NCBI GenBank assembly: GCA_030431385.1
Contig: JAUIJJ010000001.1
Coordinates: 1 to 36,452 of the forward strand
Length of the DNA stretch: 36,452 bases
Direction: 5' to 3'
DNA from: a bacterium
GTDB taxonomy: Bacteria > Sumerlaeota > Sumerlaeia > SLMS01
Part shown: positions 1 to 36,452 of the stretch, in pieces
How positions within the stretch are numbered: the stretch's first letter is position 1
How the letters are laid out: the number at the start of each line of letters is the position of its first letter
Made by a program: the position numbers and the translations under genes
The notes under the pieces: generated by a model
What the model was told of the DNA's origin: nothing
Seen by the model: only the letters and a program-made list of their open reading frames with translations
Databases searched by the model: none

Positions 1-171
1 GATCCAAGGTGAGATATAGGAAATGACAACATCTGGGTTTGAAGGAAGATCAGCTGGGTATGGATCACCTCCCCTGCCGAGACGAACATGCACATCGCCC
101 CATTCGTGCAAGTAATCGGCAACCTGTTTCACTCCAGGTTTTCCTTCTTTTGCGAATAACAGAAACTCCAT
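1..171 (-). CDS. 5' fragment (57 codons) of a gene running off the left edge; possibly a sugar N-formyltransferase-like protein
   Basis: Not in the supplied ORF track because it has no stop inside the window. The minus-strand ATG at 171..169 overlaps the TAA stop (173..171) of the upstream nucleotidyltransferase gene by 1 nt (TAATG). My hand translation of the reverse complement is open for all 57 codons: MEFLLFAKEGKPGVKQVADYLHEWGDVHVRLGRGGDPYPADLPSNPDVVISYISPWI. The PDVVISYISPWI segment resembles the xDhhhxxxYxxxIL motif of formyltransferase N-terminal domains (Fmt/PurN/ArnA type). The CDS itself is likely; the product call is tentative. Confidence 0.5.
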   Translation of the reverse strand, partial: MEFLLFAKEGKPGVKQVADYLHEWGDVHVRLGRGGDPYPADLPSNPDVVISYISPWI

Positions 172-881
172 TAGTTCTCACCAGAGTCCTTGAAATGTTC
201 TTCATAAATCTGGCGGGCCTGCTCGTAGTCTTCAACGACGCCGATGTCGACCCAGTACTCTTTGAGCAGGTGACGAGTCACGGGTGCTTTTGCCTCAAGT
301 AAGTCGCGAATCAGTTGGTCCATGCCGAAGTATTCATTGTTAGGTATGTACTCGAAAATTTCCGGTTTCATGACATACATTCCAGCGACAATTTCAAACT
401 TCAAATCGGGCTTCTCTTCGACCTCTTTGATGTAGACACCATCGGTGATAATGTTGCCGAACCTGAAGGGGGTTGTGATGAACTTTGTCACAACAGTCAG
501 TGGGGAATCGGCGTACCGATTGGCTGTTTCCATGATCTCCGAAAAGTTCGCCTTCGTGAGAATGTCGCCATTCATCACGAGAAACGGCTCGTGCAGTTCA
601 TCTCGCAGAAGAGACAGAGGCCCCGCAGTTCCCAGCCTCATTTCCTCAATACTGTAGTGAATCTTGATACCGTAGCGATCACCATCGCCGAGGAAGGATT
701 CCACGTATTCGGATTTGTGCCCGAGCGCGAGAAACACTTCAGTAAAGCCGTGGGACTTCAATAGGTCGAATTGGAGCTCTAGTAGCGACTTTTCCCCCAC
801 GGGGAGGAGGGGCTTGGGAATGACGTCGGTGAAGGGTTTGAGGCGCGAGCCTAGCCCCCCGGCAAGAATGACAACTTTCAT
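171..881 (-). CDS. sugar-1-phosphate nucleotidyltransferase (NTP_transferase family, RmlA/ManC-like)
   Basis: 236-aa ORF. The N-terminus MKVVILAGGLGSRLKPFTDVIPKPLLPV matches the canonical GxGxR(L)xPxT...KPhhPh nucleotidyltransferase signature. The start ATG overlaps the upstream stop as ATGA (878-881). Confidence 0.9.
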   Translation of the reverse strand: MKVVILAGGLGSRLKPFTDVIPKPLLPVGEKSLLELQFDLLKSHGFTEVFLALGHKSEYVESFLGDGDRYGIKIHYSIEEMRLGTAGPLSLLRDELHEPFLVMNGDILTKANFSEIMETANRYADSPLTVVTKFITTPFRFGNIITDGVYIKEVEEKPDLKFEIVAGMYVMKPEIFEYIPNNEYFGMDQLIRDLLEAKAPVTRHLLKEYWVDIGVVEDYEQARQIYEEHFKDSGEN

Positions 882-2035
882 TGGAGGTTCGATTCTGATG
901 GAGACACGCTGATTGTTTGACGTGAACCACGGTTGAGTGTTGAGCGAAGCATGTCGCAGGCCTCTCTGATTCGCTCGAGCGAATTGAGAGTTGAGCTCGG
1001 CAGAGTGAGCCCCTCCGATGCCAAAGTCGAAGCGTTGGGGAAGTCCTCGCGAGTTCCATGTTGGCTATATGGTGGAAAGTCTGTAATTGGCATAAAGACG
1101 CGGCGCGTCGGCACGCCTTGCGCCAGCATGTCTGTTTGGAAGCCGGGAAGATCGAATCCTTCTCTCTCGATCCTGATACAAGTCAGCCAACGGGCATTCA
1201 CACTATTGGGCTGATCCTGTTGCAGCGATACTCCATCGAGGTCGCTCAGCCCCTTTTCATAGATAGTGGCGAATGTTTTCTTTAACTGTAGAAAGCTATC
1301 GAGCTGTTCCAACTGAGCGAGCCCGATTGCGGCCTCGATGTTTGTCATTCGGTAGTTGAATCCAACTTCCGGGTGGAAGTACTTCTTCCCGCGATCGTGA
1401 GCCTGGTTGACTAGAAACTGGATATGATCAAGCCGCTCGGCGTTGTTACTAACAACAAGCCCTCCACCACCGGTCGTGATCATTTTGTTGCCGTTAAAAC
1501 TGAAGCAGCCAAAGTCCCCCATCGTGCCAGAGGCGCGGCCTCCGTAGCTTGTTCCCAAGCTCTCCGTGGCATCCTCGATCACATAAACATTGTGGCGACG
1601 AGCGATGGCGATGATTGCGTCCATATTGGCCGAGTTCCCATAAAGGTGAACCGGTATGATCGCCTTCGTCTTATCAGTTATCGCCGCTTCGATGCGAGAC
1701 GGATCTATTGTCCACTCGTCCAGTGTAACATCGACAAAAACCGGCGTCGCGCCAACATAGGAGACTGGATTCACAGTAGCGATGAATGTCATCGCGGGAA
1801 CAATAACCTCGTCGCCGGGGCCAATTCCGAGTTCGTGAAGTGCCATGTGCAGCGAAGCGGTCCCGCTTTGCGTAGACACGGCCTGTTTAACGCCAAGGAC
1901 CGCCGCCATCCTCTCTTGGAACCGGTCGACAAGCGGACCCACGACTGAGACAAAGCCGCTCTCGACGGCCTCGATCAACATGCGTTTCTCCGCTTCGCCT
2001 ACTTTCGGTGCATCAAGATGGATGCGCTCAGACAT
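878..2035 (-). CDS. DegT/DnrJ/EryC1/StrS-family PLP-dependent sugar aminotransferase
   Basis: Family-typical segments: SGTASLHMAL, GDEVIVPAMTFIAT, IPVHLYG, DFGCFSFNGNKMITTGGGG (Lys in the FxxxK context). I place the start at the ATG at 2035 (MSERIHLDAPKVG...), which overlaps the stop of the upstream gene by 8 nt (ATGTCTGA). The ORF-track start at 2113 lies inside the upstream gene. Confidence 0.9.
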   Translation of the reverse strand: MSERIHLDAPKVGEAEKRMLIEAVESGFVSVVGPLVDRFQERMAAVLGVKQAVSTQSGTASLHMALHELGIGPGDEVIVPAMTFIATVNPVSYVGATPVFVDVTLDEWTIDPSRIEAAITDKTKAIIPVHLYGNSANMDAIIAIARRHNVYVIEDATESLGTSYGGRASGTMGDFGCFSFNGNKMITTGGGGLVVSNNAERLDHIQFLVNQAHDRGKKYFHPEVGFNYRMTNIEAAIGLAQLEQLDSFLQLKKTFATIYEKGLSDLDGVSLQQDQPNSVNARWLTCIRIEREGFDLPGFQTDMLAQGVPTRRVFMPITDFPPYSQHGTREDFPNASTLASEGLTLPSSTLNSLERIREACDMLRSTLNRGSRQTISVSPSESNLQ

Positions 2036-3026
2036 TGTAGATTCCCGCCTTATACTGCTTGAGATTTTCACCTTTCGAGAACCAGACGATGGTCTCATCA
2101 AGACCGTCCTCAAAGGTATACGCCGGCTTCCAACGCGTCAATCTGGTGATCAACTCGTTATCGCCGAGCAGCCTTTCAACCTCGCTCTTTGATGGGCGCA
2201 CCCTCTGGTCTTCGGCCACAATTCGCGTATCTGGTGCCAATCGCTCAACCAGTTTCTCCGCCAGCTGGCCGATCGATACTTCTTGGCAAGTGGCGATGTT
2301 CACCTCTCGGCCGAGTGTTTCTTCGGACCGTGCCAGTTCGATGAACCCCCGAGCCGTGTCCTTGACATAGACAAAATCGCGCGTCGGGTGCAACGACCCG
2401 AGCCGAATCTCGGGAAGCTTGTTCAGTAGTTGGGTGATGATTGTCGGGATGACAGCCCGAGCGGATTGGCGAGGGCCAAAGGTGTTAAATGGTCTGACGA
2501 TTGTAACAGGTAACTCGAAGCTCTTCCAAAACGATTCCGCCAGTGCGTCCGCTGCAATTTTTGTGGCCGAGTAAGGCGACTGCCCCTGGCGTGGGTGCTT
2601 CTCATTGATCGGTGCGTAGAGTGCGGTTCCGTATACTTCTGACGTAGAAGTGACCAGTGTGCGCTCCACCTCTAAATCGCGCGCCGCCTGCAGCACGTTC
2701 AACGTTCCGATCATGTTGGTCTGAACATAGCTGGCCGGTGAATGGTAACTAAACGGAATTCCAATAAGCGCCGCGAGATGGAACACAATCTCGCAATCTT
2801 TCATTGCAGTCCGCACACCGTTCCCATCGGCGATGTCACCTGTAAATACGTCGACGTTTTCCATCACCTCCGGGGAGAGGGTATCCAGCCACCCCCACCT
2901 GTTGAAAGAGTTATAGTGAACGAACGCGCGAATGCGGCAGCCTTCCGAAACCAGCGCCTCCACGAGATGGCTGCCAATAAACCCGCCCGCGCCGGTTACC
3001 AGTACTGACTTCCCTTTGAATTCCAT
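2028..3026 (-). CDS. extended-SDR NAD-dependent NDP-sugar 4,6-dehydratase/epimerase family protein
   Basis: Rossmann motif VLVTGAGGFIGSHL, STSEVYG (compare S/TDEVYG of 4,6-dehydratases) and catalytic YSATK (YxxxK). The ORF-track start at 3032 is a TTG; the first ATG is at 3026 (MEFKGKSVLVTG...). Confidence 0.9.
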   Translation of the reverse strand: MEFKGKSVLVTGAGGFIGSHLVEALVSEGCRIRAFVHYNSFNRWGWLDTLSPEVMENVDVFTGDIADGNGVRTAMKDCEIVFHLAALIGIPFSYHSPASYVQTNMIGTLNVLQAARDLEVERTLVTSTSEVYGTALYAPINEKHPRQGQSPYSATKIAADALAESFWKSFELPVTIVRPFNTFGPRQSARAVIPTIITQLLNKLPEIRLGSLHPTRDFVYVKDTARGFIELARSEETLGREVNIATCQEVSIGQLAEKLVERLAPDTRIVAEDQRVRPSKSEVERLLGDNELITRLTRWKPAYTFEDGLDETIVWFSKGENLKQYKAGIYNV

Positions 3027-3042
3027 GCTCAAATCAACCTTT

Positions 3043-4500
3043 TCATGATGACAATCCGATACGTTGTCGCACCTGTTTCCATTCGGCCGAGCTAACCTCT
3101 CCCGAGACGCTCAGCGCAATACCATAAACAGCAACACCAACAGCGACGCCCGATAGCACATTCACGATAACCGAATCGGTGAGGTGGTGTCCAATGAAGT
3201 ATGCGGGGACGGCCATGGCTGTGGCGCAGAGCCCCGCGCGGGCCAATGTCCAGGTGGGAAAGCGCCACGTCATGTATCGCTTTGATATGAAAACCACCAA
3301 CGCCGTCATGAAGATGTAACTAATCGTCGTCGCGACGGCTGCTGCATAGTAACCATACTCGGGAATCAGTATCATGTTCAGAATGATATTCAGTGCGGTC
3401 GCGGCGAGAACACAGTACATATTGATACCTGTCTTTTTACTCAGCGTGAAAACAGCAGTGTAGCGGTGCGCAACGCCGAGAAAAAAGACGCCCAAGATAA
3501 TCCACGGGATGATCGTCCACGCCTCATGGTACTGCTCACTCGTGAGAAGCTCGATGAGCGGCTTGGCGAGCACGCAGAGCCCCATGCCTGCGGGGATTCC
3601 CATGATCAAGTACATACGAGTAGCAGATGTGCGGAGTTTCTGTGAACTCTCGATCCCTTCGCTTTCCCATAGCTTGTAAGCAATCGGACCTTCTGCCATG
3701 AGAAACGCAGCGATGACGAAATTCATCGTTCGTTCGGTGATACTATAACTGGCCGAGTACAGCCCAACTTCATCCGACCCACGAAGCCATTCAATGAGAT
3801 ATCGATCAGCGAGACTAAGCGCCCATGTGCTCAAACTAACAACAGCAATAGGAACGCCGAAGGCCGCCATCTCGACGACGACCTTCCTCGAGATAACAGG
3901 CATGCCCACGAGGGTGTCTCTAGTGAAAATCGACCCCAATAGAAATGGGAAAACGATCACGGTGGAAATCGTGTTCCCCCAAAACATCGCCTCGATGCCA
4001 TAGTTCCATTTAACTACCATCACCAGCCCGATAACCGTACCAACTATGCTTTTCCAGCAGGTGAAGATAGAGTACAAGCCGGACTTGAACCGGGCACGCA
4101 ACAACGTCATCCACGAGAAGTACATCCCGTTGACGAGAAATGTCAGCAATGCGGCCTCAATGAATGGATCGCTCTCGAGTTCCGACTGCATGATGAGCAA
4201 CCAAAATCCGAGAGCCACCAAACCGGGTATCAACACGCTCAGTAGAAGATAGGTGTTGATCAATTGGGGCAGTTTGCCCTCGCGCTCATACTGTGGTAGT
4301 AGCCGAAGCGTAGATGAATTGGTCCACGCGTAGGAGAGAATACCCAGCACAGTCAATGTTGCCAGATACAGAATGTAGCGACCATAATCTGCGGGGTCGA
4401 AGTGGTGAGTTAGGATCGGTAGAGATACCAACGCCACGAAAGCGGGGAGCACGTGAGACGGGGCGTACTTGGCGATGTCTGCTAGGAACCCCTTTGTCAT
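3043..4500 (-). CDS. wzx: polysaccharide/oligosaccharide flippase (MOP superfamily, Wzx-like), multi-pass membrane protein
   Basis: 485 aa, hydrophobic throughout with about 12-14 predicted helices. The N-terminus (FLADIAKYAPSHVLPAFVALVSLPILTHHFDPADYG) is typical of the Polysacc_synt family. It is the first gene of the sugar-biosynthesis operon. Confidence 0.85.
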   Translation of the reverse strand: MTKGFLADIAKYAPSHVLPAFVALVSLPILTHHFDPADYGRYILYLATLTVLGILSYAWTNSSTLRLLPQYEREGKLPQLINTYLLLSVLIPGLVALGFWLLIMQSELESDPFIEAALLTFLVNGMYFSWMTLLRARFKSGLYSIFTCWKSIVGTVIGLVMVVKWNYGIEAMFWGNTISTVIVFPFLLGSIFTRDTLVGMPVISRKVVVEMAAFGVPIAVVSLSTWALSLADRYLIEWLRGSDEVGLYSASYSITERTMNFVIAAFLMAEGPIAYKLWESEGIESSQKLRTSATRMYLIMGIPAGMGLCVLAKPLIELLTSEQYHEAWTIIPWIILGVFFLGVAHRYTAVFTLSKKTGINMYCVLAATALNIILNMILIPEYGYYAAAVATTISYIFMTALVVFISKRYMTWRFPTWTLARAGLCATAMAVPAYFIGHHLTDSVIVNVLSGVAVGVAVYGIALSVSGEVSSAEWKQVRQRIGLSS

Positions 4501-4690
4501 CTTGCGACCTGTGCGATCTCCCTGATCTCGTGCGCTCGCCCCTTATGGCGACGGGTAGGCTGCATGGCGCCTCGGCGGGAGGCAATCGTTTAGCACGGCA
4601 CCATTGCCTCGCCAAAAACTCCCTTTGCCAACCGAGACCGAGTGTCATCACTCTCGCTCGATACCCTAGACGGATGCCCCCGCCCCTTCG
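4501..4690. promoter_or_regulatory. divergent intergenic region between the wzx operon (-) and the GT4/GT2 operon (+)
   Basis: 190 bp separate two divergently oriented first genes, so promoters for both units should lie here. I could not pick out convincing -35/-10 boxes. Confidence 0.4.
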
Positions 4691-6031
4691 ATGGCCGCCA
4701 CCCCAAATCGAATCCTGATAGTAACGCACGGTTTCCCCCCGCTGGATCGGGGAAGCACAGTTCGTGTGACGTGCTTCACAAAGTACCTTCCCCATTTCGG
4801 GTGGATCCCGTCTGTTCTGACTGTGAAGCAGCACATAGCCGTTTCGCGGGGGGAGCGCAGTTTCGACCTCCCCCCGGACTTTCCCGACGCAGTGCGCATC
4901 ATTCGCACGGACGTGGCGAAATCGGCAGCGAAGCCCTCCACGGAAACAGCAGCGTCCGATGCGCCCCGCACTCCCCCACAACCGTCACTCGTTCAGTCAC
5001 TGGCTGGCAGATTCAAGAAAGCGATCGAGTATCTTGTCGCCTTTCCCGACACGCTCCTATGGTGGTATCCGAACGCGATGGCGGCCGGCCTGAAAGAAAT
5101 CGCTGAAGGCGATTGCCAGATCATTCTTGCGACGGCTCCTCCCTTTACGAACTTCATTGTCGCGTGGCGGCTAGCAAAGAAATCAGGCCTCCCGCTGGTC
5201 CTCGATTTCCGCGACGAGTGGAGCACGAATCCACTGTTTATGGATCAGTTCATCTTCTACAAAAGATGGCTGGCGAGAAGGATCGAGAAGCGGATGATCG
5301 CCCTCGCTGAATTGGTGATTACGCCGACAGTTCCATCGACGAGGAACCTAGGGCGAAACGCGGGCGCTGATTCTCAATCGAAGTTTCTGACAATCCCCAA
5401 TGGGTTCGACCCAGCGACGATCCCGACGGATACCTCTCACGCTGCGGCGAAGGACAAGGTCGTCCTCGCCCACACCGGGACGCTCTCCCCCGCCCGGAAT
5501 CCGGTACCATTTTTCACCGCCATTCAGGAGGTCATGGCAGAGAAGCCGGAGCTTCGCGACAAGGTCGAGATCGTATTCATCGGTGCGATTGATCCCATCT
5601 GGGACGAGGCGTTCGCCCATTGGTCGAAGCTCTTTCCTATCGTGGTGAAGAATTCCTTACCCGCCAACGAGTTACTCCAGTGGTTCGCCGACGAGGTCAC
5701 CGTCGGGCTCATCTTTCAGGGTAGCGGCGATGGCGGAAAGCGCGCGATTCCGGGCAAGCTCTACGAGTACTTCGCGCTCGGCAAGGTGGTCCTGTGCATG
5801 GACGACCCCGACGGCGCGACGTCGCAGATGCTTACCGCGATGGGGCTCGACTTGCTTGCGCCATTGAACGATCCGAAGGCCATCGCTGCTCAGCTGAAAC
5901 GATTCCTCGCGGAAGCCTCCGAGTACCAAGCCAAGTACACTTTGCCCCCGAATGTCTTGGGGAAGTTTGACCGAAAGCAACAGGCGGGAGAGCTCGCTTC
6001 TGCGCTCGATCGGATCGGTAAGCAACGATGA
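4691..6031 (+). CDS. GT-B fold glycosyltransferase (GT4-like)
   Basis: 446 aa. The N-terminus RILIVTHGFPPLDRGSTVR and the C-terminal IPGKLYEYFALGKVVL (the E-x7-E-region equivalent) are typical of group-1/GT4-like transferases. Confidence 0.75.
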   Translation: MAATPNRILIVTHGFPPLDRGSTVRVTCFTKYLPHFGWIPSVLTVKQHIAVSRGERSFDLPPDFPDAVRIIRTDVAKSAAKPSTETAASDAPRTPPQPSLVQSLAGRFKKAIEYLVAFPDTLLWWYPNAMAAGLKEIAEGDCQIILATAPPFTNFIVAWRLAKKSGLPLVLDFRDEWSTNPLFMDQFIFYKRWLARRIEKRMIALAELVITPTVPSTRNLGRNAGADSQSKFLTIPNGFDPATIPTDTSHAAAKDKVVLAHTGTLSPARNPVPFFTAIQEVMAEKPELRDKVEIVFIGAIDPIWDEAFAHWSKLFPIVVKNSLPANELLQWFADEVTVGLIFQGSGDGGKRAIPGKLYEYFALGKVVLCMDDPDGATSQMLTAMGLDLLAPLNDPKAIAAQLKRFLAEASEYQAKYTLPPNVLGKFDRKQQAGELASALDRIGKQR

Positions 6032-7008
6032 CTGATGGGAACGCGAAGAGCCTTTTGGTATCGATCATCACGCCCTGTTGGAACGCCGAGCGCTTCATCA
6101 CCGAGTGCTACGAATCCATCTGCGCGCAGAGCTACGAGAGCTGGGAGTGGATCGTTTCCGACGACGGCTCGACCGACCGATCGGTGGAAGTACTCAAGAA
6201 GATTGCCGAGGCGGACCCTCGCGTCCGGGTCATCGAACCGGCGAAGGCAAGCCTCCCCGCGCGGATGAGAAACGCTGCGATGGCGGTTGCCGAGGGCGAC
6301 CTCTTCGCGTTCCTTGATGTGGACGATCTCTTCGCGGAGGGACGTCTCAAGCACGGGGTCGAGTATCTGGGCGAACATCACGAAGTCGATCTGGTGTACT
6401 CGTGGGTCGAGGAGTTTTGGGAGGAACCCGGGCGGCCTCCCATTTTTTGGCCTCGAATTGAGCTGCCCGACGACCCCCTCAAACTCCTCCTGAGGAAAGG
6501 AACCTTCATCTGCACCTCCTCTGTGATGTTTCGCCGCAAGATCTACGACGAACTCGGCGGAATGTCGGAGGACCCACGGCTGAGGGTTGCCGACGACTTG
6601 GAGTTTCTGATCGCGGCCGCTGACCACCATCGCTTTGGGCGCGTGGAGGGTCGGCTCGCGAAGTACCGCGTTCACGGTTCGGGGATTTCTCGCGAAGACA
6701 CCTTCATCTGGAACGAGGGCTTGAAGAGCGAGTTGGAGAAGAACGGAATTCTTTCGGGGAAGTACGGCGGGTACTACCTTTCAAACTTCTACTTCAAGCG
6801 CGCGGAAAAACATCTCGGTGAGCCAGAAGCCCGCGTGAGGTCAGATTTCCTGCGGGCGATCCTTCACGACCCGACCTATGTACGCCGCTGGGTTGGCGGC
6901 CTGTCGTTGCTCATGCCGCGCAAACTCCTCATCAAGATCTATCACAGACTGAAGCGATCGCAGGCAACCATCGAGAAGGATTCCGCCTTTCCCGATGGGA
7001 GCGCGTGA
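6028..7008 (+). CDS. family 2 glycosyltransferase (GT-A fold)
   Basis: VSIITPCWNAERFITECYESICAQSYESWEWIVSDDGSTDRS followed by FLDVDD (DxD) are the classic GT2 signatures. The start overlaps the GT4 stop as ATGA (6028-6031). Confidence 0.9.
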   Translation: MTDGNAKSLLVSIITPCWNAERFITECYESICAQSYESWEWIVSDDGSTDRSVEVLKKIAEADPRVRVIEPAKASLPARMRNAAMAVAEGDLFAFLDVDDLFAEGRLKHGVEYLGEHHEVDLVYSWVEEFWEEPGRPPIFWPRIELPDDPLKLLLRKGTFICTSSVMFRRKIYDELGGMSEDPRLRVADDLEFLIAAADHHRFGRVEGRLAKYRVHGSGISREDTFIWNEGLKSELEKNGILSGKYGGYYLSNFYFKRAEKHLGEPEARVRSDFLRAILHDPTYVRRWVGGLSLLMPRKLLIKIYHRLKRSQATIEKDSAFPDGSA

Positions 7009-7159
7009 GCGCGCCGGCGGCGCATTCCATGACGTTCTAATCCCCGAACACCGCGGTGCGCCGTCCTCGGAATGCGATTGACTCAGCCGGGCTGGATTTA
7101 TTTCATCGCAGGTTTAGTTGCGCCGGATAAGGGCGCAACCAGGAGAAGGGGAGTGCATT

Positions 7160-8176
7160 ATGTCGGAAGCATGTGCGGAACAATCATCGGAGAAGGTGCG
7201 CGTCACCAACTCGGAAATCGCGGAGATGATCCGGTCCAACGACCGGTTTCTCATCGTTAGTCACCAGCGGCCCGACGGCGATTGCATCGGATCGACGATG
7301 GGACTGCTCTTGGGACTTCGCGCTCTTGGGAAAACGGTCGCAGCCTATAACTCCACGGGCCTGACCGAGAAGTGGAGTTTCGTGCCCTGCTGGCAGGAAA
7401 TCCGCACCTCGATGCCCGAGTGGACGCCGAACGTGACGATCTTCGTGGATTGCGGTTCGGCTGCCCGCGTAAGAGACGGGTTCCGCGCACCGGGCATTTC
7501 CATCAACATCGACCACCACATCACAAACGATTGCTTCGGCGACTTCAACCTGATCGAGGTCGAGGCCTGCGCCGTTGGCGAGCAAATCTACAATCTGCTG
7601 AAGGAACTCGGCGTGGAAGTCGATAGCGACATCGCCAGCTCAATCTACCTTTCAATCATGAGCGACACGGGGAGCTTTCGCTACTCGAACACAAGCGCGA
7701 GGGCGTTCCACATCGCCGGCGAGATGGTGAGCGCGGGGGCCAACCCGGGCGAGACCTGCCAGCGCGTCTACGAATCCAAGAGCAAAGGCGAGATGGCGCT
7801 GATCGCTCAGGTTCTCAACCGATTGAACTACGAGGAAGAAGAAACTTTCGTTTGGAGCGAGTTGCTCCAGGCCGACTACCAGGCTAACGGTGGCCCCGAA
7901 TCCGAGCCCGAGGGTCTCGTCAGCGACATCCGCGCGGTCAACGGCGTCGAGGTTTCCTGCCTCATGCACGAGCTTCCCAATGGCGAAGGCATCCGTGCCG
8001 GTTGGCGCGGTAAAGGCAACGTCGACTGCACGGCGATCGCCGAGGCGTGCGGCGGCGGCGGGCACTTCAACGCAGCCGGTGCGATGATTCGGGGCGTGAC
8101 CTACGAGGAAGGTAAGCGAAAGGTGCTCGAGACCTCTCGCCGCGTCGTCGCTGAATGGGTCAGTAAAAACCGTTAA
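7160..8176 (+). CDS. nrnA: DHH/DHHA1-family phosphoesterase (NrnA-like oligoribonuclease / pAp phosphatase)
   Basis: Motifs HQRPDGDCIGS, NIDHHITN (DHH) and GGGGHFNAAGA (DHHA1 GGGH). The ATG at 7160 is preceded by AGGAGAAGGGGAG. The ORF-track start at 7118 is a TTG that falls inside an upstream hairpin. Confidence 0.85.
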   Translation: MSEACAEQSSEKVRVTNSEIAEMIRSNDRFLIVSHQRPDGDCIGSTMGLLLGLRALGKTVAAYNSTGLTEKWSFVPCWQEIRTSMPEWTPNVTIFVDCGSAARVRDGFRAPGISINIDHHITNDCFGDFNLIEVEACAVGEQIYNLLKELGVEVDSDIASSIYLSIMSDTGSFRYSNTSARAFHIAGEMVSAGANPGETCQRVYESKSKGEMALIAQVLNRLNYEEEETFVWSELLQADYQANGGPESEPEGLVSDIRAVNGVEVSCLMHELPNGEGIRAGWRGKGNVDCTAIAEACGGGGHFNAAGAMIRGVTYEEGKRKVLETSRRVVAEWVSKNR

Positions 8177-8211
8177 CGCAGTTCTTGCGCCGCAGGGGCG
8201 CGATGATTGAC

Positions 8212-8248
8212 AAAATGGCGTGTGCAATTGCACACGCCATTTTTCTTT
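8212..8248 (+). terminator. Rho-independent terminator after nrnA (potentially bidirectional)
   Basis: A perfect 32-nt palindrome, AAAATGGCGTGTGCAA/TTGCACACGCCATTTT (8212-8243), gives a GC-rich stem GGCGTGTGC/GCACACGCC with an AATT loop. It runs into TTTTTCTTT and begins 36 nt after the nrnA stop. Confidence 0.8.
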
Positions 8249-8341
8249 GCGCAACGCTTGCACAGAAAGCGACCCGGAACGATGTCAAACGCGGCCAAGC
8301 CCACCCTCTCTTCAGGTATCAACGGCGAAACGAAGGAAACC

Positions 8342-9826
8342 ATGGACGTGCGCCGCGCCGACTGGCGCATCGGTCACGTGGTCTACCAAATCTTCCTCGA
8401 TCGCTTCGCGCCGTCTGACCGGCTCGACGAAAAGCGCGCCCTCTACGCCTCGCCTCGTCGCCTGATGAGCTGGGACGAGGAACCCTCGCGTGGTGCCTAT
8501 CTCCACGATGAGCACATCAGCGAAGCTGAGACCCAGTTTTGGGGCGGCGACTTGCACTCGCTCATGGGACAGCTCGATTACCTCCGCGACCTCGGGGTTG
8601 ATCTCGTCTACCTCAACCCGGTGTTCGAGGCGTTCTCCAATCATAAGTACGACGCGAGCGACTTCCGCAAGATCGATCCGGCCTACGGGACCAATGAGGA
8701 CCTCGGCGCGCTGAGTCGCCAGTGTCACGAGCGCGGCATGCGGCTCATGCTCGATGGCGTGTTCAACCACATCGGCAGGCGGTCGGCGCACTTCCAGTCG
8801 GCCATCGCGAACGGCAGCGGCAAGAACCGCGACCATTACTACATTGGAGAGAATTATCGGAACGGCTACCGGGGGTGGCGCAACGTGGCGAACCTGCCCG
8901 AGCTGAATCTGGAAAACCCCGATGTCCGAGAAATGGTGTATCGCGCGGAGGACAGCATCGTGCAGGGGTGGATTCGCGACGCGGGCATCGACGGCTGGCG
9001 GCTCGACGTCGCGCCGGACCTCGGCTTCGAGGTCCTCGGCGAACTGACCGACGCCGCGCACTCGGCCGACCCGCAGAGCTGCGTGATCGGCGAGACATGG
9101 AACTACCCGGAAGAGTGGCTGCACGTCCTCGATGGCGTGATGAACATGCACGCGCGGCTGCTGATCTTGAATCTTTGCGATGGGAAGATGGGGCCCGGCG
9201 CATTCGCCACGGCCTTCGAGCGCATGGTCGACGACAGCGACTATGAGGGGTTGCTGCGCAGTCACATGGTCCTCGACAACCACGACGTCCCACGCATCCA
9301 AACGCTCCTCGAAGACCCGGCGATGCTACGCATGGCGCGAGTTCTTCAGTTCACACTGCCCGGCTGCCCGGTGATTTACTACGGCTCGGAGCTGGGAATG
9401 AAGGGCGGCCACGATCCGCTCAATCGCGGGCCGATGCGATGGGAAACGGCAAACGACGAAAACGAGGACCTGACTTTCATCAAGAAACTGACGGCGATTC
9501 GGCGCGAGTTCGGGGCGCTGCGCTACGGAAACTACCGTAGGCTCGACGCCGAAGAATTGGTGGCGTTTTCGCGCACGACGGACTGCGCGCGCGACACGAT
9601 CCTGGTTTTCGCGAACCCCTCCGACGAGGAAGTCCACGACATTATGGCCGTGCGCAACTCGCGCCTTATGGACGTGGCACCGCTGGAATGCCTTCTCTCC
9701 GGCGATCACATCAGTATGCACTGCGGCGTTGCGGAAGTGACACTTCCACCCAAATCAATTCGGGTTTTCAGGACGTTGGATTGGGATCAGCCCGGCGGCT
9801 ACTCGCTCTACAAGCGCGTGCCGTAG
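8342..9826 (+). CDS. GH13 alpha-amylase-family glycoside hydrolase (cytoplasmic, no signal peptide)
   Basis: GH13 conserved regions are present: DGVFNH (I), GWRLDVAPD (II, nucleophile Asp), IGETW (III, acid/base Glu) and LDNHDVPR (IV). The ORF-track start at 8207 lies inside the terminator. I chose the ATG at 8342 (MDVRRADW..., preceded by GAAGGAAA); the ATG at 8282 is an alternative. Confidence 0.88.
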   Translation: MDVRRADWRIGHVVYQIFLDRFAPSDRLDEKRALYASPRRLMSWDEEPSRGAYLHDEHISEAETQFWGGDLHSLMGQLDYLRDLGVDLVYLNPVFEAFSNHKYDASDFRKIDPAYGTNEDLGALSRQCHERGMRLMLDGVFNHIGRRSAHFQSAIANGSGKNRDHYYIGENYRNGYRGWRNVANLPELNLENPDVREMVYRAEDSIVQGWIRDAGIDGWRLDVAPDLGFEVLGELTDAAHSADPQSCVIGETWNYPEEWLHVLDGVMNMHARLLILNLCDGKMGPGAFATAFERMVDDSDYEGLLRSHMVLDNHDVPRIQTLLEDPAMLRMARVLQFTLPGCPVIYYGSELGMKGGHDPLNRGPMRWETANDENEDLTFIKKLTAIRREFGALRYGNYRRLDAEELVAFSRTTDCARDTILVFANPSDEEVHDIMAVRNSRLMDVAPLECLLSGDHISMHCGVAEVTLPPKSIRVFRTLDWDQPGGYSLYKRVP

Positions 9827-9841
9827 GGGGAACGACCGGCG

Positions 9842-10051
9842 TTAGGACTCGCCGTTTTCCTTCTGCCACTCTTCCTTCTCCGCCTCGTGGCCGAAGCCGC
9901 GGAGCTCATAGAGCGCGTGGTTGCAGAGGGCCTGTGTTTCCCTGAGGTGCTTGTCGAGTGCCGGGTCAGTTGCGACCACATCAAGCGACTCGATAGCGGA
10001 TTCAAGGGCGCGTTCGATAAGGTCCTGGACGTTTTCTCCGTTCATCATCAT
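9842..10051 (-). CDS. small acidic hypothetical protein (about 69 aa, predicted helical)
   Basis: Three consecutive ATG codons (10051..10043) are preceded by AAGGGAG (10059..10053). Product: MMMNGENVQDLIERALESAIESLDVVATDPALDKHLRETQALCNHALYELRGFGHEAEKEEWQKENGES. No family recognised; coding status is unproven. Confidence 0.4.
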   Translation of the reverse strand: MMMNGENVQDLIERALESAIESLDVVATDPALDKHLRETQALCNHALYELRGFGHEAEKEEWQKENGES

Positions 10052-10460
10052 ACTCCCTTGTCTGCGGAGGCTTTCTCGCAGTTCTCTGAACGAGGTAAAG
10101 CGCAAAGTTCAGACCCGATGGGCAAAAGTTCCGTACGACTGTGTTTTCCCCCCTTTATCGCGACGTTTTCTCAAGCGGCCGAAAGTAGCGTGCGCCCCTG
10201 AAAAACAAGGTCAATTTCCAACGCAAACGAACGTTTACAAACTCTTCCTGTAAACGAATTTCGCACTCGGCAAATTGGACTTCGATCTTTTTAGGGGAAT
10301 TGCGTTCCCGTCCGATGTAACCGCCGCGATACACCTCGCGTTGCCATTGTGCGAAAGACTTCACGGTGGTGAGCACATTTTCGACGCATCGCCTCCGGGG
10401 CCAGCCCATCTCTTTTTATCAGTATTTTCGGTCCAAATCCGGTCACTCCTCATTCAGGGC

Positions 10461-10490
10461 TTGCCATAGACCCGGCGGGGATCATATCAT
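10461..10490 (+). promoter_or_regulatory. possible sigma70-type promoter for metH
   Basis: TTGCCA (10461-10466), an 18-nt spacer, then TATCAT (10485-10490), about 60 nt upstream of the metH ATG. This is a pattern match only. Confidence 0.3.
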
Positions 10491-10548
10491 CGTATACGAA
10501 TATGCTGATATGGGCGCTGCCCAAGTCACATCGGATTGGAAGTTTGCT

Positions 10549-13500
10549 ATGACGGACAAAGACAACAACCGCCTCCTGGACTATCACCAGCCTCCGATCG
10601 AGGACGTGCTTGCCGAACGCATCATGATCTTTGACGGTGCCATGGGCACCATGATCCAAGGCTACAGTCTTGAAGAAGAGGATTTCCGTGGCGATCGCTT
10701 TAAGGATCACGACCACGATCTGAAGGGGAACAACGACCTCCTCGTCCTCACCCGCCCGGAGATTATCCAAGCGATCCACAAGGAGTTCCTCGACGCCGGC
10801 GCCGACATCATCGAGACGAACACGTTCAGTTCTCAGCGCATTAGCCAGGCGGACTACGGGTTGGAGAAGTACAGCTACGAGCTCAACCTTGAGGCAGCAA
10901 AGGTTGCCCGTCGAGCCGTCGAAGCGAAGATGGCAGAAGACCCAACGCGCCCGCGTTACGTCGCCGGCTCCATCGGACCGACCAATCGCACCGCGTCGCT
11001 CTCCCCGGACGTGAACAATCCCGGCTTCCGCGCCGTGAGCTTTGACGATTTGGTCGCCGCCTACGACGAACAGATTCGCGGGTTGATGGATGGGGGCGTT
11101 GATCTGCTCCTCCCGGAAACGACTTTCGACACGCTCAACCTCAAGGCTGCGATCTACGCCATTGAGCAGTACTTCGAAAAGGCCGACGTCCGCGTTCCGG
11201 TGCTCCTGTCAGTCACGATTACCGATAGGTCCGGTCGTACGCTTTCCGGCCAGACGCTAGAGGCTTTTTGGTATTCCATCGAGCACGCCAAGCCGCTCGC
11301 CGTCGGGATTAACTGCGCGCTCGGTGCGGATGAGATGCGTCCGTATATCGAAGAGCTCTCGAACCTCGCGACCTGCCCGACCTTTGTCTATCCCAACGCG
11401 GGCCTCCCCAACGAATTTGGCGAGTACGACGACACGCCGGAACACATGGCAGGATTGCTGGGCGAGTTTGCGGAAGCCGGTTGGCTGAACATCGTCGGCG
11501 GCTGTTGCGGCACGCGCCCGGAACACATCCGCGCCATCGCCGACGTGATGGCGAAGCACCCACCTCGCGAGGTTCCCGAGCTGAAACCGCGCCCGCGCTT
11601 CAGCGGACTCGAACCACTCGTACTCACCGAACACTCCGGCTTTCAGATGGTCGGCGAGCGCACAAACGTCACCGGCTCCCCGAAGTTCAAAAAGCTGATC
11701 AAGGAAGAAAACTTGGAGGACGCGCTCGCCGTGGCCCTTCAGCAGGTCACCAACGGCGCGAACATGCTCGACGTAAACATGGACGAGGGCATGATCGACT
11801 CCGAAGAGGTCATGGAGCAGTTCCTGCACCTCGTCGTTGCCGAACCCGACATCGCGCGCGTTCCGATCATGATCGACAGCTCGAAGTTTTCAGTCATCGA
11901 GCGCGGCCTGCGCTGCCTTCAGGGAAAGTCGGTCGTGAACTCGATCAGCCTCAAAGAAGGCGAAGACGAGTTCCGTCGTCAGGCTCGAGAGATTCGCCGC
12001 TTCGGTGCGGCCACGGTCGTCATGGCGTTCGACGAAAAGGGTCAGGCCGATACCGCAGAGAGGAAAGTCGAGATCTGCGAACGCGCCTATAATATCCTGG
12101 TCGACGAAATCGGCTTCGAGCCGGGCGACATCATCTTTGATCCGAACATCCTCACCGTTGCGACGGGAATGGACGAGCACAACGACTACGCCGTAGCCTT
12201 CATCGAGGGCACGCGACAGATCAAGGAACGCTGCCCCGGTGCGCTGGTGAGCGGCGGCATATCCAACATCAGCTTCAGCTTCCGCGGCAACAACCGCGTA
12301 CGCGAAGCCATGCATGCTGCTTTCCTCTACCATGCGATCCATGCTGGCCTCGACCTCGGAATCGTGAACGCTGGGATGCTGGAGGTGTACGAGGAGATCG
12401 ATAAGGAACTGCTCGAATACGTCGAGGACGTGTTGCTAAATCGTCGCGACGATGCGACCGAGCGCCTTATCGATTACGCTGAGAAGGTGAAAGACGAGGA
12501 CGGCGGCACGACCAAAAAAAAGGAAACTCTCGAATGGCGAGAGGCTCCTGTTGGCAAGCGCCTCAGCCATGCTCTCGTGAAGGGCATCGTCGAGTTCATC
12601 GACGACGACACAGAAGAGGCGCGGCAGGAATACAACCGCCCGCTGGAAGTCATCGAAGGTCCGCTCATGAGCGGCATGAACATCGTCGGTGACCTGTTCG
12701 GCGACGGGAAAATGTTCCTCCCTCAAGTTGTCAAGAGCGCCCGAGTCATGAAGAAGGCCGTCGCCTACCTCATTCCCTTCATGGAAGAGGAGAAGCGGCT
12801 TTCCGGCAACACGGAAGATTCGCGCGCGCGAGTGCTCCTGGCGACGGTGAAGGGCGACGTCCACGATATCGGCAAGAACATCGTCGGCGTGGTCCTCGGT
12901 TGTAACAACTTCGAAGTCATCGACATGGGCGTTATGCAGTCCTGCGACAAAATCCGCAAGATGGCCCGCGAGAAGAAGGTCGACGCGATTGGCCTCAGTG
13001 GGCTGATCACGCCGTCGCTCGACGAAATGGTTCACGTCGCCAGCGAAATGGAGCGGGAAGGCTTCAAGATTCCCCTCCTGATCGGTGGAGCGACGACGAG
13101 CAAGATTCACACAGCCGTCAAGATCGCGCCGAAGTACTCCGGCCCCGTGGTGCACGTTCTCGACGCCTCACGCGCCGTGGCGGTCGTTCAGAGCCTCGTC
13201 GAGGAAGGCACGCGCGACGCCTTCGTCGAGAAGATCGACGAAGAGTATCAGGCACTCCGCGAGCACCACGAATCGCGGCAGAAGAAGATTCGGTTGGTTT
13301 CCCTCGATACGGCCCGCGCCAACAAGACGCGAATCGATTGGCGGAAGGCGGAGCTCGACACGCCAGAGTTCACAGGCACGAAGGTTTTCGACAACTACCC
13401 GCTCGAAGAAATCGCCGAGTACATTGACTGGTCGCCGTTCTTCCACACTTGGGAACTGCGTGGGGTTTACCCTGAGATTCTCAACCACGAGAAGTACGGC

Positions 13501-14304
13501 GACCGCGCCCGGGAACTGTTCAACGACGCTCAGGCAATGCTCAAAGAAGTCGTCTCGGGGAAGAAGCTCACCGCCCGTGGCGTCTGCGCGTTCTGGCCGG
13601 CCAACAGCGTTGGCGACGACGTCGAGATCTATACCGACGATTCGCGGAAGGAAGTCCTCACGACGATCCATTTCCTCCGCCAGCAGATCGAGAAAAGCGA
13701 CAAGCCGCACTACTGCCTCGCCGACTACATCGCGCCGAAGGAAAGTGGACAACCCGACTACATCGGCGGCTTTGCGGTCACGACGGGTCACGGCGTCAAC
13801 GAGCTCGCCGCGAAGTACGAGGCGGACCACGACGACTACAACTCGATCATGGTAAAGGCTATCGCCGACCGCCTCGCTGAAGCCTTCGCCGAGCTCATGC
13901 ACCGCAAGGCGCGCGAGTTCTGGGGTTACGGCAAGGGTGAGGCACTCAGCAACGAGCAGATCATCGCCGAGAAGTACCGCGGCATCCGCCCGGCGCCGGG
14001 CTACCCCGCCTGCCCCGATCACACGGAGAAGCCGACGCTCTTCACGATCCTCGACGCGGAAGCCAACGCGGGAATCGAGCTGACAGAGAGCTGCGCGATG
14101 ATGCCCGCCAGCTCGGTGAGCGGATTCTACTTCGCCCATCCCAAGGCACGCTACTTCAGCGTGGGCAGTCTCGGACGCGACCAGATCGAAGACTACCAGC
14201 AGCGCAAGGATGTGCCGCTGGAGGAAGTCGAGCGCTGGCTCTCCCCAAACCTCGCCTACGACCCCTCAAAACAACCCGCGCCCGAACCCGCAACAGTCGG
14301 CTAG
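10549..14304 (+). CDS. metH: cobalamin-dependent methionine synthase (5-methyltetrahydrofolate-homocysteine methyltransferase)
   Basis: All four modules are recognisable. They are the Hcy-binding domain with [11 protein letters not shown] (Zn Cys pair), the pterin-binding domain, the B12-binding domain with [11 protein letters not shown] (DxHxxG) and SGLITPSL, and the AdoMet-activation domain with [12 protein letters not shown]. Starting at the ATG at 10549 ([10 protein letters not shown]...) gives 1251 aa, a normal MetH length. The 61 upstream codons in the ORF track have no MetH-like sequence. Confidence 0.97.
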
Positions 14305-14325
14305 CGCGAGAAAATGAGTCGACCC

Positions 14326-14366
14326 ATCGAGGCCGGAGAGAAATTCTCCGGCCTCGATTCGTTTTT
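14326..14366 (+). terminator. Rho-independent terminator after metH
   Basis: A 14-bp perfect stem, ATCGAGGCCGGAGA (14326-14339) / TCTCCGGCCTCGAT (14345-14358), has loop GAAAT and is followed by TCGTTTTT. It starts 22 nt after the metH stop. Confidence 0.85.
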
Positions 14367-14379
14367 AGGAGACATCGCC

Positions 14380-15450
14380 ATGAAGCTTTTCCCAGTCCTG
14401 CTCGCCTTACTCTTCTTCGCCGCAACCACGGCCCGAGGTGCCGAGTACGTCTACGATCTTGGTGATGGGAAGTCCGCCGTGCTCCTCGACGGCAAGGAAG
14501 GTCAGGCCGCGATCACCGACGAGGGCGGCGCTGAAGGTTGGTTCGACCGCCTCGGCAAATACGAACTGCGTGCACGGCTTGGCCACGAACCGGAAGGCAC
14601 CACTCTCGAAGAGAAAAAGACCGAGCTGAAGGAACACCTGCGAACCACCATCGAAGATTGGACAGAAGCCGAGCGGGAGGGCATGGTAAGGCACATGAAG
14701 CAGGCTAAAGCCGCCGCCGACGAGGTCTTTCCAGAGTTCATCCCCAATCGATGGTATATCGTGAAGACCAGTGGCAAAGACGAAGGCGGCGCGTGGTACA
14801 CGCGCAGCGATAAGACCTTTTTCCCAAAGCAGTGGCTCGATCAGTTGGACTCAGAGAGCATGGACAGTTTCTATCGTCACATTCTACTTCACGAAAACGC
14901 TCATTGCTGGTCACGTGCGAACCCTGAACTTCGCGAAGAACTCTACAGTCTAACCGGCTTCCAGCCGGTTAATGAAATCGATTTGGGCGAATGGCTAGGC
15001 GATCGAGTCCTCACCAATCCCGACGCGCCAGACCTCCGCTGGGTTTCCAACGTAGGCTCGGAAGAATCCCCGCGCTACGGGATGCTCGCCTTTACAATCC
15101 AGGGGAACGACTTCTCGATGGAGTTTCAGCGGCTGCTCATGTCGGGCAGGCCGACGATGTATCAGGTCTCCGAGGTGAACGATGGCAGCTGGAAGGTGGA
15201 CTACAATGAAGACGGCACTGCCGTGGCCATCCAACGCAGTGACGCGAAAGAGTTTTTCGAGAAGCTCACGGTCAATTCGAACTACATCCTCCACGCCGAG
15301 GAGGTCCTGGCAGAGAACCTCGCGATGATGGTTTCATACTTCGCGGGAGTCTCCCCCGCATGGGGTCAGGGAAGCGTTGAGGACCCTGCTCCGTTGGAAG
15401 AACTCGCAAAGGCGTTAGGCTTGGAAGTCGCCGAACCGGCAACCAAGTAA
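14380..15450 (+). CDS. secreted hypothetical protein with an HExxH motif (putative zinc metallopeptidase-like)
   Basis: The ATG at 14380 is preceded by AGGAGA. The signal-peptide-like N-terminus is MKLFPVLLALLFFAATTARGA/EY. A single HExxH sits in ILLHENAHCW. No further family assignment is possible by eye. Confidence 0.7.
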   Translation: MKLFPVLLALLFFAATTARGAEYVYDLGDGKSAVLLDGKEGQAAITDEGGAEGWFDRLGKYELRARLGHEPEGTTLEEKKTELKEHLRTTIEDWTEAEREGMVRHMKQAKAAADEVFPEFIPNRWYIVKTSGKDEGGAWYTRSDKTFFPKQWLDQLDSESMDSFYRHILLHENAHCWSRANPELREELYSLTGFQPVNEIDLGEWLGDRVLTNPDAPDLRWVSNVGSEESPRYGMLAFTIQGNDFSMEFQRLLMSGRPTMYQVSEVNDGSWKVDYNEDGTAVAIQRSDAKEFFEKLTVNSNYILHAEEVLAENLAMMVSYFAGVSPAWGQGSVEDPAPLEELAKALGLEVAEPATK

Positions 15451-15471
15451 TTTCCCGGGCCAAAGATCAGG

Positions 15472-15501
15472 TTGAATATCCGTGCCGCTTGACCGTATAG
15501 T
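15472..15501 (+). promoter_or_regulatory. possible sigma70-type promoter for the DUF1232 gene
   Basis: TTGAAT (15472-15477), an 18-nt spacer, then TATAGT (15496-15501), about 50 nt upstream of the ATG at 15554. This is a pattern match only. Confidence 0.35.
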
Positions 15502-15553
15502 ATCCGGGAGTGGAGGGAGAAGCTCTGCCCTCGACCATACTGGAGGTAAACTG

Positions 15554-15949
15554 ATGTCTGGTTTTTCATGGACTTACGATACTCAAAAAGACGGCGGCAA
15601 ACCCGCCAGTGACGCCGAAGCTCAGCGGGCCGGTGCTCGCCTCGACGAAGAGAGCCAGCGCCGGGTCGACGAAAGCCGTAACATGCTCTCGAAACTCTGG
15701 GACAATGTCCGAACGCTCGGCAAAATGATCAAGGACCCGGGGTACTCTTTTCCGACTCAGCTAAAGGTACTCTTCGTAGTCGCGGCAATCTACGTGATCT
15801 CGCCCATCGATCTGGTTCCTGATTTCTTGATCCCCTTCGGCGTGCTCGATGACGCAGGGCTCATTGCCCTCGTCTTTTCGATGATGACTGGCGAGATTGG
15901 GAAGTACAAAGACAAGCTCTGGCCGCGCGCCGAGCGAGTTGACGAGTAG
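15554..15949 (+). CDS. DUF1232 (YkvA-like) family membrane protein
   Basis: The ATG at 15554 lies 6 nt after GGAGG. The segment VVAAIYVISPIDLVPDFLIPFGVLDDAGLIALVF matches the Y.hSPhDhIPDFIPhhGhhDD signature of DUF1232. The ORF-track start at 15482 is a GTG upstream of the SD. Confidence 0.8.
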   Translation: MSGFSWTYDTQKDGGKPASDAEAQRAGARLDEESQRRVDESRNMLSKLWDNVRTLGKMIKDPGYSFPTQLKVLFVVAAIYVISPIDLVPDFLIPFGVLDDAGLIALVFSMMTGEIGKYKDKLWPRAERVDE

Positions 15950-15966
15950 CGGCGGGAGACCGCCCC

Positions 15967-18186
15967 TTACTCCATCCCCCACATCGTCGTCTCGACATGA
16001 TCGGGGCGGACTTGCCGGATCGCGAAGAAGCGCCCCTGCGTAAACGTCGCCCCGATGCGGTTCCTCCCGCGATCACTGACTTGATCAAGCGCCGCACGCC
16101 ACGGCCCCGTGGGCTGGTCCGCATAGAACACCTGAATCAACGAGTCATCAACGCCATCAACTTCTCGATTGAGATAAGTAAACGTTAACGAAGTTGAGGA
16201 GAAGGAGCGGTCTGTATCCAGCTCCCACAGCAGCGCGATCGAGTCCTCGGGTGGGGCGAGGTTTTCCGTGATCGCCAGTGCCGCGTCTTCTCGATAGAGC
16301 GTCATCGTCGTAAAGGATGCGTCGCCGCCGGTGTACTTCACTTTCGCTCGAATGGAGGAGCCGAAGTCCAGCACGGGTGGGGTCCCGGCAACCGAGGCCT
16401 TCTTAGCCCGAGCGAATTTCGCGACGCCGTCGCCATGGACGACATAGGCCGCGCCGGTGAAGTTTCCGCCTTCGGGAACGTGGACCGGATCCGGCGCGAC
16501 GGCTGGGTTGTTGGCGTAAATCGCCGCTGCAGCGAAGTCGCCAAATCCGTCGAAATCGACATCGCCCCCCGCCTCCAATCCGAACCCGAAACCGTTCTGT
16601 GCATCAGCGCCGTGGACGACGACATCCGGCGTGTCGGTCGTGAGGTCGATGGTCCTGCCGCGGAGATCTGCCGAACCGTAGATCACAGAAATACTCCCTG
16701 CGTCGTCGCGGTCGCCGGTGGGTCCGTCGTTCATGATTGAGCCGACCAATACATCGTCGAGGCCGTCACCGTTGACGTCGCCGCAGCTCACCGAGATTCC
16801 GAGAACTGATCCGGCACCGTTTGCATCGACCGGTTCGCTGCGACCGAGGATCCGCGTCTCGCCGAGCGGCGAAGTTGCTCCGTCCGTATCGAGCGAAAAG
16901 CTCTCCCCGCCCAAGTCTGCCGCCCCCCAAATGATGTACGCCTCCCCCGTGGCGATGGGAGTTCCGCCCGGGCCGTTCGCGTTCGGAGCGGACACGACAA
17001 TATCGCCGAAGCCATCGCCATCGATATCTCCGACCGCGACGCTGTGGCCGAACCGGTCATCGATGTCATCGCCGGAGATTCGTGTCTCCCCCCAAGCCGT
17101 CGTCACTCCGCCGGTGGAAAGATCGACCTGCTGCTTCTCTAATGCTGCCGAACCGTAGACGATGAAGACTCTACCAGGGGAAGTCCCGGGAGCGAGCGGC
17201 GATGTGGCTCCGAATACGACGTCGTCATAGCCGTCGCCGTTGATGTCCCCCGAGGCGAGCGAGATGCCCGCTGCGCCGCGCATCTCGTCGCCGCTGATTC
17301 GCGTTTCACCGGCCTCGCTGAGCGGGCCGTCTGTGTTGAGATCAATGCGCCGCGCGCGAGACTGTGGCGCGCCCCAAATCACGTAGATGCGGCCAGTCTG
17401 ATCTTCGTCCAACCCTTGAGTCGGAGTTCCATCGTAGCGATCCGCGCCGGTGGAGGACATGAGCAAGTCGTCATATCCGTCAGCATTGAGGTCGCCAAAC
17501 GCCACGGAAAACCCTGCTGAATCGATCTTGTCGTCGCCGTAGATGCGCGTCTCGCGCCAGATACTGGTGAGGCCACCGGTGTTGAAATCGATTGTCTCGT
17601 TGCGAATTCCCGCGCCACCGAAGAGGAGTATCACCTCGCCGGTGGCGTCTTGGGTTTTCGAGTTGTTCAGGAACCCGTCGCCGAGAAATGCGCCCATCGC
17701 GAGGTCCGCAATTCCGTCGCCGTCGAAGTCTCCAGTCGCCACGGCGCGGCCCATCACGTCGCCGTTGTCGTCGCCGTAGATACGCGTTTCCCGCTCCAGT
17801 GAGCTCGTCGTCGCATCAAGATCATAGTCCTGCCCGCGGAGTTCCTCGCTGCCCCAGAAGACGTAGGCCTCACCGTTATCCGCATCAACGCCTTCGTCGA
17901 GATACCCGTCGCCACGGTAGACACCCACGATCAGATCGTCGATGCCATCGCCGTCGAGGTCGCCGAAGGCAATGCCGCTATGATCGCCGGAGCCGAGCAG
18001 GTCCTTGAGATCATCGCCGAGAATTTCTATGACAGGCACGGGGTCGGGATCAGCGAGGTCGATGACGGAGGGAATGGGCTCGCCCGCAGCCGCGCTGGCG
18101 AGAAGCGGGAGGGTGAGGGTGGCGAAGTAGAAGCTGCCGTACTTCATCGGAGCGTTTTCTACCTGAGTATACCGGCCGGGGACCAT
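15967..18186 (-). CDS. secreted FG-GAP repeat protein (integrin-alpha-like 7-blade beta-propeller) with a C-terminal beta-rich domain
   Basis: Seven Ca-binding-type loops are spaced about 60-70 aa apart: GDLDGDGIDDLIVG, GDFDGDGIADLAMG, GDLNADGYDDLLMS, GDINGDGYDDVVFG, GDIDGDGFGDIVVS, GDVNGDGLDDVLVG, GDVDFDGFGDFAAA. Several are preceded by ETRI(Y/S/L)G(D/R). The signal-like segment is MKYGSFYFATLTLPLLASAAAG. The start is either the ATG at 18186 (3 nt after the upstream stop) or the ATG at 18147. Confidence 0.9.
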   Translation of the reverse strand: MVPGRYTQVENAPMKYGSFYFATLTLPLLASAAAGEPIPSVIDLADPDPVPVIEILGDDLKDLLGSGDHSGIAFGDLDGDGIDDLIVGVYRGDGYLDEGVDADNGEAYVFWGSEELRGQDYDLDATTSSLERETRIYGDDNGDVMGRAVATGDFDGDGIADLAMGAFLGDGFLNNSKTQDATGEVILLFGGAGIRNETIDFNTGGLTSIWRETRIYGDDKIDSAGFSVAFGDLNADGYDDLLMSSTGADRYDGTPTQGLDEDQTGRIYVIWGAPQSRARRIDLNTDGPLSEAGETRISGDEMRGAAGISLASGDINGDGYDDVVFGATSPLAPGTSPGRVFIVYGSAALEKQQVDLSTGGVTTAWGETRISGDDIDDRFGHSVAVGDIDGDGFGDIVVSAPNANGPGGTPIATGEAYIIWGAADLGGESFSLDTDGATSPLGETRILGRSEPVDANGAGSVLGISVSCGDVNGDGLDDVLVGSIMNDGPTGDRDDAGSISVIYGSADLRGRTIDLTTDTPDVVVHGADAQNGFGFGLEAGGDVDFDGFGDFAAAAIYANNPAVAPDPVHVPEGGNFTGAAYVVHGDGVAKFARAKKASVAGTPPVLDFGSSIRAKVKYTGGDASFTTMTLYREDAALAITENLAPPEDSIALLWELDTDRSFSSTSLTFTYLNREVDGVDDSLIQVFYADQPTGPWRAALDQVSDRGRNRIGATFTQGRFFAIRQVRPDHVETTMWGME

Positions 18187-18189
18187 CGG

Positions 18190-18870
18190 CTAGCGGAAGC
18201 GAACCAGATCGGATGAGTCCACTACTTGGTCGAAATTCGAATCCTTGAACGAGTCGTCGACCGATGAAATTTGCCCGAGCAAATCAGCGAGGACGACCTC
18301 CATTGGGTCCTGTCCGGGGATCACGTGAATTCCTGTGATCTCGTCGACAGGCAGCACCTGAACAGGGTCCTGACCGATTACGGTGTCGCCGCTATCGACT
18401 CCCCTAAGCAGAATCGTGAAGGGCGCGGATGGCGCCCCGGTTTCGCTGGGAGTAAACTCAAAGTCGACGACCTCGCCGCTGGCGAAGCTCGTGTTCCCAA
18501 AAATGTCGGACACTGTGAGGTCACGTCGCCTGTTACCAGACTCACTGTCGTCTATCGCCGCCTGATTGCCCAAGGAGGGAGAGACAACGGTCGTGACGTC
18601 GTCACTGGAAGCCCATGTGTCCATCTTGCTCTCAGCGACTGAAGCGAAGTCGCCGGCTCCGTCCGGCCAACTCACCCGCACCTGAATGGCGCTCAGGTCG
18701 AGTTCGTTGTCGTAGATCGTCAGCCGCAGCTTGAGGGGCTGATCAACTTCTGCCGTCTGCTTGCCGTTGTAGTGCAGGTAAAGGCTGCGCTCCGGCGCGT
18801 CATCTCCGGCGGTTGCCAAAGAAGCGCCCAGCATCGTCGCCAGACCTAAGGTAATGAGTGTCTTCTTCAT
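18190..18870 (-). CDS. small secreted protein: cohesin-like beta-sandwich module plus a C-terminal dockerin-like Ca-loop
   Basis: The ATG at 18870 (MKKTLITLGLATMLGASLATAGDD) follows GAGGG, 20 nt after the upstream stop. Residues 58-203 (ORF numbering) are paralogous to the C-terminal module of the upstream 799-aa protein. The tail DSNFDQVVDSSDL fits D-x-N-x-D-x-x-V-D-x-x-D-L. Confidence 0.8.
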   Translation of the reverse strand: MKKTLITLGLATMLGASLATAGDDAPERSLYLHYNGKQTAEVDQPLKLRLTIYDNELDLSAIQVRVSWPDGAGDFASVAESKMDTWASSDDVTTVVSPSLGNQAAIDDSESGNRRRDLTVSDIFGNTSFASGEVVDFEFTPSETGAPSAPFTILLRGVDSGDTVIGQDPVQVLPVDEITGIHVIPGQDPMEVVLADLLGQISSVDDSFKDSNFDQVVDSSDLVRFR

Positions 18871-18890
18871 GAAAGCGCCCTCGTAGTGTT

Positions 18891-21290
18891 TTATCCTCCT
18901 GCGGAAACGCACAAGCCCGGTGCCTGAAGGCAGGGATCGATGCCAGGCGTCACGGGGAACCCGATCAAGGTATCGACCGTCAGAATCTCTATGGGGTCCT
19001 GACCGACCAAAGTGTCACCCAAATCCGCGCCCTGAAGCAGGAGGTCGAAGACCCCCTGCGTCGTCGGCTCGTACTCAAACTCGACCAGCATGCCGCTCGA
19101 AAAGCTTGTTACGCCCTGCAAATCGGCAGCGGTGATGGTGCGGTAAACGTGCCCCTGCTTTGTCAAGTCCTGCGCAGGCGACTGATCCAGTGCGGGCGAT
19201 ACGACGACTGTCACGTCCCCCCCATTCTCCCAAGCAGCTGACCCCATGGGGACGCTGCCGAGGTCGCCCGCACCCTCCGGCCAACTCAGCCGGACCTTCG
19301 TCGCGGAAATGTCGGTCGTGTTGTTGAGCAACTCCAGCCCGAGCCGCAGCGGGTCGCCCGACTGCACCGGACCGGCGGAGCTCTTAAGTAGCCGCAGCGT
19401 CGTACCCACTGGCGCCTGCGGCGTGAGGTCCGGCCCCATTGAGGTTACGGAAAGGTTTTGCAGTGTCACTTCGATGCCCGAATCGTTGTCGGAGGTATCC
19501 GAGTAGATGTAGTCGAAGGAGAGGAAAGCGGTCTCGCCATCCAGAACCTCCGGCGCCTCGAACCAAACGTGGTAAGTGCGCGGCGAGCCATCGAGCGGCA
19601 CGAGGGGGTCGGTGCCGGTGGATTCGATATTGGTGTAGGCGGAGGCGTTCAGCGATGAATCATTCATGCGCAAACGGAACGCCGGAACTTCGGTTTGTTG
19701 CGAGGGGTCCGCATTGGTGGCAACGTCGAAGGTGAAGTGATAGAGACGCCCACCCTCGAAGACGACTCCCTGCTCCGCTTCCGGTGAACCCCAGAAACCG
19801 AAGGTGGTCGTGTCGGCGTTCTTGCCGGTGGCTCCCGACAGGGAAAGGCCCGCAGTTGTCGCGCGAGAATTCGGCGAGGTTAGGAGCGTCGTGTCACGGA
19901 ACGTCCATCCAAAGTCGCCCATGCTGAAGTCGCGGGTTAGCTCGTCGCGCTCCTCGCCGAAGCCTGCCAGACTGATCTTTTCGAGGCTGACGAAATCGAG
20001 AGAAATCACGGCCTCCGGAGCATCTGTCGGGTCGAAGTTGAGGACCTCGAAATCGAGGATGAACTCATCCTCGTTCTCTGGCTGATTGAAGAACTGATGG
20101 TACTCGCGCTCGCCAACTCGGGGCGAGAACACTGCGTCGCCGGTCGAGCTGGCGACGAGCACTGAGCTCTGCTGGAAGCTTGCGGTCGAGGCGCGCATCC
20201 GAACGGTCGGCGCGAGGCGAATGTCGGCAACGTCGGAGCCAATCAGCCAGTTCGCGCGGAACAACCGGTCGTCGTCCGGAGCCGCACCGGTAATCCGCGA
20301 GCTACCGCCGATGACGAACTGCGGCGACTCCCAGAAGCTGTAGCTGTTGGTGTTGCTGGTGGTCATGATATTCAGCGCGCCGTCGCCATGGAAGCCGGTC
20401 GCATCAGGGAACGCGCCGGGGAGCAGGTAGGACCAGCCTTCTGCGTCATCGTCGAATGTGAATTCAATGTAAGGGAAGGGGTCCGGCGTTTCCGTCGGCG
20501 TGACGGTCGGCGTCGGGGTCGCCGTAGGCGTCATCGTCGGTGTATCCGTCGGCGTCATCGTTGGGGTCGCGGTAGGCGTCATGGTCGGTGAGGGAGACGG
20601 AGCCGGCGTGGGGGTACAGGACGGCGACATGGTTTGAGTTGGCGTTGGCGTTCGTGTCATCGTCGTCGTCGGCGTCGGCGTTTCGGTCATGGTCGGCGTG
20701 GGAGACGGCGTCGGTGTCGGAGTAGTTGCGCTGACGATTTCGAATGTGATCGAAGTGTCGATGTTTGCTGAGGTCTGCTGCACGCCACCGTCGCAGATCA
20801 GAACCGGCTGGGAAAACGGATTCGTCATCGGTCGGCCCTCGATTGTGATCTGCGATCCAACCGCGAGTGGCGTCGGAATGGTGAAGGTCAGCTCATAGAT
20901 CATCACATCGCGTGCCGTGTCGTCTGTCTGGACGCAACGAGCCGAAGTAAAGTTGCGCGAGACAAAGCCAGCGGTCTCCGCGAAGGGCGCCTGATCCAGC
21001 GGCGGGTTGAACGCGGTAATGCTCAGCCCCACGTCGGGGGTGTCCATCGCGGCGACAATCTCAACAGTATCGGGAAACAGAAGGTTATGGGCGAAGCCGC
21101 CGACGGCGCATTCCATGTCGCGCGCGCTGACCAAAAAGGAAAAGGAAGTCTCCCCTTCCAGAATGTCTGTACCCGCATTGGTGGCCTCGAAGAAGACTTC
21201 AGGAATCGGGCCGGGGCCGCGATCCTGAGCCGAAAGCCCCCCCGCAAGTGCTAGGAACGTAATTGCCAAAAGTGATACCAACTTGTTCAT
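18891..21290 (-). CDS. secreted multi-module protein: signal peptide, cohesin-like module, Pro/Thr linker, two tandem copies of an unknown ~165-aa domain, second cohesin-like module
   Basis: 799 aa. The signal peptide is MNKLVSLLAITFLALAGGLSA/QD and the start is preceded by AGGTGAGGA. Module boundaries come from my residue count. The cohesin-like assignment is by pattern (alternating hydrophobic beta strands such as FSFLVSARDMECAVGGFAHNLLFPDTVEIV and MIYELTFTIPTPLAVGSQITI) and is tentative. Confidence 0.85.
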   Translation of the reverse strand: MNKLVSLLAITFLALAGGLSAQDRGPGPIPEVFFEATNAGTDILEGETSFSFLVSARDMECAVGGFAHNLLFPDTVEIVAAMDTPDVGLSITAFNPPLDQAPFAETAGFVSRNFTSARCVQTDDTARDVMIYELTFTIPTPLAVGSQITIEGRPMTNPFSQPVLICDGGVQQTSANIDTSITFEIVSATTPTPTPSPTPTMTETPTPTTTMTRTPTPTQTMSPSCTPTPAPSPSPTMTPTATPTMTPTDTPTMTPTATPTPTVTPTETPDPFPYIEFTFDDDAEGWSYLLPGAFPDATGFHGDGALNIMTTSNTNSYSFWESPQFVIGGSSRITGAAPDDDRLFRANWLIGSDVADIRLAPTVRMRASTASFQQSSVLVASSTGDAVFSPRVGEREYHQFFNQPENEDEFILDFEVLNFDPTDAPEAVISLDFVSLEKISLAGFGEERDELTRDFSMGDFGWTFRDTTLLTSPNSRATTAGLSLSGATGKNADTTTFGFWGSPEAEQGVVFEGGRLYHFTFDVATNADPSQQTEVPAFRLRMNDSSLNASAYTNIESTGTDPLVPLDGSPRTYHVWFEAPEVLDGETAFLSFDYIYSDTSDNDSGIEVTLQNLSVTSMGPDLTPQAPVGTTLRLLKSSAGPVQSGDPLRLGLELLNNTTDISATKVRLSWPEGAGDLGSVPMGSAAWENGGDVTVVVSPALDQSPAQDLTKQGHVYRTITAADLQGVTSFSSGMLVEFEYEPTTQGVFDLLLQGADLGDTLVGQDPIEILTVDTLIGFPVTPGIDPCLQAPGLCVSAGG
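20478..20726 (-). repeat. low-complexity Pro/Thr-linker coding repeat (residues 189-271 of the 799-aa protein)
   Basis: It encodes TTPTPTPSPTPTMTETPTPTTTMTRTPTPTQTMSPSCTPTPAPSPSPTMTPTATPTMTPTDTPTMTPTATPTPTVTPTETPDP. The DNA shows imperfect 24-nt periodicity (MTPT[A/D]TPT units, e.g. ggcgtcatcgtcggtgt / ggcgtcatcgttggggt on the plus strand). Confidence 0.85.
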
Positions 21291-21330
21291 GAACGCGGAT
21301 CCTCACCTGAATTCTGTTGTTAGGTCGTTT

Positions 21331-22329
21331 CTACTTCTTTTGGTAAACGCACCCTTGGAAACCGTGGGCGTCGAGGTAGTGAGCCGCCTCGTCGATGCCT
21401 GAGGTGCCGACATATTCAACGCCGCCTGTCCAAGGGAGCAGTGTCTCCAGTGCCATCCTGCCGAGGGGGGACGAATCGAATTCGGCCGGGTCCCAGCGCA
21501 GGATCAGTGAAACCTCTGTGGGAGGGATGGTCGCAAGCAATCCAAAGATTTCGCGCAACTCCGATTCGCTCCACTTTTGCAGCGCCATCGATACGGCCGG
21601 TCGCACGCCGTCGACGTGCAAGGTCCGATGCCACTTGGCTCGCAGCCGCGTCAGACGCTCGCGCCCTTCTGCGGTCTTTAAGTCCGCCTCCACGCCGACT
21701 GAATGCGGGCGCATCCGCAGCGCGTAGCCTCCCAGAAACGGATCGCGAAAGTAGTCGTCGATGTCGTCGTCTTCGATGGGGACAATCAGCGCGCCGATGG
21801 CGCGACACGTCTCGACGCAGTGGCGGCGGATTTCCTCGAGCTGTCCCGGCGACATCGCGCCGGGATTGCAATAGAGCAGGAGGTCGCCGCCCGTCGTTTC
21901 CGCGAGAAGCTCCGGCGAGAAAGTCGAACTGGCATCGAAGGAGGCACTCGCCCCGCGCCGCTTGGGCGACGCAAAAGGTTCGCACGGCGGCAGCGCAATC
22001 GGCACGGTGTCGCCTTCGCGGCTGCGCCCGTCTCGAAACGGGGGCTGGGGAAGATCGTTGATGCGCAGGATCATCGCCGCCTCCGAGACATCGGAAAAGC
22101 CGTGGCGCGTTCCTGCGCGGACAACAAGCACGTCGCCGCTTTCCGCCTCGAGCTCCTCGCCCGCCTCGAAAGTCTTCAGCCGGCCTTCGAGAATAAAGTA
22201 CACCTGATTGGCATCGGAGATGTGGGGCGCGATGGACTCACCAGGGGCCAGCGCGATGGGCTCCGCCTGTTCAATCACGCACCAGTTTGGGCGCATGGCC
22301 CGCAGCGATTGCAGATTCAGGAGTGCCAT
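21331..22329 (-). CDS. cupin-domain protein fused to an unknown ~190-aa C-terminal domain
   Basis: The N-terminal ~100 aa fit the cupin pattern: GESIAPHISDANQVYFILEG...GDVLVVRAGTRHGF. Motif 1 is degenerate (HxS instead of HxH). The C-terminal half has no motif I recognise. The start ATG overlaps the PfpI stop (TGATG at 22327-22331). Confidence 0.7.
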   Translation of the reverse strand: MALLNLQSLRAMRPNWCVIEQAEPIALAPGESIAPHISDANQVYFILEGRLKTFEAGEELEAESGDVLVVRAGTRHGFSDVSEAAMILRINDLPQPPFRDGRSREGDTVPIALPPCEPFASPKRRGASASFDASSTFSPELLAETTGGDLLLYCNPGAMSPGQLEEIRRHCVETCRAIGALIVPIEDDDIDDYFRDPFLGGYALRMRPHSVGVEADLKTAEGRERLTRLRAKWHRTLHVDGVRPAVSMALQKWSESELREIFGLLATIPPTEVSLILRWDPAEFDSSPLGRMALETLLPWTGGVEYVGTSGIDEAAHYLDAHGFQGCVYQKK

Positions 22330-22874
22330 CAGGAACCCGACCTGGCCGGCTGGTTCGAAAGGAACTCAAGGCATGCGCGCATCTGTGCAGGTAGGTCTGG
22401 CGGCGTCCGGGAGGTGATCAGATTGCCGTCGACGACCACTTCTTCGTCCAGGAACGTCCCGCCCGCGTTGATGAGGTCGGTCTTGATCGCGCCCACCGAG
22501 GTGAAGTTTTTTCCCCTCACGATGTCCGCCTCGGCCATCACCCACGGGCCGTGGCAAATCGAGGCGACGAGTTTGCCTTCGAGAAAAATGTCGCGGACGA
22601 ACTGCACCAAGTCCGCGTAGCGCCGCATCTTGTCGGGTGCGTAGCCGCCGGGGATAAACACGCCATCGTATTCGTGAGTGCTCACGTCCTCGACCGCTCG
22701 GTCTGACTTGAGAGGGTAGCCGTGCTTGCTGCGGTAGACGTGTTCGCGCAGCGGCGCGATCACGTCGACCTCCACGCCCGCTTCGCGAAAACGCAGAATC
22801 GGATACCACGCTTCCAGATCCTCGTAAATGTCCTCGGCCAATACCGCGATGCGGCGATTTTCAAGACTGCCCAT
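22329..22874 (-). CDS. DJ-1/PfpI family protein (class I glutamine amidotransferase-like)
   Basis: 181 aa with the nucleophile-elbow motif ASICHGPWVM, flanked by YDGVFIPGGYAPD and GNLITSR, typical of the PfpI/YhbO group. Confidence 0.9.
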   Translation of the reverse strand: MGSLENRRIAVLAEDIYEDLEAWYPILRFREAGVEVDVIAPLREHVYRSKHGYPLKSDRAVEDVSTHEYDGVFIPGGYAPDKMRRYADLVQFVRDIFLEGKLVASICHGPWVMAEADIVRGKNFTSVGAIKTDLINAGGTFLDEEVVVDGNLITSRTPPDLPAQMRACLEFLSNQPARSGS

Positions 22875-22895
22875 AGCAATAACCCCTTTCGGAAA

Positions 22896-23363
22896 CTACT
22901 TTCCTGCACCCCACGACATCTCGTCGGAATCGAGCCAGATCGTCACGGGCCCATCGTTGACGAGTTGAACGTCCATCATTGCGCCGAAACGACCGGTCTC
23001 GACCTTGCCGTCGTAGACCTCGCGCAGCACATCGAGGAACAGATCGAACATCCCCCGCGCCTGGTCGGGAGGCATGGCGCTGACGTAGCTCGGCCTGCGG
23101 CCTTTGCGCGCATCGGCGTAGAGTGTAAACTGAGAGACCGCGAGAATTCCGCCGCCGATATCTGCGATGGAGCGGTTCATCTTTTCTTCATCGTCGGAGA
23201 AGATTCGCAGATTCACGAGTTTCTCGGCAGCGGGCCGGAACAGCGCCTCGGTATCACCGGCGCCCAATCCCACGAGCACGACAATGCCGCGTCCGATACG
23301 CCCGATCACTTCGCCATCTACTGTGACTCTCGCCTCGGAAACGCGCTGAAGCAACAACCGCAT
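22896..23363 (-). CDS. dtd: D-aminoacyl-tRNA deacylase
   Basis: 155 aa. MRLLLQRVSEARVTVDGEVIGRIGRGIVVLVG, SQFTLYADARKGRRPSY and NDGPVTIWLD are the conserved Dtd signatures. Confidence 0.95.
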   Translation of the reverse strand: MRLLLQRVSEARVTVDGEVIGRIGRGIVVLVGLGAGDTEALFRPAAEKLVNLRIFSDDEEKMNRSIADIGGGILAVSQFTLYADARKGRRPSYVSAMPPDQARGMFDLFLDVLREVYDGKVETGRFGAMMDVQLVNDGPVTIWLDSDEMSWGAGK

Positions 23364-23550
23364 AGACCTGACCTCACCAGAAACTTATGGGGAGTAGAGC
23401 ACGGGCAGATCGCGACCACAAGCAAAGGTCCAAGCCGACCCGTTGATTGAGCCGACCACAGCCATTGAGAGATTTTGTTTTTGCAGTTTAGACAGGTGAT
23501 TTCGCCCTTGACGTGTCGGGCGTTCCTTACGACCCTTCTCGTCCCTGCGG

Positions 23551-23643
23551 GGAGAGGTGGCCGAGTGGCTTAAGGCAACGGTTTGCTAAATCGTCAGACC
23601 GCTAACAGCGGTCTCGGGGGTTCGAATCCCCCTCTCTCCTCCA
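23551..23643 (+). tRNA. tRNA-Ser (anticodon GCU), class II with a long variable arm and genomically encoded CCA
   Basis: Hand fold: acceptor GGAGAGG/TCTCTCC (one G-U pair); D arm GCC..GGC; anticodon stem ACGGT/ATCGT with loop TTGCTAA (anticodon GCT); variable arm GACCGC-TAACA-GCGGTC; T arm GGGGG-TTCGAAT-CCCCC; then T-CCA. Confidence 0.93.
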
Positions 23644-23718
23644 CTTACCTTTCTTACATTATCGCTGACGATCGCTCGGAGCACTCCGGGCCTTGGCCCG
23701 TTATGTTCGTCGTTTGCT

Positions 23719-25773
23719 TTAGAAGATCACCCAGCTCTCGAAGTCGGAGGTCGGGGCGTCTGCCTGTACGGGGTTCGACCCTTGATCCTGCTCGTCGATG
23801 TTGAGGATGCCGTCATTGTCGAAGTCGCCATTGGCGTCTTGATCGAGTCCTCCGAAGTAGAAGAACTCCCAGTCGTCGTCTAGCATATCCATGTCGCTGT
23901 CCACAGCGGGCGGAACCGGCGGCAACTGATAGCCGACGACGTTCGCAATTCGAACCGGGAGCGGATCGCTGTCGTGGTTGTCCACGTCGACGAGTCCCTC
24001 AACAGTGATGATCGTCCCCGGGATGTAGGCTCCCATGAGCCCCGAGAGGCGGTAAGTCGTGGCGTCCTGCTGAAGGAGGAAACCGAATTCATCAATCGTG
24101 AGGGGGCCTTCGAGTGTCGTAATCGCCGGCGGAATCGCCGCAGCGAATGCCGCCGCGCTTGTGGCGACCAACGGGAGGTTTCCCACCCGGACTCCATCGG
24201 GAATCAACATCGGGTCGACCGAGCGGCCAGCGAAGTGATCTGCCAGCAGTTCAAGCATTGAGACACGTCCCGGCGTCGTTGAAAACCGGAGGTAATCGCT
24301 CACCAAATCCAGCATGGGCACCGTCACGGAGCTCGAAATCAGATCGTAGATTTCCGCCTCGTTCATGGTCGCGCGCAGATCGAAGACGATTGAAGCTTCA
24401 GGCCCCGCGCCCGGGGTGCCGGGAGTGAACTCTTCGCCTGTTAACTGCTCGTAGTAGAGGTTAAGAAGCAGCGCCTCGGCGGTGGTTCTAGCGTTCAGAA
24501 CTTCGCCGGCGGATGTATCAAAAATCCGCGCGTCGTAGATCGCGCGATAGGCGTCTCGCCAGTCCTCGAGGTCGAAGGCATCGCTGCACAAATCGATGAT
24601 TGGATCGATGCGAAGGCTTTGCGGCTGTTCCAGACCAAGCAGTACGCGACCGCTGCCGTCCTGGGCGCGGGCTCGAATGTAATGGAACTGCTCTCCGGAA
24701 GTTCGATAGGAAAAGGTTCCATCGTCAGTTTCCAGCCGGTGCGAAAGCGCTTCGCCGCCTGGCGTCAAGACATCCACCCGGAAGGTCGTTGGCCATGGCA
24801 GTTCCGGATCGGGAGTCAGCGGTGGAGGGCTCGCGCCGGCGGTGGTCTCTTGAATCTCTCCGCTTCGAAAGATTTCGACTGTTTTCAAATTCGGCGCGGC
24901 TGGGAAGCTGTCAGGGTCGTTCGCGTCAGTCCCGCGAAGATTCTCGTCCTCTGTGCTCCATGAGTCATTGTCTGGGTCAACCCACCCGGGGGGCAGGTCG
25001 TCTGGATCGTTGGGAATGAACGCATCCGTCCCGCGCAGAAACTCATCCAGATCATCGAGAGTGTTTCCGTTGAAGTCGCCCTCCGCCCGAAGCGGGTCCA
25101 AGCCAAGTTCGATTTCGATGCGGTCGGGGATATTGTCCTGATCGGTATCGACGCAAACAGGGCCTCCGAAGAGGTACGTAGCGATCTTAGCCGTCCCCAT
25201 GATCATCCCATCATTGCCGCGATAGGAAACGATGCTGTCCTTTGCGATGTGAATCGACTCCCCCGCATATATCATCGGCGGAGATCCATTGACCGAATAG
25301 GTAATTGCTATTCCGGCCTCTGGTGCATGGAAGGAGAGGTTCACTGTCGTTTCATAAAACCCGCCGGGAGGATTCACCTCGACCCGAAGTGGATCATACA
25401 CACCTGCGTCGCCAAAGTACGCAGTCGCTTTGGTGGCGCTGCGCTGGTTGCCGTAAACATGGTACTGTGTTGCAGGGAGTGGGAGCGGTATGTCCACATC
25501 GAGAGGCCCAAATGCCAAGAATCCCGCGCTGGGGTCTGGGTCGAGTCGGCCGACCTCAACGTTAAACCCATCGTAGGCCCCGACGCTGGTCGTATAGCCT
25601 TCTACCAATCGAGAATCAACAACCCGCGGCGAAGGATCATCAGTCACGGATGAATCGTAGACGACGACGTTCGCAACGGGGGCGTCGGCGAAGGAAATTG
25701 TGCCTGCGCCCACGAAGAGTGCGGCAGCGAAGCTCGCCCTGAGTGTCTCTTGCATGTACCTGTTCATTCGCAT
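23719..25773 (-). CDS. large secreted protein (684 aa) with acidic thrombospondin-type-3-like Ca-binding repeats; third gene of the giant-protein operon
   Basis: The signal-like N-terminus is MRMNRYMQETLRASFAAALFVGAGTISFADA. Acidic repeats are CVDTDQDNIPD, DPDNDSWSTEDENLRGTDANDPD and DQDANGDFDNDGILNIDEQD. The segment FYETTVNLSFHAPEAGIAITYSVNGSPPMIYAGESIHIAKDSIVSYRG resembles the chitobiase/hexosaminidase C-terminal-like beta-sandwich. The start lies 6 nt after the upstream stop. Confidence 0.85.
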   Translation of the reverse strand: MRMNRYMQETLRASFAAALFVGAGTISFADAPVANVVVYDSSVTDDPSPRVVDSRLVEGYTTSVGAYDGFNVEVGRLDPDPSAGFLAFGPLDVDIPLPLPATQYHVYGNQRSATKATAYFGDAGVYDPLRVEVNPPGGFYETTVNLSFHAPEAGIAITYSVNGSPPMIYAGESIHIAKDSIVSYRGNDGMIMGTAKIATYLFGGPVCVDTDQDNIPDRIEIELGLDPLRAEGDFNGNTLDDLDEFLRGTDAFIPNDPDDLPPGWVDPDNDSWSTEDENLRGTDANDPDSFPAAPNLKTVEIFRSGEIQETTAGASPPPLTPDPELPWPTTFRVDVLTPGGEALSHRLETDDGTFSYRTSGEQFHYIRARAQDGSGRVLLGLEQPQSLRIDPIIDLCSDAFDLEDWRDAYRAIYDARIFDTSAGEVLNARTTAEALLLNLYYEQLTGEEFTPGTPGAGPEASIVFDLRATMNEAEIYDLISSSVTVPMLDLVSDYLRFSTTPGRVSMLELLADHFAGRSVDPMLIPDGVRVGNLPLVATSAAAFAAAIPPAITTLEGPLTIDEFGFLLQQDATTYRLSGLMGAYIPGTIITVEGLVDVDNHDSDPLPVRIANVVGYQLPPVPPAVDSDMDMLDDDWEFFYFGGLDQDANGDFDNDGILNIDEQDQGSNPVQADAPTSDFESWVIF

Positions 25774-25779
25774 AGCGGG

Positions 25780-28700
25780 TTATCCAGGGATGATGATGCT
25801 GATTTGAAATGGTTCACGCACGTATTCGATCTCACCGGTTTCGTCGTCGAACTGCATGAAGAGATAGCGATAAGTCGCATCCTGAACGTGCCCAGAATCA
25901 CGATCTATAAAGAATAGATCAAAGTCCATCGTTGACGGGTTTTCGATATACTCAAAAAACGCGTCGTCCAGTACCATGCCGTTTCTGTTGATCGACTCGA
26001 TTAGCGGCGAGACAGCGATCCATGGCTGGTTCGGTTTGTCAACACGCTGGCGCCAAACCATAAAGGGCATCGCCGGGGTTGTGTAGTAATCAATACCTGC
26101 CTCGGTGCCGCCTCCTTCCAATATCTGGAGGGCGACGCCGCGAAGCGCACCGGATACGATGATTCTGCTAGGAGTGTAATCAATCACAGGAGGCAGTGGA
26201 CGCGCGTTCCATCGAAAATCCCCGGGGTCAGTCGCACCGTCGTTGAATGCCTTCGAAGCCCAAGTGAATGGTACGCGGTCGCTTTCCTTTGAAGCCCCAC
26301 TAATCGAAACCGCCTCGACGAAGACCTCGTAGTTGGTATTCTTATCTAGCGGATCGCCGTCACGATTTACTTCATCCACTGAGAGTGAAAACTCATTCAA
26401 TGTTTCGTCGTAGTTCAAATCGGCGATGCGGTATTCCTTGGGGCGCGCTTGCTTCTGGCCGTCGACCACAAAGTGAACAGCATAGTATTGAATGCCCGCT
26501 TTGGGCCCAATCCAATTCAAGGTAACGGACGGCGTCCCCAATCCGGTCGCGGTTGCGGAGATCAGCGTCGCGCTGGGAATCGTTCCCATATAGACGACAA
26601 TGGGCTGGAAGTATTGGGGCGAACCCAGATTGCCGTGCTTGTCGAGTGGGACGATTGAGTAACAAGCTTCCGTCGCGCTCTCTGGATGAAAGTTGTCCTT
26701 GAGAGCGAGCGAAACCCCGTCGCATGGAACCTCTTCAACCAACTCGTAGGTTTTGCAACCATCAACACTGCGGTAAAGGCGGTAACCCACTGCGTCGCCG
26801 TCGCAACCCATTGTAATCTGGAATGGTGCCATGTCGCCACCAGGGATCACTGGGACGAGACCCGGCCCTGTCTCATTCGGGCCGAGGGGGTCGCAGACCA
26901 AATCGTAGGAAGCAACTGTTGCCTCGAATCGATAGACCTGACGCGGGCTTCCGTCTTCCCAGAATGACGGAGGATCCACTGTAACAGTCGCCGTCGCGCC
27001 ATCCAAGGTCTCCGCGACGAATCGATAGGACGGAACGTCGTCCTGGTCCACGACGGATTCAAGTGGTTCCGCGTAGTAGGTAACCTGGTCGTTTGCAAGA
27101 AAATCGAACTCATAGAGTATACGCTCGAAAACAAGCTGGCCGTTTTGAGTGCGCTCGTAGAAGCGGCCCTTGGCGATAGACGGATGATCACGGCGGGCAG
27201 TCAGAAGCGGCGCCCATTCCGACTCGCGCGTGTCTGCCTGATCGACGACATTTCCAAATGCCCGAATCACGGGCCGTGAAATGCAAAACTCCGTGATACG
27301 CCCGGGAGCGGGGCCAACAACATCATCCAGTACGCCGTATACTGCTGGAGAAAGCGCGCTTTCGTTTCCGTGCTCATCGAGCGCCGAGACCGAATACCAA
27401 AACCCGGTACCCAACGCGGCGGAGTTCGGTTCGTAGTCCGCGTGATTCACCTTCGGAGCATCCGGAACGGCAGGCGCAGGAACTGTCGCGATCAAACCCT
27501 CAGTCAGACCATTAACATCAGAGAAGGGCCCTTTCTTAGCGGCATTCCCGTAGTTCTGATAGCGGTAAACCTTGTAGGCAACGGCGTCAGGTCCGAGATT
27601 GTCCCACATGACGGAAAGGTAAGGAACGTGGTCGGTGTCTTGAGCGGCAACTACGAAGACGCCCTTTACCATATCGGGTTCGACCGTGTCTCGGACGACT
27701 GCGACCACCGGGTTGCTAGGAAGCCCTTCGTTGCCGAGTAGGTCACGCGCAACTGCCCAGTAAGTACACGTATCACCCACTGTTAGGAGATCATCCTCAT
27801 CGAGCGTCTCTAGCCAGTCACCATCATCTGCATAGATGTATGTTTGATCAGGGTCTTCGTCCTCGATTGGGGAAGGTTCGAGAATGGGAACGCGGTTGAG
27901 CCGTACTAGCTCATTCTTCACCGTGTCGAAATCTTCGCCCGCTTCCAATCCGCGTGCGAGTTTGTAGATATTGAATCCGAAGGAGATCGTTGAAAACTCG
28001 ATCGCAGACTCTGCGACTTCCCAGTTCAGGTAGACGCGACGGTTCGCAGCCCGAGCTGGCGTGACGCCGTCGCGGCCCCGGAGGAACACCTCCTGAAGAT
28101 TTACAGGCGCTGGCAGTTGCACGACGTTCTGTACATCGACAGTGATCTGCCCTAGTGCATCCACTGGGTTGCCGGCGTTGTCACCTTGCCAAAGCTCATA
28201 AACGTAAGGCCCACTAGCGGGGTCGACGAAGTCGAGGTAACCGAGGCCCTCGACGAGTGCGAACCCATAGTTTGATTGAATCATGAAGGTGTGTTGCGCG
28301 CCCTTCGCGTCGGCGTTGTCCTCACCATCCAATGCGGCGATGACGCGTTGCGCGAACTCGTCCTGTGTGGCTGAGGGCGATCCGTGAATGCGAACGAAGT
28401 ATTCCTCAGCGGCATTGAGCGCGCGCTCCTCGCCAGGACGGTAGAAGATGCTCTTGATGAGTGTCGCGCTCCGAGTTCGTGATACGACGGAGACTTTCTC
28501 GCGATTGTTTGCGCCGTCCGTGCGGAAGATGACCGCGTTGGTCAGGTCTACTACGCCATCAAGTGTATCCCAGCGGAGCAAGACTCGCCGCCCCCAATCC
28601 TCATCGCCGCCCACGACTCCAGTAAAGTATACTGGAATGAGACTCGGTTGTGTCTGCGCCTGAAGTGCGGCTCCACCGGTCACGAGCGAAAACGCAACCG

Positions 28701-28806
28701 TGAGCACAGCGATAAGGAGTCGGCATTTTCCACCGATGTGTCCTGGTTTCGGGTAGCTGAAGCTCGCCCGATCTGAGCTATAAGTGTCCAAGTTATTCGT
28801 CTCCAT
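25780..28806 (-). CDS. large secreted protein (1008 aa) with several Fn3-like beta-sandwich modules; second gene of the giant-protein operon
   Basis: The hydrophobic signal-like segment is CRLLIAVLTVAFSLVTGGAALQA/QT. Fn3-type end-of-domain signatures recur: YWAVARDLLGNEGLPSNPV, WYSVSALDEHGNESALSPAV, YSIVPLDKHGNLGSPQ, YEVFVEAVSISGASKESDRV. Matching Y-x-hYR strands also recur: YKVYRYQ, YRLYRSV, FNIYKLA. The start lies 6 nt after the upstream stop, with AGGAA overlapping that stop. Confidence 0.85.
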   Translation of the reverse strand: METNNLDTYSSDRASFSYPKPGHIGGKCRLLIAVLTVAFSLVTGGAALQAQTQPSLIPVYFTGVVGGDEDWGRRVLLRWDTLDGVVDLTNAVIFRTDGANNREKVSVVSRTRSATLIKSIFYRPGEERALNAAEEYFVRIHGSPSATQDEFAQRVIAALDGEDNADAKGAQHTFMIQSNYGFALVEGLGYLDFVDPASGPYVYELWQGDNAGNPVDALGQITVDVQNVVQLPAPVNLQEVFLRGRDGVTPARAANRRVYLNWEVAESAIEFSTISFGFNIYKLARGLEAGEDFDTVKNELVRLNRVPILEPSPIEDEDPDQTYIYADDGDWLETLDEDDLLTVGDTCTYWAVARDLLGNEGLPSNPVVAVVRDTVEPDMVKGVFVVAAQDTDHVPYLSVMWDNLGPDAVAYKVYRYQNYGNAAKKGPFSDVNGLTEGLIATVPAPAVPDAPKVNHADYEPNSAALGTGFWYSVSALDEHGNESALSPAVYGVLDDVVGPAPGRITEFCISRPVIRAFGNVVDQADTRESEWAPLLTARRDHPSIAKGRFYERTQNGQLVFERILYEFDFLANDQVTYYAEPLESVVDQDDVPSYRFVAETLDGATATVTVDPPSFWEDGSPRQVYRFEATVASYDLVCDPLGPNETGPGLVPVIPGGDMAPFQITMGCDGDAVGYRLYRSVDGCKTYELVEEVPCDGVSLALKDNFHPESATEACYSIVPLDKHGNLGSPQYFQPIVVYMGTIPSATLISATATGLGTPSVTLNWIGPKAGIQYYAVHFVVDGQKQARPKEYRIADLNYDETLNEFSLSVDEVNRDGDPLDKNTNYEVFVEAVSISGASKESDRVPFTWASKAFNDGATDPGDFRWNARPLPPVIDYTPSRIIVSGALRGVALQILEGGGTEAGIDYYTTPAMPFMVWRQRVDKPNQPWIAVSPLIESINRNGMVLDDAFFEYIENPSTMDFDLFFIDRDSGHVQDATYRYLFMQFDDETGEIEYVREPFQISIIIPG

Positions 28807-28812
28807 AGTTTC

Positions 28813-31800
28813 CTACAACTTGCACTGCGCGCTGTGATCGACTGACCAGCCGTTTTTGTAAGTGGCCTCCAACCAGAGAACACAGGTCGCGCACCACTTG
28901 TCGGCCCAAACGTCGTCGACGTTAAACCATTCCTCCGGTTCACAGAACCCGATTCCACCAGCAACCCAACCGGTACCCCGGAAGAAGTAACCACCAGCTT
29001 CCTTGCCACCGATGAGCACCAGTTTCCCGCGTACGCTCACGAGGCACAGTCCCTCACCGTAAACGCCAGCGGTTAGCTTGCCGCCGTAGGACGGGCCTTC
29101 GACAAAGTACCAGAAACCCGCACCGGCGGTGGCACCAACACGAAGCAAGCAACTGTAATCGACAATTGGAATCGCTGCCTCACCGAATGAATAAATGCCG
29201 GTGATGACCTGTTGCGTAAACAAGCCACCAACCTCGGGGTCGATTGCCTCGAGAATCTCGACTCCACTACAAGTTCTCCCGAGGAAGATTCCGCCTCGCA
29301 TGCTGACTTGATTGAAAACAATACCACCAGAGAACGCGATGTAGTTCTCGTTCAACCCCACACCGGCAGCGAACGACGGTGAGAGCACCTTGACCGCCTC
29401 GAAATCCAAGCTGCCCGATGTCTCGATCAGGCCTGCGATATCTGATACGAAGAACGGGTCATCAGGAGCGTTCTGATTCAAGCGCAGCATCAGCGCGATT
29501 TGGTCAGCGCGGAGTTTAGAACGCGGGAACCTGAGTGGGATGTCGTACACTGCGATCTTAACCTTGATCGACTCAGCCCCTGCGGGCGTTCCGCACACTG
29601 CGCCGTTGGAGTTGTTCTTGAACCTCTCCATGTCCAGCGATCCCATGAAAGAGAAATCCTCATCGGGAATCTTCAAACTGAAGTCAGCGTCTACGTGTAG
29701 CCGGTCGAGGGACTCACCACCGAAAACCGCGTAGCCACTCAGTTTTGCAGCGGCGACACCAGTCACGTCGTTGATCGGCTTTGTGATATCATCAAGCGCA
29801 CCACCGACGAGATCGATGTACGCTTTCACCTGATTGTTGAGCGAATCGAAGAAACCATTCAGAATGTTCTGAATCTGCATCTTGAGCGGCTCGAAGATTT
29901 GCGCCACAATTTGGTTCACTGCCTGGAAGAAGAACGCGTTATAGATCGTATTAACAACTCGCGTGTTGACCATCTCTGGGTCGAGATTACGAACAGATGC
30001 TGCGTTGTTTTTGAGTTCGTCGATCAGATTGTTGAGCTCTGTCCTGACCTCAGCCATTGCATCAACGAATTCTGCACCGTCGACAAGGTCTTGAATTTCT
30101 GGGATGGTACCGAGATTATCAAGTTCTGTGCGCAGCATTTCCAGCTGGGGTTTTAGCTGCCCGTTAATGAGTTCCGTGATGATGTATTGCCGGGCGGCTT
30201 CCACATCGCCCAGAACCTGCTGGACACCGGTCGGGTCAGCGCCGGCAAGTTCAATGAGAGCGACAAGAATGTCTTCGACGGCCGCAGGATCAAGAGTCTC
30301 AATTTTGGACTCGACGTTTTCGAGAGCGGTCAGAACCTCATCGATCTTTCCGATAATCGGGCCAGTGTCACTATCCAGTTCGTTCTTTAGAAAGTTTTCC
30401 AACAATCCAATGCGGTTGTTGATCAGCGTTTCGATTGCGGTGATTTCCCCTGCGTTCAGCGCGCCTTCTGCATTCATTGCTGCTGAGCGAATCTGGTTCA
30501 CCATATCGGTAACGGTCGGGCGTGTTAAGTCCTCCATGCCTCCGCGAATGGCCTGACCAAGACTGCCTGACAGTGCGCCGTTCACAGAATTCATGTTATC
30601 CTTGATAGGCATCATGAGCGCCTGAAGCGCAGGGTCCGCGAGGTCTTCCAACAAGGAGCTCACATTGATCGCCGGAATACCAAACTCGGCGGCGAACAAG
30701 ACTTCCGTATCAGACTTTGTGATACCGCGGACGCTCGAATTGATTTCGAGGACGACGAGGTCTCGGCCTTCTTCCTCGCCAGCCGCAGTGGCAAATCGCC
30801 GCGAAACGTTGTTGTACTTTACACGATAATCGAGCGGGATCACGTTGGCGAAGCTCGCCTTCACGAGGGGCCGAAGATCTTCCTCTTCGAGGTATTCTGC
30901 AACAGTTGAAATCCCCGCAGGGAACCCGTTGCGGTCTGGGTCGATGTCGACAATCGGCGATTGGGCATAGGGGCGACCATCGAAGACCTGCGGGATCACT
31001 CCAGTATCATAGAGAGCAACCACTGGAGTCGCGCCCCAGAATGGCAGCTTCATATCACCAACGACGACAGTTTTGCCGTTGATACCCATGCCGCCGTCCC
31101 ATGCCGAGTAGTACATCTTGCGCATGGTGAATGGCCAGCTTTGGAGAGCGTTGCCAGCTTCCGCTGCGATCTCGTTATCAATGATATCGCCATCGCCTGC
31201 AAAGTTGGTATCGACCAAAAGCGCCTTTTGTAGCTCGGGAACGGAGTTGGAGCTTTGGGTCCAAAGCGTTCGCAGCGGCGTGCCGCAACTCGAGGCCACC
31301 GGATCGCCCATTCCATTGAGGACATCGCGGAATTCCATACCTCGGAACTTGAACGAACGATTCCAATAGGCAAGGGTGTTTTCGAACGTCTCGATCTTTG
31401 CCGTACCCGGGCTGCCGCACGAGTCCAATTCCATCGAGTTGAAGTCGAAACTCACGTCGGACGGAAATGGCAGATCAAGAGTACCGTCGATCGCGCTATC
31501 CTGCCATTGTTTGTTATCTAACAGGGTGATGTTGAACTTGGTGAGGCTCGTTTCGTACTGACCGTAAAGCATCAGCGGGGGAAGGTTAGTGATTGACGCC
31601 TGCGAGGCATCGAGACACCCGCTAACACCACCGCCGCGGACATAAATTTTTGTTCCCGGAGATGCGCTGAATGGTGCGTTCTCGCAAGCCATGAGTACGC
31701 TAAAATCCGTGCCGGTCAATTCGCCTTGATCGAATGTCAAACCAGCGTAGTTACCAAAGCCCTCAGTGTACTCCTGTTCAGGGAAAGTAACAAACACCAG

Positions 31801-32949
31801 ATCGTGAGTACCAGCAGCGATTCGACCAGCGAGTAGGTAGGTACTCGGTAGCAGGTTTTCGAGGTCCGACTCGCCAGCGGTCTTCACACCGGGAACATAC
31901 ACAACGCCATCGGCATCGATAGGTCCAATTTCGTAGGCATCGAATTCCAGATCGATATCAGAAGCCATGGAGGCATCCGGGGCACCAAGCAGTGCCCAGT
32001 CGTCGGCGAGCTCGAAGGTCACTGGCCCCGTTGTGAATGATCGCTGAGCGGCTCCAGCGTCGCATGGGTCGCTGGCGTAAGTGACTCGCACGCCGCCGTC
32101 CGCTTCGACAGTCGCGCTGGAGATCGAGTTGTCGCTGTAATCAATCGTCCAATCCACATCGCGCAGCTCGTGTCCATAGGGGAAGGCCATGTCGTAGTTC
32201 GCGTTGGGCGCGATCTGGTGCGCTTGAAACTGCAATCCGGTGGGAGTCACGATCGCGTGAGTGTCCATCCCGGCTTGCATCATCCAGCCAGAATTGGTCG
32301 GTCGCGGGCCGGGCGCGGCATTGAATTCTACGAGAAAGTCGTGCTCCATAATGGAGGAAGTCAGAGTAAACCCGACGGCATCGCTAAACGTGGCGACGCC
32401 GAGCACATTGATCGAGAAGGGCTCGTTTTCGACCTTTATCCGGTCGAGCACGCCGGGGAGGGGGATCTCGTCACGTATTCCAGCGTTTTGGCCAAGGAAC
32501 ACCTGACCCAGATCATAAGTCCCTTCAGAGAAGAAAAAATCCGAGTCATCCTCTTTGTAGAGGAGACCATCGGGGAGGACGACATCAACGGAAGCCAAAC
32601 ACCCCGAGGGAGTCAGCACGACGCCGGAAGATTCGAACGACCAGTTTGATCCAGGGGCCTGATAAGGCTGTGGGAAAGTGAGACCGACGTTTCCAGCGCT
32701 GACGACCAATACTGTATCATTCAGAGGCGAAACCGAGAGAGGGCCGACCGGCAAGTTCGAGATCGGTCCCCAACTGATGACACCGTTGAACGTGCCCCCG
32801 GGGGCCGTTCCTGATTCAATGTCAGTCTCGATGGTTCCGAACCGCAAGATCGTTTGGCTGATTCCCGCCTGAGTGCCGAGGGGGACGAGGCAGAGGGCAA
32901 ACAGGCAATACAGTACCAGTGCGCATGAGTGGCGCCGAGAAGAGTCCAT
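28813..32949 (-). CDS. giant secreted hypothetical protein (1378 aa); first gene of the giant-protein operon
   Basis: The longest ORF in the window starts at an ATG. The signal-like N-terminus is MDSSRRHSCALVLYCLFALCLVPLGTQA/GI. The protein is tripartite: beta-type Gly/Pro/aromatic-rich (aa ~30-760), helical (aa ~765-1065), then a Gly/aromatic/Cys-containing C-terminal region. No catalytic or named domain recognised. Confidence 0.85.
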   Translation of the reverse strand: MDSSRRHSCALVLYCLFALCLVPLGTQAGISQTILRFGTIETDIESGTAPGGTFNGVISWGPISNLPVGPLSVSPLNDTVLVVSAGNVGLTFPQPYQAPGSNWSFESSGVVLTPSGCLASVDVVLPDGLLYKEDDSDFFFSEGTYDLGQVFLGQNAGIRDEIPLPGVLDRIKVENEPFSINVLGVATFSDAVGFTLTSSIMEHDFLVEFNAAPGPRPTNSGWMMQAGMDTHAIVTPTGLQFQAHQIAPNANYDMAFPYGHELRDVDWTIDYSDNSISSATVEADGGVRVTYASDPCDAGAAQRSFTTGPVTFELADDWALLGAPDASMASDIDLEFDAYEIGPIDADGVVYVPGVKTAGESDLENLLPSTYLLAGRIAAGTHDLVFVTFPEQEYTEGFGNYAGLTFDQGELTGTDFSVLMACENAPFSASPGTKIYVRGGGVSGCLDASQASITNLPPLMLYGQYETSLTKFNITLLDNKQWQDSAIDGTLDLPFPSDVSFDFNSMELDSCGSPGTAKIETFENTLAYWNRSFKFRGMEFRDVLNGMGDPVASSCGTPLRTLWTQSSNSVPELQKALLVDTNFAGDGDIIDNEIAAEAGNALQSWPFTMRKMYYSAWDGGMGINGKTVVVGDMKLPFWGATPVVALYDTGVIPQVFDGRPYAQSPIVDIDPDRNGFPAGISTVAEYLEEEDLRPLVKASFANVIPLDYRVKYNNVSRRFATAAGEEEGRDLVVLEINSSVRGITKSDTEVLFAAEFGIPAINVSSLLEDLADPALQALMMPIKDNMNSVNGALSGSLGQAIRGGMEDLTRPTVTDMVNQIRSAAMNAEGALNAGEITAIETLINNRIGLLENFLKNELDSDTGPIIGKIDEVLTALENVESKIETLDPAAVEDILVALIELAGADPTGVQQVLGDVEAARQYIITELINGQLKPQLEMLRTELDNLGTIPEIQDLVDGAEFVDAMAEVRTELNNLIDELKNNAASVRNLDPEMVNTRVVNTIYNAFFFQAVNQIVAQIFEPLKMQIQNILNGFFDSLNNQVKAYIDLVGGALDDITKPINDVTGVAAAKLSGYAVFGGESLDRLHVDADFSLKIPDEDFSFMGSLDMERFKNNSNGAVCGTPAGAESIKVKIAVYDIPLRFPRSKLRADQIALMLRLNQNAPDDPFFVSDIAGLIETSGSLDFEAVKVLSPSFAAGVGLNENYIAFSGGIVFNQVSMRGGIFLGRTCSGVEILEAIDPEVGGLFTQQVITGIYSFGEAAIPIVDYSCLLRVGATAGAGFWYFVEGPSYGGKLTAGVYGEGLCLVSVRGKLVLIGGKEAGGYFFRGTGWVAGGIGFCEPEEWFNVDDVWADKWCATCVLWLEATYKNGWSVDHSAQCKL

Positions 32950-33206
32950 GGGTGCTTCACCAATATCCTAGTTGGGCGGAGTGACCCGCGTTGTGTTCCA
33001 AGGATGCTATGTTAAGGTTGATTGAATTGTGGTGCGGGCGAAACCGCCTGTCAACTCAATCCCGCAGATTTTGTTTCACGCACCAACAAAATTGTGGCGC
33101 AACGTGGCGCGCTGCTTTTCCTTAAGCGAGTCCGATTGCGCTGCGGCTTTGGAGCGGTGCACAGTCCTCTCTGATTTGGCGATTCTTCGGCGTCGAGGAG
33201 ACGGAC
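32950..33206. promoter_or_regulatory. divergent intergenic region between the giant-protein operon (-) and the PLP-enzyme gene (+), containing an 8-bp inverted repeat
   Basis: 257 bp separate two divergently oriented first genes, so both promoters should lie here. It contains ATTTTGTT-N9-AACAAAAT at 33068-33092. AGGAGA lies 7 nt upstream of the 33207 ATG. Confidence 0.45.
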
Positions 33207-34541
33207 ATGGGTAAGGACCACAGAAAGCACGCGCAGCCGCAGACTCATGTGATGGCGTCGGGCTACGACCCAATGCTAAGCGAGGGATCGGTGGTGCCGC
33301 CGGTTTTCCGCACCAGCACATTCGTGTTCAGGAACTGCGCCGAAGGAAAGCGCGCCTTCGAGCTTGCCTACGGCCTCGACCCTGCCCTGCCGGGCGAAGT
33401 CTCGCCGCTCATCTACACACGAGTTAACAACCCAAACGTCGAGATTGTCGAAGACCGCGTGACCGCCTGGGACGCGACCGATAACGGCGTGCTTTTTTCT
33501 TCCGGTATGGGGGCGATTTCGTGTACCTGCTTCGGGTTGCTCAATCCCGGGGATAGCCTGCTCTTCGCCGACCCGGTTTACGGCGGCACGGAGTATCTCT
33601 TCCGCCACGTCCTGCCCAAGTTCGGCATGGAGACCGCCACCTTCCCCGCTGGCGCCACGGAGGAGGAGATCATAGAAATCGCCTCGGGAATGAAGAATCT
33701 CAAGATGATCTTCACCGAGACCTGCGCCAACCCCACGATCATTTTGACCGATACGCGGGCGGTGCGAAACGTCGCCGACAAAATTGGTGAGTCCGGCCCG
33801 CGCCCCATCGTCGCCGTGGACAACACCTTCCTCGGCCCGATCTTCTGCTCGCCGATCAAGCACGGTGCCGATCTGGTGATCTATTCGGCGACGAAGTACA
33901 TCGGCGGACACAGCGATCTGGTCGCGGGGCTGGTGCTCGGTCCCACCGAGTTGACCGCCGGGCTGAAGGCAGTCCGTACAATCTTCGGAGCCTGCCCGGA
34001 GCCGGATACGGCATGGCTGATTGGTCGCTCGCTCGGAACGCTGAAGCTCCGCATGACGACTCAGGCCGAGTCGGCCCGCCTCATTGCCGACTTCCTCGAA
34101 AACGACGCGCGGGTCGAGCGCGTCCTCTACCCCGGCCACGCTTCAATGAGCGAAGATCAGCGGCGCATCTTCGAGGAACAGTGCTCCGGAGCGGCGGCGG
34201 TGATCTCATTTCACGTTCAGGGCGGCAGGGAACAGGCCTACGCGCTGTTGGACAACCTTCAGATTTTCAGCCTCGCCGTTAGCCTCGGCGGCATCGAGTC
34301 GCTGGCCGAGCATCCCTTCTCAATGACCCACGCTGAGATGACCAACGAGCTCAAGATGGCAGCCGGGATCACGCCGAACATGGTGCGAATCAGTGTGGGA
34401 CTCGAAGACACCGACGATCTGATCAACGACCTGCGCCGAGCGCTCGATGCCATGGAAGCGGGTGCGCCATCAAGCTACGCACAGACCACCCAATCCAGTG
34501 TCGACATCCCCACAGCGGCTGTGACAGGCGATTCAGCATAA
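33207..34541 (+). CDS. Cys/Met-metabolism PLP-dependent enzyme (cystathionine gamma-synthase / beta-lyase / methionine gamma-lyase family)
   Basis: Family signatures: PPVFRTSTFVF, YTRVNNPN, VDNTFLGP, and YSATKYIGGHSDLVAG (PLP-Lys in the SxTK context). Substrate specificity cannot be assigned by eye. Confidence 0.9.
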   Translation: MGKDHRKHAQPQTHVMASGYDPMLSEGSVVPPVFRTSTFVFRNCAEGKRAFELAYGLDPALPGEVSPLIYTRVNNPNVEIVEDRVTAWDATDNGVLFSSGMGAISCTCFGLLNPGDSLLFADPVYGGTEYLFRHVLPKFGMETATFPAGATEEEIIEIASGMKNLKMIFTETCANPTIILTDTRAVRNVADKIGESGPRPIVAVDNTFLGPIFCSPIKHGADLVIYSATKYIGGHSDLVAGLVLGPTELTAGLKAVRTIFGACPEPDTAWLIGRSLGTLKLRMTTQAESARLIADFLENDARVERVLYPGHASMSEDQRRIFEEQCSGAAAVISFHVQGGREQAYALLDNLQIFSLAVSLGGIESLAEHPFSMTHAEMTNELKMAAGITPNMVRISVGLEDTDDLINDLRRALDAMEAGAPSSYAQTTQSSVDIPTAAVTGDSA

Positions 34542-34749
34542 GCGGCTAACCCGGATTCTCCTCTACTTGCGGGGGATCAGGGCTTGACGATGACCGGTGC
34601 CTATACCGTTCTTGTCCCCCGTTCTCCGGACACTTCGGCGAATAGTGGCCCCATTTTTACCCTTCCGGACCAAACTTGACGGCCATTTCGCCTATCCTCA
34701 TTAGTCCGGTATTCTCAACAAAACCCCGCGAGGACCCCTCTTCGTTACT

Positions 34750-35715
34750 ATGAGTGCTATGATCGACATCCAGAAACTGCGGAAGGAATTTGGTCCTTTC
34801 GTTGCCGTGGACGATGTTTCGTTCTCGGTTGGCCGAGGCGAAGTCCTCGGTTTTCTTGGGCCAAACGGCGCCGGGAAATCCACGACCATGAAAATGATTA
34901 CGGGCTACCTGTCGCCCACTGCGGGCACGGCGGTGGTCTGCGGCCACGACGTGCTCAAGGAGCCAATGAAGGTGAAGGAGCGCATCGGGTATCTTCCCGA
35001 AGGCGCACCGGCCTATCCGGACATGACGCCCGAGAAGTTCCTCCGGTTTTGCGCGGAGGCTCGTGGCTTCAAGGGCAGCGAGATCAGCAAGCGCGTCGGC
35101 GACGCCGTCGAGAAAGTCGCCCTCGAATCACACCTCTACCAACCCATCGAGACACTCTCAAAGGGCTTCAAGCGCCGGGTCGGGCTGGCTCAAGCGATCC
35201 TCCACGATCCCGAGGTTCTCATCATGGACGAACCGACCGACGGCCTCGACCCGAACCAGAAGCACGAGGTGCGGTTGCTGATTCGCGAAATGGCCGCTGA
35301 GAAGGCCATTATTCTCTCCACGCATATTCTCGAAGAAGTCGACGCGGTCTGCACCCGGGCGACGATTATCGCGGCGGGAAAGGTCATCGCCGACGGCACG
35401 CCGGAGTCGCTCCAGCAGCGCGCCGGCGGTCACAATGCCGTGGTGATTCGCCTGCGCGAAGGCACTTCGGCCGATCCCAACGCCCTCGAGAAGATTTCAT
35501 CGGTTCGTAAGGTCGAGTCGATCACCGACCGAAACGGCCGCACCTGCTTCCGGGTGATTCCAAAGAACGGCGCGAGCATCGCCGATCAGGTCACCGCCTC
35601 CACACGCGAGCTGAAGTGGGAGATAGACGAGCTTCACGTCGAGCAGGGAAGACTCGATGAAGTTTTCCGGGACCTCACTTACAAGGCCTCCAAAGAAGCC
35701 GGGAGGGAGTCCTAA
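34750..35715 (+). CDS. ABC transporter ATP-binding protein (ABC-2 / GldA-like subfamily)
   Basis: Walker A GPNGAGKST, Q-loop, signature LSKGFKRRVGLAQA, Walker B VLIMDEPTDGLD and H-loop STHILEE. The extra ~90-aa C-terminal domain is typical of ABC-2 ATPases. An alternative start is the ATG at 34759. Confidence 0.92.
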   Translation: MSAMIDIQKLRKEFGPFVAVDDVSFSVGRGEVLGFLGPNGAGKSTTMKMITGYLSPTAGTAVVCGHDVLKEPMKVKERIGYLPEGAPAYPDMTPEKFLRFCAEARGFKGSEISKRVGDAVEKVALESHLYQPIETLSKGFKRRVGLAQAILHDPEVLIMDEPTDGLDPNQKHEVRLLIREMAAEKAIILSTHILEEVDAVCTRATIIAAGKVIADGTPESLQQRAGGHNAVVIRLREGTSADPNALEKISSVRKVESITDRNGRTCFRVIPKNGASIADQVTASTRELKWEIDELHVEQGRLDEVFRDLTYKASKEAGRES

Positions 35716-35718
35716 GTC

Positions 35719-36452
35719 ATGGCTAAGACACTCATCATTCTAAAGCGCGAACTGCTCAGCTACTTCATCACGCCAGTCGCTTACGTCTTCATCGTGATCT
35801 TTCTGTTCCTCACGGGGACGTTTACCTTCTATCAGGGATTGTTTTACGAACGCGGACAGGCGGACCTTATTCCGTTCTTCACGTTTCACCCGTGGCTTTA
35901 CCTGTTCCTGATTCCTGCAATTTCCATGCGTCTGTGGTCCGAGGAGCGGAAGACCGGGACCATCGAACTGCTGATGACGCTTCCCTTCTCCGTAACGCAC
36001 GCGGTGCTCGGAAAGTTCCTCGCCGCCTGGACATTTACAGGCATCGCCCTCGCCCTCACGTTTCCGCTTTGGATCACTGTGAACTACCTCGGCGACCCGG
36101 ACAACGGCGTCATTCTCGCGAGCTACCTCGGCAGCTTTCTGATGGCAGGAGGCTTTCTAGCGATTGGCTCGTTCATCTCTGCGTTCACGAAAAATCAGGT
36201 CATCGCCTTCGTCGTGAGCAGCGTCGTTTGCCTGCTGTTCGTGCTCGCCGGGTACCCGCTGGTCGTAAACTTCATGCAAACCTGGGCGCCCGACGCGTTG
36301 GTTCAGGCCGTGAGCGGCTTGAGCTTCTTCACGCACTTCAACGCTCTTTCCAAGGGTGTCCTCTACCTCAATGACATTGTATACTTCTTCGCGGTGATCG
36401 TGTGCTTCCTCTTTGCGAACGCCATTATCATCGATCTGAAGAAAGCCGATTA
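35719..36452 (+). CDS. ABC-2-type transporter permease (GldF-like), 3'-truncated by the window edge
   Basis: Not in the ORF track because it has no stop in the window. The ATG at 35719 lies 3 nt after the ATPase stop. My hand translation is open to the end of the window: MAKTLIILKRELLSYFITPVAYVFIVIFLFLTGTFTFYQGLFYERGQADLIPFF...SEERKTGTIELLMTLPFS...FISAFTKNQVIAF...IIIDLKKAD. It has multiple hydrophobic helices, and the EERKxGTxELLhTxP motif is typical of ABC-2 permeases. Confidence 0.85.
   Translation, partial: MAKTLIILKRELLSYFITPVAYVFIVIFLFLTGTFTFYQGLFYERGQADLIPFFTFHPWLYLFLIPAISMRLWSEERKTGTIELLMTLPFSVTHAVLGKFLAAWTFTGIALALTFPLWITVNYLGDPDNGVILASYLGSFLMAGGFLAIGSFISAFTKNQVIAFVVSSVVCLLFVLAGYPLVVNFMQTWAPDALVQAVSGLSFFTHFNALSKGVLYLNDIVYFFAVIVCFLFANAIIIDLKKAD

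Follow-up and report, generated by a model that had tools for sequence, protein, structure and literature searches.

Three adjacent genes on the minus strand of the window (the whole stretch of DNA analysed, 36,452 nt) most likely form an ordinary surface-protein cluster that carries some orphan modules, and one in which a cohesin-dockerin assembly is not demonstrable. We read the trio as Sec-exported modular binding proteins that would act as an adhesion or glycan-capture set, with a probability of about 0.6. The ORF calls give proteins of 799 aa (A), 226 aa (B) and 726-739 aa (C), with the following features:

18891..21290, minus strand: gene A, exported modular protein, 799 aa (ORF)
21228..21290, minus strand: A signal peptide, aa 1-21, ending LSA before QD (inspection only)
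20727..21227, minus strand: A N-terminal lineage-specific beta-rich module, aa 22-188 (no Pfam match)
20490..20726, minus strand: A Pro/Thr-rich linker, aa 189-267 (read from sequence)
19956..20489, minus strand: M1, first CBM-like jelly-roll, aa 268-445 (phmmer, AlphaFold, Foldseek)
19395..19955, minus strand: M2, second CBM-like jelly-roll, aa 446-632 (phmmer, AlphaFold, Foldseek)
18930..19394, minus strand: shared orphan module copy 1, A aa 633-787, then C-terminal CLQAPGLCVSAGG (BLASTP to B)
18190..18870, minus strand: gene B, exported, 226 aa; signal peptide, shared module copy 2 and 36-aa tail (ORF and GAGGG ribosome-binding site)
18301..18738, minus strand: shared orphan module copy 2, B aa 45-190 in ATG numbering (BLASTP to A)
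18193..18300, minus strand: B acidic C-terminal tail, aa 191-226, with a single EF/F-hand-like loop, DSNFDQVVDSSD, at 18208-18243 (motif)
15967..18147, minus strand: gene C, exported seven-blade FG-GAP propeller with C-terminal beta-rich domain (alternative start 18186)

The preliminary description of this DNA had presented three co-directional signal-peptide genes with short spacers, and the ORFs and spacers are as it claimed. By inspection of the sequence, each protein begins with a Sec signal peptide: MNKLVSLLAITFLALAGGLSA followed by QD in A, MKKTLITLGLATMLGASLATA followed by GDD in B, and MKYGSFYFATLTLPLLASAAA followed by GEP in C. There are two options for the start of B, a GTG that gives 18190..18912(-) and an ATG after the GAGGG ribosome-binding site that gives 18190..18870. 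With the ATG start, B lies 20 nt from the TAA of A, and the spacer between B and C is 3 nt (C start at 18186) or 42 nt (C ATG at 18147). Such tight spacing suggests that A, B and C are co-expressed, and from spacing alone they would also be co-transcribed. Surface location, and any contact among the three proteins, we infer. Polysaccharide-biosynthesis genes are present in the same window. A MetH-anchored search found no synteny, with a best match of 65% identity (Sumerlaeia, Nitrospirales).

In BLASTP, A aa 647-787 and B aa 45-190 align over 146 aa with 45% identity (E=1e-37), which bears out the paralogy proposed earlier between the C-terminal module of A and the core of B; the module coordinates given then (18936-19352 in A and 18304-18741 in B) are also correct. 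The two copies sit about 190 nt apart in the DNA and have 55% nucleotide identity, with third codon positions near saturation and second positions best kept (identity 0.56/0.69/0.40 by codon position). From these values and a dN/dS of about 0.4, both copies appear to be constrained coding sequence, and the duplication, as judged from the sequences, is old. B would be a free-standing copy of the A end module, produced by local duplication of the 3′ end of A, to which a separate signal peptide and a short acidic tail were later added.

The shared module has no other relative in 1.84 billion representative proteins (exhaustive profile search), GTDB genomes or JGI metagenomes. Searches of the same three collections and of 5.8 billion clusters likewise gave no orthologue of B. 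Two repeat proteins matched stretches of 20-50 residues of the module profile (the VxVxWPxGxGD region in P0123), and these were judged spurious. A word-index homologue search with B returned B alone and missed the A paralogue, because the two copies have no 5-mer in common. A six-frame HMM search of the window revealed no further copy of the shared module, of the M module or of a cohesin, and hhalign detected no relation of the shared module to the A head or to the M family. AlphaFold models B as all-beta at a pLDDT of about 46, and Foldseek with this poor model returned no match below E=0.086 and none to a cohesin.

One possible explanation for B is that it is a mere by-product of tandem duplication without a role of its own, in which case the trio would be three surface proteins brought together by chance, with no relation to one another. 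The proximity of the two copies would fit, as would the lack of a B homologue elsewhere and of conserved partners in the neighborhoods of homologues. However, B retains an intact ORF, a ribosome-binding site and a canonical signal peptide, its second codon positions are the best conserved (with the dN/dS given above) despite the age of the duplication, and its tight spacing suggests co-expression with its neighbors. We consider this explanation unlikely.

The preliminary description had recognised no CBM in the cluster, a view that no longer holds: in the center of A, AlphaFold gives aa 270-622 a pLDDT mostly above 80-90, and A aa 268-632 is confidently modelled as a tandem of CBM4/15/16/22-like jelly-rolls, M1 and M2. 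Foldseek matches M1-M2 with probability 1.0 and a target-normalised TM of 0.55-0.67 to CBM4-2, CBM15, CBM16 and BiXyn10A CBM1 (structures 1gny, 4qpw, 2zey, 2y6j and 1k42). Matches to M1 also include CBM22, reelin, MAM and Eph LBD, and the tandem as a whole matches reelin repeats, SGBP-B and malectin-like ectodomains. In modelled fold, the region is therefore like the galactose-binding-domain-like jelly-rolls of CBM4, CBM22, CBM15 and CBM16, the subrepeats of reelin, malectin-like ectodomains and SGBP-B of Bacteroides. At the sequence level, phmmer connects M1 and M2 to homologues at 1e-10 to 1e-41, and the two detect each other at an iE of about 1e-4. For 19 members of the M family, no Pfam family was matched at E<=0.1, and no PDB sequence was matched either, so that the case for glycan binding is one of fold resemblance, from which M1-M2 may be expected to bind glycan.

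The remainder of A is lineage-specific. The head, aa 22-188, is modelled with nine strands at a pLDDT of 25-64; the modules at the two ends of A are modelled as all-beta, at a pLDDT of 25-60. No relative of the head was found in GTDB genomes, JGI metagenomes or a word-index search with the Pro/Thr linker removed; this last search added a single M-family member and likewise gave no relative of the end module. The linker was the source of most spurious matches in the homologue search with A, and in searches of PDB sequences with A and B as single sequences and with module profiles it yielded only noise. As a full-length protein, A matches only itself.

In other organisms the M-tandem is found at the extreme C-terminus, behind a Pro/Thr linker, whereas in A it is internal. 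The heads that precede it are S8, C25 and M14 peptidases, a GHL10 enzyme, a GEVED protein and three FG-GAP propeller proteins; most are peptidases or propellers rather than glycosidases. In one genome, three consecutive genes all end in the M-tandem. Gene fusion in these organisms links the M-tandem to FG-GAP propellers, the kind of protein encoded by gene C. Such a distribution is typical of a module that different proteins share for targeting or anchoring. Two observations speak against carrying this over to the trio: the internal place of the M-tandem in A, and the neighborhoods of four homologues, which have no conserved partner genes. Much like many CBMs, M1-M2 sits behind a Pro/Thr linker, but it differs from CBM families in having no Pfam CBM membership and in occurring, among its homologues, always as a C-terminal pair and mainly on peptidases and propellers. 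This distribution points to a role in anchoring or targeting other than the classical one of bringing an enzyme to its substrate.

The CBM-like fold of the models also raises the idea of an accessory set for polysaccharide processing, in which the jelly-rolls would direct A to an external polymer, with the orphan modules as unrecognised catalytic or substrate-disrupting domains. A protein with a GHL10 domain does carry the M-tandem, and the window contains a gene of the alpha-amylase family at 8207-9826. That gene, however, is about 9 kb from the trio and on the other strand, the M-tandem is mostly joined to peptidases and propellers, and Pfam and NCBIfam detect no catalytic family in A, B or C. 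We place little credence in this idea.

Gene C is the one member of the trio with a recognised family. Across whole proteins and isolated pieces, FG-GAP alone was matched in Pfam and NCBIfam. C reaches E=6e-41 and 138 bits (cut-off 22.1). The HMM finds six stretches in C, and the protein contains seven D-x-[DN]-x-[DN]-G-x-x-D loops, one in each blade and 72-83 aa apart (aa 63, 140, 219, 301, 374, 457 and 529). The earlier assignment of a seven-blade FG-GAP propeller with Ca loops is thereby confirmed. The propeller spans about aa 40-560 and aligns to the propellers of integrin alpha-V, alpha-IIb and alpha-5 at E down to 5e-10. In its seven blades and DxDxDGxxD Ca loops, C is like integrin-alpha-type FG-GAP propellers (PF01839/PF13517) and bacterial FG-GAP/VCBS surface proteins. 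Unlike integrins, it has no integrin leg or transmembrane region, and it has its own C-terminal beta-rich domain at aa 561-726. The sole match of this domain is a weak, sub-threshold one to the fimbrillin MatB; against the equivalent region of P0005 only 31 residues match (pairwise E=9e-5).

The preliminary description had proposed a cohesin/dockerin-style scaffold for these genes. Divergent cohesin modules would be joined to the loop-helix of B or to the Ca loops of C, and so bring A, B and C together. We find this quite improbable. With Pfam at E<=10 and NCBIfam, neither A, B nor any isolated module matched cohesin, dockerin or EF-hand. A profile of the shared module likewise recovered no cohesin from PDB sequences at E<=10, whereas a control cohesin profile recovered ScaB and other solved cohesins at E 2e-13 to 1e-2. 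The preliminary description had itself named the lack of significant cohesin or dockerin profile matches as grounds for refutation, and on that condition the idea fails at the sequence level. The loops of C are also of the wrong kind for it, as FG-GAP loops in integrin structures are beta-hairpin sites within the propeller and not free loop-helix units. In its favor, the Pro/Thr-linked modular architecture is typical of scaffoldins, and P0111 is a real non-cellulosomal example.

The sole positive signal for a cohesin module comes from hhalign. Aligned to a validated cohesin profile, the shared module gives 112-115 co-linear columns with a weak score of 17.5-22 (E 0.008-0.065), and the best figure, for copy 1, is an equally weak 21.7 (E=0.0078). 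Scores of this size were reached by 3/300 and 2/200 column shuffles (about 1%). The signal is confined to the shared module, with none of the other beta modules of the cluster above 13. In contrast, a cohesin against a cohesin as positive control scored 49.2 (E=8e-8), and the B module alone reached only 12-14. The shared module resembles cohesin (PF00963) in its length of about 150 aa, its all-beta fold, as predicted at low confidence, and its place in a Pro/Thr-linked exported protein, and the alignment covers its 'G-D-x-hydrophobic strand ... hydrophobic-x-hydrophobic-x-[YFW]-[DP]' region. It nevertheless fails every profile threshold, and it neither recovers solved cohesins nor is recovered by them. 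Of the earlier suggestion that this module is cohesin-like, only the weak co-linear alignment stands. For the N-terminal module of A, which had been given the same label, hhalign gives no signal (score 11.7 over a short alignment) and Pfam no match, and the label is not supported.

No dockerin partner for the shared module was identified. The tail of B was the candidate, and its motif, DSNFDQVVDSSDL at 18205-18243, does fit loop positions 1, 3, 5, 8, 9, 12 and 13 as described previously: aa 210-221 supply D1, N3, D5, V8, D9 and D12, followed by L-V-R-F. When mature B is shuffled, 0.13% of the shuffles contain a strict loop pattern that was defined post hoc. The dockerin identity does not follow from this fit, as there is one loop and no profile match; neither the tail alone nor whole B matched dockerin, EF-hand or any other Pfam family at E<=10. 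Dockerins (PF00404) consist of two Ca-binding repeats flanked by helices, usually with a conserved Gly first (PMC2930009), and F-hand loops are described in dockerins (PMC3821032). Where a dockerin has two loop-helix repeats in about 60-70 aa (PMC2930009), the B tail has a single loop, with K in place of the canonical G before D1 and Q in place of G6. The helix after the loop is cut off by the stop codon, as the protein ends at aa 226, 5 residues past loop position 12. AlphaFold models the tail as disordered (pLDDT 23-33), and the A copy of the module is without such a loop tail. It is very improbable that the duplicated module is an extremely divergent cohesin that assembles A, B and the propeller, through the one-loop tail of B or another partner, on the surface of a bacterium whose lineage has no close relative sequenced; if true, such one-loop pairing would extend the sequence range and minimal requirements of cohesin-dockerin interactions, for which the present evidence is weak.

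Under our preferred reading of an exported adhesion or glycan-capture set, A would run from its signal peptide through the lineage-specific beta-rich head, an 80-residue Pro/Thr spacer and the two jelly-rolls to the lineage-specific end module. The tandem jelly-rolls would bind glycan. Their ligand may be an envelope polysaccharide of the cell itself, which would make them an anchor, or a polymer from outside; the spacer would hold the head away from their binding site. C, as an integrin-alpha-like seven-blade Ca-binding propeller with a C-terminal beta-rich domain, would provide Ca-dependent ligand binding, and A and B may touch each other through the duplicated module, a candidate protein-protein contact. 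As it stands, the trio is one more exported modular binding-protein cluster of an uncultivated bacterium, of use mainly for annotation. The M-tandem belongs to an unannotated family found at the end of many large secreted proteins across several uncultivated lineages; this family may serve widely as a module for surface anchoring or targeting and would merit a Pfam entry.

Three co-directional ORFs on the minus strand (15967-21290), here called A, B and C, encode proteins whose N-termini read, by inspection, as Sec signal peptides with Ala-x-Ala-type cleavage sites. With a probability of roughly 0.6, we read them in general terms as a set of exported modular binding proteins. The ORFs are as follows.

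18891-21290, minus strand: A, ORF of 799 aa
18190-18912, minus strand: B, ORF from a GTG start
18190-18870, minus strand: B from an ATG start, 226 aa, the ATG following a GAGGG ribosome-binding site
15967-18186, minus strand: C, ORF, with an alternative ATG start at 18147

B more plausibly starts at the ATG, which lies 20 nt downstream of the TAA of A. The ATG of C at 18147 opens a canonical signal peptide, and the B-C spacer is 3 or 42 nt depending on the C start. The three closely spaced signal-peptide genes are thus as the preliminary description had them, and every coordinate it quoted is exact. Genes for a cupin-domain protein, a DJ-1/PfpI protein and a D-Tyr-tRNA deacylase (21331-23363, minus strand) intervene between this cluster and the other, upstream cluster of exported proteins, so the two probably form separate units of a long run of genes in the same direction.

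Protein A was divided by domain-wise phmmer comparison with retrieved homologues and by its AlphaFold model.

aa 1-21: signal peptide
aa 22-188: beta-rich head
aa 189-267: Pro/Thr linker
aa 268-445: module M1, related to M2
aa 446-632: module M2, related to M1 (M1-M2 tandem at 19395-20489, minus strand)
aa 633-787: module shared with B
C-terminal end: short, Cys-containing

Within A, relatives were found for M1-M2 only (database proteins P0002-P0010, P0015, P0018 and P0124), and in every one of these the tandem ends the protein and is preceded by a PT linker. The heads upstream of it include subtilase (S8), C25 and M14 peptidases, a GHL10 enzyme, a GEVED protein, an InlB-B-repeat protein and three FG-GAP propeller proteins; in GCA_964437365.1, the tandem terminates each of three consecutive large genes. 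Large secreted proteins with M1-M2-type tandems lie at three loci.

L084: 8001-11771, 12041-15769 and 15906-19771
L082: 8001-11159
L085: 8001-11267

The M1-M2 family has neither a Pfam model nor a PDB sequence match. In the AlphaFold model (13-row alignment), aa 270-622 have pLDDT mostly above 80-90, and Foldseek matches the tandem to reelin repeats, Bacteroides SGBP-B, MAM and Eph ligand-binding domains, malectin-like tandem ectodomains and, with probability 1.0 and target-normalised TM of 0.55-0.67, single CBM4-2, CBM15, CBM16 and xylanase CBM structures. As modeled, the center of A consists of two CBM-like jelly-rolls at fold level, and M1-M2 represents a new sequence family of known fold. 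Given these matches, the earlier statement that no recognisable CBM is attached is incorrect as far as fold is concerned.

The C-terminal module of A is indeed paralogous to the core of B, with 45% identity over 146 residues (A aa 647-787, B aa 45-190; E=1e-37). The copies are 55% identical in DNA, with identities of 0.56/0.69/0.40 at codon positions 1/2/3 and a dN/dS of ~0.4, which indicates an old local duplication with protein-level constraint kept on both copies. No additional copies occur within the window. A word-index search with B returned B alone, and no shared module turned up among 185,579 GTDB species genomes or in JGI metagenome contigs. When an HMM of both copies was run exhaustively against 1.84 billion representative proteins, it returned the two window proteins and two repeat proteins, the latter rejected as relatives, being matched through short profile stretches. 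Within their reach, the search tools used returned no relative for the head of A either. Head and shared module are both orphans, a frequent situation in deep-branching uncultivated lineages.

C matches Pfam FG-GAP strongly (E=6e-41) and carries seven D-x-[DN]-x-[DN]-G-x-x-D loops spaced 72-83 residues apart, in agreement with its initial assignment as a propeller with Ca loops. In integrin alpha subunits such loops sit in beta-hairpins within the propeller blades, and those of C do likewise; they are not free loop-helix units. C is an ordinary new member of the FG-GAP family. The Pfam profile of fimbrillin MatB matches its C-terminal beta-rich domain (15970-16470, minus strand) below threshold (E=8e-4; 19.7 bits, cut-off 27), and the domain shares a short motif, T-x-x-Y...GPW, with the equivalent post-propeller region of P0005.

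The preliminary description proposed a non-cellulosomal cohesin/dockerin-style surface scaffold. Its exported modular set, duplicated module and propeller stand; its cohesin-type modules and dockerin-like tail find no support at the sequence level, since A, B, the isolated modules and the isolated tail have no cohesin, dockerin or EF-hand match in Pfam or NCBIfam even at E<=10. A search of PDB sequences with the shared-module profile also found no cohesin. A control profile (A4), built from seven Pfam-annotated cohesin modules of P0111, a real non-cellulosomal cohesin example, and P0067, recovers solved ScaB and other cohesins (E=2e-13 to 1e-2). In profile-profile comparison, A4 aligns co-linearly with the shared module over 112-115 columns, scoring 18.9 (E=0.038) against the two-sequence profile and 21.7 (E=0.0078) against A's copy alone; the score was equalled or exceeded in 3 of 300 column shuffles, and an alignment of 100 or more columns arose in none. 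Adding a solved ScaB cohesin left the picture unchanged (17.5-19.4; 2 of 200 shuffles). The cohesin profile scored 12-14 against B's copy alone and at most 13, in short alignments, against the A head, M1, M2 and the C-terminal domain of C; a cohesin-to-cohesin positive control scored 49 (E=8e-8). The match is thus particular to the shared module, a weak hint that does not establish membership. The models of B (mean pLDDT 46) and of the head and end module of A (pLDDT 25-60) have low confidence and suggest an all-beta fold for B and the end of A; Foldseek with the B model found no cohesin and no match below E=0.086.

B does carry the tail motif DSNFDQVVDSSDL (18205-18243). A dockerin comprises two Ca-binding repeats flanked by helices and in most cases begins with a conserved Gly (PMC2930009; for their F-hand loops, PMC3821032), and P0111 ends in such a two-repeat module. 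The B tail, in contrast, has one loop, with K before D1, Q in place of G6 and five residues from loop position 12 to the protein end; its pLDDT is 23-33. A strict loop motif, set post hoc, was found in 0.13% of shuffles, so the match is not trivial, yet one acidic loop in a protein of 12% Asp is thin evidence.

Among 185,579 GTDB species representatives, none exceeds 65% identity to the MetH encoded at 10549-14301 (plus strand), and the best matches, a Candidatus Sumerlaeia MAG and a Nitrospirales MAG, share no downstream synteny; the contig therefore belongs to a lineage that lacks a close sequenced relative. In the upstream cluster, a 684-aa exported protein (23719-25773, minus strand; no Pfam match at 1e-3) has acidic Ca-loop motifs paired at aa 209 and 233 and at aa 625 and 650 (~24-25 aa apart), with the DxDxDxxxDxxE...G(T/L)DP pattern of bacterial thrombospondin-type-3-like repeats, more EF-hand-like than the single loop of B. 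Just upstream on the same strand, two very large ORFs of 1008 and 1378 aa (25780-32949), the latter with a signal-peptide-like N-terminus, have no Pfam family except a sub-threshold fn3 match and no copy of the shared or M modules. Genes at 171-7008 for sugar-nucleotide and polysaccharide biosynthesis (NTP transferase, DegT-type aminotransferase, 4,6-dehydratase, Wzx/MurJ-like flippase, GT4 and GT2 glycosyltransferases) could be the source of an envelope glycan bound by surface proteins.

If A, B and C are exported binding proteins, the tandem jelly-rolls would most plausibly hold A on glycan, with the PT linker as spacer, and the propeller of C would bind ligand in a Ca-dependent manner. In other bacteria, unrelated heads commonly have such a tandem at their C-terminal end, which suggests that M1-M2 is a shared module for surface targeting or anchoring, possibly directed to the cell's own envelope polysaccharide. 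Three other proteins have FG-GAP propellers fused to a tandem of this family, which ties A loosely to C in function, but weakly, since the tandem is promiscuous. The duplicated module may be a candidate contact between A and B. A genuine cohesin/dockerin-like mechanism seems improbable to us, the remaining probability being spread over other alternatives. Should it hold, it would still be a variation on a known kind, since non-cellulosomal cohesin and dockerin modules are already described as widespread (Peer et al. 2009, as cited in PMC10066038).

Follow-up and report, generated by a model that had tools for sequence, protein, structure and literature searches.

What do three large proteins that match no described family, and that look exported from their sequences, do side by side in one genome? 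The question is raised by three consecutive minus-strand ORFs of 1378, 1008, and 684 aa, here called A, B, and C, in a 36,452-nt stretch of sumerlaeotal DNA (the window).

Organization and conservation of the trio

The genes form one co-directional, tightly spaced unit. Their positions, sizes, strand, and two 6-nt spacers are exactly as the original prediction had given them.

28813-32949, minus strand: gene A, ORF of 1378 aa (signal-peptide-like start, beta-rich N-terminal region, helical domain, predicted 16-strand beta C-terminal domain)
28807-28812, minus strand: A/B junction, 6 nt, TAG-GAAACT-ATG
25780-28806, minus strand: gene B, ORF of 1008 aa (signal-peptide-like start, mostly uncharacterised beta-type protein)
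25774-25779, minus strand: B/C junction, 6 nt, TAA-CCCGCT-ATG
23719-25773, minus strand: gene C, ORF of 684 aa (signal-peptide-like start, N-terminal beta region, acidic repeats, core, second acidic block)
33026-33054, minus strand: candidate promoter TTGACA-17-CACAAT, upstream of A in the divergent intergenic region (consensus scan, 10/12 matches)
23687-23700, no strand assigned: GC-rich palindromic hairpin CGGGCCTTGGCCCG, 19 nt beyond the C stop and before a convergent tRNA-Ser

Each ORF has full-length homologues, and hence A, B, and C are real genes rather than chance ORFs. The ATG at 28806 is the sole in-frame start of B that retains the hydrophobic core. The divergent intergenic region proposed upstream of A exists at 32950-33206. 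Promoter-like sites in the scanned region are no more numerous than expected by chance, so that the TTGACA-17-CACAAT site is only a candidate. The hairpin lacks a T-run on the minus strand, so that it is no more than a possible terminator. The spacing of the genes suggests a single transcript with translational coupling.

Conserved gene order had been proposed as a check on the trio, and it holds strongly across at least two phyla. The complete A-B-C arrangement is found in 36 of the 37 fully covered loci, which belong to Sumerlaeota, many Verrucomicrobiota lineages, and a few others. Where a locus extends 4.5 kb or more upstream of B, A is always present (41 of 41), and where it extends 3 kb or more downstream, C is present in 41 of 43; in all loci, the third gene shares homology with C over about 650 aa. 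Order and strand are constant while the flanks are unrelated. Junctions elsewhere mostly measure -4 to +45 nt, the range on which the A/B distribution is centred, and a 4-nt overlap is the commonest form of the B/C junction. One genome carries two paralogous trios. The A-B-C trio is thus a real conserved module, and with 696 representative clusters (50% identity) in family A, it is neither confined to the source organism nor especially rare. That the three genes strictly co-occur in different phyla, in a fixed order and with short junctions despite identities of 20-30%, speaks for an obligate joint function.

Putative export signals and predicted domain layout of protein A

A, B, and C have one N-terminal hydrophobic segment each, and a hydrophobicity scan of each protein revealed no other TM-like segment. 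Read heuristically, the N-termini in all three families resemble Sec signal peptides that end just ahead of conserved mature N-termini, in agreement with the signal-peptide-like start originally noted on each product. Lys and Arg are depleted in the three proteins, as in the window's other exported proteins and unlike its cytoplasmic enzymes. Searches against Pfam, NCBIfam, PHROG, and PADLOC reached no family cutoff and detected no enzyme or catalytic family, which bears out the earlier failure to see a catalytic motif or a nameable family. The structure of A was predicted with AlphaFold (AF2) from a deep alignment, covering residues 179-1378 with a pLDDT of 84.9 and a pTM of 0.58.

32866-32949, minus strand: A residues 1-28, signal-peptide-like (MDSSRRHSCALVLYCLFALCLVPLGTQA, followed by G; hydrophobic window at residues 6-30, equivalents in most family members; heuristic)
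30682-32865, minus strand: A residues ~29-756, beta-rich N-terminal region (AF2 secondary structure; conserved Cys296 and Cys555)
29767-30663, minus strand: A residues ~763-1061, predicted all-helical amphipathic domain (AF2; hydrophobic moments)
28816-29757, minus strand: A residues ~1065-1378, predicted meander of 16 long, amphipathic, antiparallel beta-strands, putative outer-membrane barrel (AF2; dyad hydropathy; hairpin coevolution; six conserved Cys; beta-signal-like end)

Eight Cys residues are conserved in >95% of family A members, which fits an oxidising extracytoplasmic location; Cys296 and Cys555 are kept in 104/107 and 101/103 members, respectively. The helical domain comprises eight long helices (13-62 residues) and two short ones. 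Its profile matches are limited to exchangeable apolipoproteins, designed helical bundles, an Mce/MlaD protein, and spike HR1. The 62-residue helix (991-1052) is followed by a low-confidence linker, immediately before strand 1.

The last ~315 residues of A look like an outer-membrane beta-barrel in both the model and the sequence statistics. All 15 consecutive hairpins coevolve (0.25-0.61 versus a background of 0.13±0.06), and the strands show a dyad hydropathy pattern. On the hydrophobic face, strand centres are 67% aliphatic, 6% aromatic, and 2% charged, and strand ends are 24% aromatic; on the opposite face, 39% of the residues at the strand centre are charged or polar. The family terminates in G-x-W-x-[VA]-[DN]-[FY]-COOH, with an aromatic or hydrophobic residue at position -1 in 66% and a hydrophobic residue at position -3 in 75%, and this motif is close to the published beta-signal consensus for outer-membrane proteins (PMC10945584). 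The window's own A ends in AQCKL, which has no terminal aromatic residue. The original prediction saw no C-terminal membrane anchor or sorting tail; for A, with its predicted 16-strand amphipathic domain and beta-signal-like end, that statement is probably wrong. On either side, most connections between the strands are 2-8 residues long and only three loops are longer (14-22 residues), unlike typical porins. Foldseek matches of A to porins, outer-membrane proteins, and LptD are weak (probability up to 0.97), and superimposition on 16-strand porins gives TM-scores of only 0.30-0.35 and rmsd of 12-15 Å.

Modules of proteins B and C

B has the conserved mature N-terminus QTQP..P[VL][YF]FTG, 19 close and about 50 distant homologues, and no detectable internal sequence repeats. 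Its recognisable module and the acidic motifs of C are located as follows.

26266-26553, minus strand: B residues 752-847, weak FN3-like module (Pfam fn3 E=7.8e-4, under the gathering score)
24943-25149, minus strand: C residues 209-277, three invariant DxDxD..D..E motifs (TSP3-like Ca-binding loops; family alignment)
23791-23901, minus strand: C residues 625-661, two further acidic Ca-binding-type motifs (family alignment)

The Fn3-like character proposed for B is tentative: fn3 was matched in 7 of the 19 members below the gathering score, and sub-threshold PDB FN3 matches occur at two regions. The acidic Ca-binding repeats proposed for C are recovered as five invariant DxDxD...D..E motifs, accompanied by weak TSP3_bac matches in C homologues. 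The first block has invariant columns at D209/211/213/217/E220, D233..E244, and D266..E277, and the second at D627/D633/D634/W635/E636 and D650/D652/D654/G655/E661. An uncharacterised core of ~330 aa lies between the blocks, the C end is W-x-x-F, and long versions of C have an extra FG-GAP propeller. Taken as families, B and C contain modules of the surface-protein type, i.e., FN3-like, FG-GAP, TSP3-like, and CHB_HEX_C-like, with a dockerin/cohesin-like insert in P0034. Neither protein has a recognisable outer-membrane or sorting signal, and extracellular and periplasmic locations are equally possible for both.

A proposed envelope complex and its alternatives

We put the chances at about even that A, B, and C are subunits of an undescribed outer-membrane-anchored cell-envelope or surface complex of diderm bacteria (Sumerlaeota and Verrucomicrobiota), encoded by one operon. 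The dedicated envelope or surface assembly of the original prediction survives as the best general reading of a conserved, exported-looking trio with no catalytic family, while its adhesive fibre, matrix, or layer is unsupported. The signal peptides suggest that all three proteins would be exported by Sec. The BAM machinery would then insert A into the outer membrane via its last ~315 residues, a predicted amphipathic meander of 16 beta-strands that ends in a beta-signal-like motif and would be held by conserved disulfides. The ~300-aa helical domain and ~730-aa beta-rich N-terminal region would project from this barrel, whether to the cell surface like an autotransporter passenger or to the periplasmic side like their counterparts in OmpM/SlpA- or LptD-type proteins, and may serve as a platform for the soluble partners B, with its FN3-like beta modules, and C, with its Ca2+-binding acidic repeats. 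The output would be structural or binding rather than enzymatic: a Ca2+-stiffened, strongly acidic complex could link or extend the envelope, or bind external or hydrophobic material.

Two known envelope proteins resemble A in layout. In the stalked OmpM/SlpA-type proteins of diderm Firmicutes and Deinococcus-Thermus, a single polypeptide runs from a periplasmic domain at the N-terminus through an alpha-helical stalk to a C-terminal outer-membrane beta-barrel, an order that the predicted layout of A shares; the OmpM barrel has 16 strands (PMC10628300). In contrast, A has no detected SLH domain, a multi-helix domain of ~300 aa in place of a short trimeric coiled coil, about 730 aa of uncharacterised beta folds at its N-terminus, and two obligate partner genes; it has no sequence similarity to them and occurs in different lineages (PVC, Sumerlaeota). 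LptD likewise joins a large N-terminal extracytoplasmic domain, a periplasmic beta-jellyroll, to a large C-terminal barrel with conserved disulfide-forming Cys residues, and gives weak Foldseek matches (E 0.026-0.4). LptD is, however, set apart by its 26 strands, its LptE plug, and its OstA/LptD Pfam signature; none of these was detected for A.

Alternatively, A could be soluble, either periplasmic or secreted, and bind lipids with an architecture like that of the large lipid transfer proteins (LLTPs: ApoB, vitellogenin, MTP), a reading we hold to be unlikely. Its large amphipathic beta-sheets, wrapped by the N-terminal beta region and the amphipathic helical domain, would then create a hydrophobic cavity or a belt that faces lipid; in such a module, which would shuttle or package lipids or other hydrophobic material, B and C would act as receptor or accessory subunits. 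The four Foldseek PDB matches of A at E<=1e-3 are all LLTPs (ApoB100, 1.7e-6, probability 0.92; vitellogenin, 1.1e-4; ApoB100, 1.4e-4; MTP, 4.9e-4), with more ApoB fragments and clusterin lower in the list. As these lipid-transfer proteins are its sole significant structural matches, a role of A in handling hydrophobic material is possible. The order beta, helical, large amphipathic sheet parallels the N-sheet, alpha-helical subdomain, and A/C-sheets of LLTPs; the helices match ApoA-IV (2e-6), ApoE (2e-5), and ApoA-I (about 1e-4) by profile, the tight-turn meander is like the ApoB beta-belt, and the pTM suggests packed domains. Coevolution between strands 1 and 16, expected of a closed barrel, is absent, but this is uninformative, as strand 16 lacks a strong partner anywhere; an unexpected signal links s5 and s12. 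Yet the LLTP superimpositions have TM-scores below 0.1 (TMq 0.06-0.09) and rmsd of 36-60 Å over >1000 columns, at best an architecture-level match, and neither sequence profiles nor Pfam Vitellogenin-type models detect an LLTP. The apolipoprotein matches stand beside designed helical bundles and thus reflect amphipathic composition only. BAM substrates are typified by aromatic strand ends around an aliphatic belt and by conservation of an aromatic residue at the terminus, features that are unexpected in a soluble lipid carrier. LLTPs are moreover regarded as an animal innovation, and work without partners resembling B and C.

Slightly less probable again is a type-5-like secretion protein, in which the barrel of A is a translocation pore threaded by the helix before strand 1, exporting A itself or its partners, so that the N-terminal regions of A are displayed on the surface as an adhesin, possibly alongside B and C. 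The order of Sec signal, large N-terminal 'passenger', helix plus linker, and C-terminal barrel agrees with such a protein, as do the adjoining partner genes, which recall TpsA/TpsB pairs, the surface-type modules of B and C, and weak Foldseek matches to CdiB. However, the Pfam Autotransporter, Omp85/Bac_surface_Ag, POTRA, and ShlB-type models found no match, and A has 16 predicted strands versus 12 in classical autotransporters. Its 'passenger' is not a beta-helix, a helical part of 300 aa takes the place of the single linker helix, and the trio has three components versus one or two. The helix shows no enrichment of coevolution with residues that face the lumen, and TSP3 repeats occur also in periplasmic parts of OmpA-like proteins.

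Two further readings are highly improbable: that the three exported proteins share an operon but work independently, for instance as unrelated adhesins or binding proteins, or that they make up a secreted multi-component toxin whose helical domain enters target membranes as in ClyA-type alpha-pore-forming toxins. The three-gene organisation, weak matches of the helical domain to MakA, XaxB, AhlC, SmhB, ClyA, and Cry6Aa, and the putative status of any physical A-B-C interaction speak for these readings; the strict synteny described above speaks against independence. Tripartite ClyA-type toxins are built from three paralogues of about 350-450 aa each, unlike A, B, and C, which have no similarity to each other by BLASTP. 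Every alpha-PFT match in Foldseek has E >0.03, Tc/Rhs and MACPF domains were not found, and the broad, apparently vertical spread of the trio in free-living environmental lineages is atypical for toxins.

Gene layout and conservation of the trio

The three genes A, B, and C and the elements next to them occupy the following positions in the window.

28813-32949, minus strand, gene A, ORF of 1378 aa
25780-28806, minus strand, gene B, ORF of 1008 aa
23719-25773, minus strand, gene C, ORF of 684 aa
23687-23700, GC palindrome CGGGCCTTGGCCCG between C and tRNA-Ser(GCT), possible terminator in either direction
23551-23643, plus strand, tRNA-Ser(GCT), convergent with gene C

The ORF positions are exactly those of the original prediction. 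The two 6-nt junctions that it described, TAG-GAAACT-ATG between A and B and TAA-CCCGCT-ATG between B and C, are both present, and so is the divergent 257-bp region upstream of the trio. This region contains a promoter-like TTGACA-17-CACAAT at 33054-33026, the number of such sites in the scanned region being at chance level. On the downstream side, the unit is bounded by the GC hairpin and the convergent tRNA-Ser(GCT). ATG 28806 is the sole in-frame start of B that keeps the hydrophobic core, and hence the n-region of B is unusually long (27 residues). In each of the three proteins, one hydrophobic segment lies at the N-terminus, in line with the signal-peptide-like starts proposed earlier, and no further TM-like segment was found. 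They are not read as lipoproteins, because a lipobox is missing and the N-terminal Cys is not conserved. Lys and Arg are depleted in all three, which makes them strongly acidic (pI 4.05-4.36). The depletion is common to the other exported proteins of the window and absent from its cytoplasmic enzymes, which excludes a halophile-type, proteome-wide acidity.

A word-indexed search returned few relatives (five of A, 18 of B, and eight of C), and those with a named source are Candidatus Sumerlaeia. Their contigs have the same order of a large gene, a gene for ca. 1000 aa, and a third gene, within unrelated flanks, and GCA_020444065.1 carries two paralogous copies of the trio in one genome. By BLASTP, each of these third genes is a homologue of C (25-52% identity over ~650 aa), and long versions of C have ~370 extra N-terminal residues with FG-GAP-like repeats. 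Searching with the B alignment in one genome for each GTDB species, we obtained 52 loci. Four or five are from Sumerlaeota, ~40 from Verrucomicrobiota (Verrucomicrobiaceae, Prosthecobacter, Akkermansiaceae, Limisphaerales, Opitutales, Puniceicoccaceae, and Pedosphaera), one from a Limnocylindria-labelled MAG, and several from apparently mis-binned contigs. Seven loci with Verrucomicrobia-type trios (L021, L023, L030, L042, L050, L052, and L058) come from MAGs labelled Akkermansia muciniphila, Beijerinckiaceae, Bifidobacterium/Bifidobacteriaceae, or Cyanophyceae, and these labels are probably binning errors.

When family HMMs were run against all ORFs of all loci, A was present in 41 of 41 loci having at least 4.5 kb upstream of B, and C in 41 of 43 having at least 3 kb downstream of B. 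The original prediction had named synteny in other genomes as a check on the trio, and the complete trio is found in 36 of the 37 loci with both flanks covered. Gene order and strand are invariant across loci, and the junctions are mostly −4 to +45 nt. The strict co-occurrence, fixed order, and short junctions, kept at ~20-30% identity in at least two phyla, suggest that A, B, and C work together. In an exhaustive profile search, family A came to 696 clusters at 50% identity, of which 387 have E≤1e-30 and most are 1750-2200 aa in length across the family, so the rarity implied by the original prediction does not hold. Naming sources offer only "hypothetical protein", except for the B-family relative P0018, which is a "fibronectin type III domain-containing protein" at NCBI.

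Architecture of the three proteins

Scans of A, B, C, and their Verrucomicrobial homologues with Pfam, NCBIfam, PHROG, and PADLOC gave nothing at or above any cutoff. Sequence-profile searches of the PDB with shallow and deep profiles of the three families yielded only helical-composition matches for A, sub-threshold FN3 matches for B, and TALE-repeat matches for C, the last of which we treat as spurious. For protein A, an AlphaFold model from a 5-sequence alignment had a pLDDT of 38 and was discarded. A model of residues 179-1378, with a mean pLDDT of 84.9 and a pTM of 0.58, was obtained from a 48-sequence alignment to which new distant relatives had been added. In protein-A numbering, the model is β-rich up to ~residue 756. 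Residues ~763-1061 are all-helical, with eight long helices of 13-62 residues and two short ones, and residues ~1065-1378 form 16 antiparallel strands of 10-17 residues connected by turns mostly of 2-4 residues. The weak matches to tape-measure proteins, JetA, and arcadin all fall on the helical domain and are compositional, and the weak alpha-PFT matches are confined to the same domain.

The original prediction saw no membrane anchor in the trio. This view is probably not sustained, as A ends in a predicted 16-strand, amphipathic, barrel-like domain, which we are inclined to regard as an outer-membrane barrel. The strands are even in number, long, antiparallel, and amphipathic and follow a meander, as in BAM-type barrels. 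Mean-field DCA on 181 sequences shows ladder-type coevolution for 15 of 15 consecutive hairpins (0.25-0.61 vs 0.13±0.06 for non-adjacent strand pairs) and covariation of the pair Cys1336-Cys1353. The strands have a strict dyad hydropathy pattern. Strand centres of the hydrophobic face consist of 67% aliphatic, 21% Gly, 6% aromatic, and 2% charged residues, and aromatic residues make up 24% of its strand ends, while the opposite face is 39% charged/polar even at strand centres. Such compositions correspond to the aliphatic belt, aromatic girdles, and polar lumen of a barrel.

In most members of family A, the chain stops exactly five residues beyond a conserved Trp, the C-terminus being ...G-x-W-x-[VA]-[DN]-[FY]-COOH. 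Trp is at position -5 in 54%, Phe or Tyr at -1 in 45% (an aromatic or hydrophobic residue in 66%), a hydrophobic residue at -3 in 75%, and Asn or Asp at -8 in 50%. By sequence, this end appears close to the BAM-recognised β-signal consensus ζxGxx[Ω/Φ]x[Ω/Φ] (PMC10945584), but with Gly at -7 rather than -6. The A protein of the window has a 6-residue, Cys-containing C-terminal extension whose last residue is Leu. A short tail of this kind marks the Sumerlaeota branch that includes the window, and the tail Cys co-occurs with an extra Cys at 1356.

Foldseek returned weak but repeated matches to 16-18-strand porins, LptD, and phage-encoded OMP models (probability ≤0.97, TMt 0.30-0.39), and against BFVD weak tail-fibre and OMP matches with nothing else significant. 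Several observations count against a barrel: the TM to 16-strand porins is low (0.30-0.35), the strand connections are mostly short on both sides with just three loops of 14-22 residues, and six Cys of the domain are conserved in >95% of members. The ladder score of the first and last strands (s1-s16) is 0.06 against a background of 0.13; as s16 has no strong partner at all, this value is uninformative on barrel closure. For a helix plugging the barrel, coevolution showed no enrichment, a result that is negative or uninformative.

Proteins B and C were characterised from their sequences. The mature N-terminus of B, directly after the signal peptide, is conserved as QTQP..P[LV][FY]FTG. The Fn3-like character originally ascribed to B is weakly supported: fn3 matches are weak in 7 of 19 members, FN3-type PDB matches in two regions are sub-threshold (E 0.04-1), and the one weak Pfam fn3 match, at residues 752-847, scores 20.0 bits, below the gathering cutoff of 25. 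A motif-based guess of five to six FN3 modules is unsupported, since HMM and jackhmmer searches found no internal repeats in B. B closes with a conserved C-terminal strand whose last residue is usually Pro; in the Sumerlaeota branch, the ending is Pro-Gly.

The acidic Ca-binding repeats recognised earlier in C are supported by five invariant DxDxD..D..E motifs of thrombospondin-type-3 or Ca-binding form. TSP3_bac lies below cutoff in two of nine close members (best E 1.7e-4), and the C protein of locus L025 scores 23.9 bits against a cutoff of 25. C also has a weak CHB_HEX_C-like stretch and a core of ~330 aa matching no family. Its C-terminus differs by lineage, being W-x-x-[FY] in Sumerlaeota and [FY][FY]R...L[KR][KR] in Verrucomicrobia. 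Just before the conserved W-x-x-Y end, the C homologue P0034 has a ~220-aa insertion with dockerin-like and cohesin-like features (columns ~690-920 of alignment A3). Neither a β-signal nor a known sorting tail was found in B or C.

Proposed assembly and comparison with known systems

The best-supported reading of the trio is an outer-membrane-anchored complex. Sec would export protein A, and BAM would insert it into the outer membrane by way of the C-terminal barrel. The helical and β-rich regions of A would extend from the barrel as a platform for B and C, either in the periplasm or at the surface, and the assembly may be stabilised by the conserved disulfides and by Ca2+ binding at the acidic repeats of C. 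As originally noted, A, B, and C have no catalytic motif or other enzyme signature, which makes a structural, tethering, or binding role likelier than catalysis. From the original proposal of a dedicated exported multi-protein assembly, the joint module and its synteny stand, the absence of an anchor is probably wrong, and the rarity falls away. The gene structure, its conservation, the domain layout, and the membrane-type residue statistics are shown directly, whereas export, outer-membrane insertion, complex formation, and function are inferred.

Outer-membrane barrel proteins that carry extracytoplasmic domains and have partner proteins are known as a general class, and A resembles several members of this class in layout. 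The stalked porins OmpM/SlpA have a periplasmic domain and a helical stalk ahead of a C-terminal barrel, which in OmpM has 16 strands (PMC10628300). The likeness is analogous only, as Pfam and NCBIfam detect in A no SLH domain, the cell-wall-binding N-terminal domain of these porins. Type-5 secretion proteins are also alike in layout, but the window proteins and the Verrucomicrobial homologues have no 12-strand Autotransporter barrel, POTRA, or Omp85/Bac_surface_Ag domain in Pfam or NCBIfam, and CdiB matches A with a Foldseek E of 0.42. LptD has a comparable layout, whereas A lacks the OstA/LptD signature. From all of these, and from the large lipid transfer proteins (LLTPs), A differs by its 300-aa multi-helix domain, its very large, uncharacterised N-terminal region, and its two obligate partners.

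The likeness to LLTPs lies in the whole-protein architecture. In LLTPs, the lipid-binding module is built of an N-sheet, an α-helical subdomain, and the large sheets A and C, which create a lipid cavity (PMC12214520), an order comparable to the β, helical, and large β-sheet regions of A. Foldseek matched A to the following LLTP chains.

Foldseek matches of protein A to LLTP chains
ApoB100 (9ea7), E 1.7e-6, probability 0.92
Honey-bee vitellogenin (9enr_A), E 1.1e-4, probability 0.57
ApoB100 (9e9r), E 1.4e-4, probability 0.66
MTP (6i7s_G), E 4.9e-4, probability 0.23

These E-values speak for a true LLTP-like function of A, which we nevertheless consider unlikely, as the TMq of the matches is 0.06-0.09, their rmsd is 36-60 Å, and LLTPs are undetectable by sequence. 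No LLTP chain was retrieved by sequence profiles of A (9 or 112 sequences), A lacks a Vitellogenin-type domain, with no Pfam match of the Vitellogenin_N or lipid-binding-module profiles at E≤1, and a literature search found no bacterial LLTP relatives. With the 112-sequence profile, the helical domain matches the exchangeable apolipoproteins ApoA-IV (2e-6), ApoE (2e-5), and ApoA-I (~1e-4). Designed helical bundles, an Mce/MlaD-domain protein, and coronavirus HR1 are matched just as well, and hence the apolipoprotein similarity reflects amphipathic-helix composition rather than homology. Since a helical bundle followed by an amphipathic meander is expected to align with the helical domain and β-belt of ApoB in 3Di whatever its ancestry, we treat the similarity as architectural.

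A bolder version, which we hold to be less probable still, takes the module as a new bacterial envelope machine. Its outer-membrane-embedded protein would be a true structural relative or convergent equivalent of ApoB/vitellogenin/MTP. In Verrucomicrobiota and Sumerlaeota, this protein together with its two partners would bind lipids or other hydrophobic material, package it, or move it across or outside the envelope. If true, LLTP-type lipid handling would gain a bacterial counterpart, and a real similarity to ApoB/vitellogenin/MTP would bear on the origin of lipid-transfer proteins.

Other identities were rejected. ClyA-type tripartite α-pore-forming toxins are three paralogous ClyA-fold proteins of ~350-450 aa, whereas A, B, and C have no mutual similarity (BLASTP) and 684-1378 aa. 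A Tc toxin was likewise dismissed as the identity of the trio, and a phage module or defence system by the PHROG and PADLOC scans.

None of the libraries searched describes the three-family module, and public sources give it no informative name. The three large families are always encoded together and have no Pfam or NCBIfam model, and family A has hundreds of divergent members in Verrucomicrobiota and Sumerlaeota, whose cell envelopes are poorly understood. With ~3000-5000 residues in one conserved obligate three-gene module, the investment is substantial, and the module is likely a major envelope or surface structure of its bacteria. If A is a barrel with a giant helical and β-rich extension, it represents a new architecture among outer-membrane-anchored complexes. 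Some of the trio-bearing contigs are assigned to Prosthecobacter, and as cultured species of this genus exist, these hypotheses are open to experiment.

Surroundings of the trio loci

No universal fourth gene was found around the trio loci. Some Verrucomicrobial loci (L027:1486-4294, and L035, L036, L051, and L053 at the corresponding positions) encode, immediately upstream of A and on its strand, an ECF-type sigma factor (~260-310 aa) and a Ser/Thr kinase (~660-1060 aa), which suggests a lineage-specific regulation of the trio. In Sumerlaeota GCA_964437365.1 (L003:3263-9472), a gene cluster upstream of the trio codes for a phycobilisome-protein-like domain (PF00502) and a ferredoxin-dependent bilin reductase, together with a protein kinase, a 2Fe-2S ferredoxin, two V4R proteins, and two CbiA-like ATPases. 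Such a cluster is unexpected there, as this lineage is regarded as heterotrophic. At L004:1506-2726 and L005:1395-2615, an encapsulin (Linocin_M18) and encapsulated-ferritin-like pair lies ~2.5 kb upstream of a divergent trio.

Within the window, the G+C of 25001-32000, which covers most of the trio, is 0.535-0.576, compared with ~0.58-0.62 in the adjoining 16-25 kb and 32-36 kb. Another group of exported, very acidic proteins (pI ~4.05), unrelated to A, B, and C by BLASTP, is encoded on the minus strand at 15967-21290. Two of its ORFs, of 799 aa (18891-21290) and 240 aa (18190-18912), overlap by 22 nt, and a 146-aa domain of the shorter one recurs at the C-terminus of the longer with 45% identity. 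The third member is a 739-aa protein with six FG-GAP repeats. Positions 171-7008 hold a polysaccharide-biosynthesis set of a nucleotidyl transferase, a DegT aminotransferase, an NAD-dependent epimerase/dehydratase, a flippase, and GT4 and GT2 glycosyltransferases.
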